Shown: one piece after another, positions 1 to 64,000 of the stretch
Numbering within the stretch: position 1 is the stretch's first letter
How the letters are laid out: each line of letters begins with the position of its first letter
Source: a virus
Lineage: Duplodnaviria > Heunggongvirae > Uroviricota > Caudoviricetes
Length of the DNA: 64,000 nucleotides
IMG/VR virus record: IMGVR_UViG_3300022561_001209
Strand: one strand, 5' to 3'
Notes under the pieces: generated by a model
Told to the model about the DNA's origin: nothing
Seen by the model: only the letters and a program-made list of their open reading frames with translations
Database searches by the model: none
Made by a program: the position numbers and the translations under genes

Positions 1-252
1 TATCTTTGAATTGTTCAGGTAGATTTTCTTTATAATATTCTAGTGTACTACATAAGTCATCTGTTGCACTCATATGTGACATAGTCATATAACTTGGTAT
101 TCTTGTTTCAATTTCATACTTTATCTTATTAGAATCTTCCACTATTTTAATTTCATAATCTGACTTTCTACTTATATTGAATTGTTCTAATAAATATAGT
201 ACAAATCTCTCTAATTCTTGATGTATTGTCATATTTTTACCTCTCAATTTAT

Positions 253-1431
253 CTACATTATTCTTAAAAGCCTAATCACCATACTTACTACTATAATCAA
301 ATATATAATGTTTGTTATTAGTTTAATGTACCCTATCTTCTCATATAATAAATTACTTAGTTTCTTTGTACTTTTTCCTATGTAAGCTATTACACACACT
401 ATTATCAATGGTACTATGAACATTAAATTATATATTCCTATATAAACATAAGGTAAAATTCCACCTTCTCCAGAACTTATTATATAAGATACAGTTGGCA
501 AGTAAACTTGACCTGTACAAGTGAATTCCAGTATTGTTAATATTACTCCTAAAATAAATCCGTAAATAATTATGTTTGTTGATGTTGTCATTTTACTTAT
601 AAATTTATTTATCAGTTTCTTTTGATTTTTGTTAAGTTGATTTTGAATACCTCCAATATCCCCTTTTTTAATTGCTAAATAATCTTTGGTATTTAAGTAT
701 ATAATGTATAAACAAATTAAAATTGTTATTGTGTATATAACTATTGTCAACCAACTTAATTTTACTGCAACTTCCATCATCTTAAATAAGTTAAACCCTA
801 TGAAATAATAAGTTATAAATGTTCCTAATGCGAATGACACTCCTACATAAATTACTTTCTTCTTATCTAATTTTATTACTGTACTTATTAACAATATTAA
901 CATTGCCAATGCACAAGGATTAACTCCATCCACTAAACCTGCTAATGCTATCACTGTTAAATTCATACTTTTAAATGTTTCTTCTGTTATTTCTTTATTA
1001 TCTAAATCTATGTTATCTACATCTAATAGTTTGTATCCTCCGTCTGAATTAATCTCTTCTTCTAAAACTCTATCAAAGTTTCCAGTTATTTCTTTCTCCC
1101 CCGCTAATGCTTTGTCTCCAACTATTGCAAAAGGTGATAGTGTTTGATTCCCTAAATATTTTGCAACCCTTTGAAATTCTTCGAATGTTTCAACTTCATC
1201 TGCATTCCTGTAATCTACTGTTACTTTGTAATTTCTTTCAGCTAAGAACTCTTTTATTATCTTACAGTTAGAACAACTGTCTGTTCCGTAAAGAATTATC
1301 TCAACCTTTGTTTGTTCTTCTGCGTATGTTATCATTGGTAACAGTGCACTTAACATCATTAGTACTGCAATTACTAACATTATTATTCTCTTTATCTTAG
1401 TATTATTCAAATATTTTCCCGTCCTTGACAT
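253..1431 (-). CDS. Secreted/membrane thiol-disulfide oxidoreductase: thioredoxin-like domain (CSNC) fused to a CcdA/DsbD-like polytopic membrane domain
   Basis: N-terminal signal/TM, then a thioredoxin-type CxxC motif (GTDSCSNCKII). The C-terminal multi-TM region has NPC and a second membrane cysteine motif (VNPCALAML, FTCTGQVYLP) typical of CcdA/DsbD beta-domain. Confidence 0.6.
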   Translation of the reverse strand: MSRTGKYLNNTKIKRIIMLVIAVLMMLSALLPMITYAEEQTKVEIILYGTDSCSNCKIIKEFLAERNYKVTVDYRNADEVETFEEFQRVAKYLGNQTLSPFAIVGDKALAGEKEITGNFDRVLEEEINSDGGYKLLDVDNIDLDNKEITEETFKSMNLTVIALAGLVDGVNPCALAMLILLISTVIKLDKKKVIYVGVSFALGTFITYYFIGFNLFKMMEVAVKLSWLTIVIYTITILICLYIIYLNTKDYLAIKKGDIGGIQNQLNKNQKKLINKFISKMTTSTNIIIYGFILGVILTILEFTCTGQVYLPTVSYIISSGEGGILPYVYIGIYNLMFIVPLIIVCVIAYIGKSTKKLSNLLYEKIGYIKLITNIIYLIIVVSMVIRLLRIM

Positions 1432-1435
1432 TTAT

Positions 1436-1882
1436 TTAGTTCCAGTTTAATATTACCCATATTGTTATGATTACTGATGCAACAATTCCTATGACTAATA
1501 ATGCTTTATATATTGGATTTACTTCTAATCTTTTGATGTCTTCAACTGTCAATTCACATTCTGTCTCTGCTTCTGGATTGTCTTGTAAATTCTTAACTTT
1601 CTCTGATAAGCCTTTAAATTTTGTAATTATGCTTTCGTATAACTTCTCTAATTCTTTAAGCGATTTTTCTTTCTCTTTTAATTGAAAAATTCTCTGTACT
1701 TCCCATGACTTTCCTCTAGCTTTACCTATTTCTTTGCCCAAACCTATAAGCTGTTTTCTTACGTCTTCTGTCCCTTTTACTTTCTCAAGTAATGTTGTAT
1801 ATTCTCTTGTAGTTCTATGCATTTGTTGAAGCTCTCTATAAAATTTATCTGCTTCTATATCTATTTGTTCTACATTATTCAT
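1436..1882 (-). CDS. hypothetical coiled-coil protein with C-terminal transmembrane helix
   Basis: ORF with charged heptad-like region and hydrophobic C-terminus (ALLVIGIVASVIITIWVIL); no known domain. Confidence 0.4.
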   Translation of the reverse strand: MNNVEQIDIEADKFYRELQQMHRTTREYTTLLEKVKGTEDVRKQLIGLGKEIGKARGKSWEVQRIFQLKEKEKSLKELEKLYESIITKFKGLSEKVKNLQDNPEAETECELTVEDIKRLEVNPIYKALLVIGIVASVIITIWVILNWN

Positions 1883-2140
1883 ACTATTCCTCTTACCTTA
1901 TGTTCTCTAATCTATGTCTAACTGATATAATTAATTCTTCTTCTAATTTTATATCTAGTTCACTTTTGTATATCCTATGTTTTAAGTCTATTAATTTATA
2001 TCCATATTGTATTTTCTTATGAATACAAATTCTTTGTATCCGTTCTATCTCAGAACTTATATATTATCTCAATCTCATTAACGTTAATCTTCTTCTACAT
2101 TTTCCTTTAATCATTTTATCTGTTTTCTCTGTAGTTAATT

Positions 2141-2416
2141 TTATTCGTAAATCATGTCTACTACCTTATTATCCACGAACTCTGTTATTACTTTCATTGC
2201 CTCTTCTTTTATCATGTTATCAAATTGTTTTATTAGCATTTCAGCTACTGCCAGCTCACAGTTTCTTCTTTCAAGTACACATGGACAATCGTTCTTAAAT
2301 TTCTCCATTGATATTTCTATTATTTTTTCTTCTTTTATATCTGCATCATACATAGGTATAATGTCTTCTTCCCCATCTTCATCTATTACTACTATTCTTC
2401 CCGTAAATTTACTCAT
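2141..2416 (-). CDS. hypothetical small protein
   Basis: ORF in co-directional tightly packed array; no recognisable domain. Confidence 0.35.
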   Translation of the reverse strand: MSKFTGRIVVIDEDGEEDIIPMYDADIKEEKIIEISMEKFKNDCPCVLERRNCELAVAEMLIKQFDNMIKEEAMKVITEFVDNKVVDMIYE

Positions 2417-2429
2417 TTCTCATTTCTCC

Positions 2430-2696
2430 TTATTTTATTAATCTGTCTAATTCTATTATTTCAAACTCTTCACCAAATGCCTCAGCATTCATTTCTATAC
2501 TTCCATCATCAAACAACATTACGTAGAAATATGGATATTCTATGTAAGAATCAAACTCTTTGTCTAAATCCCAAAACTGCTCAACTTCTAAATTATTCTT
2601 TATGAAATTAATTAATTTTCTCTGTTGTTCTTCATTCTTTATGTGAACAACTAATTCACCTCGTAAAAACTTTTCTTTTGCTACTTTATTTTTCAT
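2430..2696 (-). CDS. hypothetical small protein
   Basis: ORF in co-directional array; no recognisable domain. Confidence 0.35.
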   Translation of the reverse strand: MKNKVAKEKFLRGELVVHIKNEEQQRKLINFIKNNLEVEQFWDLDKEFDSYIEYPYFYVMLFDDGSIEMNAEAFGEEFEIIELDRLIK

Positions 2697-2698
2697 AT

Positions 2699-2944
2699 TT
2701 ATCTTTTTCCCCTTCCGCTGTCATGTCTTTTTCTTCTGTATTTTTTCTTTTCTGCACTGTTAATTATTTCTTCTATGTCTCTTCTCTCATCTTCTTTTGT
2801 ATAAGGTGACACTCCACCACTGAAGTACCAATTATTCTCTTCTATAAATTCTATGAACTTATCTGATAAGTCTAATGTACTTATTGGATTTTCCCTTACA
2901 TCTATTATTCCTTCTATTTTTATATCTTTGTATTGTTTATCCAT
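2699..2944 (-). CDS. hypothetical small protein (basic C-terminus)
   Basis: ORF in co-directional array; 3-nt spacing to neighbours. Confidence 0.35.
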   Translation of the reverse strand: MDKQYKDIKIEGIIDVRENPISTLDLSDKFIEFIEENNWYFSGGVSPYTKEDERRDIEEIINSAEKKKYRRKRHDSGRGKR

Positions 2945-2950
2945 CTACTA

Positions 2951-3247
2951 TTACCCCATGTAAGAATTTAATCTTTTACATTCTTCCTGTGCTTCTTCAT
3001 ATGTCTTGAATATATCTCTTTCTTTGTATATTGAAAAATCTATATTATATTTAACCTCTATACAATCGTCCCATATATCTAATTTTATTGTACGTATTCT
3101 TAAAGGTTCTTTATTCTCACTGTAAATATCTTCTGTTTTTACTCTCCAACATGTCCCTGTACTATACCAATCATTATGTTCAATTTCTTCTGCTATTGGA
3201 AACACTTCGTCTCCAATGTTAAAATTTGTTTCTACGGTTATATTCAT
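2951..3247 (-). CDS. hypothetical small protein
   Basis: ORF in co-directional array. Confidence 0.35.
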   Translation of the reverse strand: MNITVETNFNIGDEVFPIAEEIEHNDWYSTGTCWRVKTEDIYSENKEPLRIRTIKLDIWDDCIEVKYNIDFSIYKERDIFKTYEEAQEECKRLNSYMG

Positions 3248-3263
3248 GTGTCCCCCTTTAAAA

Positions 3264-3512
3264 TTAATCAGCTATTTCAAATCCAGAGTAATCAGCGTAA
3301 ATAAATATGTAGCCTGAATCTGAATCAAAGTATTCATCATTTTCAGTTATAACTGTATCACAGTACACATCATATTTTGCTCCCACTTCTTTTGCTAACT
3401 CCAGTATGAAATCTCCCTCATCTCTTTTGAGTTCATCTAAAGTATTTCTTTTAAAAGTCTTTATGTGTGATGTATTGTCGTTTAATGTTAAAGTTAACTC
3501 TAGTTTAAACAT
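3264..3512 (-). CDS. hypothetical small acidic protein
   Basis: ORF in co-directional array. Confidence 0.35.
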   Translation of the reverse strand: MFKLELTLTLNDNTSHIKTFKRNTLDELKRDEGDFILELAKEVGAKYDVYCDTVITENDEYFDSDSGYIFIYADYSGFEIAD

Positions 3513-3805
3513 TTTATTACCTCCGAATTATATTTTTACTCCTGACTCATTACTCTTTTCTTAGTTTCCATTAAGTTATGAACTAACACATTCAATTCAT
3601 AGTCTACTTCATCATAACAAAGTCCACTTACTATTTCTATTACTCCATCGTCTGTATTTGCATAAATATTATATCACCCATTTTCTTTGAAGTTCTTGTC
3701 TTCTTCAAAATACATTTCACTAACATACTCTGCTCCGAATGTCTCTACTAAGTCTGTTATCTTGTCTGTGAATGGTTTTAACATTTCTCTATCCATGGCT
3801 TTCTC

Positions 3806-3994
3806 CTATTCAATATATAATAGTAATGTATTTATCTTTCCACATTTAGGACATTTCTTATATTCTTCTTTAACCATTCCACCATCTTTTATAATTTCTT
3901 CTTCTAATGCTTTATCTTCATTTATTCCTTTTACTTTAGTAATGTAATCACAGCCATTGTTAAAACACTTGTAAGTCATTTTTACTAAACTCAT
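3806..3994 (-). CDS. small zinc-ribbon protein (C-x4-C ... C-x2-C)
   Basis: KCFNNGC ... CPKCG cysteine pairs in a 62-aa ORF. Confidence 0.35.
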   Translation of the reverse strand: MSLVKMTYKCFNNGCDYITKVKGINEDKALEEEIIKDGGMVKEEYKKCPKCGKINTLLLYIE

Positions 3995-4206
3995 ATTAAT
4001 TCTCCTACTGCTCTTTTTAATTCATAAAATCCTTCTGTCATTGATTCAATTATCAATAATATAACCAATGTAACTATTATTATAATTCCTAAAGTTGATG
4101 TTTCTAACAATATCATTGGAAATAATATTAATGATATTAGTGTTAATATTATTGATAATATTGCTACTGCTTTGATTAAAATGTTCTTCATCAGGTTTCT
4201 CCCCAT
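3991..4206 (-). CDS. small membrane protein (2 TM)
   Basis: two hydrophobic helices in a 71-aa ORF; overlaps previous stop by 4 nt. Confidence 0.35.
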   Translation of the reverse strand: MGRNLMKNILIKAVAILSIILTLISLILFPMILLETSTLGIIIIVTLVILLIIESMTEGFYELKRAVGELI

Positions 4207-4223
4207 ACCCCTATTATTTTATT

Positions 4224-4448
4224 TTATTTTAGTGATTTTAAAAATTTATTCAATCTGTTTATAACGTAATCTATAAATTCCTCTTTTATATTTCCCATTA
4301 AAAATATTGTTCCTTCATCAGTTATCATAACAACTTCTGAACCTTCTTTACGTGCTATTTCTTTTATAAATTTATTTCCTTTAAATCCTGTAAAGTCTTT
4401 TATTAGTTTTTCTGAGTAAACTATTTTTCTTTCAATATCTCTAGTCAT
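4224..4448 (-). CDS. hypothetical small protein
   Basis: ORF in array. Confidence 0.35.
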   Translation of the reverse strand: MTRDIERKIVYSEKLIKDFTGFKGNKFIKEIARKEGSEVVMITDEGTIFLMGNIKEEFIDYVINRLNKFLKSLK

Positions 4449-4449
4449 T

Positions 4450-4845
4450 TTAATTTAGTTCCCTTTCCAATTCAAAAAGTTCATTCAAGTCTATTCCAAA
4501 GTATTCTTTTGTCTTTTCCATTAGCACTTCTCTTGTCACTGTATTCTTCTCATTAAAATAAGTATTCTCTAAAACATATTTCATAAACTTCTTTTTAGTA
4601 TCTAATAATTTCTCTGCACTATCTTTCTCTATTTTCCTCTTAGTTTTAATGTATACTTTTACTTCGTCTTCTGTTTCAAACAGTTCGTAATCATAAAAAT
4701 TATCTGCTCCAAAAGAATCAAGACATGTAACATGCCAGAATGTCTTTGTATCGTTCTTAGCACTATATTCAATTTCACATGCTTCAGGTTCACCTAAGTG
4801 ACCTACGAACCAATAAACTTTTCCGACTTCTATGCTCCTTACCAT
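4450..4845 (-). CDS. hypothetical protein
   Basis: 131-aa ORF in array. Confidence 0.4.
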   Translation of the reverse strand: MVRSIEVGKVYWFVGHLGEPEACEIEYSAKNDTKTFWHVTCLDSFGADNFYDYELFETEDEVKVYIKTKRKIEKDSAEKLLDTKKKFMKYVLENTYFNEKNTVTREVLMEKTKEYFGIDLNELFELERELN

Positions 4846-4862
4846 GTCTTCCCCTTTGTATT

Positions 4863-5150
4863 TTATACTATTATTTTAAAACCTGTTGAATCTTCGTTAA
4901 TGTCTATTAATACTTTCTTTTCTGATATGTTCACTAATTCGTCCATATCTGCACAGTTTTCGTAAACTTCCATTTCACAATATACTTTGCCAGTTAGTTT
5001 GTTTTCTTTTATTGTTTTCATTACTTCTTCAGTAATCTGTGCATCTAACTTTTCTGTATTGTTTATATCTTCTATACCATAAATCATCTTATTAGATGTT
5101 ACTCCCATACCTAAATCTTTTACTACTGTCAATCCTATTACATAGCTCAT
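4863..5150 (-). CDS. hypothetical small protein
   Basis: ORF in array. Confidence 0.35.
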   Translation of the reverse strand: MSYVIGLTVVKDLGMGVTSNKMIYGIEDINNTEKLDAQITEEVMKTIKENKLTGKVYCEMEVYENCADMDELVNISEKKVLIDINEDSTGFKIIV

Positions 5151-5167
5151 ATCTTATCTCTCTGTCT

Positions 5168-5461
5168 TTACTTCATTTTCTGTAGTTCTCTAATTGCTCT
5201 GGGTTTATCATACTTTAACAATGCTAAATAATAATATGACTTAACTGGATACTTTGTCTTTGTTATCATTAAATCGTAAGCTGTAATTTCGTCTATGTTT
5301 ATTTTACTATTTTTTATTATATTTACATCTTGTTTATCAAGCACTTCAGTTAGTTCATCAAGTATCTCTGCATGTTTCTCAATTATTTCGTAAATGTTAC
5401 ATGCTTTACTATATCCTACATCAAACTCTTTCTTTATTACCCCTATTATTGTATCTTTCAC
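5168..5461 (-). CDS. hypothetical small protein
   Basis: ORF in array. Confidence 0.35.
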   Translation of the reverse strand: MKDTIIGVIKKEFDVGYSKACNIYEIIEKHAEILDELTEVLDKQDVNIIKNSKINIDEITAYDLMITKTKYPVKSYYYLALLKYDKPRAIRELQKMK

Positions 5462-5479
5462 TTTGTCTCCTGTTATCTG

Positions 5480-5749
5480 CTATATTTTAGTCAGTAAGTT
5501 TTTAATTGGTGACAGTCTATAAAAATCTGATTTTATTATTACTTCTTTAGCCATTATATCATCCATCATGTCAGTTAAATCATCAGGTAATACACGTCTG
5601 TCTAAGATTATCTCACCATTAGAAGCATGATGCTTTTCTTTTATAACTGTCTCTGTTCCATTGTCACTTATTACTGTAATTTTAGATGCTATTCTATATA
5701 TTCTAGAATCAGGTAATCCATAAATTAATTGCTCCTTCACATCTTCCAT
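5480..5749 (-). CDS. hypothetical protein; stand-alone copy of the C-terminal domain of the upstream 311-aa protein
   Basis: LIYGLPDSRIYRIASKITVISDNGTETVIKEK parallels LYHGLPDSRIYKAASKITVLSYNGTEIVIKDR in ORF 5754-6689. True start is probably the internal Met (MEDVKEQ), not the overlapping upstream start. Confidence 0.4.
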   Translation of the reverse strand: MEDVKEQLIYGLPDSRIYRIASKITVISDNGTETVIKEKHHASNGEIILDRRVLPDDLTDMMDDIMAKEVIIKSDFYRLSPIKNLLTKI

Positions 5750-5753
5750 AGCT

Positions 5754-6689
5754 CTATATCTCTCCAAGTATTTTTCTAACTTCTTTATTGCTATAAAATT
5801 CAGGATATATTGTAACATCTTTAAATTCTACTAATTCAGCTAATACATCTAAATCTTCGTACTTATAACTTTCATCTAGTATAACTTTTCCTTCAGTTTC
5901 TAACCCTCTGTCTTTTATAACTATTTCTGTTCCGTTATAACTTAACACAGTAATTTTAGATGCTGCTTTGTATATTCTGCTGTCAGGTAACCCATGATAT
6001 AACTTTGTTTTAATATCTACTTCCATTTTTCTAAATTTCTCCTCTTCATATTTTTGATATGTTATAATTGCCTTTATTGCTTCAATTTGATTATTGTTAT
6101 AATGTTTATTATCATCATAATCAAAATTAAATACTATATCATTAAAATTGTTCAATACTATTACATATAGTTCTTCTACATCATTTGTAAATGCCTCTTT
6201 TCCTTTTAGTATATAAGGAAATTTTAAAAATCTTTTACTCAATCTCAAATCTCTATAGTTACTAGTATACTCAATTAACTCAAGTTCTTGTTTTGAATAA
6301 CTCTCATATTCTGTTATAATACTTATTCTGTCTTCATATTCACAACAGTCTACCAAAACCTCTTTGAATGTGTGTGAATGAGTTTCTATATCGTCTATTT
6401 TATATTCGTAAATACTACCTATTACTTGTTTATTAAATACAAACATTATTTCACCTATTAAGTATCCAAGACTAGAATCGTTTTCTATGTATTCTACCTT
6501 ATGTCCTTTGAGGTCTTCTCCTTCATCGACTACTATAATAGGATGCGTGTTCTTAACCAATATATCAGCTGAATATACATCCAACTCTGGAACATAAAAT
6601 ATCCCATTAGTTTTATTATTCTTATAATAATCAATTATTATCTTCTGACTCTTCTCTACTGACGGTTTACCTATTCTTTCTATCTCCAT
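5754..6689 (-). CDS. hypothetical protein (311 aa) carrying the shared C-terminal GLPDSRIY domain
   Basis: long ORF; C-terminal 85 aa paralogous to next gene. Confidence 0.45.
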   Translation of the reverse strand: MEIERIGKPSVEKSQKIIIDYYKNNKTNGIFYVPELDVYSADILVKNTHPIIVVDEGEDLKGHKVEYIENDSSLGYLIGEIMFVFNKQVIGSIYEYKIDDIETHSHTFKEVLVDCCEYEDRISIITEYESYSKQELELIEYTSNYRDLRLSKRFLKFPYILKGKEAFTNDVEELYVIVLNNFNDIVFNFDYDDNKHYNNNQIEAIKAIITYQKYEEEKFRKMEVDIKTKLYHGLPDSRIYKAASKITVLSYNGTEIVIKDRGLETEGKVILDESYKYEDLDVLAELVEFKDVTIYPEFYSNKEVRKILGEI

Positions 6690-6711
6690 AACATCATCCG
6701 CCTTTTTTATA

Positions 6712-6969
6712 CTATCTATACAAATCGTTAGGTATTAAATGTCCACTAAAACATTTTGTTCTGTAGAACTCACACATCTCTGTCTCGTCTACTAAAGCTA
6801 CTATGTTCTCTGCTTTAATTATATCAACTCTGTCTTTATATCCTTCTAAATAATTCACTGTTATATTGTCTCCGTTTACGTCTATAATAGTTCCATCGAA
6901 TTCACTCATTCTTCCGTCATTGTATACATCAATGTCACAAATAACTATCTGACCTTTTTTAAATTCCAT
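6712..6969 (-). CDS. hypothetical small protein
   Basis: ORF in array. Confidence 0.35.
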   Translation of the reverse strand: MEFKKGQIVICDIDVYNDGRMSEFDGTIIDVNGDNITVNYLEGYKDRVDIIKAENIVALVDETEMCEFYRTKCFSGHLIPNDLYR

Positions 6970-7127
6970 AGTTTAATCCTCCACTTTATATGAATAAAAT
7001 ATTTAGTTCACTCTTAATTTAAAAACCTTTTTTAATAATATTATATAAATTTTAGATACATATTTTAGTGACAAACAGGCAACGAGTTTTAATTAACTTC
7101 ATCACCTGTCCGCCCTCTTATTATGTT

Positions 7128-7994
7128 TTATGTATTATTTTTCTTACCCTTTTTACCTAATGAAAATGTATGGTCATCTATTTTTACATATATATTTTTT
7201 TCTATTAAATCTGCAAATCCTACATCCATTCCTTTTTCGTAAACTAAATCTATATTTGCGTAATAATACATGTTATCAGGATATGGATTTATGTAAAGTA
7301 CGTCTCTTACTGCTTGTAAATCTTCTTCTGTATATTTTCCAAATTTACTACCTCTAACACAGTTGAATTGTGAACCATTACCCATATAAATGAGTTCTTT
7401 TACATTCTTTCCGTAGTATCCACTTGTCAATCTATTTATTACTACTGATGCTACTGCTTTCTTACCTTCGTAAGATTGATTACCTGCTTCACCCCAAACA
7501 ACCATAGCTATTAACTCAATTTCTTTTTCAGTTATTTTTATGTTTTTATCGCTAACCAGTTCAGGGTCATGCTCTATTGTTTCTGAATCATTTTCTTTAA
7601 GTGCTAATTCAAACTTCTTAGTTTTATCTTCTTCTTTCTTATCTTGATATTCTAACTGTTTATCCAATTCTTCTTGACTAATTTTTATTGTATTGCTACT
7701 ATTGACTTCTTTTGATACACTTTCTATTTTTGCTATTTCTATATCGCTACTTTCAGGTATATCTACTTTCTCTACTTTCCCTACTCTTACTATATCTTCG
7801 TTACTATAATTAAATACGCTTACTGTCTTATCATCTTCTTTTGCTGATGCTGATACCATAAATACCATCATTACTGTTGTTATTATCATAAGTCTTAATA
7901 CCTTTTTTGTTCGTTTCTTCCCCATTATTGCTATTAGTTTAATTCCCAAAGGAAGTTCCCTAAATTCTGTTATTTTTCCCTTATACTTGTACAT
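7128..7994 (-). CDS. SleB/CwlJ-family cell wall hydrolase with N-terminal membrane anchor
   Basis: N-terminal TM helix; C-terminal domain (VVWGEAGNQSYEGKKAVASVVINRL ... GSQFNCV) matches the Hydrolase_2/SleB signature. Confidence 0.75.
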   Translation of the reverse strand: MYKYKGKITEFRELPLGIKLIAIMGKKRTKKVLRLMIITTVMMVFMVSASAKEDDKTVSVFNYSNEDIVRVGKVEKVDIPESSDIEIAKIESVSKEVNSSNTIKISQEELDKQLEYQDKKEEDKTKKFELALKENDSETIEHDPELVSDKNIKITEKEIELIAMVVWGEAGNQSYEGKKAVASVVINRLTSGYYGKNVKELIYMGNGSQFNCVRGSKFGKYTEEDLQAVRDVLYINPYPDNMYYYANIDLVYEKGMDVGFADLIEKNIYVKIDDHTFSLGKKGKKNNT

Positions 7995-8026
7995 TTTTTC
8001 CTCCAGTAATTTATCTGCCTAAAGTT

Positions 8027-8506
8027 TTATTTTATAACTGCATCGAATGAACCATCAGGTTTCCTATTAAGACTTACTTCTATGTCTTTACCGCCGTTTG
8101 ATAAACCTGCTAAGTCATAAGCTATTCCTGTAAAACTTTTCATTACATTATTTACTGTACTTGCCGCTTCTTCATCATTTCTATCGAATATTGCATATAC
8201 AACTGTTTCTGATTCAGGATTGACTATCATATTTAATCTATCGTTTTTAATTATTACTTTTGTTCCTTTAATTTCTACTTGGTCTGTTATTCCTTTAACG
8301 TCATCTTTAACATTTGTTGCTAACTCACCAACTGACATGTTAGCTACCTGTTTTCCTTTATATTCTATAGTTGATACTTTTTCGTAAATCTTATCTCCAA
8401 CGCCTTCTACTTTGTTTGCTATATCAGGTTGTAACCAACCTATCTTTGCAAGTATTAATAGTATTACAAATATGAATATTATATTTCTTATTAGTTTCAT
8501 TTTCAT
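8027..8506 (-). CDS. secreted/membrane-anchored hypothetical protein
   Basis: N-terminal hydrophobic helix; 34 nt upstream of SleB-like gene; directly downstream of consensus promoter. Confidence 0.45.
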   Translation of the reverse strand: MKMKLIRNIIFIFVILLILAKIGWLQPDIANKVEGVGDKIYEKVSTIEYKGKQVANMSVGELATNVKDDVKGITDQVEIKGTKVIIKNDRLNMIVNPESETVVYAIFDRNDEEAASTVNNVMKSFTGIAYDLAGLSNGGKDIEVSLNRKPDGSFDAVIK

Positions 8507-8556
8507 TATCTCCCTTTTTATTTTTTAAAATTTGTTTTCCTTAATCTTTATAATTC

Positions 8557-8585
8557 ATTATACCAAATTTTAAAACTTTTGTCAA
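8557..8585 (-). promoter_or_regulatory. consensus sigma-A type promoter (TTGACA-17-TATAAT with TG extension) plus A-tract UP element to about 8625
   Basis: minus-strand reading AAGTCTTGACAAAAGTTTTAAAATTTGGTATAATGAATTA. The -35 is at 8580-8585 and the -10 at 8557-8562. One of at least 10 near-identical copies in the window. Confidence 0.7.
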
Positions 8586-8804
8586 GACTTTTTTATAACT
8601 TTTTTTAATAACTTTCTAAACCAATATTAAATCAATAAAATATCCATTAGGTTATTATAACATAATTTCTAATGTAAATCAATAACTTTTTATAAACTTA
8701 TTATAATAACCTAAAATATTTTTAAATTTACATTCAGTTCTATGACTTTCACATTAGAATGTATATAGTCTAATTCCTCTTTTACCTTCTCATTGTAAAT
8801 TTTC

Positions 8805-9047
8805 TTAATCTACTGCACAATAACTATGTATGTTTACTCCATTATTTTGTAAAACTTCTATTGCTTGCCACATGGTCATGCCATCCGTAAATTCCTTCTC
8901 CAACACTTCTATTCCCTTTTTAATTCTTTTATTATTATTATAGAAGCACGGTTCATTATATCTGTCTTCTAAATCTCTTCCAAATATCTCCTTTTCTTCT
9001 AAGTCATACTTTACCATTAAATAATCATTCTTCAGAACTTTTTTCAT
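8805..9047 (-). CDS. hypothetical small protein
   Basis: ORF. Confidence 0.35.
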   Translation of the reverse strand: MKKVLKNDYLMVKYDLEEKEIFGRDLEDRYNEPCFYNNNKRIKKGIEVLEKEFTDGMTMWQAIEVLQNNGVNIHSYCAVD

Positions 9048-9049
9048 AT

Positions 9050-9379
9050 CTATAATTTCCTCCCTGTATTTATTATTTTCTCTGCTTCTTCTTTCTCATA
9101 TTTCTTGACTAATTCTTCTGTAAGTTCTCGTATATCATCTGATTCATATAAATATTCTACTGGGTTCATGTTGTCTTCTGTTGTACTCGTACATAGTGCA
9201 AACCAATATTCCCCGTTTCCTTTGTATATGATGTCTATACAGAAGAAATCTATGTCGTTAAAATTTTTACTATATATCCCACAACAATTAGGTGAATGTA
9301 GTTTTGCAAATTCCTTCTCAATTTCGATGTCTAAATTATTTATGTAATACTCCATAAACTCCCTACCTGTTTGCTCCAT
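9050..9379 (-). CDS. hypothetical protein
   Basis: ORF, 3-nt spacing to downstream gene. Confidence 0.35.
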   Translation of the reverse strand: MEQTGREFMEYYINNLDIEIEKEFAKLHSPNCCGIYSKNFNDIDFFCIDIIYKGNGEYWFALCTSTTEDNMNPVEYLYESDDIRELTEELVKKYEKEEAEKIINTGRKL

Positions 9380-9399
9380 TTTGTTACCTCCACATTATT

Positions 9400-10257
9400 T
9401 TATGACATTATTATAATCAATCCTATTGTTCCCAATAATATACCTGCATTCTTCTTTAATGTAGGTAATTTTTTATCTATAATTGCATAAACTAATGCAA
9501 TCATTATTACTGATGAAGTTCTCACTGTATTCAATGTTACTACCCCTATTGCTACCATAGAATATCCCATAGCTGCATTTGCCAACATTGTCAGTAACCC
9601 TTGAATTATGTACGCTTTACTATCTATCTCTTTAAAATCTAGTTTAGGTCTAAATACTATTAATAATAATGTAAATTCTATTAATGTACTTAGTAATATA
9701 ATTGTTTCATTTGAACCTGTTCCGCTAACTATTAGTTCTTTTATTATAAACATTTTTATTGCTTTAATTATAATTTCTACAAATTTAAGAATTATAGCTA
9801 TAATTTCTATGTTACTACTTAAACCTTTTATATCTGTTATTTTTATGTTTGTTACCATATATACTGCTATTACAAATATTATTATTCCCAATATAACTTT
9901 GCTTTCTATTACTTCAAATCCTATTATTGCACCTAAGAACAGCGTTATTATTATGTTTGACATGCCTATTAGTTGGAATGTTGTTGTGTCTAATATCTTC
10001 AATGCCCAAAAATAAATCACCGTTGTTATCATATCGAGTATCCCAAACACCACTATGTAAGGTATTAACTTATCTGTATATTTCCATGTAATTATAGCTG
10101 CAAATATTAAGAATGGAATTCTAAATATTAATTGATATATCGACTGATTTACTACGTTTATTTTCATTACCAACTTCTTACTTATGAATACAGATATTAC
10201 TGTTATTAAAGGTACACTAAATGCTATCAGTATTTCTAATATGTCTATTATGTCCAA
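9400..10257 (-). CDS. EamA/DMT-superfamily-like polytopic membrane permease
   Basis: about 10 predicted TM helices in two halves, each ending in an EamA-like motif (ILGTIGLIIIMS). Family assignment by pattern only. Confidence 0.5.
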   Translation of the reverse strand: MDIIDILEILIAFSVPLITVISVFISKKLVMKINVVNQSIYQLIFRIPFLIFAAIITWKYTDKLIPYIVVFGILDMITTVIYFWALKILDTTTFQLIGMSNIIITLFLGAIIGFEVIESKVILGIIIFVIAVYMVTNIKITDIKGLSSNIEIIAIILKFVEIIIKAIKMFIIKELIVSGTGSNETIILLSTLIEFTLLLIVFRPKLDFKEIDSKAYIIQGLLTMLANAAMGYSMVAIGVVTLNTVRTSSVIMIALVYAIIDKKLPTLKKNAGILLGTIGLIIIMS

Positions 10258-10271
10258 CTCCTCTATATTGT

Positions 10272-11179
10272 TTATTTCACCGATATTATAATAAGTAAAC
10301 TGATTGTACCTAATATTATACCTCTTATCTTTCTTAATGAAGTTGCCTTTCTATTTATTATTACGTAAATAATTGCTATGAACAATACTGATGATGTTTT
10401 GACTGAATTAAACGTCATAACATCTATTGTCATATAATCATAACCTGTTAATGCTGTTGACAACTTCTAAAATATTCCTTGTATTGTGTAAATATCATAT
10501 ATCATATATCATATATCATATCTTTAAAATCCATCTTAGGTCTAAATACTACAGTTAATATCAATAATTGCAATGCAGATGTCATAAGTATTATTGTTTC
10601 ATTAGTACCTAACCCCTTAGATATAAGGTCTTTAATTACATATGCTTAATATGTAAGTATTTCCATATCTGTTACTCTTAGTATTATTGCATATATCTGT
10701 GTTTTGTCACTTATTCCTGTCATATTGTTTTTACTTATGTCACTTACTAATAATACAGGCACTATAAATATTACAGTACCTACTACCTCTTGAATATTTA
10801 TTACTTCTAAACCTATTACTACACCTAGAAATAGTGATATCACTAAATTAGACCTAGCTAATAATATAAATGTCATCCCATCCAGTATCTTTAGTGCCCA
10901 GTAATATATTACTATATCTACTGCTGACAGTACTTCAAAAACTAGTATATATGGTATCAGTTATTTCGTAAACACCCAATTAAATGATGCTGATACAAGT
11001 GTAAGTTGTACTGCAAATATTAGTCTATAAACAGATTGTTTCTGTGCACCCAATGTTTTCATTATATCTTTATTAAGAAACACATTAGCCACAGTAGTTA
11101 ATGTTACTACAAATGCCACTAAAATCCCTAGCTGATAAATTCTAACTCTCTCCTCCAAAAATAAAAATAAGCCCATCAA
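10272..11179 (-). pseudogene. decayed tandem copy of the upstream EamA-like permease gene (three frame-broken fragments)
   Basis: ORFs 10272-10463, 10646-10876 and 10961-11179 align in order to the C-terminal, middle and N-terminal parts of the 285-aa protein at 9400-10257. Example: VKTSSVLFIAIIYVIINRK...ILGTISLLIIISVK versus VRTSSVIMIALVYAIIDKK...LLGTIGLIIIMS. Confidence 0.55.
10494..10521. repeat. microsatellite (ATCATAT)x4 inside the decayed permease copy
   Basis: perfect 7-bp tandem repeat, 4 copies. Confidence 0.8.
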
Positions 11180-11219
11180 TCCAGTAAATATTGCTTTACT
11201 TTTTGATTGATTGACTTAT

Positions 11220-11447
11220 CTATTCTTCCATAAATATTAATTCTTTTTCATCAAATAATCTGGATTCACCTTCTAGTTTATAGTAATCTCCGAAATATTT
11301 GCTTTCAACCATAAATTCTTTGCCCCTATTATTTACAACCCATATTATAAATTCTGAACGTTTATTAAGGTTTTCTTTATAAGAACTGTCGTCCCCTAAA
11401 ATAAATTTTAAATTTAATTTAACTTTATCCCCATTCAACTCGACCAC
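11220..11447 (-). CDS. hypothetical small protein
   Basis: ORF. Confidence 0.35.
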   Translation of the reverse strand: MVELNGDKVKLNLKFILGDDSSYKENLNKRSEFIIWVVNNRGKEFMVESKYFGDYYKLEGESRLFDEKELIFMEE

Positions 11448-11466
11448 CTTAACTTCCGCATTGTTT

Positions 11467-11706
11467 CTAGTATTTTATTGAGTATTTCACAACTCCCCTT
11501 TTGTAGTCTATACCATCAAATGTATAAATACCTAATTTTCCTCTGTACATTGCTTCAGAATAATTATCAAATTTAGATACTCTTTCCATATCTATCAATG
11601 GTATCTCTACATACATTAATTCTTCCGTCATAAATCTTTCTACCCATCTTGCTAACAATAATTCAAGTCCCTTTTCATTTGGGTTTACATCTGTCATTTT
11701 AATCAC
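11467..11706 (-). CDS. hypothetical small protein
   Basis: ORF. Confidence 0.35.
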   Translation of the reverse strand: MIKMTDVNPNEKGLELLLARWVERFMTEELMYVEIPLIDMERVSKFDNYSEAMYRGKLGIYTFDGIDYKRGVVKYSIKY

Positions 11707-11751
11707 CTCGTATTATTATAATGTCTTTTCTTTTTAAGTTTGCGAGAATTT

Positions 11752-11831
11752 TGAGAATGGCAGGAATTGAACCTACGTCAACTTCAACCCTATTGGAAGG
11801 TGAGTGCTCTACCAACTTGAGCTACATCCTC
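11752..11831 (-). tRNA. tRNA-like gene with canonical acceptor, D and T arms but a non-canonical anticodon arm (possible pseudo-tRNA; loop CTTCCAA/TTCCAAT)
   Basis: minus strand reads GAGGATG-TA-GCTCAAGTTGGTAGAGC-A-...-GTAGGTTCAATTCCTGC-CATTCTC-A. The 7-bp acceptor stem has one G-U pair. The anticodon stem pairs poorly and about 11 nt lie between the anticodon and T arms. Confidence 0.45.
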
Positions 11832-11988
11832 ATAGTTATACTTAATATTAAAACACACACTAAATTTTTTGAACACATTTAACATAATAAATCAATCACA
11901 CAATAGTAACATTCAGAACGATTAAAAAGTTAAATTTTAATAACAATTTAATTTCGTATTAATTGTTTTAATATTCAATTTGTACTGA

Positions 11989-12056
11989 ATTGTATGACTT
12001 CACTTATTTGTCAATTTAATTTTAATATACACTAAAAAGTATGACTCAATATAAAT
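11989..12056 (+). repeat. two copies of the TTGTA(C/T)TGAATTGTATGACTT iteron-like motif
   Basis: caatTTGTACTGAATTGTATGACTtcac and actaaaaaGTATGACTcaat; same motif as the 8-copy array at 14895-15614. Confidence 0.6.
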
Positions 12057-12061
12057 TTTAA

Positions 12062-12089
12062 ATAAAGAGACTTTTCAGTCTCTTTATTT
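12062..12089 (-). terminator. intrinsic terminator-like hairpin directly after the stop of ORF 12090-12449 (bidirectional A-run/T-run context)
   Basis: AAAGAGACT-TTTC-AGTCTCTTT; perfect 9-bp stem flanked by AATAAA and ATTTTT. Confidence 0.5.
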
Positions 12090-12449
12090 TTAAAGCTCTT
12101 CTATTACATATGCATCCTGTACTGATTCAAATTTGAATGAACGAAATTCATTTTTTTCTGTATCAAAACATCTAATAAGTCTATTATTCATATCTCTTAG
12201 CATTAAGTTCATATCTTCCTCGTCTTCATCATGGTGACCTGGTTTTGAAACACTTGCATTAGAATGTCTACTAATGTACGTATAATTGTTTGTACAATCC
12301 ATCAAACGATATTCACCGTTTTTCTTAACAAATTCTACATGAACCATATTTGATGCTAATGTAGTTTTTAATTCAAAATACATACTACCGTATTCATTGC
12401 TGTTTACTGGACAATCAGCTAATTCCTTTATTAATTCTAATAGTGACAT
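12090..12449 (-). CDS. hypothetical protein
   Basis: ORF 119 aa. Confidence 0.4.
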   Translation of the reverse strand: MSLLELIKELADCPVNSNEYGSMYFELKTTLASNMVHVEFVKKNGEYRLMDCTNNYTYISRHSNASVSKPGHHDEDEEDMNLMLRDMNNRLIRCFDTEKNEFRSFKFESVQDAYVIEEL

Positions 12450-12466
12450 TTTATTACCTCCGAATT

Positions 12467-13081
12467 TTAATCTAAATCTGAATTTTTACAACAATTGTTA
12501 CTTTCACAAAATAGTATGTCTAATAATTTCTTTTCGTTTTCATTACGAGGAAAATCTATTAAGAATTCCTTGTTATATAAACTGTTTAAAGCTATTTCAC
12601 TTATCGTAAATAATTTACTGTTATTGTATCCTAATTTTTTGAAATATAAAGGTTGCACTAGACTAGCCAAATATTTCTTAATGAATACAGTTCCATTTTT
12701 ATCGTTGTATTTATCTATCATTATTATTTTTCTTTGATTCTCTGATGAACTTGTCTTTACAAGAGATTCATCTATTATACATACAGTACCTTCAGTAAAT
12801 CTCTTCTTAAATAAACTTGTAAATTCTTCAAAAGTTTTAACGTTTGGCTGCAATAATAAGTTTTTATGAAATTCAACCTTGTTTCTATCTTTGTCATCTT
12901 CTATGTTTAAAGGTAGAATACCATGTTGCACTATAGCTTCTGCTAATTTCTCATGTGAATATTTTGGAATTACTGTTCCTGCAAAATCTACTTTGTAATC
13001 GTTTAATTCATTAGCTTTTAATACTATTTTGTCTATTACTCCTCTTGCTATTGTATATGAAAAATCTTTAGCTCTTATCAT
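12467..13081 (-). CDS. hypothetical protein
   Basis: ORF 204 aa, no recognisable motif. Confidence 0.4.
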   Translation of the reverse strand: MIRAKDFSYTIARGVIDKIVLKANELNDYKVDFAGTVIPKYSHEKLAEAIVQHGILPLNIEDDKDRNKVEFHKNLLLQPNVKTFEEFTSLFKKRFTEGTVCIIDESLVKTSSSENQRKIIMIDKYNDKNGTVFIKKYLASLVQPLYFKKLGYNNSKLFTISEIALNSLYNKEFLIDFPRNENEKKLLDILFCESNNCCKNSDLD

Positions 13082-13115
13082 TTTGTTTATTTTATCCTCC
13101 CCAAGATGTAACGTA

Positions 13116-13784
13116 TTATGCTTCTATTTTACAGAACTTTAAAATTTCCTCTCTTCTCTGTCTATCTGCTTCTGATAAATTGCCACTAGGTGTATTTAGT
13201 AAATAAGACACACAGGCTTTGTGTTCTTGTGGCATATTATCATATACGAACTTTTGTGAAGGTATACTAAATGAAACAATTCTATTTCTTAAACTTAAAA
13301 ATTCTTCTGTATTAATTTCAGGCAATTCTTCTTTTTTAAAATGTACATTTAAAATATCTACTGTAAATACTTTTCCAGGTAAACCTTTTAAATCAATTTC
13401 TCTTCTTTCAAGTGAGTCCATTACTATCAGTTCTACATTTTTAAAATATTCATGGTTAATATCTTTTTTATCTATGATTTCTTCCAATATATCCCCTTGA
13501 AATATTTCAGCTAATTTTTTACTGAAGTTATGAACTTCTGTTTTTATTGAACCAACGCTTAATTCGAACTTATCTGCTACATCGCTATAAGTATTGTCTG
13601 AGTTAAATACTTCTTTAACGTGCTCAGGTGTGAAATCCGTAAATCTTAATAATCTATACAAGTCCCAAAGAAATGGAATGTATTGATTATTTATTCCTGC
13701 AAATCTTAATCTTACATCGAATGATGTATAGTCTGTTGTGTAATCTACTAATTTTAGTAGTCTTGTTATGCTTCTTGTTTTCAT
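13116..13784 (-). CDS. hypothetical protein
   Basis: ORF 222 aa. Confidence 0.4.
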   Translation of the reverse strand: MKTRSITRLLKLVDYTTDYTSFDVRLRFAGINNQYIPFLWDLYRLLRFTDFTPEHVKEVFNSDNTYSDVADKFELSVGSIKTEVHNFSKKLAEIFQGDILEEIIDKKDINHEYFKNVELIVMDSLERREIDLKGLPGKVFTVDILNVHFKKEELPEINTEEFLSLRNRIVSFSIPSQKFVYDNMPQEHKACVSYLLNTPSGNLSEADRQRREEILKFCKIEA

Positions 13785-13865
13785 TTTAATTTCCTCTCTC
13801 TTTTTGCATATCTGCTTTTAATTTTATTTTAGTTTTTTAGTAAATCTATTTTAGACTTACATGTA

Positions 13866-13950
13866 TGAAAGGTATAGGATTTGAACCTATGTAACTGTTA
13901 CATTAAACGGTTTACCAAACCGCCTCCTTAATCCTCTCGGACAACCTTCC
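13866..13950 (-). tRNA. class II tRNA (long variable arm, tRNA-Ser-like body) with apparent anticodon GGU
   Basis: GGAAGGT-TG-TCCGAGAGGATTAAGGAG-GCGGT-TTGGTAA-ACCGT-[16-nt variable arm TTAATGTAACAGTTAC]-ATAGG-TTCAAAT-CCTAT-ACCTTTC-A. CCA is not encoded. The D-arm and overall architecture resemble bacterial tRNA-Ser(GGA). Confidence 0.6.
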
Positions 13951-13993
13951 TCAATTTATTTGTTTTTTAACAAATTTCTATCTTCCTTATTAT

Positions 13994-14446
13994 TTATCTT
14001 AGTATTTCTGCTACTATACTATTTACCAACTTACCATCAGCTTTTCCTTTTACTTTTGGCATTAATTCTTTCATTAGTCTACCTTTTTCTTTTCCTGATA
14101 TACTCTCTATTCCTAGTTCTAATATTGTTTCTTTTACTATAACTTCAATTTCTTCTCTTGTTAGTTGCTCTGGCAAATAATCTGTTAAAACTCCTATTTT
14201 TTTCTCTGTTTCTTCTGCTAAATCTGCTCTATTACCCTTTTTAAAGGCCTCTAATGAATCATTTTGCTGCTTGATTTCTTTTGCTATTATATCATATATA
14301 TCTTCATTTGTTAACTGTTCCTCAGTAATTTTTCTGTCCTTTGCTACATTTGCTATATTAGCTCTCACTATCTGTATAATATCTTTCTTGATTTTTGCTT
14401 TGTCTTTCATTGCTTGTTTATAATCATTTTGTAATATGTGTATCAT
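13994..14446 (-). CDS. yqeY: GatB/YqeY-domain protein
   Basis: 150-aa protein co-linear with B. subtilis YqeY: ...EAFKKGNRADLAEETEKKIGVLTDYLPEQLTREEIEVIV...MKELMPKVKGKADGKLVNSIV. Confidence 0.85.
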   Translation of the reverse strand: MIHILQNDYKQAMKDKAKIKKDIIQIVRANIANVAKDRKITEEQLTNEDIYDIIAKEIKQQNDSLEAFKKGNRADLAEETEKKIGVLTDYLPEQLTREEIEVIVKETILELGIESISGKEKGRLMKELMPKVKGKADGKLVNSIVAEILR

Positions 14447-14486
14447 TTTTATTGTCCTCTCTTTTTATATTTGTGCTATGTGTTAT

Positions 14487-14570
14487 TGGTGAATAGTGTT
14501 GGATTTTAACCAACGAACCCGAAGGAACTGATTTACAGTCAGTTTGCTTTAACCCTTTGCTTACCTATTC
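14487..14570 (-). tRNA. tRNA-Tyr (anticodon GUA), class II, CCA encoded
   Basis: GAATAGG-TA-...-ACTGA-CTGTAAA-TCAGT-[TCCTTCGGGTTC variable arm]-GTTGG-TTAAAAT-CCAAC-ACTATTC-A-CCA. Perfect anticodon stem; the D-arm is less canonical. Confidence 0.6.
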
Positions 14571-14807
14571 ATATTGTTTATTCAGCTGCTACTATATACT
14601 CTGCTTTTATGTTGTCTGTAATATCTTCTACTATATTAATCATAATTATACTCGTTTTCAAAGATGTTTAGTATCACATCATATTCCTTAGATTATAACT
14701 TCTTCTGCGTCTATTACTTTGTTAAAGTCTTTCTTTACTATATGCATCTTATTTCATCCTGCTGTCTTATTCAATTTATTAACTTTTCTCATCTTTAACT
14801 TAATATC

Positions 14808-14836
14808 ATTATATCATATCAAAAACTATTTGTCAA
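14808..14836 (-). promoter_or_regulatory. consensus sigma-A promoter (TTGACA-17-TATAAT) upstream of the tRNA-Tyr / yqeY region
   Basis: minus strand reads TTGACAAATAGTTTTTGATATGATATAAT; -35 at 14831-14836, -10 at 14808-14813; A-tract UP element beyond. Confidence 0.65.
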
Positions 14837-14894
14837 CTATTTTTAATTAAATTTTTTAACTTTTTTTAATAATAAAATTCCCAAAACTCAAAAG

Positions 14895-15614
14895 GTGTTG
14901 AAAAGTATGACTAAAAACCTTTTTTAAACCTTATCTTTAGTTTATAATACTAAAAAGTATTAAATTGTATGACTTTGAAACTTTTTATAAGACGTTTTTG
15001 TACCTTAAAAATTCAATTTGTATTGAAAAGTATGACTAAAGCTATTTTTTAATAATAAACTTTAACCTTTTTTAAGAATGACCCATTATAAATCTCAATT
15101 TTCAATACTTTTGGTAGCTTATTTCATATATTTTTAAAAAATATCCTAATTTTTATTTTAAAAACTAAAATTTAACTTTTTATAAACCCCTCATTTTTAA
15201 ATACGCAAATTACCTGTTTTAAGGCTATTTCTTTCAATTTTTAATATTTATTCCAAATTTTTGTTTGTTTTATTTATTCGTCAACACTATTATTTTTTAT
15301 TCTAATTGATTTCAAAATGTATTTAATTGTATGACAAACTTATTTATTCTAAATATTCATCTTAATGTTCATATTTTTTAAAATATATTGAATTGTATGA
15401 CTTCATTTTTAATACTCAATTAATTTCAAATTGTATTAAAATGTATGACTTCTTAACTTTTAATTTAAAATCTTTAATTTGTACCTAATTATAGTATATA
15501 TTATTTTATTCTTTTAAAAATTTAAAATGTATCAAATTGTAAGACTTAATAGCTACTTTATTAAATCTTCAACCTCTTATATAATAAAATTCACTTGTAT
15601 TAAAAAGTATGACT
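14895..15614 (+). repeat. array of 8 iteron-like direct repeats, consensus TTGTATTRAAWWGTATGACTT, in a 1.1-kb ORF-free AT-rich region
   Basis: the GTATGACT core starts at 14905, 14961, 15030, 15330, 15398, 15443, 15538 (GTAAGACT) and 15607. All copies have the same orientation. Each is followed 7-10 nt later by a TTTTTAAT-like element. Confidence 0.7.
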
Positions 15615-15641
15615 TAATAATACAGTGAATTTTATTTTACT

Positions 15642-16073
15642 CTAGTCTATCTGTTCCTCTGCTAACTGTATTATCTCTATTTCTTTTTTTAAATCTCTTT
15701 CAAAATCACATTGCTCATCAGAACATTCTTTCAACATATCTAGTGCAATCTGTAAATCTTCAAATCTTTTACTGTCTATGTATTTAGCTATTGTTTTAGA
15801 TGTAATATTGTAATTTTTAATATTTTCCTTGCATTTATTATGTATATCCTCAGTTCCCTCAGGAGGTGCTATTACCTCCAGTGTCTTACAATACATCTCT
15901 ATATTTCCAGATTCTCTCTTAACTAGTTCACAAGTGTTCTCGTCATATTCTGTATAGTCTTTCTCATATACTTCGTTAAATATATTCACTACTGATACAG
16001 AAATTATTTGTGAATACCTTAACATCAGCAGCATATAATTTTTGTTCACTTCGTCAAGCTGACTTACCACCAT
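15642..16073 (-). CDS. hypothetical protein
   Basis: ORF 143 aa with AGGGAG RBS. Confidence 0.4.
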   Translation of the reverse strand: MVVSQLDEVNKNYMLLMLRYSQIISVSVVNIFNEVYEKDYTEYDENTCELVKRESGNIEMYCKTLEVIAPPEGTEDIHNKCKENIKNYNITSKTIAKYIDSKRFEDLQIALDMLKECSDEQCDFERDLKKEIEIIQLAEEQID

Positions 16074-16104
16074 TTGTTACTCCCTATTAAATTATTTTAA
16101 ACTC

Positions 16105-16133
16105 AAATCTCATTATCTATAGTTACTAGTATG
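16105..16133. promoter_or_regulatory. conserved intergenic motif CAAATCTCAT..CTATAGTTACTAGTAT (copy 1 of 4)
   Basis: shared with 41915-41943, 52951-52992 and 61682-61710; lies 30-60 nt upstream of the RBS of ORF 15642-16073. Confidence 0.5.
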
Positions 16134-16387
16134 TGCTTTTAATTACAGTTCAATATCTGTTTAACACAATATTATCTTTACTTAATCTAACCATATGTCG
16201 TTCATCAATTCTGTCATTTTCTTTATTTTTCTTCTTTTTCTTCTTTATTTATAGTTATTTCTATTATACTCAATATATTATAAACTAGATTAGTCAATGT
16301 TGTTTTTGTTTGGTTGTTAGGTTATTAATAGGTATGTTTATATCATATTTATTTCACCATTAACTAATCTAGATTATATCAATTTTA

Positions 16388-17638
16388 TTAGGGATTACAT
16401 TTCCCACAAGGGTCATATCCTTGTGATGTTGCTTCGTCCCTTGTTTCAAAGTATATTCTATTTTTTGGGTCAGGCAATGAACTACAAGAATCTAAATGAA
16501 ACTTATGTGAATTTTTATTTCCTATATAAGTTGTCTCACTATTATTGTTTGTATTTACAACTTCCTTTGTAGGTAAAACACTTTCTTTAATTATTACAAC
16601 TTCTTCTTTAGTAATATTTTCTTGTTTTACTGTGCTCTTATTCTCTATAGCATTAACATTAAAAGTAATATCTCTTCCATCTCCTGTAGCTATTATTGTA
16701 CCTTGTGAATCTGTCCTAAATACTTCTATATTTCTAGATTCAAGTCTATCTAATATTTCATTCGATGGATGTCCGTATTTATTATCTTTCCCTACTGATA
16801 TAACAGCATACTCTGGATTAACTTTATTTAAGAAATTTTCTGATGTTGATGTATCACTTCCATGATGCCCTAGTTTTAATACATCTGCTGATACATCTAT
16901 ATCATTTCCTAAAATCTCATGCTCAGGTAAAAACTCATTGTCTCCCATAAATACAAATTTATTATCTCCGTAAACTATCTTTAATGCTACAGAATAATTA
17001 TTTAAATCCTTATATTCTGAATCGTTAGGCGACAATATTGTACATTCTGCCTCACCTAATTTAAATGTATTTCCAACTTTAGGCGAAGTTACTTTTAATC
17101 CCTTATTACTAATTGCATTAATTACATCCTCATATGTCTCAGTAGTACTCAATGTTTTTGGCATTATTATATTTTCTACTTTTATATTATTTATTACATC
17201 ATCTAATCCGCCTATATGGTCTTCGTGAGGATGTGTTCCTATTACATATTCTAAATCTTCTATACCTAGATTATTTATATAATTAACTACTAAATCACCA
17301 TCACCATTGTTTCCTGCATCTATCAGTAATTCGTTATCACCTTGTTTTACTAATATCGAATCTGCTTGGCCTACATCTATAAAGTGTACTTCTATATTTC
17401 CTTTTATCTTACTTACTTCTTCTACTGTAGTTTCTTCTACTGTAGTTTCTGCTACAACCATATTTTCTTCTTCTACATGTATAACTTCTTTATTTACATT
17501 AGGCTGTTCTTTTGATTCAGAACAACCTACTGATATTATCATTACTATTAATAGTAATACACTTATTAATTTATACTGCCTTTTCGACTTTAGTTTCATT
17601 GCATACCTCCGGACTTGCCAATAATTTATTGTCTTCAT
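16388..17638 (-). CDS. secreted metallo-beta-lactamase-fold hydrolase (ComEC C-terminal-like) with C-terminal Ada-type zinc-binding domain
   Basis: signal/TM (LISVLLLIVMIISVGC). MBL motifs HFIDVGQADS, HPHEDHIGG and LKLGHHGSDTS. The C-terminus (KFHLDSCSSLP...GYDPCGKCNP) matches the Ada_Zn_binding pattern. The start is probably an internal Met, since the ORF overlaps the ftsH stop. Confidence 0.75.
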   Translation of the reverse strand: MKTINYWQVRRYAMKLKSKRQYKLISVLLLIVMIISVGCSESKEQPNVNKEVIHVEEENMVVAETTVEETTVEEVSKIKGNIEVHFIDVGQADSILVKQGDNELLIDAGNNGDGDLVVNYINNLGIEDLEYVIGTHPHEDHIGGLDDVINNIKVENIIMPKTLSTTETYEDVINAISNKGLKVTSPKVGNTFKLGEAECTILSPNDSEYKDLNNYSVALKIVYGDNKFVFMGDNEFLPEHEILGNDIDVSADVLKLGHHGSDTSTSENFLNKVNPEYAVISVGKDNKYGHPSNEILDRLESRNIEVFRTDSQGTIIATGDGRDITFNVNAIENKSTVKQENITKEEVVIIKESVLPTKEVVNTNNNSETTYIGNKNSHKFHLDSCSSLPDPKNRIYFETRDEATSQGYDPCGKCNP

Positions 17639-19385
17639 AAATTATTCTGTCAAGGTCATCTCCAGTTAATGTTTCTTTTTCAAGAAGTTCTTTTGCTATT
17701 ATTTTAAGTTTATCTATATTCTTAGTCATTAACTCCAGTGTTTCATTATACAATTTATTTGACAACTCCACAGCTTCGTCAATATAAGTTTCTTTCTTTA
17801 CATCTGCAATTATCAGCATCCCATACTTTTTACTCATCCCATAAATATTAAATAAGTTATCTATATCTTGAGTAGCTTTCTTTATATCTTGAGATGCACC
17901 AGTAGTTATAAGGTCTTCGTCTCCTCTTAATAAGAATTCTCCAACTCTTCCTGCATAACTTACTTTTATGTCGTTCATTATATCTCTCTTCGTAAATAAT
18001 CCCATTTTTTTAGGAATATTAAACGTTACACCGCCTGCACCACTTGTTGATGGTATTATAGTTACCTTATGAACGTCATTTTCTGTAAGTAATTTAGCCG
18101 TCAATGCGTGAGCTGCTTCATGGTAAGCTACTAACTCAAGGTCATCTTTATTTACTTCTTTTCTATTTTTCTTCTTATCTCCTTGCATTAACATTCTGAA
18201 ATAAGCATCGTCAATTTCTTCTTTACCTACTATTTTCTTATCTCTATTAACTGTTAATATTGTAGCTTCGTTTAGCAATGTTTCAATGTCTGCCCCACTA
18301 AATCCTATTGTTATTTTAGCTAACTCTTCTAAAGATATCTCAGAAGATAATCTCTTATTCTTAACGTAAATATCTATTAACTCTTTTCTATCTTCTAAAT
18401 CAGGTAATCCTATAGCAATCTTTCTATCAAATCTTCCAGACCTTGTTAACGCTGGGTCTAAACTATCTAATCTATTTGTAGCTGCTATTACTATTATCCC
18501 TGTATTATTTTTGAAACCATCCATAGCATCAAGTAATGCGTTTATTGTTTGGTCTTTTTCTGAGTTGTTACTTGTACCCCTTATACTTCCGATAGCATCT
18601 ATTTCATCTATAAATACTATACAAGGTGCGTTCTTCTTAGCTTTTTCGAATAATGTTCTTACTCTTCTTGCTCCCACACCTACGTACATTTCTATAAAGT
18701 CTGAACCACTTGCACTAAAGAATGGTACTCCTGCTTCTCCTGCTATTGCCTTAGCTGTAAGTGTTTTTCCAGTTCCTGGAGGTCCATAAAACAAAATCCC
18801 CTTAGTTATTCTTGCTCCCATATCACCATATTTCTTAGGTTGTTTTAAGAATTTTACTAGAAATTCAACATCTTCTTTTGACTCTCTGTTTCCTGCTATG
18901 TCTTTAAATTTTATGTCAGGAATATCTGTCTTATTTTCCTTCTGCTCTGTAATAGCTGCTGAAGGTGTTATTTTCTTAAAAAGTACCGAAAATAATATCA
19001 GCATTATTGCTAATTGTCCTACCATCAATATTATACTTAAGAATGATGATTGTACATTATCTGTTACTTCTTCTACCGATGCATTATTATCCAGTAAATA
19101 TTTTTTAAATCCCTCTACTCTAGGATTATCTGTATAAAATGTATTTCCATCTTTATCTAAATATGTGAATGTACTGCTACTGAAATTTATATATACTCTG
19201 TCTATTTTATTAGATTCAAGTTGTTTCGTAAATTCAGCATATTGTACTCTATCCGTATTATTTATACTTGTGCTGTTATTTTTCCCCGAGCCATCTGCTA
19301 CATATGCTAAAAACATAATTATTATTATTATTATAACATATGTAACTTCTTTACTAGGTTTAAATTTATCCCAACTACTTTTCAA
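17571..19385 (-). CDS. ftsH: FtsH-family membrane-anchored ATP-dependent zinc metalloprotease
   Basis: two TM helices flank an extracytoplasmic domain. Walker A GPPGTGKT, Walker B IVFIDEIDA, SRH TNRLDSLDPALTRSGRFDR, HEAAH zinc site. Confidence 0.9.
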   Translation of the reverse strand: MKSSWDKFKPSKEVTYVIIIIIIMFLAYVADGSGKNNSTSINNTDRVQYAEFTKQLESNKIDRVYINFSSSTFTYLDKDGNTFYTDNPRVEGFKKYLLDNNASVEEVTDNVQSSFLSIILMVGQLAIMLILFSVLFKKITPSAAITEQKENKTDIPDIKFKDIAGNRESKEDVEFLVKFLKQPKKYGDMGARITKGILFYGPPGTGKTLTAKAIAGEAGVPFFSASGSDFIEMYVGVGARRVRTLFEKAKKNAPCIVFIDEIDAIGSIRGTSNNSEKDQTINALLDAMDGFKNNTGIIVIAATNRLDSLDPALTRSGRFDRKIAIGLPDLEDRKELIDIYVKNKRLSSEISLEELAKITIGFSGADIETLLNEATILTVNRDKKIVGKEEIDDAYFRMLMQGDKKKNRKEVNKDDLELVAYHEAAHALTAKLLTENDVHKVTIIPSTSGAGGVTFNIPKKMGLFTKRDIMNDIKVSYAGRVGEFLLRGDEDLITTGASQDIKKATQDIDNLFNIYGMSKKYGMLIIADVKKETYIDEAVELSNKLYNETLELMTKNIDKLKIIAKELLEKETLTGDDLDRIIYEDNKLLASPEVCNETKVEKAV

Positions 19386-19417
19386 CCCCTACTACCTCCT
19401 TATTTATTTATTCATAG

Positions 19418-20161
19418 TTAAAACTCAAAATCTATTGTAACACTTGCATTTATTTCTATTTCGCCTGTATTTATAGGAGTTGTGGTTACTGATGAATTAT
19501 CTAATGCTTTAGCTTCTCTAAATATCATAGTATTATTTCTTTGACTAGTTTCAGTTATTTTAACAGGTGACATATTTGTTATTCCTGCACCCAATCCCAT
19601 AGCTTCTGCTTTTGACCTAGCATCTTTAACAGCTAACTCAAGTGCTTTATTGTATAATGACGATTCATCTTTCAATCCAAATCGTAAATTACTTACTGAA
19701 TTACTTCCATTTGATGCTACTTTATCTATTATATTACCGACCTTAGTTAAATCGTTTATAGTTACTTCAACCATGTTATTTACTATATAACCTGTTATTT
19801 TTCCTCCACCATTCTCAGACCAATTATAATTAGGACTGATATTAAAATTTAATGTTTTTATATCTTTTTCCTCTATACCTAAATTCTTAAGTTCATTAAT
19901 TACTGATGCCATATTTTTATTTGCTGTTCCTTGTGCTACACTTAACTCTTTATTTTCTGATATAACGCCTACTGTAATATATGCTATGTCAGGTTCTACT
20001 TCTATAGTTGATGTTCCGTTAGATGTTATTATACTAACATCCTTTTCTTCAACTACATTTTCTGAAGCATTTACTATGCTTGGATTATTTATTAATACTA
20101 CTGACATTACACCTACCATTAATAGTGCTGTCCCTACTATCGCTTTTATATTGTTTTTCAT
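19418..20161 (-). CDS. secreted SIMPL-domain (DUF541) protein
   Basis: signal peptide; ...KALELAVKDARSKAEAMGLGAGITNMSPVKITE is typical of SIMPL/26-kDa periplasmic immunogenic protein family. Confidence 0.7.
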   Translation of the reverse strand: MKNNIKAIVGTALLMVGVMSVVLINNPSIVNASENVVEEKDVSIITSNGTSTIEVEPDIAYITVGVISENKELSVAQGTANKNMASVINELKNLGIEEKDIKTLNFNISPNYNWSENGGGKITGYIVNNMVEVTINDLTKVGNIIDKVASNGSNSVSNLRFGLKDESSLYNKALELAVKDARSKAEAMGLGAGITNMSPVKITETSQRNNTMIFREAKALDNSSVTTTPINTGEIEINASVTIDFEF

Positions 20162-20179
20162 TTTATTTCCTCCGTTTAA

Positions 20180-21061
20180 TTAAATTAGATTGTTTACTTG
20201 CTTAAATAACTTCTCAAATTCTATACTGTCTAAGTAATTTAATTCACCTACTTCTAAAACTAAACTACCCTTAAATTCTATCTCTTTTAGTGTATCTATT
20301 ATAAATCTTAATTTTTCTCTTTCTTTATCTGTGTCAAAGCCACAGCCATGACCGTCTCTAAATCCTATTCCCCTACTATTTGCCAGGTGAACTATATTTA
20401 AATATTCTCTACTGTTTATAAGTATATCTTCTAAATCTAATTGTTCTTTATATTCATCTAATTTCCCTAATATTTTTGATGATGCCAATATATGACAAAT
20501 ATCTACTACAACACCTACTCTATTTGTTCTTAAGTATTTCCGTAAATTTTCACATATGTCTATATTACTTTGTACATAGCTATTAGCAAAATATATGTCT
20601 CCTTTATCACTACACATATTCATTAAGTTTTCTATATTAATTACTACATTTTTATATCTAATTAATAATACGTTTATCTCGTCTGCTATTTTATCCATTA
20701 GTTCCCACATCATTAATTGTTCATAATCTAATTCATGGTGTAATACTATATCAATATTCTTACCTCGATAATCAGCTATCTTTTGAGCTAAGTAACAAGT
20801 ATTATCCAATAAATCAAACCCACTCTTAGACATTGACCCCTCTAATGTACAAATTCTCTCTATTGGTGCATGTACCGAAACTATTTCCATCTTACTATTT
20901 TTTAATGTTATTAATTGAGTTTGTACCTGTCTTTTGTCATAAACATCTCCAACTACAAGGTGTAACTCTATATTTTTAGCACCTTTTCTTCTCTTATCCA
21001 GTAGGTTCTTTTCCTCTATTATACTTTTAGCTGTCAAGTACATTTTCAATACCCCTCCCAT
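20180..21061 (-). CDS. endonuclease IV (Nfo)-like / AP-endonuclease family-2 TIM-barrel protein
   Basis: motif series VSVHAP, IVLHHE, VVDICH, VHLANSRG...DGHGCG, LEVGE parallel the Nfo metal-binding motifs. Confidence 0.55.
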   Translation of the reverse strand: MGGVLKMYLTAKSIIEEKNLLDKRRKGAKNIELHLVVGDVYDKRQVQTQLITLKNSKMEIVSVHAPIERICTLEGSMSKSGFDLLDNTCYLAQKIADYRGKNIDIVLHHELDYEQLMMWELMDKIADEINVLLIRYKNVVINIENLMNMCSDKGDIYFANSYVQSNIDICENLRKYLRTNRVGVVVDICHILASSKILGKLDEYKEQLDLEDILINSREYLNIVHLANSRGIGFRDGHGCGFDTDKEREKLRFIIDTLKEIEFKGSLVLEVGELNYLDSIEFEKLFKQVNNLI

Positions 21062-21097
21062 TTGTTCTGACTATTTTCCATTTTTCTCTATCTAGTT

Positions 21098-21520
21098 TTA
21101 TTCTTCTGCAAACATTGGCACTATAGCAGGTATTACCTCTATTCCCTGTTCTACGTAACAATGAAATCTGTGCCAACCATCGAATATTACTTCATCAGTT
21201 CTTATATCTGTATCCAATATAATAGCCCACACTTCAATATGCCCTGGAATGTCTCCACCTTCTAAATACCATTGATGATATGCTTTGAAATCCTTATGTC
21301 TAAAGTCAACATGATTTTCTATTGCCTTTTCTAATTCTATTCTTGGTATTTCTACGTATCCAAATATTGTATCATCATAAATCTCCACCTCATATTCTTC
21401 TATGAAATATACCTCTATTGACTTTTTAGCTTGTTCAGGTAAGTCTTTAAATTTCATTTCTTTACCTTTATATTTATTATATAACTTACTTGCTGTGTCT
21501 TCCATACAACCCTCCATCAA
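21098..21520 (-). CDS. ParB/Srx-fold nuclease-like domain protein
   Basis: FDGWHRFHCYVEQGIEVIPAIV resembles the ParB-N GxHR...IP motif. Confidence 0.4.
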   Translation of the reverse strand: MMEGCMEDTASKLYNKYKGKEMKFKDLPEQAKKSIEVYFIEEYEVEIYDDTIFGYVEIPRIELEKAIENHVDFRHKDFKAYHQWYLEGGDIPGHIEVWAIILDTDIRTDEVIFDGWHRFHCYVEQGIEVIPAIVPMFAEE

Positions 21521-21553
21521 ATAAAAATACCATGTCTAAGTATTGACATGGTA
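21520..21553 (-). terminator. intrinsic terminator-like hairpin after the methyltransferase gene
   Basis: TACCATGTC-n8-GACATGGTA stem followed on the minus strand by TTTTTAT. Confidence 0.5.
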
Positions 21554-21568
21554 TTTATGCACCTTATT

Positions 21569-22744
21569 TTATAGTGAACCAGGCACGAAGTTAATCCATA
21601 AATACTCTTCTTTAAAATCCTTCTTCTCACCTTTTTCTGTTCTCTGACAAGATAGTGCGAAATCATCTAATTTTACTTTAGCATATGGTTTATCTTCCCC
21701 TACAACCCCTTTAGTTTCAGGTAAAAATCTTGTTGCATTATCCAAAGGATTATAAATCTCATGGTTATATCCAGACAATATGTATTTACCTTGTATCTTC
21801 TGTAATTGGTCTACTAGTTTAACGTGCATACCATCTGCAAACTCGTACATATAAGCTTCTCTAGCTGATTCTCCTCTAGTATCATGTATATATGGAGGGT
21901 CAATATAAAACAATGTATCAGGACTATCATATTTCTCGATTACATATTCATAACTCATGTTCTCTATCGTTATGCTTCTGAATCTCTCAATTACTCTTGG
22001 CAATCCATCTTCAATTCCGTTTAGCCACCTTTTCATTGCTGGACTCAATGTTCCACTTTTTACTGATTTATCACTTTTCCAAGATTCCAAACCTGCTGAG
22101 AATGACTGTTGACATAATATGTAAAACATTCTTGCTGTTTCAATTTGTACTCTATCTTTTTCACCTGTAAGTTCATTTAATTTAACATCATAATCTTGTC
22201 TTACTTCGCCTGACTTACTCTTCTCCAGTTTTTCTTTAAGTTCTAACTCTTTCTTATCTAATTTCTCGATTGCCTTATGGTAATCCTCAGCTACTGTTTT
22301 ACCACTATCTAAGTCTTCTTTTAACTTATTTTTCTTATCTGAAATTTGAGTTATCTCAATCATAAATTTACCATCATCTATGAATTTATCGTTGTACTCA
22401 TTCTGCAACTTGATAATTTCATCATCTATTGCCGTTATTCCTTTATCCCAGTTTAACTTAGCATAGTTAAATTCATCTCTTCCATAAAGTGTTAATTGTA
22501 GTTGTTCTAGTAATTCTTTTGAACGTTTAGCATCTCTCAATACTGAGAACAAAGATACTAGTCCTTTATTAATATCATTGTAAACTTCTAATTTATCTCT
22601 TTTCTTGTTTAATATTACGTGTGCCCCACCACCAAATACTTCCACGTAATTAGTATATCTTGTTGACTCTATCAGACCTATGATTTGCTTAGCCATTTTA
22701 GCTTTTCCACCATACCACCCGATTGCACTTATTTGACTTGCCAT
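21569..22744 (-). CDS. dam: DNA N6-adenine methyltransferase (Dam family) with large internal coiled-coil insertion
   Basis: N-terminal AdoMet motif WYGGKAKMAKQI and catalytic DPPY (LFYIDPPYIHD). Confidence 0.85.
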   Translation of the reverse strand: MASQISAIGWYGGKAKMAKQIIGLIESTRYTNYVEVFGGGAHVILNKKRDKLEVYNDINKGLVSLFSVLRDAKRSKELLEQLQLTLYGRDEFNYAKLNWDKGITAIDDEIIKLQNEYNDKFIDDGKFMIEITQISDKKNKLKEDLDSGKTVAEDYHKAIEKLDKKELELKEKLEKSKSGEVRQDYDVKLNELTGEKDRVQIETARMFYILCQQSFSAGLESWKSDKSVKSGTLSPAMKRWLNGIEDGLPRVIERFRSITIENMSYEYVIEKYDSPDTLFYIDPPYIHDTRGESAREAYMYEFADGMHVKLVDQLQKIQGKYILSGYNHEIYNPLDNATRFLPETKGVVGEDKPYAKVKLDDFALSCQRTEKGEKKDFKEEYLWINFVPGSL

Positions 22745-22745
22745 A

Positions 22746-24332
22746 TTATTCTGCTACCTCCACGTATTTTATCTCTGAGTTTTCTCTAAAAGTATTAAAT
22801 CCATTTTCGAACACTTGATATTTCTTATAGTTTTTAATTGTATTAATTATAGAATCTTTTAACTTTTCATATGTATCGTTCTTATCTGTTACCATACCCA
22901 ATATTAAATTATCTGTTGTATCACTTGATTTAATTATTATATCTCCAATATTTGATGTAGCTACATCTGCTCCGAACAAAGAGTCATATTTAGTAATCCC
23001 TGTTTGTTCTGATACACTCCCACTATTATCTTCAAATAACTTCAATAATATATTTATATCTTTTGTTTCAGCTAATTTCTTTCTGAATGTATCAGCCTCA
23101 TCTGTCTTATTAAGTATTGCATACTTAATATTTATACTTGATATTTCATCTTTTGAATTATTGAAATATGTCTGAGCTTCTTCTTCAGTTACTACTAAAT
23201 CATTACTTATTTTTTCTACAATCTTATCTCTAAGTAAGTTTGTTACCATATTATCCTTGAATCCTTCTATAGTTGTTCCACCTTCGTAAATCGTTCTCTC
23301 AAACTCTTTATTACTGGAATAACTTTCTATCAGATTTTTTAATGTTTCTTCTACTTCTTTATCTTCTAACTTAACCCCTAAACTCTCTCCATATTGTTTT
23401 AGTAATACACTATCTATCATACTATTTAAATAATTGTATCTGTGTATTTTATTGTATTCCTGTAAATCTGCTTCTGATATTTTTATACCATTAACAGTAG
23501 CTACAGAAATAACTTTCAATTCTTCTAATGTTGAAGGGTCTTTTTCTGTATTTTCAATTTTATTTATTGATTCCCACAATGTTTTAGGTGTTACACCAGT
23601 TTTATATGATGCGTAAATTAATATCCCTACTATACTCAGTATTATTACTGAAATTATTATCTTTTTCTTTGTTTTAGACTCTTTTATTTTAGAATCCAAA
23701 TCTATTATGTCAAAATCCTCATTCTTATACTTACTTTTTAATTCTTCATCTGTATCAGGTCTCATTAAATCTTTAAGTTCTTCAGCAATTACTGAAGAAC
23801 TAGGATTAATTTGTATTACTGCTTTAGATTCACTCCCCTTGTCGACGTTTGTTGTCATTTTATCAAAAGGTTTTTCATAAATATCAGAATTTGATATATC
23901 TGATGGTCGGCCACTACCATCATCCGGAATTTCTTCAAAACTTTTAGTTTTGTCTTCTTCAGTTGTATCTACCCAACATCCCTCATTGTATACGTTAATC
24001 ATTGGGTCTTCTGAACTCATTTCTGAATCCTCCTGTTTTAACTCTACAACTACATTTGTTTCATAAACATTTCCATTTTCTGACGATTCTTCAGTTTCGT
24101 TATCCAATATCTCTGAATGTGTTTCCTCTTCAATTTCCATTTCTTCCTGTCCTTCAGATTGCTTTATTTCAAGACCATCCCTGCGAGTGGAACTGCCTAA
24201 GAAATCATCACTAACTTGCTCTGAATTTAAGTCTTCCCGTACTTCTTCTATTTTATCAGTATTTTCTGTTATTACCTTTTCATCTGTATCAATATTATTA
24301 AACTGTTTATTATTTCTTTTACGTTTAGACAC
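22746..24332 (-). CDS. membrane-anchored protein: long acidic disordered N-terminus, one TM, extracytoplasmic PrsA/SurA-N-like chaperone domain
   Basis: D/E/S-rich first 210 aa; TM IIISVIILSIVGILIYASY; VISVATVNGIKISEADLQEY resembles SurA_N/PrsA N-domain; no parvulin motif seen. Confidence 0.4.
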   Translation of the reverse strand: MSKRKRNNKQFNNIDTDEKVITENTDKIEEVREDLNSEQVSDDFLGSSTRRDGLEIKQSEGQEEMEIEEETHSEILDNETEESSENGNVYETNVVVELKQEDSEMSSEDPMINVYNEGCWVDTTEEDKTKSFEEIPDDGSGRPSDISNSDIYEKPFDKMTTNVDKGSESKAVIQINPSSSVIAEELKDLMRPDTDEELKSKYKNEDFDIIDLDSKIKESKTKKKIIISVIILSIVGILIYASYKTGVTPKTLWESINKIENTEKDPSTLEELKVISVATVNGIKISEADLQEYNKIHRYNYLNSMIDSVLLKQYGESLGVKLEDKEVEETLKNLIESYSSNKEFERTIYEGGTTIEGFKDNMVTNLLRDKIVEKISNDLVVTEEEAQTYFNNSKDEISSINIKYAILNKTDEADTFRKKLAETKDINILLKLFEDNSGSVSEQTGITKYDSLFGADVATSNIGDIIIKSSDTTDNLILGMVTDKNDTYEKLKDSIINTIKNYKKYQVFENGFNTFRENSEIKYVEVAE

Positions 24333-24356
24333 TTCACTACCTCCGTAATCCGTAAA

Positions 24357-25058
24357 TTAGACACCTAACTCTATTTGTTGATTTCTTTTTTCTCTGTCAA
24401 GTTTAGTTCTATATTCATCTAGTTTTAAACCAATTTCATCTGAATCTTTCTTAAAGTAATATCTAATTATTTCAGGATTATCTGATATCTCTAATACGTG
24501 ATTTACTACAAATATTTGGAAGTCATCATTTTTTGCCATAGCTGATAACACATCACTTAGTTTGCTTGCTGTTGTTCCAGAAGCACCGCTCAAATACTCA
24601 TCAAGTGCTATAAATTTAGAACATTTAGCTAATTTAAGTATAGTTACTACAAATATAAGCGATGAAGATTGTTTTACTGCTGTTCCTATTTTTCTAGGTT
24701 TACCTGTATCATTACTTATAAATTCTATGTTAGTAACTTTACTTGAACCTCTATCATCATCTTCTATCGTAAGTGTGTATGCATTTTTTTGTAATATTGC
24801 GTTTATTCCTGAGTTAATTGCACCCTTAATATGTTGTTTAACACCATTATTACGTTTATCTGTAATTCTTTTTACAACTTCTCCTGCTTTTCTAAATCTT
24901 TCTAATGAATCTTCGCCTTCTTTATATTTGTCCTCTAAGTTTTTAATAGATTTTTTAGTATCATTTCTTACCATAGAGTATAAATCTACTACTTTGTCAA
25001 ATTTAGCTACGTTATTCATTAACTCTTGATATTCTAAATCCAATGAGTTTGTTTCCAA
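24357..25058 (-). CDS. C-terminal half of an SMC/Rad50/SbcC-type ABC ATPase (coiled-coil + signature-like + Walker B + D-loop + H-loop)
   Basis: about 110 aa coiled-coil, then SSSLIFVVTILKLA, FIALDE (Walker B) and QIFVVNHV (H-loop); no Walker A. Confidence 0.55.
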   Translation of the reverse strand: METNSLDLEYQELMNNVAKFDKVVDLYSMVRNDTKKSIKNLEDKYKEGEDSLERFRKAGEVVKRITDKRNNGVKQHIKGAINSGINAILQKNAYTLTIEDDDRGSSKVTNIEFISNDTGKPRKIGTAVKQSSSLIFVVTILKLAKCSKFIALDEYLSGASGTTASKLSDVLSAMAKNDDFQIFVVNHVLEISDNPEIIRYYFKKDSDEIGLKLDEYRTKLDREKRNQQIELGV

Positions 25059-25086
25059 TTTAGTATTCCTCCCTATTTTGAGGTTT

Positions 25087-25148
25087 AAATAGTGCCAAAA
25101 ATAACCTTGAAACTTTCAATATATTTTTATACATTTTTGACACTATTT
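25087..25148. repeat. 16-bp inverted repeat AAATAGTGCCAAAAAT / ATTTTTGACACTATTT separated by 30 nt
   Basis: arms at 25087-25102 and 25133-25148 with 15/16 complementarity; lies between the clamp-like gene and the ABC C-half gene. Confidence 0.5.
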
Positions 25149-25184
25149 TAAGTCCTTTTAAAATTTTTTTACTTTATCTGTAAA

Positions 25185-26282
25185 TTACTCTATATTCAAT
25201 GTCATGTAACCTACTGCCCTACCTTGAGTATCATGTATTTTCATCAATAGTTCTTCAGGGTCAATTTCAATCAATATTTCTTTAGTTCTCATTGTTCCAC
25301 AAATTTGTGTAAATTTATCAACTAGCAAAACTAATGTTCCAGGAACTTTTCCAACTTCTTCTGTTATTGGTAAAGAGTCCTTTGCTTTTTCTCCGTTATC
25401 TCCAAAGCCTGACATTGATAATTTACCATCTCCTATTATACAAACAATTTCTTCTTCGTCTGTAGCTAATTTAGTTCTAGCTAATGAGTTTATAAAATCT
25501 AGTCTATTTACTTTAAATGAGTAATCTATATTAAATTTATCTGCCCAACTAATATCTACTTGTTCTGAATCATGTACTCTGTAAACTAAAATGTCTTTTT
25601 CAGTTCTAATTAATACTTGTTGAGTGTCTTCAAAGAATTTAATCTTTGCCACTTCTGATTCAGATGCTCTCAATATAGTTTGAATTTGTTTAGCTGATTT
25701 ATAATCTATAACATAAGGGTTCTTAGAACCTATTGTCACTTTAGCTAAAATCTGACCTTCAAACAAATATGCGAATTCTTTATTCAAATATATAGTTTGT
25801 GCTGAATAATCTGCTGAATCTGTTCTAGCTAATGGTGTTAAACTTTCTAATATGAATGCTAATTCTTTAGCGTTTAATTCATCTTCAAAATCTTTAAATT
25901 CTACATATTCAAAGTTGATAAAATCATTTTCGAAAGGTTTCTGCATTGTTTTGAATGAGTAATCTCCATCAGTAATTTCTACCTCTTGATTGCCTTCTTC
26001 ATAAACAAATCCAATATTATCATCAGCAGATATATGTTTAATAAGGTCTCTAATTTTGTCTGAACCTAAAGACAATACACTTCCATCGCTAATATCACTT
26101 ACTACATAAGGTACTTGAGCTAGTAATGTTAATCTTCCGTCTGAACCTGCTATATCTACTATTCCTTTTTCAGGTCTTGGAAATAATTTAAAACCTCTTA
26201 AGTGTTCAATTACACTTCCTTCTCCTACTACTCCGTTTGCTTTCTTAATTCCCTCTATTAAATCTTTTCCTTTAATTATCAT
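25185..26282 (-). CDS. DNA polymerase sliding clamp (DnaN-like) candidate
   Basis: 365 aa, the size of a bacterial beta clamp. N-terminus DLIEGIKKANGVV...EHLRGFKLFP...GSDGRLTL parallels the beta-clamp domain I pattern. Similarity is weak. Confidence 0.4.
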   Translation of the reverse strand: MIIKGKDLIEGIKKANGVVGEGSVIEHLRGFKLFPRPEKGIVDIAGSDGRLTLLAQVPYVVSDISDGSVLSLGSDKIRDLIKHISADDNIGFVYEEGNQEVEITDGDYSFKTMQKPFENDFINFEYVEFKDFEDELNAKELAFILESLTPLARTDSADYSAQTIYLNKEFAYLFEGQILAKVTIGSKNPYVIDYKSAKQIQTILRASESEVAKIKFFEDTQQVLIRTEKDILVYRVHDSEQVDISWADKFNIDYSFKVNRLDFINSLARTKLATDEEEIVCIIGDGKLSMSGFGDNGEKAKDSLPITEEVGKVPGTLVLLVDKFTQICGTMRTKEILIEIDPEELLMKIHDTQGRAVGYMTLNIE

Positions 26283-26286
26283 CTTT

Positions 26287-27174
26287 CTATTTTCTCCTAT
26301 TTTTTAGTTTATTGAATTGTTTTTCTAATACTTTTAACTTAGTTTTTAGTTTGTTTCCTAAAAGTTCTTCTTTTGCACGTTCTATACTTCCTAACCATTT
26401 ATTAATTTCTTCTTCTTCGTTTAATTCTTTTCCTGCTGCGTTATCTCTTATAAATTCCATGTAGCTATCTTTATTATTTTCAAAATGGTTTATAGTAGTG
26501 AATGTAAATTGCAAACTCTCTGCTTCTTTTAAATTTAATTCATTCAATGTAAATTTTCTTCTGTTATACATAAGTTCTTCTATCTCTTTGTTCATAGCAT
26601 CTACCATTATCATTTCTTTTTCTTCCTTAATTAGTAAATACTTAATATTAGTCATTATGTATATCTTCTTAGCAAATTCATTTATAGTTGTGAATATTTT
26701 TCTATCTTCAACTAAATCAATTTCTCTTTCACTATTTCCGATTATAGATAACATCAATGTTTCTATGTTACTATTTCCACCTATAGTCATAATCATATTG
26801 CCAATGTCTATCTTTTCTATGAATGTTGTTTTCTTCCTAAATAGTTTACTTCTTCTCTTTGCAATATAATTTAATTTATCATCGAATATTTTCACTATCT
26901 TAGTTATATACAAAGTAACTAATGCTCCAATTATATCAGAATGATGCTTATTTGCTGCTATAACTATTTCTGTAGACTGCATTGTATTTTCTAATTTGTC
27001 TAAATCCATATATTTACATAAATCTATAAACTCTATAGAGTTCATATTACATTTTTGTTTTTCTCCTATCTCTGATAAATGTTTATAATCGAATGTCATG
27101 TATTCTTCTATTTCTTTTAAATCTAATCCTATGCATTCTTTCATAAAGTCATAGATATCTATTTCAACACTCAT
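26287..27174 (-). CDS. hypothetical protein
   Basis: ORF 295 aa, no P-loop. Confidence 0.4.
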   Translation of the reverse strand: MSVEIDIYDFMKECIGLDLKEIEEYMTFDYKHLSEIGEKQKCNMNSIEFIDLCKYMDLDKLENTMQSTEIVIAANKHHSDIIGALVTLYITKIVKIFDDKLNYIAKRRSKLFRKKTTFIEKIDIGNMIMTIGGNSNIETLMLSIIGNSEREIDLVEDRKIFTTINEFAKKIYIMTNIKYLLIKEEKEMIMVDAMNKEIEELMYNRRKFTLNELNLKEAESLQFTFTTINHFENNKDSYMEFIRDNAAGKELNEEEEINKWLGSIERAKEELLGNKLKTKLKVLEKQFNKLKNRRK

Positions 27175-27198
27175 AAAATCTTTATCCCCCTGTAATTG

Positions 27199-27501
27199 TT
27201 AAAGTAAATCGTCTGATGTCTGTAACTGAACTGTTTCTGCCTTTTTAGTTATTTCATCATATTCTGCTAACTTTCTTTTTAATGATTCCATCTGTAATTT
27301 TACTCTACTTTCCAAATCATTCTTAATGTTAGCAATATCATCCTTTGATTTAAATTCATAACCCTTAGCTATTAGTTCTTTTAAAATTTTATCAGCTTCT
27401 TTTTTAGCTAGCTCTCTTTCTGCTTCGAGTTTAGGCTGTTTTCTAATAGCCTCATCCACCTTTGCTGATATTTCATTATATGTGTTTAGTATTTCTGACA
27501 T
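27199..27501 (-). CDS. hypothetical coiled-coil protein
   Basis: ORF 100 aa, K/E-rich heptads. Confidence 0.35.
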   Translation of the reverse strand: MSEILNTYNEISAKVDEAIRKQPKLEAERELAKKEADKILKELIAKGYEFKSKDDIANIKNDLESRVKLQMESLKRKLAEYDEITKKAETVQLQTSDDLL

Positions 27502-27607
27502 AATTTCCTCCTAGTTATCCTTAAATTTAATTTAATTTTTCATTCTTTATACTTATCACTATAAGCTTTTATTTTCAGTTTAAATTCTGTGCAATCACTT
27601 AGTTTTC

Positions 27608-27973
27608 TTAATAACCTACTTCGTTAAGTCTTGTCACTTCTTTGTGTATTTCACTCTCATCTGACATTAATATTTTCATTATTCTATTACCGTTAGCTGA
27701 GCATAAAACCATATAATTTAGTATTGTACATATTTCTTCTTTAGACAATATTCCATCATACCCGTCAAACTTAATTAATACCAGTTTTTCAGCTATATCC
27801 GATAGACCTAAACCATTATACCTATGTATCACTGTATTATAGTATTCGTCTAACCAATCTGCTTCTCCATATTTCATAAGTCCACCGTCTATATCTATCA
27901 TTGCACTAACATTTGATATTTCAGTTCCTTCTTCATTAAATATATAACCATCTATTACTTTCAAAGGTAACAT
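27608..27973 (-). CDS. hypothetical protein
   Basis: ORF 121 aa. Confidence 0.35.
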   Translation of the reverse strand: MLPLKVIDGYIFNEEGTEISNVSAMIDIDGGLMKYGEADWLDEYYNTVIHRYNGLGLSDIAEKLVLIKFDGYDGILSKEEICTILNYMVLCSANGNRIMKILMSDESEIHKEVTRLNEVGY

Positions 27974-27986
27974 ATCCTACCCCCTT

Positions 27987-29036
27987 CTATTGTCCTGATA
28001 TTAGCTTGTCAAATTTTCCATTATACAAATCAATGGCAACTTCTTTAACATCATCAGGCACATCTTCCAATGCTTGTATATCTTCTACAGGATTAAAGTA
28101 ATCTATTTCTACTGTTGATAACTCAACTCTGAAATTCTCAAAAGCATTCTCTCTAATTTTCTTTTGTACTACAAACCCTTTATTAAAGAATTCGTCTGAT
28201 GGTTTTAGTTCCATCTCTACTAATTCTGCATTTAAGCCATAGTCATCCGTAAAATCTATTTCTATTTGAATTAAGTTAGCTGTATCTCTATCTTGACCTT
28301 CATCTAATGAAGTTCTTCCTACACTTCCTGGAGTTATAACCAAAGTTTGTGTTCCATCAGTTTCTATTGAATATGGGTCTATACTTTTATGAATGTCGTT
28401 TATTATTGCTAAATCTACATCCTTGAATATTCCATGGTCTGATGGACTCAATGTTCTTGACGCAAACCCATCTGCTAATATTCCTCTTTCTAGTATTGGA
28501 AAGTGATATGAGTTTATCATTACCTTAGTTTCAGGTCTTCTAGCTTCTATAAAACTGTCTGCTCTTTTATTGTAATTTATAAAGTTATATTGTAACCCTT
28601 CTATAATTAATGTTCTAGGATTAATAATTACCTTGTTATCAATTAACATATTGAAGAATGTATAACCATCAGCGTTACTATCATGTTGACCTTTTACCGT
28701 AAATACTAATGAATTGTATTCTGACAAATCTATTATTTCTCCGTCTTGATTATACACTGTCATTTTTTCTAATGCACCCATATTTTGTAATCTCTCAAGT
28801 GCAACTTCACCTATCTCTTTGAATATCCTCATAAATCTACTGATATACTTCATTCTATCCATATCTTTATGCTGTATATCTCCACCGAATGTTATCATTT
28901 GATAATCACCAGTAAAAAATATATTTTTTATGTTCTCTAAGTTTTTCACAGACTCATCAGCATAATTAGGTGCACATCCTACTTTATCATCAAATAAGTG
29001 AGGGTCTGGTATATGTAATATATTTAGTTTTTCCAT
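27987..29036 (-). CDS. SbcD/Mre11-like calcineurin-fold nuclease
   Basis: motif I ILHIPDPHL (D-x-H), GDY and GGDIQH motifs; overlaps stop of upstream SbcC-like gene by 1 nt. Confidence 0.6.
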   Translation of the reverse strand: MEKLNILHIPDPHLFDDKVGCAPNYADESVKNLENIKNIFFTGDYQMITFGGDIQHKDMDRMKYISRFMRIFKEIGEVALERLQNMGALEKMTVYNQDGEIIDLSEYNSLVFTVKGQHDSNADGYTFFNMLIDNKVIINPRTLIIEGLQYNFINYNKRADSFIEARRPETKVMINSYHFPILERGILADGFASRTLSPSDHGIFKDVDLAIINDIHKSIDPYSIETDGTQTLVITPGSVGRTSLDEGQDRDTANLIQIEIDFTDDYGLNAELVEMELKPSDEFFNKGFVVQKKIRENAFENFRVELSTVEIDYFNPVEDIQALEDVPDDVKEVAIDLYNGKFDKLISGQ

Positions 29037-29037
29037 C

Positions 29038-30387
29038 TTAACCTGTCATACCTCCTAATTCTTCTATCCTCTTATTTGAGAAAGGACATCTCATATCTTC
29101 TCTCTGTACTACTACAGGACAGAATTTGTTCTTTTTCATAAATGAATCTAATTCTAAACGTTTAACTTTTACTTCTTCTACAACTCCGTTAAGTTCTTTC
29201 ACTTTAACTCTTGTATTACTCAAAGCATCAGTTAATTTATTTACTTCTTGTAAATCATTTTTTAATTTCTCTAAATCCGTAAATTCTTTTATTAATTCTT
29301 CATTTCTTCTTAATGCCATGTCTTTTAACTCAACAGCTTTGTCTAACTCTATAGCTTTAGTTAAAAGTTGGATTTCTCTGATTATATCTGAATGTCCTTT
29401 GCTTAATTCATCTATGCTTTCTGTTATATTTATTACTTTCTCAGCTTTTTCATCTGCATTATTAAGTTCATCATATGAGTTTAATAATTTTAAATCTGAC
29501 ACTAAATCTTTAATTTCCGTGTTTACTTGAATTATCTCTTCTATCTTAGCTGTCTCTGTTTTTAATACTGCATATTTAGTAGAAGCATCTACTAACTCTG
29601 TCATTCTTTCTATGTCTCTAACCTCATTGTAAAGTTTTTCTTTATCTAAGTTAGCTATTTCAGAAGGTAAACCTGCAACTTCTTGCTCTATCAGTACGTT
29701 TAAATCTTCTAATCTAGTTACTTGATTTAATATTCCATAAGACTTTCTAACTTCAGTTACGTAAACATCCATCTTTCTTTTGTCTTCTGTTAAATCTACG
29801 TAATCATCTAACTTGCTTTTCTCTAACTCTACTTTTCCGTATGTTATATCATTTTCAGCTTTAACTGTTTTTACTATCTTATTATTTATTTTTATAGATT
29901 CTCTTAATCTATCAGTTCCTAAAGCTTTTTGAAAATAACTATAATTTTCAGACGGTGTTGTATTCGTAAATACTGCCTTATCATCTGCTGTTCTTATGTT
30001 GAAGTTTTCATCTCTTTCACTATCAACATACACATTCACTATTTTCTGTATTTCTTCAGGCACATATACTCCTGCTTTGTCAAATAATGCTTTAGTTCCA
30101 TCTGCTCTCTGTAAATAATATTCAGATAGCCCTTGACCCCTTGTTAATTTTATTATATTTCCCTCAAAGTCCTCAGCCTCAATTAAAAAGAAGTCTGCAT
30201 AATCTGATACGTATTTTTTAATTTGATTATTTGGCATATTACAGCAAACAGCTTTCATTGCGTCGATTATCATTGACTTACCATTATCGTTATCAGCTAC
30301 AAAGTGATATACTTTATCATGTTCAAAATGTAACTCTAAATCTCTAATAGGTCCAAAGTTTATTATCTTTAATCTCTTGAACTGCAT
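29038..30387 (-). CDS. N-terminal half of an SbcC/Rad50-like ATPase: Walker-A head, about 290-aa coiled-coil, C-terminal Cys pair
   Basis: LKIINFGPIRDLELHF...ADNDNGKSMIIDAMK (A-x4-GKS); a long coiled-coil; the ORF ends soon after KFCPVVVQREDMRCPF (hook-like Cys pair); no Walker B or H-loop. Confidence 0.65.
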   Translation of the reverse strand: MQFKRLKIINFGPIRDLELHFEHDKVYHFVADNDNGKSMIIDAMKAVCCNMPNNQIKKYVSDYADFFLIEAEDFEGNIIKLTRGQGLSEYYLQRADGTKALFDKAGVYVPEEIQKIVNVYVDSERDENFNIRTADDKAVFTNTTPSENYSYFQKALGTDRLRESIKINNKIVKTVKAENDITYGKVELEKSKLDDYVDLTEDKRKMDVYVTEVRKSYGILNQVTRLEDLNVLIEQEVAGLPSEIANLDKEKLYNEVRDIERMTELVDASTKYAVLKTETAKIEEIIQVNTEIKDLVSDLKLLNSYDELNNADEKAEKVINITESIDELSKGHSDIIREIQLLTKAIELDKAVELKDMALRRNEELIKEFTDLEKLKNDLQEVNKLTDALSNTRVKVKELNGVVEEVKVKRLELDSFMKKNKFCPVVVQREDMRCPFSNKRIEELGGMTG

Positions 30388-30413
30388 TTATTAGTTTCCT
30401 CCATTCCCTATCT

Positions 30414-30677
30414 CTATAATGCTTCTAATGTTTCTAAACTACATTCTTCTGTATTGTTAGCCTTAAAGTTCTTATATTCTTCTTGTACTCTACTCAAGTT
30501 TATATCTAATAAATCACTTAGTACAAGTGTTTCTATAATAGTAAATGAATCATTTTTTATTTTATAACTAAAAGATGATTCAGTTATCTTTAAAGCGTCA
30601 GCAAACCATTTATTCTTCATACCCTTATGCCGAATATTTTTTATTACATAGTTTGAGAATTTAAATTCGTCTCCCAA
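30414..30677 (-). CDS. Xre/Cro-type helix-turn-helix regulator candidate
   Basis: KNKWFADALKITESSFSYKIKNDSFTIIETLVLSDLLDINL fits the HTH_3 pattern. Confidence 0.45.
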   Translation of the reverse strand: MGDEFKFSNYVIKNIRHKGMKNKWFADALKITESSFSYKIKNDSFTIIETLVLSDLLDINLSRVQEEYKNFKANNTEECSLETLEAL

Positions 30678-30785
30678 AACAAGCGCTCCTTTCCTTAAAA
30701 ATCAAAATTTTAATTTTCAAAATCTAAACTTAATTACTAATTAGTTCAATTATCAAGTTCATCAAAATTTTTCTCTTGAAAAATA

Positions 30786-30826
30786 AAAATAACCTCCGAT
30801 ATATATTGGAGGTTATTTTTCAAATT
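30786..30826 (-). terminator. intrinsic terminator (bidirectional context) after ORF 30830-31153
   Basis: TAACCTCC-GATATATAT-TGGAGGTTA 8-bp GC-containing stem flanked by A-run and T-run. Confidence 0.65.
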
Positions 30827-30829
30827 TTA

Positions 30830-31153
30830 TTACTGCATATTTAATTGTTGTATTCTATCTCTTAGTTCTTCCCTAGGTATTAACTCAAATACCTTGTTTA
30901 AGTCCGTAAATACCTTTGCCTGTAATTCTGATATTTCCACTAATTTGTTTAATTGCTGTACTTCTATTCTTTTATTTATTATTTTATTGAAGAAAAATCC
31001 CCTGTATTCTTTTTCTTTCAATTCTTCCATTTCCTTCATAAGTTCTTTAATATTTTTTATTCGTTCATTTTCTATATTCCCACATAACACATTTAGTCTT
31101 TCTGCCATGTCTAAAGTCTTTGTACATGTACCATATTCTTTTTTAATATCCAT
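30830..31153 (-). CDS. hypothetical coiled-coil protein
   Basis: ORF 107 aa. Confidence 0.35.
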   Translation of the reverse strand: MDIKKEYGTCTKTLDMAERLNVLCGNIENERIKNIKELMKEMEELKEKEYRGFFFNKIINKRIEVQQLNKLVEISELQAKVFTDLNKVFELIPREELRDRIQQLNMQ

Positions 31154-31261
31154 CCCTATACCTCTTACTTATGTATATTTTCTACTTCTATGAACATCTC
31201 TTATTCCCTGTTAGTTATGTAAATTAAAAACCTCTAAGATTTAACTTAGGGGTTAATTTTG

Positions 31262-32731
31262 TTATTTATATGTGTCTTCCCCTAATGTTGGGGGTGTTTC
31301 TGCTACTTCCACCTTTTGTACAGGTTTATTTTCAGTTATGTTACGTAAATAACTTGCTATGTCTACTCCTGTCAAATCATTCAACATTTGAAATCCGTTA
31401 GCTGCTACATCAGTTACTATCTTACTAACTTTAGACGCTCCACCGTTTCCGTTAGAACCACCGTTATCAATAACAGTAATCTTTTCAATTTGTTCCATAG
31501 GTTTAGCTACTTCTCTCATTATTTCAGGTAATCTAGCCACTACTAAATCAACTATAGCTGCTTGGCCATATTTAGCCATTGCTTCTGCCATCTTATCTTT
31601 AGCTTCTGCCTCTGCTAAACCTTTTGCCCTTATCGCATCAGCTTCTGCGTTACCTCTTATTCTAACAGATTCAGCTTCTGCAAGTGCTTTAACTCTTACT
31701 GTTTCTGCTTCTGCCTCTGCTTGTAAAATAGCTGTTCTTTTATCAGCTTCAGCCTTAACTTCTGCTTCATATCTTTTAGCATCTGCAGGTTTCTTAACTT
31801 CTGCTACAAGTCTTTCCTCTACTACTACAGCATTTTTCTTAGCTAATTCTGCCTGCTGTTCTGCCATCAGTTTTTCATTCTCTACGTCTCTTAATTTATA
31901 TGACATATCTGCATCAGCTTTTGCTTTATCTTGTTCTGCTCTGTATGCCTCTACTTTTAATGACTTATCTTTTTCTGATTCAGCTATTGCCGATTCAGAC
32001 TCTAATCTTGCTTTCTGACCTATTCTTATTGCTTCAGCTGTTTTTATCTCTGTGTCTCTTTTTCTTTCAGCTGTAGCTATATCAGCATCTGACTTAGCTT
32101 GGGCTATCTGAGGAATTGCCCTATTCTCTAAGTAACCACCTTGAGTAGCTATTTTCAATATTGTATAAGATACTAATTGTAAACCCATTGAGTCTAATTC
32201 AGCCCGTATATCTGCCTCTATTCTTTGTTCAAATTGTGCTCTATCATTATTTATTTCTTCTACTGTTAATGTAGATACAATACCCCTTAATTTACCTTCT
32301 AATATTTGTTCTACAATACTTTTAATTACATCAGATGTACTTCTTTTAGAACTTTCACTACAGAACTGTTCTACTGCTGTCAGTACACTTTTTTCTTCGT
32401 TTCTAACCTTAATTACTGCCGTTCCTATAATATTTACAAATATACCTTGTTTAGATGGTGCTTCTGTAATATCTGTTGTCATTGACATATTCTCTAATGA
32501 AATGACGCAGCTTGTCTCAAAGAATGGAATCATTAATCCACCTTTACCACTTAAAACTCTTTTCTTTAAACCTGTAATTACCATTGCTTTATCAGCAGGT
32601 ACTTTCTTCCAAAATAGTGTAATAATCACTACCAATGCAATAACAATAAGTGTTATTGGTGAAAATATTGAATCTAGAATTGCAACCATAATCTTTTTCC
32701 TCTTTTTCTCTTTTATTTTATATTTAAACAC
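31262..32731 (-). CDS. flotillin / SPFH (band 7) family membrane protein
   Basis: N-terminal TM; SPFH core; long A/E-rich flotillin repeats (AEAEAETVRVKALAEAESVRIRGNAEADAIRAKGLAEAEAKDKMAEAMA); then IVDLVVARLPEIMREVAKPM. Confidence 0.8.
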   Translation of the reverse strand: MFKYKIKEKKRKKIMVAILDSIFSPITLIVIALVVIITLFWKKVPADKAMVITGLKKRVLSGKGGLMIPFFETSCVISLENMSMTTDITEAPSKQGIFVNIIGTAVIKVRNEEKSVLTAVEQFCSESSKRSTSDVIKSIVEQILEGKLRGIVSTLTVEEINNDRAQFEQRIEADIRAELDSMGLQLVSYTILKIATQGGYLENRAIPQIAQAKSDADIATAERKRDTEIKTAEAIRIGQKARLESESAIAESEKDKSLKVEAYRAEQDKAKADADMSYKLRDVENEKLMAEQQAELAKKNAVVVEERLVAEVKKPADAKRYEAEVKAEADKRTAILQAEAEAETVRVKALAEAESVRIRGNAEADAIRAKGLAEAEAKDKMAEAMAKYGQAAIVDLVVARLPEIMREVAKPMEQIEKITVIDNGGSNGNGGASKVSKIVTDVAANGFQMLNDLTGVDIASYLRNITENKPVQKVEVAETPPTLGEDTYK

Positions 32732-32811
32732 CGTAAATCATATAATCGATGTTTATTGCTTTTATTAAGGGTTGTCTTCTCCCAAGCGACAACCCCTTAC
32801 CTTTACTTTTA

Positions 32812-33198
32812 TTAATCTAACTCGTCTATCATAGCTTGAATTTCTTCAGCTGACTTACCTTGTAAATCCATTTCTCTCTTAGCTTCAAGTAATTCCATCA
32901 GTTTCTGTTTCTTCTGACGTTTTTCTTTAGCTTCTATTGCAGCGTTCTTTTCAGCTACTTTAACATTGAATATGTATTTAACAAGTTCAATCTTATCTGT
33001 TAATTCTTCATCTTCTTTAGACTTAGTATCTAATAGACTTTCTTCTTTAGCTGCTTTAATTTGTGAATTCAGTCCTTTGTATATTGTATCCAAATCTCCT
33101 ACTGATAACTGCCATAAGTCTTCTACACCTATCTGTCCTTTGAACGCAAATCTTAATCTGTTTCTTGTTGCTACCTCGAATAAATTTTTATTGCTCAT
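32812..33198 (-). CDS. hypothetical protein
   Basis: ORF 128 aa; GC-containing hairpin (32768-32799) downstream. Confidence 0.4.
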   Translation of the reverse strand: MSNKNLFEVATRNRLRFAFKGQIGVEDLWQLSVGDLDTIYKGLNSQIKAAKEESLLDTKSKEDEELTDKIELVKYIFNVKVAEKNAAIEAKEKRQKKQKLMELLEAKREMDLQGKSAEEIQAMIDELD

Positions 33199-33220
33199 GT
33201 TTTTCTCCTTTTCTTCTCTT

Positions 33221-35275
33221 TTAGAATTTTATTTTTAGTGTTCTTTCTATGTTACCTTTTACTTTTATAATTAGTTCATTTCTTCTTGTTGAAGAAAATC
33301 CTATTCCTGACAATTGGTCGTTTGTTTCTTTTACTTTTAACTTAGAACCCAATGCTTCAAATACTTTACGATGTTTAGTTAAATCTTCTCTTAAGAACTC
33401 ATTATAGAATGCGTTTGGATTTTCTGTATTTACACAATCCTTTAACATAAAGAAGTAATGTTGGTTTCCTATGCCTTTTTGTTCGTCCCAATAATTTGGT
33501 GAATACATTACAACTGATACTGGCACAAATTGGTTTGTTCGTAAATTCCATACTTCTCTTGATGACATGCTTGATGGTAATAATTCTTTAACACTGAATA
33601 CTCCATCTTTCAATGTAACTTCTGCTACTTGAACCTTTTCTCCGTGTCTTAACTCTTTATTGTACTCAAATGCATATATCTGACCATCAAACTCTACTTC
33701 TGCTTTAAATCCAGTTCTTCCACCATTGTTTGAGAAGCAATGTACAAATAATTTGTAAATTCCATTTCTCATTGAACTTCTATTTTCCCAAGTAATATTT
33801 TCAACAGCAGGAACAGTTTTTATTGGTCTAATAATATCTACATCTAGTTCCCCACCACTTGGTGATTTTATACCTCTAGTTCCAAAGTATATTTCATATC
33901 CACTTGGTTCTACACAATGTGCATCAAAGTCATTACCATTGTATACTTCATCATTCCACTGTATTGAGAAACGCAAATCTCCCTCAACATTTCCGCCTGC
34001 TGATTTAACTCTTTCTTTCATTGAGCTATCTGTAATGTTTCCAGAATATGCCCAACTAAAGTTGTTATCCCATTTAAACATTGACTTACTATCTTTATGT
34101 TCAGGTGCTATTAATGATACCATATTTCTACTGTGTTTATTTTCAAATAATACTTCTAATTCTTTTGCAGTTGTTAATACATTATTTACAAAGTCCTCTA
34201 TTGATATTTCTTCTACTTTCGTAAATTTCTTAGTGTTTACTTCTACTTCTTTTTTCATGTCTTCAAATATATCTATTCCGCCAATTCTCTTAGCTGAATC
34301 TTTATTTGAGAATAATATATTGTTTACTGTTATATCATCTAAAGTACTGTATCTTCTTTCTAGTGAATTTTCAAAACCTAATTCCACTATAGTATTCTTA
34401 GCATCTTCTAACATCTTAGTCGTAAATACTGGTTTTGACCTTTTATAATTTTCAGGTGCTACTATCTTTTCATACTTTTTAACCGCTGTATCTAAATCCA
34501 TTCCTGTACCTATATTTATTAATAATGTTCCCATACTGTGGTTCTTTATCTTACCTACTACTTCATTAATCTTTACTGATTGCTCCCAAGTATATTTGTC
34601 TTTTTCTTCCTGTGTATTTAATTTATTGTACTCTTTAACATATTTCAAAAATTCATTTAATGCGTATTCCCATTCATTTCCTTTGTATAATGAGTTCTGA
34701 GAAATAAGTTCTAATACTGATAAAACACTATCTTCTGTAATTTCATCTAATGAACTCTTAAATACATTTCTAATATCTCTAAATTGACCTTTTAAATCTC
34801 CCTCTGACCTATTGCTCTTATCAACGAACTTATCATCTAACTCTAAGTATAAATGTTCCCATTTAAGTGTTTCTCCGTTTACCAATTCTTCGAAGTTTGA
34901 ATCTGTTCCTATTTTCTTAAACTTTGTTACGTAAACATCTGTCACTGCTTTTTCTTTTATATATTTGTTTAAAGCATCTATAACAGTTTGATATGTAGTG
35001 TCTTCAGTTTTAAAATCCCATATTGTATGTACTTCATTATTTTTGATTACTACTGCATTTCCAATATTTTTAATAAAACTTCTGCAACAACTACAATCGT
35101 GTTCTCTTCGTTCTCTAAAAATTTTATTTGTACCTACTGGATAACTGTCTAAATACAAATTCCACAATTCATCTTTGTCTACCTCTACTTCAAATAGTTT
35201 AGTTTCGTCTTTAGTAATCTTCTCAAAGTTTACCTGCAATAATTTTTTAAATTCTTTAAATTTCATTTTTTCCAT
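33221..35275 (-). CDS. large hypothetical protein (684 aa)
   Basis: long uninterrupted ORF directly downstream of a consensus promoter; N-terminal Cys cluster HDCSCCRSF; no family recognised. Confidence 0.5.
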
Positions 35276-35310
35276 TCTCCCTTGTTTTTTAGTTATTTAA
35301 TTACCTTAAA

Positions 35311-35339
35311 TATATTATATCAAATTTAATAACTTTTGT
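35311..35339 (-). promoter_or_regulatory. consensus sigma-A promoter TTGACA-17-TATAAT (TG-extended) with UP element
   Basis: minus strand reads GTATTGACAAAAGTTATTAAATTTGATATAATA; -35 at 35334-35339, -10 at 35311-35316. Confidence 0.7.
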
Positions 35340-35520
35340 CAATACTTTTTTTAATAATTTTAAAAATAATTTTTATTAAATTAAAATTATATGTTTACAC
35401 ATATAATTTTAATTTTTGGTTGTGTTTTAATATAATATTGATATTAAAAAGTATATAATTATTTAAGATTATCTACTTTTCTATCTTTTTTTATTATCTA
35501 TTTAATACTAATTTGTATTA

Positions 35521-36612
35521 TTAAATACTACTATCTACCACAAAAACCCAAGAACCACCACGATAAATTGTAGTCCACTCCCAATTCTTATCGGCTGATA
35601 ATTCGCCATCTGCAGTTCCTGAATATGTTGGTCTTGTTGTATTACAAATCTTAGCCCAATCACCAGTCCAATGACCTTCTCCAGTATTTAGATGTACACG
35701 ATATATCTGACCTGCTATGGGTCCAAAATCATTACCTGTTGCTTGATATCCATCAAATACTGTTGCTTTACCTATTGAATCATCAACTGTTCTTCCAAGG
35801 TCTATTGCTACCCCTTGACCTGCTCCTAATACCCCTGTTACTGAATCTATTTTTAATACTACTTTTGCACCATCTGCTTTTACAAAGGTATCACCTGCTT
35901 TGGCTTCTCCTCTTGTTGCATCTGTTTGATACAATGTAGTTGCATTTGTTTGTACTGGTGGTTTTACTACTACTGTTGATGTATCTACTACTATCCTTTT
36001 TGTTGCATCTAACATTCTTGCTAACATTGTACAAGCTTCTGCTCTACTACCTGTCTTTGTTCCTTGGAATGAACCATCTTCATAACCCTTTATTAAACCT
36101 TTCATATAGGCTTGCTCTACATAAGTAGTATAATATTGGTTCTGCTGTACTTTATTATAATCTGTCAATATATTTGCTATCCCTACTGTTGCTGTTTTTT
36201 CTTCATATAATAGTTTTTCTGCTATTCTTGTCATTATCATTGTCATTTCATATCGTGTTATTGATTTATCCCAATCACTCTCTGGCATTTCACCTATCTT
36301 TAATATTTCTTGATTTATTGCTTCATCAAATATTTCTGTTGCCCAATGTTCACCTGTTGCTATTTCTACTGACATTACACTTCCTAATGCTATCTTTACA
36401 AACTCTGCTCTTGTTATTGTTCCATCTGGTCTGAATGTTCCATCTGGATAACCATTGATTGAACCTCTGCCTATTAAATAATCTATATTGGATTTGCCCC
36501 AATGATTCGTTATGTCCATAAATTCTGAAGCATATGTCGTTGTTGTAATTACTGATAATAAAAGTGTTGTTATTGCTATCTTTTTAATTGTTCTATAAAA
36601 ATTAAATTTCAT
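35521..36612 (-). CDS. secreted protein with three N-terminal SLH (S-layer homology) motifs and a C-terminal domain of unknown function
   Basis: signal peptide; FMDITNHWGKSNIDYLIGRGSINGYPDGTFRPDGTITRAEFVKIAL plus two further SLH-like repeats. Confidence 0.7.
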   Translation of the reverse strand: MKFNFYRTIKKIAITTLLLSVITTTTYASEFMDITNHWGKSNIDYLIGRGSINGYPDGTFRPDGTITRAEFVKIALGSVMSVEIATGEHWATEIFDEAINQEILKIGEMPESDWDKSITRYEMTMIMTRIAEKLLYEEKTATVGIANILTDYNKVQQNQYYTTYVEQAYMKGLIKGYEDGSFQGTKTGSRAEACTMLARMLDATKRIVVDTSTVVVKPPVQTNATTLYQTDATRGEAKAGDTFVKADGAKVVLKIDSVTGVLGAGQGVAIDLGRTVDDSIGKATVFDGYQATGNDFGPIAGQIYRVHLNTGEGHWTGDWAKICNTTRPTYSGTADGELSADKNWEWTTIYRGGSWVFVVDSSI

Positions 36613-36719
36613 AGTTTCTCCTTTCCCTATGTAGTTTAAAACACAACCTAATTTTCAGTGTTTTTCTCTAGTTTTACCCTAATCTTTTCTATTACATTTA
36701 TTAATTATTTTACATCTAC

Positions 36720-37103
36720 TCACATTGTTTCGTAATAGTCTATGTAGTATCTCTCTTCTTTTCTATGTGTTCTATTTTTATTCATGATTATTTTACTTGA
36801 ATCAAAGTTTCCATCTCTGCTAACAAAATCAAAATAATACCCTGCTACTTCTATAGTCATGTTATCTGTTGAATATATCTTATTTAAATCATTGGAAACC
36901 CGTAAATTTATATCTATATCTATATCTATATCTACTATACTAACTGTTTTATTTTGTTTCTTTCCAGTTTTTGTATCTGTAACTATGATATCTACTTCAT
37001 ATACACTGTTTACATTTTCAAATATATCTACCAATTCTTCTTTAGAAGTATCTTCGTTTTTAATCTTCATTCTCTTCATCTTCTTCGGCATATTCACCTT
37101 CAC
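36720..37103 (-). CDS. hypothetical protein containing a (DI)n repeat
   Basis: ORF 127 aa; DIDIDIDI is encoded by a (TATATC)n DNA repeat. Confidence 0.35.
   Translation of the reverse strand: MKVNMPKKMKRMKIKNEDTSKEELVDIFENVNSVYEVDIIVTDTKTGKKQNKTVSIVDIDIDIDINLRVSNDLNKIYSTDNMTIEVAGYYFDFVSRDGNFDSSKIIMNKNRTHRKEERYYIDYYETM
36909..36934. repeat. hexanucleotide tandem repeat (TATATC)x4
   Basis: ttatatctatatctatatctatatct. Confidence 0.8.
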
Positions 37104-37302
37104 CGTAAAGATAGTCTAAATCAAAATCTCCATCACATTTATTACCGTTGTAATCTCTATAACCTGCTTCTTCACATGCTGGACATACTGACCATTCTTC
37201 AAGTGCAGGTGCTCCCCATGCTTCTCCATGATTTTCCATATATCTCTTAGGTTCAGCGAATACGTAACCACAATCTGCACAAATAAATAAACCCCAATTC
37301 AT
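37060..37302 (-). CDS. small zinc-ribbon protein with acidic tail
   Basis: CADCGY ... CPACEE; C-terminal D/E run. Confidence 0.4.
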   Translation of the reverse strand: MNWGLFICADCGYVFAEPKRYMENHGEAWGAPALEEWSVCPACEEAGYRDYNGNKCDGDFDLDYLYGEGEYAEEDEENED

Positions 37303-37534
37303 ATATGTGTTCCTCCTTTAATAGTCCTCATACTCGTCATACTTGTATTAATATTTATATCTATGCTCATAAAAGTTTTTAGAGCCACATTCAGTACAGC
37401 ATTCTTCATAACACCCTATCTTATTTTTATATAACTTAAATTCTTCTGTATTTGTAAGTCATTCTTTTTAGGCTCTTCAAATTCTTCACCACAGTCATTA
37501 CATTTATACACTGTTATCATTTTATTGTCCTCTA

Positions 37535-37753
37535 TTAATATTCTATTACTTTATCTACTTGTTCTAAGTATGCCCAACATAAATCTCCGTCTCCGTCTTC
37601 TGTTTCATAGTCTATTCCAGGCCTACCATTTTTTATGTCTTCTTCTATTGTAACTACTGTTGCCAATACATGTTTCCCTGACCCAAAACAACCTCTAACA
37701 TTTATTGTACTTCCTATTCTCATATCACTTAGTTTTACCATAAATACCTCCAT
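37535..37753 (-). CDS. hypothetical small protein
   Basis: ORF. Confidence 0.35.
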   Translation of the reverse strand: MEVFMVKLSDMRIGSTINVRGCFGSGKHVLATVVTIEEDIKNGRPGIDYETEDGDGDLCWAYLEQVDKVIEY

Positions 37754-37756
37754 AAA

Positions 37757-37987
37757 TTAGTTTTTATAATCTAATGGTATAAATAAAGTATCTCTTCTAT
37801 AACCTTCTGCATGTATCCCGCCATATAGTTCTCTAGCAAGCAATTCTTGGTGATTTCTTTCTATAATTTCTCTTGTAATCAACTCGTCTTCACCAAATAA
37901 ATGGTTTATCCCCATTCTATTTGTTTCTGCTATATCTAGTGCTGTTCCATAAGCTACAAACTGTAAAACATCTCTTAACTTTGCCAT
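37757..37987 (-). CDS. hypothetical small protein
   Basis: ORF. Confidence 0.35.
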   Translation of the reverse strand: MAKLRDVLQFVAYGTALDIAETNRMGINHLFGEDELITREIIERNHQELLARELYGGIHAEGYRRDTLFIPLDYKN

Positions 37988-38000
37988 TTTACTTTTCCTC

Positions 38001-38402
38001 CTAATCTTCGTTATATTCGAAAAACCCTATGCATGCCCCATCTCCGTCTGTACTTCCGAAATAGTGCCCTCCAGGACAAACATCATTAAATAATTCGTAA
38101 ATTTCCTCATGCCACAAGTATTCCATCTGCTCCATTTCATCATCATTAAATGTATCTTTTACCATACCTCTTTGATATAAAGGATACATCTGTTCCATAT
38201 AATTCTCGTTTTCATCAAATAATACGTTTATAGCTTTTACTATACTGTATCCCTCTTCTATCTCGTTGTAAATTATGAAGTCCCTTCCTGATATTGTTAG
38301 TTGTTCTAAATTTAATGTGTCTGTAGACAAAATAAGTCCTTCATTTTTTCCTATTGTATCTTTTATTCTTTGAAAACCTCTTGAACCCATAGTTACCTCC
38401 AT
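38001..38402 (-). CDS. hypothetical protein
   Basis: ORF 133 aa. Confidence 0.35.
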   Translation of the reverse strand: MEVTMGSRGFQRIKDTIGKNEGLILSTDTLNLEQLTISGRDFIIYNEIEEGYSIVKAINVLFDENENYMEQMYPLYQRGMVKDTFNDDEMEQMEYLWHEEIYELFNDVCPGGHYFGSTDGDGACIGFFEYNED

Positions 38403-38472
38403 AAATTTATTATAATTTTTACAACATTTAATTAATACATCTATGATATGTTATTTAGATACTAACTTTTAT

Positions 38473-38994
38473 TTATTTTGTAAATTTAATATATCTTTCA
38501 ACATCTTTTTCTAGTATGCCTTTAAATGACCTTCCACCATTACCACTATTTGTATCAATTAGTATTATGTCATATTTATCTCTGTTTTTAAAACATATTG
38601 CTAAACTATTGTCTTTTAATATCCGACCTATAAAACCACTGTAAGTATAGAAATTTCCAGGTCCCCCTATTTTTAAATCTTCTTCCTTAAATTCATCAGC
38701 TGTTACATCCATTAATCCTTCTATAGGACAGTTATATTCTATTCCATTACCTACTGATACTACCAGTGCCTTTGGATTTACTTTAGTTATTACTCCTAAC
38801 TCAGTGTCTTTTTTATTCTTCACTCTTACTACTTTACCGATATGTGAATTTGCCATCAATAGTGCCCCATCCTCTAATTCTGAATATTGCCAATTTTCTA
38901 CTATTATTCCATTTTTATTTAGTTCCATCAGTTTATTTTTTAATTCCTCAAAACTATTTACTTCTACTTTTAATTTTAGGTTTACTGAATACAT
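38473..38994 (-). CDS. hypothetical protein
   Basis: ORF 173 aa directly downstream of a consensus promoter. Confidence 0.4.
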   Translation of the reverse strand: MYSVNLKLKVEVNSFEELKNKLMELNKNGIIVENWQYSELEDGALLMANSHIGKVVRVKNKKDTELGVITKVNPKALVVSVGNGIEYNCPIEGLMDVTADEFKEEDLKIGGPGNFYTYSGFIGRILKDNSLAICFKNRDKYDIILIDTNSGNGGRSFKGILEKDVERYIKFTK

Positions 38995-39034
38995 TCTGTA
39001 ATTCTCCCTTATTTTTAATTTATTCTATAGTAAT

Positions 39035-39063
39035 ATTATAAACTAAATTTTAACTTTTGTCAA
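39035..39063 (-). promoter_or_regulatory. consensus sigma-A promoter TTGACA-17-TATAAT with UP element
   Basis: minus strand reads GTCTTGACAAAAGTTAAAATTTAGTTTATAAT; -35 at 39058-39063, -10 at 39035-39040. Confidence 0.7.
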
Positions 39064-39090
39064 GACTTTTTTTAAACTTTTAAAAAATTA

Positions 39091-39125
39091 TATTAAAAAA
39101 TCATACATATTAAAATGTATGATTT
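39091..39125 (-). terminator. intrinsic terminator: 11-bp stem AAATCATACAT / ATGTATGATTT, 6-nt loop, then TTTTTT
   Basis: immediately after the stop of ORF 39140-39994; the stem contains the GTATGA half-site of the iteron motif. Confidence 0.65.
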
Positions 39126-39139
39126 AATTTTAGTTGTAT

Positions 39140-39994
39140 TTAATTAGCCTGCTCTTGTGCTTTCCTATAATTGTTATATTCATTTAATTCTTTTATCAAT
39201 TTTTTTGTGAATTCACTTGTTTCTTTTTCTTCTGTTTTACTTTCTTCTACAACTATATCTTCAGTTTCCCTGCCTTCTTCAGTTACATCAGTTTCAGTTA
39301 CAGGTTTATTTTTCATAAACACCTGTTTCTCAAAAGGAAATTCTGTAATATATCCTTCATTATTTACAAAATCTTTTATATAATTTATCAAATACTGTGA
39401 TAAAGTTATATCAGGTTTTTCTTCTTTATATTTAATTGTCTGTTTTTCTAATGCTAATTTTAAGTTTTCATGTGCCTTTCTATCAAACTCTTTGTAACTA
39501 ATATCTGTACTTCTTAAAGCACTAAATAAATCTCTTCTACTTTCATCAGTAATTTTCCATTTTCCATTAGTTTTTTCTAAACTAACTGTTAAATTAGTTT
39601 TCTTACTGCTGCCTAAGTTCTTTTTAGTTATATTCACGTATATATTATGACTATCCGGTAAATTTACTATTTCATTACTTACTACAGCTAGTCTTTCTAT
39701 AAATGTGTGATACATAATAAGTTCGTAAGTTAATTTTGTATTATCTATTCCTGTTACTTCTAATTCAACTGATGCCTTATTATTATTCACTTCTATATCT
39801 TTTATACTGTGTTTTACAGCCTCTTTTTCTACCATATCGAGCTCCTTATTACCCAATACTTGTTCTAAATTATTAAAGTAATCTTCTACAACTTCCCTTA
39901 CTCCTATCTGTTCTCCAGTAAATGTTCCTCCATAAATTGTGTATGCTGTCAATATAAAACATAATATCATAAATAAAACAAGTGGCTTTGTCAT
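39140..39994 (-). CDS. membrane-anchored/secreted hypothetical protein
   Basis: N-terminal hydrophobic helix, 284 aa; flanked by its own terminator. Confidence 0.45.
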   Translation of the reverse strand: MTKPLVLFMILCFILTAYTIYGGTFTGEQIGVREVVEDYFNNLEQVLGNKELDMVEKEAVKHSIKDIEVNNNKASVELEVTGIDNTKLTYELIMYHTFIERLAVVSNEIVNLPDSHNIYVNITKKNLGSSKKTNLTVSLEKTNGKWKITDESRRDLFSALRSTDISYKEFDRKAHENLKLALEKQTIKYKEEKPDITLSQYLINYIKDFVNNEGYITEFPFEKQVFMKNKPVTETDVTEEGRETEDIVVEESKTEEKETSEFTKKLIKELNEYNNYRKAQEQAN

Positions 39995-40068
39995 AAATAG
40001 TTCACCTCTCCTTATTTTAAGCCTTATTATTTATTATAACCTTTTAGTTGTAAAATATACCTAACGTA

Positions 40069-40102
40069 AATGAAAAAATCATACATATTAATATGTATGA
40101 TT
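40069..40102 (-). terminator. intrinsic terminator, identical 11-bp stem AAATCATACAT / ATGTATGATTT
   Basis: perfect palindrome AAATCATACATATTAATATGTATGATTT followed on the minus strand by TTTTTTC; directly after the stop of ORF 40112-40486. Confidence 0.65.
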
Positions 40103-40111
40103 TAAGTACGT

Positions 40112-40486
40112 TTATAACTCTATTTGCTTACCAATTAAACTTCCAAGAAATAAAACTGTCTCTTTATTTGCTTCCGTAAACAATCCTATATTATTTTCCA
40201 ATAGCTTTATTGTTCCGTCTTTATCTAAGTACAATGTCATTATTTCACAAGACATATTCAAATCTTCTTTAGTTAATTCACATTCTTCAGGTGCAAAAGT
40301 TAAATCAGCTTCATCTCTGTCTATGAATCTTATCACTGTTTCGTCTTCTTTTTCTTCTACTTCAGTTTCAAGTTCACCAAATACATGCATTGCTCCTGTT
40401 AACATTTTTTTGAATTCCTCTAATGTACATGATGCTTCTGTAAAATATGTGTCTCTTACCTTTTCATAGAATTCTTTTTTAGTCAT
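40112..40486 (-). CDS. hypothetical protein
   Basis: ORF 124 aa. Confidence 0.4.
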   Translation of the reverse strand: MTKKEFYEKVRDTYFTEASCTLEEFKKMLTGAMHVFGELETEVEEKEDETVIRFIDRDEADLTFAPEECELTKEDLNMSCEIMTLYLDKDGTIKLLENNIGLFTEANKETVLFLGSLIGKQIEL

Positions 40487-40498
40487 TATTATCTCCCA

Positions 40499-41299
40499 TT
40501 ATTTTATCTCTAATATTTCTTTAAATATTTCATAGTTTCCTTTTTTTCCAGGTCTATCATAAACTGCAAATACTACTTTTTTAAATAAATGTAACATGTC
40601 CTCTTCTATAAGAAGTTCCAACCAATTATTTGCTACATCTTTAGTATTATTTCCAAATACACCACATCCGAATGCACCTAATACTACTGTTTTACAACCC
40701 TCACTAGTCATTAACTTTAGTATTTTTCTCATTCTGTTTTTCATTGCTCTTTTAGCTTCTTCTTCATTTTCCTGGTGTTTTAATACTTGTTCCATGTTTA
40801 CAGCTGCTGATGTTACTACTGTGACTGTCTTAGGTTTTTCTACTAGCTTAAAACTTCCTGTTCTAAAAAATCCCACATCTCCAATAATCATATTGTCTGT
40901 GTACATTTTACTCTTTACTTTATTATTAATTTCGTAAAACTCATTTCCCTCAAGTGTGTCATACAAATTGCTACAATAAGCTAAACATTCTTCTTGTGCC
41001 ATTGCACCGTTTTGAAATCCCCCACCAGGATTGTGTGCTGATGCAAAGTTTAGTACACCTATATTATCTTCTTTCAATCTAAATATAGTGTCTACTGTAC
41101 TTTCATTTACTATCTCTATTTCTGTGTTCACAAACTTACTTTGCCTGCTCACATCTAGTTTTTCTAAATAATCATTTCCGTAAAAATCTCCTATTTCTAT
41201 GTAGTTTAATTTAACTGTTTTACCATTTACTTTGTATTGTCCTGCTCCTACTATATCTAAAGTTTCTTTAGCTAAGTCCTTTAGCCTATTTCTATCCAT
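40499..41299 (-). CDS. bacterial-type poly(ADP-ribose) glycohydrolase-like macrodomain protein (DUF2263/TIGR02452 family)
   Basis: exact PARG signature GGG-x7-QEE (NFASAHNPGGGFQNGAMAQEECL) plus diphosphate-binding loop GAFGCGVFGN. Confidence 0.7.
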   Translation of the reverse strand: MDRNRLKDLAKETLDIVGAGQYKVNGKTVKLNYIEIGDFYGNDYLEKLDVSRQSKFVNTEIEIVNESTVDTIFRLKEDNIGVLNFASAHNPGGGFQNGAMAQEECLAYCSNLYDTLEGNEFYEINNKVKSKMYTDNMIIGDVGFFRTGSFKLVEKPKTVTVVTSAAVNMEQVLKHQENEEEAKRAMKNRMRKILKLMTSEGCKTVVLGAFGCGVFGNNTKDVANNWLELLIEEDMLHLFKKVVFAVYDRPGKKGNYEIFKEILEIK

Positions 41300-41315
41300 A
41301 TTTTCACCTTTTAGT

Positions 41316-41639
41316 TTATATTGATATTTTATTAATTCTTTCTTTATATACTTCTAATTCATGTTCCACAATCTTTTTTATATGTTCCCCTGCAAATTTT
41401 TTATCTTCTGTATAAATCTGCTTGTTTGTTCCACCAGTTCCAAAATTAATTTGTTTAATATTAGAAGTTGATATTTCTTCGTCCCAATCTTCTAACCATC
41501 TTTCTAATGCTTCAATCTTAAGTTTTAAATTATCATGTTCTTCTAGTATCTGCTTTGCCATTTCTCCTGCTTCTACTTCTTCTTTTAGTTTATTTAATTG
41601 CTCTTTTGATAACATATTAAATCCCTCCATTTTCTTCAT
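41316..41639 (-). CDS. hypothetical protein
   Basis: ORF 107 aa. Confidence 0.35.
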   Translation of the reverse strand: MKKMEGFNMLSKEQLNKLKEEVEAGEMAKQILEEHDNLKLKIEALERWLEDWDEEISTSNIKQINFGTGGTNKQIYTEDKKFAGEHIKKIVEHELEVYKERINKISI

Positions 41640-41914
41640 CTCTCTTAATTCTTTTTAATAGTACTTTTAATTTAGCATTTGCTTCTTTCATGTCTAAACT
41701 CACTTTAGTATCATATGCATAAATCCCGTGCATAGTCCCTATGAATAATTTTGTTTACCCTTTAACGTTCCACATCTCAAATGCAATTACTTCATCTTCT
41801 TGTATATAAGGCATATCTACGCCATCTATAATAGTATACACTGTATCCCCTATATTACAAGGTAAGTCAATACATTTTCTCATTTTTATCCATCTTTCTA
41901 TTTTAATTTTAATT

Positions 41915-41943
41915 CAAATTCAATTCGTTATAGTTACTAGTCT
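41915..41943. promoter_or_regulatory. conserved intergenic motif CAAATTCAAT..TTATAGTTACTAGT (copy 2 of 4), followed by an 8-bp inverted repeat CTAGTCTG/CAGACTAG
   Basis: sequence match to 16105-16133. Confidence 0.5.
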
Positions 41944-41987
41944 GCTAAATTAATAACAGACTAGTATTTGTTAAAATTAATTATTTG

Positions 41988-42470
41988 TTATTCCTTGTTC
42001 TCTGCTTCTTTATATAGTTTTTCAATCTCTTTAGCTGCTTCTATATATATTTCTTCAATCTCTTTATCTAGTTCTTCGTCACTTTCTTTTTCTTCTACTT
42101 CTACTGTCTCTTCATCCGTAAATTGCTCTTCGGATACTACCAACTCACCATCTCTGGTTATCTCCATGAATTTTCCGTCTATGTATCTCATGTAGTTTCC
42201 GTTTTCACTTATAAAGAGTGTAATCCCATTAGTATATGTACTTTCAGTAAATAACATATAAACTATTTTAGTATCTTTATGATATACTAATTTAACGTTC
42301 ACATATTGATTGTCAGAGTATCGTGTTTTTATATATTTCATCATTTCTTTTGATTCATCAATTTTTCTTCCGTCTTCTTTCACTTCTTCAGCGCTAAAAA
42401 AACATCCTCCTAATGTCATTGACATTAACATTATCACAGTTATCAACAATACTTTTTTCATCTTCATCAT
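41988..42470 (-). CDS. lipoprotein candidate
   Basis: signal peptide ending LGGC (lipobox-like); acidic C-terminus. Confidence 0.45.
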   Translation of the reverse strand: MMKMKKVLLITVIMLMSMTLGGCFFSAEEVKEDGRKIDESKEMMKYIKTRYSDNQYVNVKLVYHKDTKIVYMLFTESTYTNGITLFISENGNYMRYIDGKFMEITRDGELVVSEEQFTDEETVEVEEKESDEELDKEIEEIYIEAAKEIEKLYKEAENKE

Positions 42471-42472
42471 TA

Positions 42473-43417
42473 CTACACCTCAATCACAATCTCTGGAATG
42501 TCTAATAACATTGCCTTTCTTCCATCATTTGCGTAAAATACTTTATCTGACTCTTGAACTACTTCCCCTTGAAACTTTCTCAATACAAATGGCATTATTA
42601 CACTATCTATACACTTAAACTCTACTCCAGGTTTATTTATAAAACTCTTAATATACCCTACCCCAGGAATATGCTTTAATAAGAATAATTCTTGTCTAAA
42701 GTTCACACCCTCATTTGCTGATTCATGATATAATAACGTGTCTATTTTCTTGGTGTATCCTGCTATATCATTACCAGAATAATTTTCTGTCATATCTAAC
42801 ACTATTTCATCATTTGAAAAGAACACTACTAATTCTTTATCAACAAATTCTAATATCTTAGTTAATAATTCGTCCATCAAGTGTTTCTCATATGTTATCT
42901 GTCTTTTAGGTGATTGATTTCCAAATACTACCTGCCTAATATATTTACTTGACTTTAAATATTCAGATTCCGTAAACATACCTATGAATTCTTCATATGT
43001 GTCTTGTCCACCTACTATATCTTTTGAGTAGTGTTTTAATGCTGTAAAATTTGCTTTCTTCATGTCTACACTTAAAAATACTCTGTCACTAAATGAAGGT
43101 TTAAATATGTCTTTACTCGGAAATCCTACGTTCTTAACTTGATACTTGTTCATGTCTTCTTCTTTGAAACGGTTCATTCCCTCTGACTCGCCTAAATAAT
43201 TTATGATTTCATCTTTTAATTTATTGTAATATCCGAAATAGTCCTGTTCGCTATCAAATCCTTCTAATAACTTCATAAACTTGCTATATTTTTTCAATGT
43301 TTCAAATTGCTTATCATATAATTTTAATCTATCTGTAAAATATGGTTCATCAAACATGCTAATTGGAATGTTCATATCTTTACAAAATCTCTCTTTTAAT
43401 TTTCTTGTCATTTCCAT
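42473..43417 (-). CDS. hypothetical protein (314 aa)
   Basis: long ORF, no recognisable motif. Confidence 0.4.
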   Translation of the reverse strand: MEMTRKLKERFCKDMNIPISMFDEPYFTDRLKLYDKQFETLKKYSKFMKLLEGFDSEQDYFGYYNKLKDEIINYLGESEGMNRFKEEDMNKYQVKNVGFPSKDIFKPSFSDRVFLSVDMKKANFTALKHYSKDIVGGQDTYEEFIGMFTESEYLKSSKYIRQVVFGNQSPKRQITYEKHLMDELLTKILEFVDKELVVFFSNDEIVLDMTENYSGNDIAGYTKKIDTLLYHESANEGVNFRQELFLLKHIPGVGYIKSFINKPGVEFKCIDSVIMPFVLRKFQGEVVQESDKVFYANDGRKAMLLDIPEIVIEV

Positions 43418-43444
43418 TTTATATATTTCCTCTCTCTATTAGTT

Positions 43445-43847
43445 ACAAATTTTCAAATGTTATTTCATTAACATCATAGTAATCTGTACATTCACAATCG
43501 TTATAATAACAGTATATAACTTTCCGTAAATCATTTATGTTATATTCAACACCTATCTTATCAAATATTGGCTTATATTTTTCTCTGTCTTTATCATCTA
43601 GTAAAAATGAATATCCATATTCTTCTGTGTCTGCTCCGTATTCATAATAAACTACATAATCTAAGTAATAATCTTTATCTGTAAGTTCAATTTCAACCCA
43701 AGTATCATTCCCACAATTATCCCAAAGTTCTCCTTAGGTTTCTTTTAAGTAGTCCTCACAATCCCAACAATCCTTAACCCATAATTTTTCTATTAATGAT
43801 TTAGGAAATGGAAGTCTTATTACTTTTGCTTTTACATAATCACTCAT
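43445..43847 (-). pseudogene. about 134-codon reading frame interrupted by a single in-frame TAA (minus-strand codon at 43736-43734)
   Basis: ATG at 43847 gives MSDYVKAKVIRLPFPKSLIEKLWVKDCWDCEDYLKET-TAA-GELWDNCGNDTWVEIELTDKDYY...; the frame stays open to 43445. Confidence 0.4.
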
Positions 43848-44043
43848 TTTTAACTCCTTCTGTTACATTTAACATAATTGACATTAATAAATTACATATT
43901 CCACATATCGTTCCGCTTACTACTATTAATACTAGTATCGGCCACATTATTCCTAATACTATATTTCTTCTGTCATTCGTAAATGTTCCTAACATTAATG
44001 TCGATATCATCACTAATACTAAATAAACTATCATTAATTTCAT
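43840..44043 (-). CDS. small membrane protein (2 TM)
   Basis: 67-aa ORF with two hydrophobic helices. Confidence 0.35.
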   Translation of the reverse strand: MKLMIVYLVLVMISTLMLGTFTNDRRNIVLGIMWPILVLIVVSGTICGICNLLMSIMLNVTEGVKNE

Positions 44044-44216
44044 CTTTTGTAAGTCCCCTCACTTGTTTATTGTTATCCCCCATATTTACATGTTTCATAA
44101 TCAATTTATTGTCATCATCTGATAGCTCACAATAATCGTGTTGTCTTCACTCTATTGTTGCTAAGTCTCCTATTACTTTTCTTCCTACTATTTTTATTCT
44201 ATGTTTAGCTTATACT

Positions 44217-44441
44217 TTATTCTGCTATTCCCGTAAATACCTTTGTATCATATGTATTACTTATACCAAATATATTTTTCTTATTGTAATTTATTCTAAT
44301 ACATACAGCTTCACCAGGTTCTTTCTTTTCACTTGTTCCATTTACTTCAAAATGTGTATTTGTATATACACTTCTTTTATTTAATATCTCTGTTTCTAGA
44401 TTAACTTTATTTATTTCAGATAAATAACCTTTGTCTTCCAC
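44217..44441 (-). CDS. hypothetical small protein
   Basis: ORF. Confidence 0.3.
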   Translation of the reverse strand: MEDKGYLSEINKVNLETEILNKRSVYTNTHFEVNGTSEKKEPGEAVCIRINYNKKNIFGISNTYDTKVFTGIAE

Positions 44442-44599
44442 TAACTCTATGTATTTATCCCCTATATTTTCTATTGCATCATCTTAATCATAAGGTTTAA
44501 ATCTAGTGTCAGGGTCAACTATTACTACTGTTAATGCAATTATTAATGCAAAAATTAATATTCCTCCACTTGTTTTGTCCACTTCTTCCCCTGTAGAAT

Positions 44600-45295
44600 T
44601 TATTTTATTAATTCTATTCTTGCTGTTATATCTTCCAGTACTCCGTCCCAATTAATCCAGAACATAACATCATTTGTATCTTTTATACTATCTACTAATT
44701 CTTTACTATGTCGTAAACTTAACTCCTGTTTTTTTATTCTATCTATTAAATCCCCCTCATAGTCTGTACCGTATTTTTCACACAAAGATTCATATTTATC
44801 TGATTCTTCCAAACTACCAAATGCTGCTTTACATTCAATATTAAATGTATTTCCTTTTGTTGGTATATATCCTCTTAAGTTCTTTCCATCCCAATATATT
44901 ATGAAATATACAGGTTCTTCCCAATCTCCACCCATCGCTCCACCTATGAATGATATTCCATTTATAACTTGATATCCTAATAAATCTATATTATTATCTT
45001 TCTCACTATAATCAGGGTCTTTTTCATCTCTATGATAATTGAAATCTCCAGAAATATCTACATTTTCACTGTCTACAACGATTTTACTCAAGTCATCTGT
45101 TACTTTTGATAGTTCAGTATAGCACTCTCTACCCATTATTAAGTGCATTAGTGTAGTTTTATAATCTTTCTCGTCTTCTTCACACACTTGGTTATTTATT
45201 CCGATTTTAAGTATTTTTTTAGCAAATTCTTCTTCTGTCATAAATTTAGCTTTTCTACCCTTATTCTTTAATTTCACATTCATGTTAATATACAT
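44600..45295 (-). CDS. hypothetical protein
   Basis: ORF 231 aa. Confidence 0.4.
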   Translation of the reverse strand: MYINMNVKLKNKGRKAKFMTEEEFAKKILKIGINNQVCEEDEKDYKTTLMHLIMGRECYTELSKVTDDLSKIVVDSENVDISGDFNYHRDEKDPDYSEKDNNIDLLGYQVINGISFIGGAMGGDWEEPVYFIIYWDGKNLRGYIPTKGNTFNIECKAAFGSLEESDKYESLCEKYGTDYEGDLIDRIKKQELSLRHSKELVDSIKDTNDVMFWINWDGVLEDITARIELIK

Positions 45296-45308
45296 AATGT
45301 AATCCTCC

Positions 45309-45509
45309 CTAGTCTATTCCGTAAATTCTTTTTATTAGTTCGTCATCGCTCATTCGTTGTTTAGTACCCTTTTCCTGTGTATCGCTATTATCTTCAAATG
45401 AATTCAACTTTTTCTGTATTTCTTCTTTAGTTGGATAATATGCTGCAAATGAATTATATATCTTCATGCTTGCTCTTTCTTTGCTCTCCATCCCAGTTTT
45501 TCCCCTCAA
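45309..45509 (-). CDS. hypothetical small protein
   Basis: ORF. Confidence 0.3.
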   Translation of the reverse strand: MRGKTGMESKERASMKIYNSFAAYYPTKEEIQKKLNSFEDNSDTQEKGTKQRMSDDELIKRIYGID

Positions 45510-45698
45510 TTATTTTAATTATTTTATTTTTATCTTTTTAATTCTTATTTAGTTGTATATTATTCTACAAATTGATTACATATCTTTATATGTATTCTTT
45601 CTTTATTTTCTTCTGTCACCTTTTTAAATCTTCTTCACTAGTTTCTTTTCCTTTGATAGTTGTTTCATAATCAAAGAACTGTAAATCTAATTTTATGT

Positions 45699-46724
45699 CT
45701 ACATCAACCCTTTAATTATCTTACCGTTAATATCCATAATGAGTTCTTCTATCTTCTTAGAGTCAGGCTCTTTAGGTAAAAATGTGTTTTTAGCTGCGTA
45801 CTTAAATCTTTTCTTGTATTCTTCTACTAATTCAAAGAAACTCTCGTCATAGCTTTCATCATCTTTTCTATATCCACCTGTTCTTATTTTCCGTAAAATA
45901 TCTAGTTCATTCTCTCTATATGTCACTATTTTACCTCTTTCTAATATGTCTAAACCCATAATGTATAGTCTAATTAAGTGCTGGGCATGTTTATCTAAAT
46001 GGTTATCATCTTTCTTTTTGTTTCTGTGATTTACTTTGTCGTAAAGTCTAATTACATTCTGCATTTCACCTAACATTCCTGCTAACTCTCTTAAAGAATA
46101 TTCTTTTAAATCGATTGTAACTTTAATTTCTTTGTCCATATCCTCTTTATCACTATCACCTAAATCTAATATTACTTTATTTTCATCAAACTCTGTGTAT
46201 CTACTTTCAAATGTCATCATAGCGTTTCTAATAGAGTTTAATATATGTTCTTCTTTCTTTACCTGCCCTAGTCTATCTCTTGCTAAGGCATTTTCCAACC
46301 TACTTAGTTGTTGGCTTGCATAACCGGAGAAACTTCCAATAGCTTTCTGAGATAGAAATATATCTCTGTTATCTAATAGTTGTTGTCCTTCTTTTGAAAC
46401 TATTAAATAATGTTCAGGTTTACATCCAAGTATCTCAATTACGTTAGGATTACAGTTCATTAGTAACTTAATCATCTTATTGAATGCATAAATAGTAGTG
46501 TCTGTGTTTGTCTCTACTATTTGCTCAAATTCTGTTAGCCCTATTAAATCTGAAGGTCTCTCTAATGCTACCCCTCGAACATCTATATCGCTTTGTCCGT
46601 CTTCTCTTTGAGTTCCGTATGCATGACTTCCGCCTAATGATAGTAACATTATTCTATCTTTTAAGTGTTCATCTTCCCTTAAGAAATCATATTCTTTAGC
46701 TTCTATTACTTTTTTAAAGTCCAT
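45699..46724 (-). CDS. polymerase-beta superfamily nucleotidyltransferase
   Basis: minimal NTase motif LSLGGSHAYGTQREDGQSDIDVRGV (GS...D-x-D) near the N-terminus with a helical C-terminal domain; resembles the predicted-nucleotidyltransferase family common in phage genomes. Confidence 0.55.
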   Translation of the reverse strand: MDFKKVIEAKEYDFLREDEHLKDRIMLLSLGGSHAYGTQREDGQSDIDVRGVALERPSDLIGLTEFEQIVETNTDTTIYAFNKMIKLLMNCNPNVIEILGCKPEHYLIVSKEGQQLLDNRDIFLSQKAIGSFSGYASQQLSRLENALARDRLGQVKKEEHILNSIRNAMMTFESRYTEFDENKVILDLGDSDKEDMDKEIKVTIDLKEYSLRELAGMLGEMQNVIRLYDKVNHRNKKKDDNHLDKHAQHLIRLYIMGLDILERGKIVTYRENELDILRKIRTGGYRKDDESYDESFFELVEEYKKRFKYAAKNTFLPKEPDSKKIEELIMDINGKIIKGLM

Positions 46725-46769
46725 ATTTAAGTTCTCCTTATCTTTGATTATATAAACTCTCCATTTCTT

Positions 46770-47147
46770 TTATCTTAACTGTTTTCTTGTCAATTTTATA
46801 ATTTCCATCATTCTTTCATCTGTCTTGGATATTTGTGTATATATTTTAAGTATATTACTCTCAACCATGAACATTAATCTGTCTATATTGATAGGTTCTA
46901 CATCAAAACCACTGAAACACATAGCTTCATTTATATTTCCTATGAATTTTAGCTCAGTTTCATTTGTTTCAGTATCAAAAGTAAGAATCTCTATTGTATA
47001 ATTCATTCCCTCATTCATTAAAAACTCTTGATATTTTTTATCTAATGAGTAAAAATTTTCTTTTAACTCCAACCTAGTTGTTTCTGATTTGTACATTCTT
47101 TCTGGGTCTATTTTAAGTTTATCAAATATATCTAACTGTTTTTCCAT
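46770..47147 (-). CDS. hypothetical protein
   Basis: ORF 125 aa. Confidence 0.35.
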   Translation of the reverse strand: MEKQLDIFDKLKIDPERMYKSETTRLELKENFYSLDKKYQEFLMNEGMNYTIEILTFDTETNETELKFIGNINEAMCFSGFDVEPINIDRLMFMVESNILKIYTQISKTDERMMEIIKLTRKQLR

Positions 47148-47160
47148 GTTATTCTCCTAT

Positions 47161-47361
47161 TTATCCGTTGTATTTCTCACAACTTCCGCCTCTTTGTACT
47201 GATTGAGGTATACACTTATATTTGTCACATACTGTATCTAAACCGTCTTTTCTATTTTTACAATTCTTGCACTTTCTGTCGTAAACTATCTTCTCTTTTA
47301 TTCTAGCACTTCCTGCATAGTGATGTCTTCCTTTATACATATACCAAGGTGTATTGTTCAT
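47161..47361 (-). CDS. small Cys-rich protein
   Basis: CKNCKN...CDKYKC...C in 66 aa. Confidence 0.35.
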   Translation of the reverse strand: MNNTPWYMYKGRHHYAGSARIKEKIVYDRKCKNCKNRKDGLDTVCDKYKCIPQSVQRGGSCEKYNG

Positions 47362-47651
47362 TTTCTGTTTCCCCTCTTATTATTAAGTTCTTTTAATTTT
47401 TGTTCTACATCAATTTTCTCTATTTCCCAATAACTTATACATGTGTTTAAAGCATCTGCTCTACTATAACTTACTAAATGTAACATTTTATTCTGTTTTC
47501 TTTCCTCGTTCAACTTCTTTTGTTGCTCTATTGAATACTCACATTGTTTACTAAATTCTGTACTTAATTCTTTTATGTTTATGTCTATTTTTATTATCTC
47601 TCTCTTTAATCCTAGAGCAATCTTTTGTTTCCTAGTTTTCCTTTTCTTCAT
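47358..47651 (-). CDS. hypothetical basic protein
   Basis: ORF 97 aa directly downstream of a consensus promoter. Confidence 0.35.
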   Translation of the reverse strand: MKKRKTRKQKIALGLKREIIKIDINIKELSTEFSKQCEYSIEQQKKLNEERKQNKMLHLVSYSRADALNTCISYWEIEKIDVEQKLKELNNKRGNRK

Positions 47652-47700
47652 GACTCCGACCCCTTAATTTATAAAATTTCTATTAAATATATTATAAACT

Positions 47701-47729
47701 ATTTTAACCATTTTGTCAATACTTATTTT
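47701..47729 (-). promoter_or_regulatory. consensus sigma-A promoter TTGACA-17-TATAAT with UP element
   Basis: minus strand reads GTATTGACAAAATGGTTAAAATAGTTTATAAT; -35 at 47724-47729, -10 at 47701-47706. Confidence 0.7.
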
Positions 47730-47793
47730 AAACTTTTTTTAATAATTTTAAAAAATAAAAAAGGAATGAATTTTCATTCATCCCTTTTCCTTA

Positions 47794-48441
47794 TTACATG
47801 TATTTTTCTATTGTTTCTATATCATAGGCTATTTCAGATACTTCACCATACTTATTGTCATTTAAAGATTTCTTAATTTCATCAATAAGTTTGCTGTGTA
47901 AATTTTCCATTACACTGTATTTGTTCAATATTTTAATTAAATCATTCTCTAAAGTTACCTTTTCAACTTCTTCTGTAACTTCTTCTTCAACTTCTTCCTC
48001 TGTAACTTCTTCCTCTATTTCTTCTACTTCTTTTATGTCTGTTTCAATTATTTCAGTATTTTCATTTAATTGTTTACTATTTACTTCATTTCGTATTTTA
48101 TCTATATCAAATGAATTTTTATAATTTTTTTTAATCTCTATTTTGTTATCTTTTACAAAAGATTTTATAGAACCCTTATTTCGTTCTATACCCAGTTCTT
48201 TCTTTATACCTTCAGCTAATTGTATTATTGTCATGTTTGGACCATTTTCTCTTATATATTCAGCTTCTTCTTCATCTATATGGTTTTTTACTTTCTTAAG
48301 TTCTATGTTATATCTTTTACAATTATCCCTAATTGTATGTACCTCTACTTCAAATTTATCAGACCATTCTTTTGCTGAATGTTCTGCACCTTTTTCTATT
48401 AATTCCTTTATCATATCTTCTGTCATTCTTCTTTTACCCAT
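47794..48441 (-). CDS. multi-HTH family protein, member 1 (215 aa) with acidic EEV repeat
   Basis: C-terminal LENDLIKILNKYSVMENLHSKLIDEIKK is paralogous to the ORF 48523-49452 C-terminus; the N-terminal module AKEWSDKFEVEVHTIRDNCKRYNIE is shared. Confidence 0.5.
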   Translation of the reverse strand: MGKRRMTEDMIKELIEKGAEHSAKEWSDKFEVEVHTIRDNCKRYNIELKKVKNHIDEEEAEYIRENGPNMTIIQLAEGIKKELGIERNKGSIKSFVKDNKIEIKKNYKNSFDIDKIRNEVNSKQLNENTEIIETDIKEVEEIEEEVTEEEVEEEVTEEVEKVTLENDLIKILNKYSVMENLHSKLIDEIKKSLNDNKYGEVSEIAYDIETIEKYM

Positions 48442-48522
48442 TTTTATTTTTCTCCTCTTTATTTTTATTTTTATATTTTTATATAAGGAAGAGTCTCTGC
48501 TCCCCCTTATATTTTAATCTTA

Positions 48523-49452
48523 TTATTGCATATATTTACTTACTATTTCTATCTCTTTTAATAAATTATGTACTTCCTCAAAATTAGAATTTTCTAATTC
48601 TGTAATTAAATTCTTAGATAGTTTATCTTGTAAATTGGTTAAAATACCATATTTATTCAATATATCTATTAAATCATTTTCTAATTCTTTTATTATTTTG
48701 TTATCATCCATAATAGCAACTTCTTGTAATAATTCTTTTACTTCAAAATCCTTTTTATTCTCTTTAACCTTTTTAACTTCCTTAACTTCCTTAACTTCCT
48801 TAACTTCCTTTTTCTCTTTACCTTTTTTAATTTCTAGATTTCTTCCTTCTAAAAAATTTTTAATAGTTTTATAACTTCTTTTATAACCTAAATCTTTTAA
48901 TCCCACTTCCATTTTTGAAGGTGTTAAGTTTTTATGATTTGTCAATATATATTCTATTTCTTTTTCAACTAAATCATTATTAGGCTTTTTATATTCTATA
49001 TTGTTTTCTTTACAAATTGTATAAATCGTAGTTACATCCACACCAAAGTATTCAGCCCATTCTTTAGCCGTAAAATCTTTTCCATTTTCCACTAATTCCC
49101 CAATAGCCTCAGCATTTATTTTTATATTACTTTTAGCTTCTACACATAAAACATTTAAACAGTAATCTCTTACACAAGTTGTAGACCTATCTAAATTTTT
49201 AGCCATTTCACTATAATTCATTTCTTTATAATTTTCCTTTATATAATTCTTTTCACTGTCTTTCAAATAACATAACTCTCTAAACTCTAAAGGAATTTTA
49301 GCCATTTTTATATAACTTCTTACTTTAGTATCGCTCAATTCTGACCTTGCTACTAATTCTTCAAAAGTCATCTCTCCAGACTTCACTAATTTATAATTAG
49401 CATGAATAAAATTCTCCCCACAATCTAATCTTCCACTTTCATAACTACCCAT
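48523..49452 (-). CDS. multi-HTH family protein, member 2 (309 aa) with (VKE)n repeat
   Basis: repeated about 50-aa modules (AKEWAEYFGVDVTTIYTICKENNIEY); paralogous to the ORFs at 47794-48441 and 49621-51294. Confidence 0.5.
   Translation of the reverse strand: MGSYESGRLDCGENFIHANYKLVKSGEMTFEELVARSELSDTKVRSYIKMAKIPLEFRELCYLKDSEKNYIKENYKEMNYSEMAKNLDRSTTCVRDYCLNVLCVEAKSNIKINAEAIGELVENGKDFTAKEWAEYFGVDVTTIYTICKENNIEYKKPNNDLVEKEIEYILTNHKNLTPSKMEVGLKDLGYKRSYKTIKNFLEGRNLEIKKGKEKKEVKEVKEVKEVKKVKENKKDFEVKELLQEVAIMDDNKIIKELENDLIDILNKYGILTNLQDKLSKNLITELENSNFEEVHNLLKEIEIVSKYMQ
48773..48808. repeat. in-frame 9-bp tandem repeat (TTAACTTCC)x4 encoding KEVKEVKEVKEV
   Basis: four perfect copies plus a degenerate fifth. 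Confidence 0.8.
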
Positions 49453-49514
49453 ATTAAACGTCCTCCCAATTAATATAATATAATTTTTTTATTTCTTAAC
49501 TTCTTTATATACTC

Positions 49515-49543
49515 ATTATAAACTATATTTATCGATTTGTCAA
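49515..49543 (-). promoter_or_regulatory. consensus sigma-A promoter TTGACA-17-TATAAT
   Basis: minus strand reads GTACTTGACAAATCGATAAATATAGTTTATAAT; -35 at 49538-49543, -10 at 49515-49520. Confidence 0.7.
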
Positions 49544-49620
49544 GTACATTTTAAAACTTTTTTTAAGTAATTTTAAAATTATCCTATAAATAAAATAAAA
49601 ATAACTACTTAAGTAGTTAT

Positions 49621-51294
49621 TTATTTAGTGTATGCTATTATATAAGGTTTTTCTGTGTCTATTTTCTCTATTCTATATGTTTTTATAATAGTATTTAACG
49701 TAGTTGTACCTCTCTCAAGTACTATTGACATTTGTTTTACGCTCATTATTCCATAATTTTTACGTAAATATATCAGTATTTTTATTAACTCTTCCTTTTC
49801 TATACGACCCTTAGTTTCTTTTAATATATCTATGTTATGCTTTTTACAATATGCTTTAATTGTGCCTACTTTAATTTTTAAATCTTGTGCTACCTGTTTT
49901 TCAGTCTTAATTGCTGCATTTTCTTTCATATACTTCTTCTGATAGTCAGTTAATTTTATTTTTTCTGCTCTACCACTGTCTACTTTTATCTTTATCTCAC
50001 TATTTTTTACAAGTTTATCTACATATTCTTGTATAGAGGATATTGGTACTTCGTAATTCAGTTCTAATTCTATTTGATATACTGTTTTCTCTTCTGCGTT
50101 ATTTTTTATATATTTTCTTTGTTCTTCTGTAAGTACACATCTATAATATTTAAATTTATTTCCTGTTGTATTCTCATATTCATTTAATAACAAAATTTGT
50201 ACTCCTAATTCTTCTGACATTTTACTTTTTGGCATGTGTTTAAAGTTATTTTCTATAAATTCAATTTCTTTTTCTGTTAATTCATCTTTAATATTGAATG
50301 TATACCCCAATTCTCTACATAACCTAAGTACTTGAGGTATCGAATATCCAAATATTTTTGATAATTCAAATACATCAGTTGTAGGATGTTCTTTTTTATA
50401 TTTAACCATTTTGTATCTTTTAAATGTCACAGGTCTATCTTTTATATATTGCTCTATTTCTTCAGTATCTACATCTAAATTTTTAGCCATTTCTTTTATC
50501 TCTAATTCTAAATAATTATTTTTTATGTATTCAATTATTTCACTATTCTTTTTTTTCATTTCCTCTTTATTTTTTTCATTTGATATAATGTATCTTAAAT
50601 ATTTAATATTATATTTATCACAAAAGTATCTTACATCATATGCACTAATATCAATTAATTTATTCGTTTCATTTAATTTTTCCGATAATTTTTTAGTTGT
50701 ATATTTTTCAGAATTTTCAAATATATATTCAACTTGTACAGGTGTAAATACTTTTGTTTTCCCTATGAATTTTAAATTACTATCCATACAATATTTATAT
50801 ATGTATTCACTGTCTTTTTTTAGTATTTTGCTTAGTTCCTTAATTCTCATATTTTTTGAATTTATATTTATGTAATACTTATCTTCCTTACTAAACATAT
50901 ATTCATCTAAGTTTTCCTGTATTTCTTGTGTTCCCTGTGTTTCTTTAATTCTTGTAATATCTGCCCCACTGATTTTATTTTTCTTGTGCCCTAGTCTGAT
51001 TCCACAACTTCTACAAAATTGTATAACATTAAATCTATCTAGATTTTTGTCATTAATTACTTTTTTTAAATCATCTAGTAGTTCTTCTGATTTTCTTAAG
51101 CTTCCCCATCTAAATATATAATCAATTTGTTCTTTCATAAAAACATATTCAGGTCCTCTTACTTTTATGTTATTATTCATAATATATTTACTTAATTCTT
51201 TTGTATCTATACCTAATTCAGTAGCCATATCAACTATTTTCATTTTTCTTGCGTTATTCATTATGTATTCACACTGTTTATAATCTAATTTCAT
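49621..51294 (-). CDS. multi-HTH family protein, member 3 (557 aa; about 8 tandem HTH-like modules)
   Basis: repeated modules such as ELSKYIMNNNIKVRGPEYVFMKEQIDYIF, IKELSKILKKDSEYIYKYCMDSNLKF, LSKIFGYSIPQVLRLCRELGYTF, VAQDLKIKVGTIKAYCKKHNIDI. Confidence 0.5.
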   Translation of the reverse strand: MKLDYKQCEYIMNNARKMKIVDMATELGIDTKELSKYIMNNNIKVRGPEYVFMKEQIDYIFRWGSLRKSEELLDDLKKVINDKNLDRFNVIQFCRSCGIRLGHKKNKISGADITRIKETQGTQEIQENLDEYMFSKEDKYYININSKNMRIKELSKILKKDSEYIYKYCMDSNLKFIGKTKVFTPVQVEYIFENSEKYTTKKLSEKLNETNKLIDISAYDVRYFCDKYNIKYLRYIISNEKNKEEMKKKNSEIIEYIKNNYLELEIKEMAKNLDVDTEEIEQYIKDRPVTFKRYKMVKYKKEHPTTDVFELSKIFGYSIPQVLRLCRELGYTFNIKDELTEKEIEFIENNFKHMPKSKMSEELGVQILLLNEYENTTGNKFKYYRCVLTEEQRKYIKNNAEEKTVYQIELELNYEVPISSIQEYVDKLVKNSEIKIKVDSGRAEKIKLTDYQKKYMKENAAIKTEKQVAQDLKIKVGTIKAYCKKHNIDILKETKGRIEKEELIKILIYLRKNYGIMSVKQMSIVLERGTTTLNTIIKTYRIEKIDTEKPYIIAYTK

Positions 51295-51322
51295 ATTACA
51301 CCTCTAAATTTTTTATTTAATA

Positions 51323-51351
51323 TATTATAACATAACTCATAGTTTTTGTCA
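51323..51351 (-). promoter_or_regulatory. consensus sigma-A promoter TTGACA-17-TATAAT
   Basis: minus strand reads GTTATTGACAAAAACTATGAGTTATGTTATAATAT; -35 at 51346-51351, -10 at 51323-51328. Confidence 0.7.
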
Positions 51352-51738
51352 ATAACCTTTTCTAATAATTTTTAAAATAACCTTATATCAAATTTTATAA
51401 CCTCTAAAATCAATTTAAACACACGTTTATATTAAACTAATATAAACTTACATAATACATATATTTCAATCTAAATTAACCTTTTTATCTCCCTACAATC
51501 AATATTAAATATACTTTTCTTTACTTAAACTTCTAAAAATTAAACATAAAATAACCACCATCTGTAGTGGTTATTTGCTAATTCTAAAGTATTGTTTTTC
51601 CCCATTTATACACTTCAGTCTTTGTCTTCAAATCCCTGTACATACTCATTATCTCATAAAACCTCTAGTAATTTAACTGCCTTTATTTCTGTATTGCAAC
51701 TAACAGTGCATTCTCTTATTTCTTTAAGTCAAATTCTA

Positions 51739-52092
51739 TTATCTGACTACCTCATACACCCATACACCAGACATTTCATTCACTTCGTATCTACCTGTTC
51801 GTTCAATTTCCATTATACCATCATCTATTTCGATATTAAATTGATTACAGTATAAATGTTCAGCTAATGAACATTTATATACAAAATCCTCGTCATGATA
51901 TACGTTTATAACTATGTAAGGTGCTTCATTCAATATAAAGTCACGTACTTCATCTATTGAATATTTATCTGTTGTGATTATGTTTTTCATAAACTTTCCA
52001 TCATTAAACTGTTCTTCTGCAAATATATCTTCCTCAATTAGTATCTCATTTACTATGTTATTTTCAGCTATCTTTTTACATACATTTATCAT
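51739..52092 (-). CDS. hypothetical protein
   Basis: ORF 117 aa. Confidence 0.35.
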   Translation of the reverse strand: MINVCKKIAENNIVNEILIEEDIFAEEQFNDGKFMKNIITTDKYSIDEVRDFILNEAPYIVINVYHDEDFVYKCSLAEHLYCNQFNIEIDDGIMEIERTGRYEVNEMSGVWVYEVVR

Positions 52093-52107
52093 ATCTCTCT
52101 CCTCATG

Positions 52108-52533
52108 TTATTGGTACTCTATATGTACTACCCATTTATTACTGTCATACTTAAAATTTATTGCTGTAACTTCATCTTCTATAAAGTTATCAACTATATC
52201 ATCTATGTATTTCATGTTATTATTGTAATATTTTATAAACGCTTGTAATGAATCACCAAAAACATCTTCAAAGTCTTTATCGTTATTCATTTCATTTGCT
52301 CTATTACAAACATACTTACTTAGTTCTTCCCATTCTTTGTCTGTAAAATTCCCTATACTATTTCTATGTATTGTTATTGTAAATTTAGAACGTATTTCAG
52401 CACTGTAAGGACTTCCAGGATAATCTCTTGTTTGAGGCTCTTCTGGTGATTCATAAATATCTGTTTTCTCAACTATTTCCCAAGTTCTCCAAATATTATT
52501 TAGTACACTGTCATATAATTCTTCGATATTCAT
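52108..52533 (-). CDS. hypothetical protein
   Basis: ORF 141 aa. Confidence 0.35.
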   Translation of the reverse strand: MNIEELYDSVLNNIWRTWEIVEKTDIYESPEEPQTRDYPGSPYSAEIRSKFTITIHRNSIGNFTDKEWEELSKYVCNRANEMNNDKDFEDVFGDSLQAFIKYYNNNMKYIDDIVDNFIEDEVTAINFKYDSNKWVVHIEYQ

Positions 52534-52545
52534 TTAATGTTCCTC

Positions 52546-52890
52546 CTATTTATTCGTAAATTTACATTCTTTGTATTTACAGAAATATGTCTGGTCATTC
52601 TCATTATTGAATACTTCGTATTCGTTACATTTATGTTCGGTACAGTGATATTCTACCATTTCTTCGTCTATCATCATACAGTTCTCTTCACAGTATTCCC
52701 TATCAGTTATAAACCCACACTCACTGAAACAATCAGTATCATTATATCCTTCTTCTTCCATTTGTCTGTTGTATTCTACTACACTTCCGAACTGTCTTTC
52801 AATGTCTTCTAAACTTTCATCTCTCCACATATCTATACCTCCGTAAATTATAAATATTTTTACACTCAAACCTTCTTCTAGTATTCTCAC
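52546..52890 (-). CDS. Cys/His-rich small protein
   Basis: multiple C and H clusters (CFSECGF, CEENC, HCTEHKC, CKYKEC). Confidence 0.35.
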   Translation of the reverse strand: MRILEEGLSVKIFIIYGGIDMWRDESLEDIERQFGSVVEYNRQMEEEGYNDTDCFSECGFITDREYCEENCMMIDEEMVEYHCTEHKCNEYEVFNNENDQTYFCKYKECKFTNK

Positions 52891-52950
52891 TAACTTATTA
52901 TCCTACTCAATATTGTTGTAATGAACTGCTATGTAATACAATGATTTTAT

Positions 52951-52992
52951 CTCAATTCTTAATCAAAATCCATTTAACATAGTTACTAGTAT
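52951..52992. promoter_or_regulatory. conserved intergenic motif CTCAATTCTTAATCAAAATC..ACATAGTTACTAGTAT (copy 3 of 4)
   Basis: sequence match to 16105-16133. Confidence 0.45.
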
Positions 52993-53114
52993 ATCTTTTT
53001 AAATTACGTTTTAAAATAGTTTAATACTTATTTCAAACACTGTATCATTTCTATTTAAGGTTAATTTTCTACCCATTGCATATCTGTCTTTTTCTAGCCC
53101 AATATTAACTATGT

Positions 53115-53363
53115 TTAATCTAACAATGTTATGTTCTTTTTAAAATACCCTTGTGTCTCTTCTAACATTTCATAGTCATATTCTCCGTTAAACATTAATG
53201 CTTGGTAATTCAATACATAAGCTGCTTGTGCCTTAGTACATATCTTTTTATCATATGCACATCCACTTAATGTTTCTAGTGCATTATTTCCAAATGCTTC
53301 TGTATTAGGATAATTATGTTCTGTAGCCATTTTATAAATTTGTCTAAATTCTAAAGCTTTCAT
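53115..53363 (-). CDS. hypothetical small protein
   Basis: ORF. Confidence 0.35.
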   Translation of the reverse strand: MKALEFRQIYKMATEHNYPNTEAFGNNALETLSGCAYDKKICTKAQAAYVLNYQALMFNGEYDYEMLEETQGYFKKNITLLD

Positions 53364-53372
53364 AAATACCTC

Positions 53373-53624
53373 CTATAAATTTTCTAATTTATTTCTGTAT
53401 TCTACTATCTTTATGTATGCATTTTCAATGTCACGAGCTAATGATTCGTACTCCTCATCTAATTCATAATTATTTATATTAAATTTATCAAATGCTTTTA
53501 TTGTTTCATAGTCATTAGTTATATCAGATGCATAAAACCTTAACCATGCTCGTAACTCATTATCTAGTTTATCAATTTTATTTTCGTTATCCATTAACAA
53601 TTTATTAATTAAATCCATACCCAA
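53373..53624 (-). CDS. hypothetical small protein
   Basis: ORF. Confidence 0.35.
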   Translation of the reverse strand: MGMDLINKLLMDNENKIDKLDNELRAWLRFYASDITNDYETIKAFDKFNINNYELDEEYESLARDIENAYIKIVEYRNKLENL

Positions 53625-53717
53625 TTATATCCCTCCGACTATTAAAACAGCATATTATTTATAATTGCATTATATTTACTATCTAATAAATACTAGGGAG
53701 TTTATTCTCCCTAGTAT

Positions 53718-54929
53718 TTAAATTTTTAATGTAGTATGCAATCCCCAAGGTGGTATTTGTGTTTCATTAATTACTACCCATAAAACAGGAATACCATTAG
53801 TTACTCTTTCATCAGGCCAATGTGCATACCCGTCTGTTAAAAATACTATTCCAGTTACATCTTCTCTTTCAAAGTGTTCATTAGTGTACTCGAATGGTTT
53901 ATCAAAATTTGTCCCACCACCACCTTGTGGCTTAATTTTTAATACATCAGTTACTCCCTCAAATTCTGTAGGTTCATAAGCAATACCATCGAAAAATCCT
54001 ATGTATCCAGTTAATTTATCTGCAAACTGATTAACTGCTCCCACTATCTCACTATAAAATGTATTTAATTCCTTATCTCCTATTGAACCACTAGTGTCTA
54101 CCCAAAATAACATCTTCTTAACACTTATACTTTCACCATTAAAATCAGGTAAGAAAAAATCACTTTCACTAAATCTTCTGTCTGGAGGATTAAATGAGTA
54201 GTCATCTATTTCAGGCTGAACAAACTCTGCAAGTAGACTTCTCCAATCTCTTTGAGGTTTAGTTATTTTACCCACTAATCTTTTTAAAAATGCAGGTAGT
54301 TTACCCCTACCCTCTGCCGCTTGAGCCGCACTTACTAGTCTACCACCCCAATCAGTCTCAATACCCTTACCAACTGCATCTCCCCACCTACTATGGTCAT
54401 CCAGTATTCCCAATTTAGATAATAAACTATCAGGTACTAAATCGTAAATTTCTTCAGCGCCCTTGTCTTTATATTTAATATCGTATAATATGCCTTTTGG
54501 CATTTCTAATACACTCTTTTTCTTATCTTTGTTATTTCTATTTATTGTTCTTTCTTTATCTTTATCCATATTTTCTTTGTATTGTGTCATTATATCATGT
54601 ATTGCATAATCACATGCTACATTCCATTTTTCATGTAGTCTATCACCTTTTCTAAATAAGTGTTTTAAAGCAGGGTGCATTACTTCGTGCACTATTACCC
54701 AATTTACTTCTCCCTCGCTCATGTTTTCTATGAAATAAGGATTGTAATATATTTTCTTACCGTCTGTAGCTGCTGTATTTATTGTATAATCTACTTCCAT
54801 TTCTAAACTTAAGATTAGAATTCCGAAGAATGGCATACTCATTAGCATTTGTACTCTTGCTCTAGTTACCTTATCCTTTACCTTATCTTCCCTATCTTTA
54901 CTCATTTCCTTATATATATTTAACGTCAT
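53718..54929 (-). CDS. vWA-domain protein with N-terminal putative zinc-metallopeptidase (HExxH) domain; partner of the MoxR ATPase (DUF2201-type architecture)
   Basis: HExxH in NWVIVHEVMHPALKH; C-terminal vWA with MIDAS LFWVDTSGSIGD ... FFDG ... GGGGTNF. Confidence 0.7.
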   Translation of the reverse strand: MTLNIYKEMSKDREDKVKDKVTRARVQMLMSMPFFGILILSLEMEVDYTINTAATDGKKIYYNPYFIENMSEGEVNWVIVHEVMHPALKHLFRKGDRLHEKWNVACDYAIHDIMTQYKENMDKDKERTINRNNKDKKKSVLEMPKGILYDIKYKDKGAEEIYDLVPDSLLSKLGILDDHSRWGDAVGKGIETDWGGRLVSAAQAAEGRGKLPAFLKRLVGKITKPQRDWRSLLAEFVQPEIDDYSFNPPDRRFSESDFFLPDFNGESISVKKMLFWVDTSGSIGDKELNTFYSEIVGAVNQFADKLTGYIGFFDGIAYEPTEFEGVTDVLKIKPQGGGGTNFDKPFEYTNEHFEREDVTGIVFLTDGYAHWPDERVTNGIPVLWVVINETQIPPWGLHTTLKI

Positions 54930-55044
54930 AAACTACACCTAAACCCTTTCATTTCAATTTTAATAAACATTTATAATAGAATATATATAGATATATACTC
55001 ATATATATCCTATTAATCCCTTAAAACTCATTTAAATCCCTGTA

Positions 55045-56115
55045 TTACATTATAAATCCTCTGTATTTCTTAATACCTTGTATCCATTCAGGCATTACCT
55101 GTATTTTCTTTCTTAAACTTTCTATTACTGCAATATCTCTTATAGTTAATGTAGCAAACTCTGCAGGCATTTCCAATATAAAGTTTATTATATTTTTAAG
55201 TTCAGTTTCTTTAGCTTTCTGTACATTTGCAGATAATGTTGAAGATAAAGCATATAGTATACTAGGCTCACTAGGCATTTCTACCTTTTTCCCGTCCATT
55301 ATATCTTTAATACTAGGTAACTTATCATATACCTTAGTATAAGCTCTAAACTCTGTAGCCGCCCCTAATCCTATAGAACCTGCTATTAATGGGAATGCTT
55401 TTTCTATACTTCCTATTTGTTTTATATATGTATCGACCATTTCCCAACTTCTTGGTGTTGGATAAGCTACGTCATCATTACTAGGGTCAAATTGAAATAG
55501 TGAACTATTCTTAAAGTTTACATAACCTATAATTGTACTATCTATTCCATGAGGTATTGCCCATTTCTTCCAGTCATCGACATCGCATACCATTTCAATA
55601 TGTGTCATTCTATTCGCAAGTGCCTTAGGCATTTTATAGCTTACACTCTTATCTGTAACTCTATTTCCTGCCGCAACTACTATACAGTTATCAGGTAATT
55701 TATGTTCCCCTATTATCCTATCTAGTGTAATCTGATATGCTGCCGCTTGAACACTTAATGGAGCTGCACTTATTTCATCTAATATTAATATGTTTATAAC
55801 ATCTTCACTTGAGTTCATTTGAAATATTTGAGGTTTTAACCAAATAGCCAATTCTTTTTTAGCATCTGCTACAGGTATTCCTCGTAAATCAACAGGATTA
55901 AATAATAGTAATCTAACATCTGTAATAACTACATTTTTTCTAGCTAAATTTTCTAATTTTATAGCTATCTCTCTAAAACTTTGTGATTTACCAATTCCTG
56001 GAGGTCCCCATATCATTAAACTTGGTACTTTTTTAGGACTTGTCTTTGCGTACAAAGGAGTCATCAAATCTACCATATCGTTAATATTCATTTGCATTAT
56101 GTTCATATTTGCCAT
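55045..56115 (-). CDS. MoxR-family AAA+ ATPase (AAA_5; CbbQ/NorQ-like)
   Basis: Walker A IWGPPGIGKSQ, Walker B ILILDEIS, sensor VVAAGNR; 356 aa single AAA module with C-terminal helical domain. Confidence 0.8.
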   Translation of the reverse strand: MANMNIMQMNINDMVDLMTPLYAKTSPKKVPSLMIWGPPGIGKSQSFREIAIKLENLARKNVVITDVRLLLFNPVDLRGIPVADAKKELAIWLKPQIFQMNSSEDVINILILDEISAAPLSVQAAAYQITLDRIIGEHKLPDNCIVVAAGNRVTDKSVSYKMPKALANRMTHIEMVCDVDDWKKWAIPHGIDSTIIGYVNFKNSSLFQFDPSNDDVAYPTPRSWEMVDTYIKQIGSIEKAFPLIAGSIGLGAATEFRAYTKVYDKLPSIKDIMDGKKVEMPSEPSILYALSSTLSANVQKAKETELKNIINFILEMPAEFATLTIRDIAVIESLRKKIQVMPEWIQGIKKYRGFIM

Positions 56116-56154
56116 TTAAAATTCCTCTTTTCTCTTATTTTTAATTATATACAC

Positions 56155-56183
56155 ATCATATACTATAATTCATAAAAAGTCAA
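56155..56183 (-). promoter_or_regulatory. sigma-A-type promoter TTGACT-17-TATGAT with UP element, upstream of the MoxR/vWA pair
   Basis: minus strand reads GTATTGACTTTTTATGAATTATAGTATATGAT; -35 at 56178-56183. Confidence 0.55.
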
Positions 56184-56254
56184 TACTTTTTTATAACTTT
56201 TTTTAATAATTTTAAAATTAATAATATACTGTATTTTTACAGTATTTTATGTAC

Positions 56255-57064
56255 TTAACTAGCTAATTTAGCCATCATTAAACAAGCTTCTATGTTATCT
56301 TTCTGTCCCTCTGTCAAATTAAATTCGTATAAATCATCTATAAATTTGTCTACAGAAATTTCAGTATTGTTTTTTATTGTTTTATTAGTTATCTTATCTG
56401 TCAATCTTTTTATATATGTATATTCCACATATCTTTTCATTGCTATACAATTATTATATAGTTCTCTAACCCCTTTTCTATTAGATAGTATATATCCCTT
56501 ATATTTATCATAAATCTCTTTTAGTTCATTGTTATTAAATATTGTACTTTCACCGTGATAACTTATTAATCTTTCTACAACCATATAATTACTCATAATT
56601 GCTTCAAATAAATCTTTTCTCTGTTCTCTACTATCTATTTTGTTATATATTTTACTTATTTCATTACTTATAGAATTACTCAAATAGTTTTCCTTTTTCA
56701 AATGCTCAATAGTATACAATAAACAATATCTATCAGCTACAACTTTCCTTAAGTAGTTACTATCATGTTCTATCAATATATCTAATAATTCTTCTTTCTC
56801 TCTTATATTAGTGCATTTAGAAAGTAAGTACCTATTTATTTCATCATCATCTTTTTTAACTAACTGTATTAATTTATCTTTATCTTCGCAATCTATTGTT
56901 CCGGTTTTATGTAATTCTTCGTTTATCAATAAATCTACTGCGTATTTAGATTTATATATTTCTGACTTACTAATTTCTTGGTATACTTCTTCAAATGATA
57001 CCTCATTATTTCTAAATTTGTTTATTAAATCTATAATGTTAAATTTTACTTTTTTACGTGTCAT
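56255..57064 (-). CDS. paralog family A, member 1 (269 aa), unknown function
   Basis: shares the N-terminal NEVSFEEVYQEI block, central E(L)KEIYDKYK block and C-terminal Y(I)(Y/K)RL(T/V)DKI block with four downstream paralogs. Confidence 0.5.
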   Translation of the reverse strand: MTRKKVKFNIIDLINKFRNNEVSFEEVYQEISKSEIYKSKYAVDLLINEELHKTGTIDCEDKDKLIQLVKKDDDEINRYLLSKCTNIREKEELLDILIEHDSNYLRKVVADRYCLLYTIEHLKKENYLSNSISNEISKIYNKIDSREQRKDLFEAIMSNYMVVERLISYHGESTIFNNNELKEIYDKYKGYILSNRKGVRELYNNCIAMKRYVEYTYIKRLTDKITNKTIKNNTEISVDKFIDDLYEFNLTEGQKDNIEACLMMAKLAS

Positions 57065-57099
57065 AATTTAATTCTCCTTTATCATATTTATTCATATCT

Positions 57100-57128
57100 A
57101 TTATACCATAACACTAAAAAAATGTCAA
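57100..57128 (-). promoter_or_regulatory. consensus sigma-A promoter TTGACA-17-TATAAT (TGG-extended) with UP element
   Basis: minus strand reads GTATTGACATTTTTTTAGTGTTATGGTATAATAGA; -35 at 57123-57128, -10 at 57100-57105. Confidence 0.7.
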
Positions 57129-57443
57129 TACTTTTTACAAACCTTTTTTAATAATTTTATAAATATTGATTTTAACATTAAATTACATAAAAATAGGTGC
57201 TACTTTTTAGTAACCCCTATTCTGCAAGTTTGTTTATAATTAACAAAGCTTCTAATTCATCTTTTGTATTTTCATTTTTCGTAAAGAACTCTTTTATTTC
57301 TTCACTATCTAACAATGTTTCAGTTAGTTCTACATTCTCTTTGTCTTTTGCTATCTTAATTAGTTTTATCAATATATCTCTATGAGAATTACAGTAATTT
57401 AGTTGTGCTTTAGATAATTCCTTAAACAAATTACTTACCTCCC

Positions 57444-58440
57444 TTATTTTGATATCTTTTCTATTAATATAACTGCCTCTAACTTATTTTTTGATTCAAC
57501 ACTCTTATTTAAGAACTCCTCAAATTTATTATATTCCAACACTCTTTTTATTCGTGTAATTCTATCGTTTCTTACTAATCTATCTATGAACTCTATTTTT
57601 TCATTTTCACTTATGTAATCCACGAATATCGTACAATTAGAATAGTAATATTCTTTTTCCTTATTAAATAATATATCAGAATATTTATCATAAATTTCTT
57701 TTAGTTCTTTTTCATTCATATCCACATTAAATACTTTATTTAAATGTATCCCAGTTTTAAAATAGCCTTGTATCTCTGAATCTTCTTCTTTATATATTAT
57801 TATATCTAGTAAAGATTCTAATTTGCATTCTTCAGACCCTCTAAACTCTACTACCATATTGTGACAGAACAAATATTTTATGATATCCTCTCTATTTATT
57901 AGTGCTTCAAATAATTCATTTCTTTCTTTTTCATGTTCTGAAATAAATCCAAGTATTTTTATGATTACTAACATAAACCCACTACTAATTTCATCGTCGT
58001 ATGAATCGAATACTTTATCTGATTTGGTTATTATCTTATTTATCAGTTTATATATTCTTAAAATTTCCATATTTCTAAATTCTTCTTGTTTTTCATTTTT
58101 CAATGCTTTTGATAGTAATTCTATGTATTCATCATCTTCTAATTTAAATTTTTCAATGATTCTTGATACTAAACTATGTCTTTTAATTATATATTCAGTT
58201 AGTTCTTCTAATTCACCTTCGTTAAATTCTTTTTTATAAATGTATATATTAGCACATATTACATTTTCATATCTTTTTTAGCCAACAATTCTTTAAGTTA
58301 ACTATAAGAATAAATGTTAACTACTTCTTTTAGTTTTTTATCTATGTTATTTAAATTTTCTGAAAATCCTCCAGGTGTACTTCTAACTTTTCTAATTAAC
58401 CCCTTAATTTCGTTTAATTTATTTTCCACTATCTAACCCC
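57444..58440 (-). pseudogene. paralog family A, member 2, frame-disrupted
   Basis: the reported ORF (57444-58103) begins at a TTG, but the frame stays open upstream to a TAA at about 58283. That upstream stretch (KRYENVICANIYIYKKEFNEGELEELTEYIIKRHSLV...) aligns with the paralogs. The N-terminal 45 codons (VENKLNEIKGLIRKVRSTPGGFSENL...) lie in a different frame at 58310-58440, separated by stops. Confidence 0.5.
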
Positions 58441-59222
58441 TATTCAGTTATTTTAAATAAAATTATCTTTGCGTTTATTTTTTCTATCTCCTCTTCACTT
58501 AGTTTAAATTTATACATACTGTCTATTAAGTTATTCATATATCCTGTTTGTTTAGTTCTTATTATCTTATCTACTAGTCTATCTATATATATGTATTCCG
58601 TAAATTTATTCATTATTGCAATATTACTGTATAGTCTAGGTACACTTAGTCTGTTTGAGAACATTTCTTCTTTGTATTTTTCATACATTCTATATTTCTC
58701 TTCATCAGTCATTATACTTTGAATATTATACCACAACATTAGTTGTTTTATTAAGTCTATATTTTCTACTACCGATGTAATTAATAACTTTTTACTATAA
58801 GTATCTGTCTCTGAATATATGCTATTTCTTATATTATTTAACGTAATAGAATTAAATAATCTGTCTTCTGTACTTATGTTTCTAATTACATATAATAAGT
58901 ACCTAAAATTACATAATAATTGTAATGTATCTTTATTTCCTGTTTCAATAGCTTTGTTTAATAATTTTTCTTCGTACTTATTGTCACACACATATTTATT
59001 TAAGAACTTTATACATTCATTACCGTCATCTAATATTAAGTCAAACAATTTATCTCTATGGTCTTCTGTTATAATTCCTTTTTCTTTTAATTTCTTATCG
59101 TTTATTAAACTTGTAGAGTATTTATATTTAAACTTACTGCTATCTTTTAGTTCCTCATAAATTTTCTCAAATGTTATTTCATTTTTCTTTAGTTTCTTTT
59201 TTATTTCTGCTATCTGTTCCAA
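58440..59222 (-). CDS. paralog family A, member 3 (260 aa)
   Basis: NEITFEKIYEEL ... EKYRMYEKYKEEMF ... YIYIDRLVDKIIR blocks. Confidence 0.5.
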   Translation of the reverse strand: MEQIAEIKKKLKKNEITFEKIYEELKDSSKFKYKYSTSLINDKKLKEKGIITEDHRDKLFDLILDDGNECIKFLNKYVCDNKYEEKLLNKAIETGNKDTLQLLCNFRYLLYVIRNISTEDRLFNSITLNNIRNSIYSETDTYSKKLLITSVVENIDLIKQLMLWYNIQSIMTDEEKYRMYEKYKEEMFSNRLSVPRLYSNIAIMNKFTEYIYIDRLVDKIIRTKQTGYMNNLIDSMYKFKLSEEEIEKINAKIILFKITE

Positions 59223-59241
59223 TGTATTCCCTACCCCTTTA

Positions 59242-60063
59242 CTATACAGCCAATTTTAACAATATTAGTTTTCCATCTATTTCATCTATTTCATCTTCTG
59301 TTAGTTTAAATTTGTTTATGTTTTCCATAATTAACTCGCCATGTTCTGTGTCAATAACTTCACATATATTATCCACTAAGTTCATTACATAACTACTGTC
59401 TATATACTTATGCAACACTTCACATACTCTATACATATAGTATATATTTGGTTTTCCGTTATAAATGTATCTTTTATCTTTCAATATTTTTTCTTTATGA
59501 ATATTGTACATCTTCTCTATAGTTTCTTCACTAAGTGCATCATAAAAATCCACCATTAGTCTTATTGCTACTCCATATATATTTATTGATAATTTAATTA
59601 ATTCCTGATTATATTCCCTTTTACTTATTACAACTATCCTATTTATTACAGATTGAATTATATGTTCCCCTATTTGAATATCACTTTTTTCTATGTATTT
59701 CAAAGCATATTTTATGTATTCGTCATTTTTAAATATATCACTCAAATCTTGATTACTTGTAAATTTTCCTTCAGATATATCTCTATTAATAATGTACTCT
59801 ATAATATATTCACTTTCTTCTTTATTAGGCTTACCTTTACACACGAATTTTATCATGTATCCATCTTTTTTCAAAACGATGTCAAATAATATTTTTCTTT
59901 GTTCATCAGTTATTTTTTCAGAATAACTCATAATTTCATAAGCGTATTCATGTTCATATTCTTTATATAGTTTTATTTCTTTAAGTATCTTTTCAAATGT
60001 AGCTGACCCATTATCTAAGTACTCAGCTAATTTTTTAGACTTAACCATAAGTTTACCGAACAT
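59242..60063 (-). CDS. paralog family A, member 4 (273 aa)
   Basis: SATFEKILKEI ... EKMYNIHKEKILKDKRYIY ... MNLVDNICEV blocks. Confidence 0.5.
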   Translation of the reverse strand: MFGKLMVKSKKLAEYLDNGSATFEKILKEIKLYKEYEHEYAYEIMSYSEKITDEQRKILFDIVLKKDGYMIKFVCKGKPNKEESEYIIEYIINRDISEGKFTSNQDLSDIFKNDEYIKYALKYIEKSDIQIGEHIIQSVINRIVVISKREYNQELIKLSINIYGVAIRLMVDFYDALSEETIEKMYNIHKEKILKDKRYIYNGKPNIYYMYRVCEVLHKYIDSSYVMNLVDNICEVIDTEHGELIMENINKFKLTEDEIDEIDGKLILLKLAV

Positions 60064-60066
60064 TAT

Positions 60067-60261
60067 TTACTCTCCTAGTAACTCCCTTATTTTAGAGTAG
60101 TTATCCATTTTACTTTCTACTATTTCGCCGTTCTCGTTGTAGTAGTTTCGTAAATTTATTTCAATTATTGGTTTACCATTTGAACTTGTATTAACATTTA
60201 TTTCTTCTTTACTATCTAATTCTTCATAACATCTTTTTAATATGTCTTTAAATTTATCCAT
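60067..60261 (-). CDS. hypothetical small protein
   Basis: ORF 64 aa; start overlaps upstream stop (ATGA). Confidence 0.35.
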   Translation of the reverse strand: MDKFKDILKRCYEELDSKEEINVNTSSNGKPIIEINLRNYYNENGEIVESKMDNYSKIRELLGE

Positions 60262-60680
60262 CAGTTACTCCTCAGTTTATTCATTATCCTTACACCGTCT
60301 ATTTTGTCTTTTAATTCTTTGTTTTTATTTATAACTTTGCTATTATCTTTAATACTCGTAAATATATCTATATCATTAAGTTTGTCATTTTCCAAAAGTT
60401 CTTTAATTATATAGTATATTTCTTTTTCAGAGAATTCACAATCATAAGAATATAAATTAGCACTGTAATTCTTTACTACATGACTTATTATATTCATATG
60501 TTCATTTTCACTTAACTTAACATTATTTCGTAAAATATCTAAAGATATATTTGTATCCTCTAAATATCTCTCTAGTGCACTATAAATTTCTTCTTTACTT
60601 AAATATCTTATTCTAGCACTTATATCAACGTATTTTGCATATTCTTCTTTATTTAATATTCTGTTCCATACATCATTCAT
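60261..60680 (-). CDS. hypothetical protein
   Basis: ORF 139 aa. Confidence 0.4.
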   Translation of the reverse strand: MNDVWNRILNKEEYAKYVDISARIRYLSKEEIYSALERYLEDTNISLDILRNNVKLSENEHMNIISHVVKNYSANLYSYDCEFSEKEIYYIIKELLENDKLNDIDIFTSIKDNSKVINKNKELKDKIDGVRIMNKLRSN

Positions 60681-60683
60681 TAG

Positions 60684-61499
60684 TTATCCTGCCAATTCCT
60701 CCATTATTACAAATGAATCTAGTAAATCTTTCAGATTACTACTTAATCTAAGTATTGGTCTATAATTTGATTGATAAAGTATATTTTTAGCCTCACCTAC
60801 TTTTCTTTCTTCTAATGCTTTATATACCAGTGTTTCTCTATTTTCATCTGTAATATATTTAAACATTACTATACACATATTAAAGTATTCGTCAAAATAC
60901 ATATTTTTATTAAATATTTTATCTTTGTTCTTTTTATATATTTTATCAATCTCTTCTTCCATGAATACATTACTTCTATTGTTGTAATAAAATCTGTAAT
61001 ATATTTTTCCTACTATATCTACAATAATATCAGGCCTATCTAATAATTTATTGAATATTCTCTTTTTGTAAGGTTCGTTATCACCCATTCTTGTGTAATA
61101 ATTAAAAATCAATGCTATCAATTCTGTATAGCAATCATCATTAACTATAGGTCTATTTAACTTTTTTATTACGTATGCAACTTCATCTTTTCTCTTTAAT
61201 ACCGATATAATACTTTTGTAACAATTCCTATTAATTAGAACGTCCAACATCCCTTGTCTTTCTCCAGGTTTTATCTTACATCTTATTAAAAACCCTTTAC
61301 ATGCTGTTTCATCTAATTTAATTAAGTTCAATAAATATTCTCTGTCTATTTCACTTATTTCTTCGTCAAAATCTGAAAGTACTTCCATAGAGTTTAATGA
61401 CATTGTTTCAGGTTCAGTACCCATTTTATTCAGTAGTTCGTCAAAACTAATTTCTTTACTTCTAAACTTCTGCTTTAAATAAAAAATATCAATACTCAT
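60684..61499 (-). CDS. paralog family A, member 5 (271 aa)
   Basis: KEISFDELLNKM ... EEIDKIYKKNKDKIFNKNMYF blocks. Confidence 0.5.
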   Translation of the reverse strand: MSIDIFYLKQKFRSKEISFDELLNKMGTEPETMSLNSMEVLSDFDEEISEIDREYLLNLIKLDETACKGFLIRCKIKPGERQGMLDVLINRNCYKSIISVLKRKDEVAYVIKKLNRPIVNDDCYTELIALIFNYYTRMGDNEPYKKRIFNKLLDRPDIIVDIVGKIYYRFYYNNRSNVFMEEEIDKIYKKNKDKIFNKNMYFDEYFNMCIVMFKYITDENRETLVYKALEERKVGEAKNILYQSNYRPILRLSSNLKDLLDSFVIMEELAG

Positions 61500-61547
61500 T
61501 ATTTTACCGCCCTCTATTTAAACTTTTTTAAAACTTTTTATAATACC

Positions 61548-61576
61548 ATTATAACATATTTATTTCAACTTGTAAA
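61548..61576 (-). promoter_or_regulatory. sigma-A promoter TTTACA-17-TATAAT
   Basis: minus strand reads TTTACAAGTTGAAATAAATATGTTATAATGG; -35 at 61571-61576, -10 at 61548-61553. Confidence 0.6.
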
Positions 61577-61681
61577 CTATTATTTTTTAAAATATCAATT
61601 TATTTTTAATACATTTTAGCATCTATTAAACGTAAATTTATTTTTCTGTTACTCATACCTTAAGTTTAACTCCAACAGCTT

Positions 61682-61710
61682 CAAATCTCAATCTATATAG
61701 TTACTAATAT
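61682..61710. promoter_or_regulatory. conserved intergenic motif CAAATCTCAATCTATATAGTTACTAATAT (copy 4 of 4)
   Basis: sequence match to 16105-16133. Confidence 0.5.
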
Positions 61711-61786
61711 ACTCTTTTAACCGTATTTTAAATTTAGCAAAAAATAAACTCATTATACGTGTTATATAATGAGTTTATTTGTTTAT

Positions 61787-62047
61787 TTATATTTCTTCTA
61801 CCGATGATATTCCATCAATGTAGTATTCTCCACCGTTAATTGGAATCATATTTTCTAATTCTCTCTCTAACTCTTCTTCATCTTCATATATTTCCTGTAA
61901 ATCCCCTATTGTATAAAGTCTTACTGGTAAATCTCCATTTTCTCTGTAGTAATCGTCTATCAACCCTAATAAGTCACTTCTTAAATCTCCTTCTACATCT
62001 ATGCTCTTAGTCCAAACTAGTCCTGTATTTAAATGTATTCTTATCAT
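61787..62047 (-). CDS. hypothetical small acidic protein
   Basis: ORF. Confidence 0.35.
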   Translation of the reverse strand: MIRIHLNTGLVWTKSIDVEGDLRSDLLGLIDDYYRENGDLPVRLYTIGDLQEIYEDEEELERELENMIPINGGEYYIDGISSVEEI

Positions 62048-62413
62048 CTTTAATTACCTCCGAATTATTATTATTTTAGCACTCTCTATAAATATCTTCG
62101 TAATTTAAATATAAATCTACTGCCTCTTCTATTCCTTCTTTAGTTATCCAAAAGTTATCTATATGGTCTTCTGATAATAAACCTACTGCTATATAAGGAA
62201 ATATGCCTATTTCATCTTCTATCCCTCGTACTACTAGCTGCAGTTGTTTTTTCTGTTAACCTATTATTACGTTTCTTGAAGTTACACATGTACATCCACC
62301 ATATACAGCGTTTTTATACTTATTTAACTATTCTTTTTTTCTATTAATTCGTTTATATTATTTATTAGTTCTTCTTTTCTACTGTTTTCCATGTCCTTTA
62401 TGTATCACCCTAC

Positions 62414-62695
62414 TTATCTACTTAATATTTCAATAACTTTCTCTATTTCATCTTTTCTTATATTACAACCGTATGCTCCTTGTAATCTCTTTGCTAGTTT
62501 TTCTATGTTATCTATTTCCCCAGAGTAAAATTCTCCACCACCAGTCCCAGAACCACTTTCAAGTGCTATTACATTAGATATGTACATTGGGTCACATATT
62601 CCCTTAATATTAAATCTTGTACATATTTCTTCAGATGCTTTTCTTATATTACTTGGTACTTCATACCCTTCAAATGCTTCTTCGAAAAATTCCAT
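62414..62695 (-). CDS. hypothetical small protein
   Basis: ORF. Confidence 0.35.
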   Translation of the reverse strand: MEFFEEAFEGYEVPSNIRKASEEICTRFNIKGICDPMYISNVIALESGSGTGGGEFYSGEIDNIEKLAKRLQGAYGCNIRKDEIEKVIEILSR

Positions 62696-62718
62696 TTTTA
62701 TTTCCTCCGAATTATTAT

Positions 62719-62979
62719 TTATATATCGTAAATTGTGTACATTCCATCAGCTATTTCATCCATTATGTCTTCTATGCTATGATGATTTCTCCAATTACTA
62801 TAAGTTATTATTATGTATCTGTCATACCTCTTACTAGCCATGTACCTCATGTGTTTTTCTATTCTATTTATTATTCCCTGTCTAGTCTTTAATTCAGTTA
62901 TAAATACTCCCTCTGAACCACAAGGTACGTTTCCATTTTCATCTATGTATATTAACACATTTTGATTTTCCATATTCAC
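62719..62979 (-). CDS. hypothetical small protein, paralog of next
   Basis: KRYDRYIIITYSNW parallels NGYDRYVTLTFYEW in the ORF at 62995-63252. Confidence 0.4.
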   Translation of the reverse strand: MNMENQNVLIYIDENGNVPCGSEGVFITELKTRQGIINRIEKHMRYMASKRYDRYIIITYSNWRNHHSIEDIMDEIADGMYTIYDI

Positions 62980-62994
62980 CCTCCGACTTATTTA

Positions 62995-63252
62995 TTAATC
63001 TATACAAGCTATTTCATATTTTCCGTTGTCTATATTGGCTAATATATCACATACATCTCTTGTTTTCCACTCATAAAATGTCAATGTCACGTATCTGTCA
63101 TATCCATTTAATTTCATGTTTCTTATGTGTATTCTTGCCTCACTACCTAATTCATTTAATTCATTATAATTTGTTAGTAACACATCTCCACTTTCAATAG
63201 CCACATTTTCCTCTCTGTCCATAAATAATAATGCTAATGTTTTTACACTCAT
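62995..63252 (-). CDS. hypothetical small protein, paralog of previous
   Basis: shared motif as above. Confidence 0.4.
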   Translation of the reverse strand: MSVKTLALLFMDREENVAIESGDVLLTNYNELNELGSEARIHIRNMKLNGYDRYVTLTFYEWKTRDVCDILANIDNGKYEIACID

Positions 63253-63351
63253 TGCCTTTTCCTCCTATATATTTTGTCATGTTATAATTTCACCCAGTAT
63301 TAGTGCTTAATAAAATGTATAACTACTTCTGTTTTATTTTTAACTATCTCT

Positions 63352-63714
63352 CTACCACTCAACTACAAAAACTGTGTCTACTCTCATGTAATCTGGTATT
63401 TGTTCCATTTTCCAAGTTCCCCCAACTTCTCCTGCAAATTTAATCGCTGCTGGTTCTGATTCAAATACTCTTCTATTTTTCCTTGAACCGAATTGTATAT
63501 AATCTCCTATGTCAAACATTAAATCAAAGCTGTCACTGTATTCCTTATCATTAAATAGCAATGAACTGTCATCAAACATTTCTACATATCCTTTATTTAT
63601 TAAGTCATTAATACAACACTCTGCACAACAGTAATATTTTTCTTCCCCTTGTACATTACTTTTGAAACATCTGCTTTCATTATCTAATGATTTACCACAT
63701 TGTTCACATCTCAT
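63352..63714 (-). CDS. hypothetical protein with N-terminal Cys cluster
   Basis: MRCEQCGK...CCAECC in 120 aa. Confidence 0.35.
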   Translation of the reverse strand: MRCEQCGKSLDNESRCFKSNVQGEEKYYCCAECCINDLINKGYVEMFDDSSLLFNDKEYSDSFDLMFDIGDYIQFGSRKNRRVFESEPAAIKFAGEVGGTWKMEQIPDYMRVDTVFVVEW

Positions 63715-64000
63715 ATTCTTTTTCTCCTTAAATTTATTAGTAAGTTACTTCTTCACCGATTTCATTGACTAATTTGTCTGTTTCATCGTTTTCAAATTCA
63801 CTAGCTTCATTAATAGCATGTAATTTATATTTCTTTCCTCTATATCCATATTCCCAGTAATCACTACCATCTGTATCTACTTTCTGCTTTACTGATACTA
63901 TGTCCTTAGCTTCAAAGTCATTTATACAACAATCATGGTCACAATAATTACCATCAGTAATATTACTTATGAAGTGGTCTTCACAATCACCTATCTCTTT

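What the first reader, a model, noticed from the sequence alone, without database searches (positions are those of the whole stretch)
53718..56183. Promoter-driven two-gene module: MoxR AAA+ ATPase plus vWA/HExxH-metallopeptidase-like protein, placed immediately upstream of a five-member paralog array
MoxR-vWA pairs are NTP-dependent chaperone/switch modules, and some lineages use them in conflict systems. Here the pair is driven by its own sigma-A promoter inside a block of early-type genes. The vWA partner carries an intact HExxH site (VIVHEVMHPALKH) and a full MIDAS motif, so a proteolytic output is plausible. Its target is unknown; it could be a host takeover or anti-defence device, or an assembly chaperone. 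The five rapidly diversifying paralogs follow directly downstream, each separately promoted. ATPase-protease pairs next to diversifying gene families are a recurring layout in conflict loci.
Basis: partly seen in the sequence, partly recalled or inferred. Interest (0 to 1): 0.65.

Follow-up and report, generated by a model that had tools for sequence, protein, structure and literature searches.

The report
Phage MoxR ATPase plus vWA-zincin pair
This is a real two-gene phage operon encoding an ATP-driven remodelling enzyme and a partner that combines a protein-grabbing domain with a zinc-protease domain; the pair is already known from hundreds of phages (coliphage N4 gp24/gp25 and others), its target has never been tested, and it is not tied to the neighbouring gene family.

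Summary
The ATPase gene lies at 56115..55045 (-), 356 aa. It matches phrog_1297 (E 4e-98) and just reaches the Pfam AAA_3 cut-off. The partner gene lies at 54929..53718 (-), 403 aa, with DUF2201_N (zincin) plus DUF2201 (vWA).

HExxHx4H and the full MIDAS motif are invariant in 41 close homologues. They are also invariant in N4 gp25, phage G gp576, phiFa, GAP32 and PA5oct.

A TTGACT-17-TATGAT promoter sits 40 nt before the ATPase start. A strong hairpin follows the second gene.

The pair is not new:
- Relatives occur in 606 (vWA-zincin) and 850 (ATPase) phage records.
- gp24 and gp25 are core genes of N4-like phages.
- The pair was described in jumbo phages in 2021.

The link to the paralogue array fails:
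- The array lies transcriptionally upstream, not downstream.
- It has two strong promoters, not five.
- It is absent beside the pair in every relative examined.

Most likely mechanism, inferred: MIDAS binds a protein, the AAA+ ring remodels it and the zincin cuts it. The substrate is unknown; context slightly favours an early, nucleic-acid-linked role over virion assembly.

In passing: in many Clostridia genomes the pair forms a three-gene cassette with an SNF2-like helicase.

The parts
56155..56183 (-). Sigma-70/sigma-A-type promoter-like site, TTGACT - 17 nt - TATGAT. It ends 40 nt before the ATPase start codon.
   Evidence: It is intergenic, and its spacing to the ATG falls within the 30-63 nt range seen for seven of the eight perfect-consensus promoters of the window.
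56155..56225 (-). 71-nt promoter region (-10, -35 and an A/T-rich upstream stretch). It repeats the region of the perfect promoter at 57100-57170.
   Evidence: family D2, 75% identity; the 18-mer AAAAAGTATTGACWTTTT occurs exactly twice without mismatch (56174-56191 and 57119-57136).
55045..56115 (-). MoxR-like AAA+ ATPase, 356 aa. Walker A GPPGIGKS is at 55984-56007 and Walker B D113-E114 at 55774-55779. Sensor-1 N151 and R169 are conserved.
   Evidence: It is 53.8% identical to phage G gp566. The invariant residues are P39 G40 G42 K43 S44 D113 E114 N151 R169 R222.
54930..55044 (-). 115-nt spacer between the two genes, with a Shine-Dalgarno-like AGGTG before the second ATG. The predicted fold is not significant.
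   Evidence: (z -1.75). In relatives the same position holds 0-9 inserted genes.
53718..54929 (-). vWA-zincin protein, 403 aa.
54225..54929 (-). N-terminal zincin-like domain (residues 1-235). The HExxHx4H motif (H81 E82 H85 H90) is at 54660-54689. D107 is invariant.
53721..54137 (-). C-terminal vWA domain (residues ~265-403) with a complete MIDAS motif: D278-T-S280-G-S282 (54084-54098), T340 (53910-53912) and D366 (53832-53834).
53687..53720 (-). 14-bp G+C-containing hairpin overlapping the stop codon of the second gene. It is the likely terminator of the two-gene unit.
   Evidence: -20.3 kcal/mol, z -6.3, and 0 of 200 shuffles fold as well. The U-tract on the - strand is weak.

Best explanation
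This is a bicistronic operon, bounded by its own promoter and terminator, in the non-structural part of an AT-rich jumbo phage of a low-G+C (probably clostridial) host. It encodes a MoxR-like AAA+ ATPase and its cognate adaptor-effector. That partner has a C-terminal vWA domain with a complete MIDAS site and an N-terminal minimal zincin (HExxHx4H). It is the same kind of pair as coliphage N4 gp24/gp25 and phage G gp566/gp576.

Proposed working, by analogy with characterised MoxR-vWA machines (inferred, not shown):
- The MIDAS metal site captures an acidic residue of a target protein.
- The ATPase ring docks on the vWA protein and uses ATP hydrolysis to pull on or remodel the target.
- The attached zincin cleaves the target.
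- Together they act as a two-polypeptide, substrate-selective AAA+ protease.

The promoter resembles the host sigma-A consensus, and the surrounding 64 kb holds replication-type and small early-type genes. I therefore infer expression before the late genes. I also infer a target inside the infected cell that is more likely nucleic-acid-associated (replication, transcription or host nucleoid proteins) than a virion protein.

The pair is functionally independent of the adjacent paralogue array.
For: Shown:
- Family assignment.
- Catalytic and metal-site residues are invariant from 27% to 63% identity, including N4, G, phiFa, GAP32 and PA5oct.
- The order ATPase then vWA on one strand holds in 9 of 9 phage or phage-like loci.
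- The same order holds in 77 of 80 bacterial loci. Two of the three exceptions are cut by a contig end.
- The promoter and hairpin are present.
- The pair is widespread: 606 and 850 phage records, and more than 4600 proteins at E<=1e-10.

Supporting the early, nucleic-acid-linked reading (circumstantial):
- N4 gp24/25 are middle genes next to dCTP deaminase and the replication genes (PMC4193335).
- phiFa has RNase H between the two genes.
- GAP32 has DprA-like and thymidylate synthase genes just downstream.
- A NusG-like gene lies 2-6 genes downstream in phage G and three related contigs.
- The window carries a sliding-clamp gene, a clamp-loader-like ATPase, a methyltransferase and tRNAs, and has no clear virion module.
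- In 52 of 80 bacterial loci the pair is fused into a cassette with an SNF2-like helicase.
Against: - No experiment on any member of this phage pair was found in the searchable literature.
- The only published proposal is a virion-assembly chaperone with proteolytic processing (PMC7824862).
- In GAP32 the pair directly follows four genes annotated as virion structural proteins and an Hsp70-like gene.
- The PA5oct ATPase carries the record note 'ESI-MS/MS', the same note that record puts on CDSs annotated as structural proteins.
- The AAA_3 score only just reaches Pfam's cut-off.
- Promoter timing is inferred from sequence alone.
Confidence: 0.55

Rival explanations
1. Virion-assembly chaperone and co-chaperone pair. 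The MoxR ring and vWA adaptor help fold or assemble head or tail proteins, and the zincin trims structural precursors (the proposal of Iyer et al. 2021).
For: - Published proposal for the same pair in group 2.2 jumbo phages, with the precedent of the MoxR-vWA pair of Acidianus two-tailed virus, which is needed for tail development (PMC7824862).
- In GAP32 the pair follows genes annotated as virion structural proteins and an Hsp70-like gene.
Against: - In N4 the genes are middle genes, separated from the late structural block (PMC4193335).
- In this window and in the G-like contigs the pair lies among small early-type, transcription and replication genes. It has a host-type promoter, and no virion gene is recognisable within 64 kb.
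- The closest cellular relatives are chromosomal cassettes with a helicase and no virion genes.
Confidence: 0.25
2. Conflict device (host takeover or anti-defence) that works together with the adjacent diversifying paralogue array.
For: - MoxR-vWA-peptidase architectures are used in bacterial counter-invader systems.
- The cellular helicase-ATPase-vWA cassette sits in variable contexts that sometimes include WYL, TIR or recombinase genes.
- The window also carries a PARG/macro gene.
Against: - There is no PADLOC family hit for either protein.
- The array is upstream and separately transcribed.
- The array is absent next to the pair in all relatives.
- The pair is a core, vertically conserved gene set in N4-like phages. 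That is unusual for accessory anti-defence genes (PMC4193335).
- No third (VMAP, iSTAND or FtsH) component is present.
Confidence: 0.12
3. Metal-cofactor insertion or chelatase-type module (CobS/CobT-, CoxD/CoxE- or NorQ/NorD-like), in which the HExxH site binds metal without cutting protein.
For: - Depositors annotate some cyanophage homologues as MoxR-like ATPase.
- 22 of 41 homologues weakly touch VWA_CoxE.
Against: - The family-defining N-domain is the DUF2201_N zincin type, with the catalytic Glu invariant.
- No metalloenzyme client gene is conserved nearby in phages.
- CoxE-type scores are below the cut-off for the window protein.
Confidence: 0.05

Closest known systems
Coliphage N4 gp24 (ATPase) / gp25 (vWFA protein), core genes of N4-like phages (Schitoviridae)
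   Same: Both share the two PHROG families (phrog_1297, phrog_1314), the order and strand, and the invariant Walker, HExxHx4H and MIDAS residues. Function is unknown in both.
   Different: Identity is only 28-30%. N4 genes are read by the phage middle RNA polymerase, whereas this pair has a host-consensus-like promoter. The genome type also differs: a 70-kb podovirus against a contig of at least 180 kb from a low-G+C host phage.
Bacillus phage G gp566 / gp576 and related uncultured jumbo-phage contigs
   Same: These are the best phage matches, at 53.8% and 37.8% identity. They share the domain architecture and have Firmicute hosts.
   Different: In phage G nine small genes separate the two genes. 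Here they are adjacent. A NusG-like gene lies downstream in G and in contigs L006-L008, but none was found among the downstream window ORFs that were scanned.
MoxR AAA+ plus metallopeptidase-vWA pair of 'group 2.2' jumbo phages (Iyer et al. 2021, PMC7824862), e.g. GAP32 and PA5oct
   Same: Same architecture and same families.
   Different: Those phages infect Gram-negative hosts. The context is partly structural in GAP32, and the authors propose virion assembly. Here the context is non-structural.
Characterised MoxR-vWA machines: CbbQ-CbbO, NorQ-NorD, RavA-ViaA, Mg-chelatase BchI-BchD, Rea1/Midasin MIDAS, and ATV p618/p892
   Same: All combine an AAA+ ring of the MoxR/midasin clade with a MIDAS-bearing vWA adaptor. 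The ATPase profile's best solved match is a midasin AAA module. Midasin MIDAS, NorD and BchD appear among the vWA fold matches.
   Different: None of these carries a zincin on the vWA protein, and their outputs are remodelling or cofactor insertion rather than cleavage. The mechanistic transfer is an inference from established knowledge of those systems.
VMAP-, FtsH- and iSTAND-type MoxR-vWA ternary conflict systems of multicellular bacteria (Kaur et al. 2020, PMC7159879)
   Same: MoxR plus vWA, with peptidase effectors sometimes fused to the vWA protein.
   Different: Those systems have a defining third component (VMAP, FtsH, beta-propeller or iSTAND), and the peptidase sits at the effector position. 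No third conserved gene is present here, and the zincin is an N-terminal DUF2201_N.
Wss1/SPRTN-type zincins working with the AAA+ Cdc48/p97 (my own knowledge, not tested here)
   Same: The logic is similar: a small HExxH zincin plus an AAA+ unfoldase acting on DNA-bound proteins. Wss1, Spartan and ArdC are among the N-domain fold matches. 9 of 41 homologues touch the SprT-like Pfam model.

Membership tests
MoxR-type AAA+ ATPase (Pfam AAA_3; MoxR/midasin clade) | Walker A GxxGxGK[ST] and Walker B hhhhDE | tested here: met
   GPPGIGKS (residues 37-44) and LILDE (D113 E114) are invariant in 9 homologues, including N4, G, phiFa, GAP32 and PA5oct.
MoxR-type AAA+ ATPase (Pfam AAA_3; MoxR/midasin clade) | Sensor-1 Asn and conserved Arg (finger / sensor 2) positions | tested here: met
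   N151 (AAGN), R169 (ALANR) and R222 are invariant. The assignment of roles to these residues is by position only.
MoxR-type AAA+ ATPase (Pfam AAA_3; MoxR/midasin clade) | Score at or above the curated family threshold | tested here: inconclusive
   AAA_3 scores 27.1 bits against a cut-off of 27.0, so it only just passes. The cellular homologue L014 scores 33.5 bits. The profile against PDB ranks midasin AAA first (7e-8), then RFC (about 2e-6), then a MoxR structure 2r44 (1e-3).
MoxR-type AAA+ ATPase (Pfam AAA_3; MoxR/midasin clade) | Adjacent gene for a vWA/MIDAS partner | tested here: met
   The partner is on the same strand, 115 nt downstream. This arrangement is conserved in phage and bacterial loci.
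MoxR-type AAA+ ATPase (Pfam AAA_3; MoxR/midasin clade) | Hexameric ring, ATP hydrolysis | not testable with these tools
   Needs biochemistry or a multimer prediction.
vWA domain with MIDAS | DxSxS ... T ... D metal-site motif | tested here: met
   D278 S280 S282 T340 D366 are invariant in 41 close and 10 distant homologues.
vWA domain with MIDAS | Rossmann-like vWA fold | tested here: met
vWA domain with MIDAS | Divalent-cation-dependent ligand binding | not testable with these tools
   Needs biochemistry.
Zincin metallopeptidase (Pfam DUF2201_N, 'putative metallopeptidase') | HExxH with a further metal ligand | tested here: met
   H81 E82 H85 plus H90 and D107 are invariant. Which of H90 or D107 is the third ligand is inferred, not shown.
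Zincin metallopeptidase (Pfam DUF2201_N, 'putative metallopeptidase') | Family HMM above threshold | tested here: met
   113.5 bits against a cut-off of 23.2. All 41 of 41 homologues match.
Zincin metallopeptidase (Pfam DUF2201_N, 'putative metallopeptidase') | Zincin fold (active-site helix plus mixed sheet) | tested here: inconclusive
Zincin metallopeptidase (Pfam DUF2201_N, 'putative metallopeptidase') | Peptide-bond hydrolysis | not testable with these tools
   No member has been assayed, as far as the searchable literature shows.
N4 gp24/gp25-type phage gene pair | Both proteins match the two phage families, full length | tested here: met
   phrog_1297 covers 3-351 of 356 residues (3.6e-98). 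phrog_1314 covers 8-396 of 403 residues (9e-77). tblastn to N4 and others is.
N4 gp24/gp25-type phage gene pair | ATPase gene upstream of the vWA gene, same strand | tested here: met
   9 of 9 phage or phage-like loci.
MoxR-vWA ternary conflict systems (VMAP/FtsH/iSTAND types) | Conserved third component next to the pair | tested here: not met
   No gene is conserved beside the pair across phage loci. The neighbours of the pair in the window have no Pfam hit. No VMAP model was available, so absence rests on the lack of any conserved neighbour.
Known anti-phage defence families (PADLOC-DB 2.0) | HMM match to a defence protein family | tested here: not met
   The vWA-zincin protein has no hit. 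The ATPase has only P-loop-level hits at E>1e-3 (DolB, mad8, IetA).
HNH endonuclease (the name attached to phrog_1314 and to many RefSeq records) | HNH/His-Me finger domain | tested here: not met
   Pfam finds only DUF2201_N and DUF2201. The motif is HExxH, not HNH, so the name is most likely an annotation error that has spread.

The most novel reading that the evidence does not exclude
The phage pair and the clostridial three-gene cassette (SNF2-like helicase, then MoxR-like ATPase, then vWA-zincin) are two deployments of one uncharacterised machine. That machine would strip and cleave proteins bound to nucleic acid. The cellular cassette sits in variable genomic contexts and would be an undescribed defence or genome-maintenance system. 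The helicase-less phage version, core to N4-like phages and common in jumbo phages, would be used early in infection to remove host DNA-bound proteins or defence proteins from the phage or host genome.
Probability: 0.15. Interest if true: 0.7.

Novelty: new member of a known kind. Interest (0 to 1): 0.3.

Why it matters
This gene pair is one of the most widely conserved phage modules without a tested function. gp24 and gp25 are two of only 14 core genes of N4-like phages, and homologues occur in hundreds of sequenced phages and in many bacterial genomes. Finding its substrate would fill a real gap in phage biology.

This particular window adds little beyond another member from a low-G+C jumbo phage, because N4 is the tractable place to test the pair. 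The helicase-linked cellular cassette seen in passing gives a concrete and testable hint that the machine acts on nucleic-acid-bound proteins.

Tried and rejected
- Megablast of 9 kb of the window against 50,697 phage records gave no match. The phage itself is not in GenBank phage collections.
- A scan of viral contigs with the ATPase gave no confirmed relative.
- Single-sequence searches of PDB gave nothing significant for either protein. Profiles were needed.
- Full-length fold searches saw only the vWA domain. A separate N-domain model was required.
- A word-indexed search with one paralogue found only itself. The exhaustive profile search found 30 weak relatives. Look-ups of three of them gave contigs too short to show context.
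- The CRISPRi-ART phage functional-genomics paper does not mention these genes.
- The PA5oct omics paper uses a different gene numbering, so the virion-association note could not be checked in the text.
- I considered that the spacer between the two genes holds a structured RNA. The fold is not better than shuffles.
- I considered that the pair is CobS/CobT-like. I rejected this because of the invariant zincin domain and the lack of CobT-type hits.
- I considered the HNH endonuclease annotation and rejected it.
Full report
**What is there**

All ORFs of this AT-rich window (24-32% G+C; GC skew negative throughout) lie on the minus strand. The finding's coordinates match two adjacent minus-strand genes.
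- The first gene, at 56115..55045, encodes a 356-aa ATPase.
- The second gene, at 54929..53718, encodes a 403-aa protein.
- A 115-nt spacer separates them.

The exact 403-aa protein occurs on metagenome contigs of up to about 180-220 kb. The window also carries a sliding-clamp homologue, a clamp-loader-like ATPase, a DNA methyltransferase, an RlaP-type nucleotidyltransferase and three tRNAs. It is therefore part of a jumbo phage. The best phage relative for both proteins is Bacillus phage G, at 53.8% and 37.8% identity. There is no nucleotide-level match in GenBank phages.

**Identity of the two proteins**

The ATPase:
- It matches phrog_1297 end to end (E 3.6e-98) and just reaches the Pfam threshold for AAA_3, the MoxR family (27.1 against 27.0 bits).
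- Walker A, Walker B, a sensor-1 Asn and two Arg residues are invariant in an alignment with N4 gp24, G gp566, phiFa, GAP32, PA5oct and three metagenomic relatives.
- A profile of that alignment finds a midasin AAA module as its best solved relative (7e-8). RFC subunits follow, and more weakly a MoxR structure and McrB.

The second protein:
- It has DUF2201_N ('putative metallopeptidase', E 1.8e-32) and DUF2201 (vWA-like, 5.6e-13).
- In 41 homologues of 38-63% identity, H81, E82, H85, H90 and D107 are invariant. So are D278, S280, S282, T340 and D366.
- The same residues are invariant when N4 gp25, G gp576, phiFa, GAP32 and PA5oct are added.
Both the zincin site and the MIDAS site are conserved.

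Structure:
- No closely related structure has been solved.

The label 'HNH endonuclease' carried by phrog_1314 and by many RefSeq records has no support. Only the HExxH zincin and vWA models match.

**Transcription signals**

The site TTGACT-17-TATGAT at 56183-56155 is intergenic and ends 40 nt before the ATPase ATG. Promoter-like matches as a class are not enriched in this DNA (79 found, 88 expected).

The window nevertheless has eight perfect TTGACA-17-TATAAT sites on the minus strand. All are intergenic; seven end 30-63 nt before an ORF start and the eighth (14836) sits about 240 nt upstream of the tRNA-Tyr gene. These look like a genuine class of host-sigma-A-type phage promoters.

The pair's promoter lies in a 71-nt stretch that is 75% identical to the perfect promoter region 945 nt upstream. 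The two stretches share the exact 18-mer AAAAAGTATTGACWTTTT.

A 14-bp hairpin (-20.3 kcal/mol, z -6.3) overlaps the stop codon of the second gene. The two genes are thus best read as one bicistronic unit. Expression timing is inferred, not shown.

**The paralogue array**

The family is real. BLASTP between members ranges from 2.5e-31 to 2.5e-4. Four copies are full length (260-273 aa) and a fifth long copy is 5'-truncated (219 aa). Two short ORFs share the C-terminal motif.

- The array (61499..56255) is transcriptionally upstream of the pair.
- Only two strong promoters serve it (61576 and 57128), and most members are tightly packed or overlapping.
- Nothing shows rapid diversification, because copies of the contig from five samples differ by at most 0.3%.

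The family is tiny, with 30 hits at E<=1e-3 among 1.84 billion representative proteins; the strongest hits match the window's own genes in length. It is absent from the neighbourhood of the pair in three related metagenomic contigs (tblastn). It is also absent from the annotated loci of N4, G, phiFa, GAP32 and PA5oct. The adjacency here is therefore a local accident of gene order, not a conserved layout.

**How common and how known the pair is**

Distribution:
- tblastn finds the vWA-zincin protein in 606 phage records and the ATPase in 850. These include Escherichia, Vibrio, Klebsiella, Pseudomonas, Erwinia, Campylobacter and cyanophage genomes.
- The large protein database holds more than 4600 relatives at E<=1e-10.
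- In every phage locus inspected the ATPase gene precedes the vWA gene on the same strand.
- Between them lie 0 genes (N4, GAP32, L007, L008, this window), 1 (L006), 3 (phiFa), 4 (PA5oct, including a homing endonuclease) or 9 (phage G).

Literature:
- N4 gp24 and gp25 are two of the 14 core genes of N4-like phages and are described there as middle-gene transcripts of unknown function (PMC4193335; also PMC2784036).
- Iyer et al. (PMC7824862) explicitly describe a MoxR AAA+ plus metallopeptidase-fused vWA pair in group 2.2 jumbo phages. They propose a role in virion assembly with proteolytic processing, by analogy with the MoxR-vWA pair of Acidianus two-tailed virus.
- I found no experimental test of any member.

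**Mechanism**

What is shown: a conserved operon of a MoxR-clade AAA+ ATPase with a protein that joins an intact MIDAS vWA domain to an intact HExxH zincin.

What is inferred from established knowledge of CbbQ-CbbO, NorQ-NorD, RavA-ViaA, Mg-chelatase and Rea1/Midasin:
- The MIDAS site binds an acidic residue of a client.
- The AAA+ ring engages the vWA protein and applies ATP-driven force.
- The zincin, which is unique to this family, adds cleavage. The result is a substrate-selective AAA+ protease built from two chains.

The biological target is unknown. Several points favour an early, nucleic-acid-linked target.
- The promoter is of host type, and this 64-kb region is non-structural.
- N4's middle-gene position is next to dCTP deaminase and the replication genes.
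- RNase H lies between the genes in phiFa.
- DprA-like and thymidylate synthase genes lie downstream in GAP32.
- A NusG-like gene lies a few genes downstream in phage G and three related contigs.
- The cellular cassette described below includes a helicase.

Other points favour virion assembly.
- It is the published proposal.
- In GAP32 the genes just upstream are annotated as virion structural proteins and an Hsp70-like protein.
- The PA5oct ATPase record carries an 'ESI-MS/MS' note.

I rate the generic grab-remodel-cut mechanism as likely. I rate the nucleic-acid-linked role as somewhat more likely than virion assembly, and neither as established.

**Seen in passing: a cellular three-gene cassette**

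A scan of one genome per bacterial species returned at least 591 relatives of the vWA-zincin protein. Among the best 80 loci, mostly Clostridia MAGs:
- 77 have the ATPase just upstream.
- 52 have, directly before the ATPase, a 1100-1200-aa SNF2/ResIII-type helicase. The helicase and ATPase genes sit a few to tens of bases apart, and in L014 and L015 the ATPase and vWA genes overlap by 14 nt.

The ATPases of these cassettes are 44-55% identical to the window's ATPase, as close as phage G's.

The flanks are highly variable. The commonest flanking cluster occurs in 11 of 52 loci. The nearest neighbours spread over 78 Pfam families, ranging from ribosomal protein S9 to WYL, LRR_5 and recombinases. 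The cassette thus behaves as a self-contained unit.

PADLOC has no family for the vWA-zincin protein. For the helicase it gives only weak partial DrmD-, BrxH- and DpdE-type hits.

Cyanobacterial and alphaproteobacterial loci have the pair without this helicase. The window has no such helicase. I did not find this triad described in the papers I could search, but that search was narrow.

**Verdict**

The element is an additional member of a known, widespread phage gene pair, and the proposed coupling to the paralogue array is not supported. Interest is modest. The open question (what the pair does) is real, but it is neither new nor better addressed in this uncultured phage than in N4.

Noticed in passing
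L014 3321-9287; L015 3390-9323; 52 of the loci L016-L095: In Clostridia genomes the MoxR-like ATPase and the vWA-zincin gene form a tight three-gene cassette behind a 1100-1200-aa SNF2/ResIII-type helicase. The flanks are variable and there is no conserved fourth gene. The cassette matches no PADLOC system.
   Followed up: partly
window, - strand: 57128, 51352, 49543, 47719, 39063, 35342, 14836, 8585 (-35 start), plus 61576 (11 of 12): There are eight perfect TTGACA-17-TATAAT promoters. All are intergenic; seven end 30-63 nt before an ORF start and the one at 14836 lies upstream of a tRNA gene. They point to a strong class of host-sigma-A-type promoters across the whole 64-kb region.
   Followed up: partly
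window 56255-61499 (-): A lineage-specific paralogue family lies here. Four copies are full length (260-273 aa). One copy is 5'-truncated (57444-58103, with the open frame running about 45 codons beyond any start codon). Two short ORFs (60261-60680 and 57217-57429) share the C-terminal motif. The family has no Pfam or PHROG match and only 30 relatives among 1.84 billion representatives.
   Followed up: partly
phrog_1314 and RefSeq records (e.g. NC_008720 gp25, NC_023719 gp576, NC_019401 GAP32_211): The vWA-zincin protein family is widely labelled 'HNH endonuclease'. Only HExxH zincin and vWA models match, so the name looks like an annotation error that has spread.
   Followed up: yes
between the ATPase and vWA genes: window 54930-55044; L006, L010, L011, L013: The gap between the two genes is an insertion hot spot in relatives, holding 0 to 9 small genes. 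These include an RNase H (phiFa) and a homing endonuclease (PA5oct).
   Followed up: partly
window 47794-48441, 48523-49452, 49621-51294 (-): A second paralogue set of HTH-repeat proteins (215, 309 and 557 aa) lies here. Two of the three genes (48523-49452 and 49621-51294) are preceded by a perfect consensus promoter; a third perfect promoter (47719) lies just downstream of the set.
   Followed up: no
window 40499-41299 (-) and 45699-46724 (-): One gene encodes a microbial-type PARG plus macro-domain protein (E 2.9e-32). Another encodes an RlaP-type nucleotidyltransferase (phrog_388, 1.8e-50). Both are candidate modifiers of ADP-ribosylation or nucleotide signalling.
   Followed up: no
window 62719-62979 / 62995-63252; 9400-10257 with 10272-10463, 10646-10876, 10961-11179; 5480-5818 / 5754-6689 (-): Further small tandem duplicates and gene fragments are found elsewhere in the window.
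   Followed up: no
window 11751-11832, 13866-13950, 14487-14570 (-): Three phage tRNA genes are present (Gly-TCC, Thr-GGT, Tyr-GTA). One follows a perfect consensus promoter at 14836.
   Followed up: no
L006 10894-11487; L007 10582-11166; L008 10328-11920; L010 14163-14765: A NusG-like gene recurs 2-6 genes downstream of the vWA-zincin gene in phage G and related contigs. None was found among the downstream window ORFs that were scanned.
   Followed up: partly
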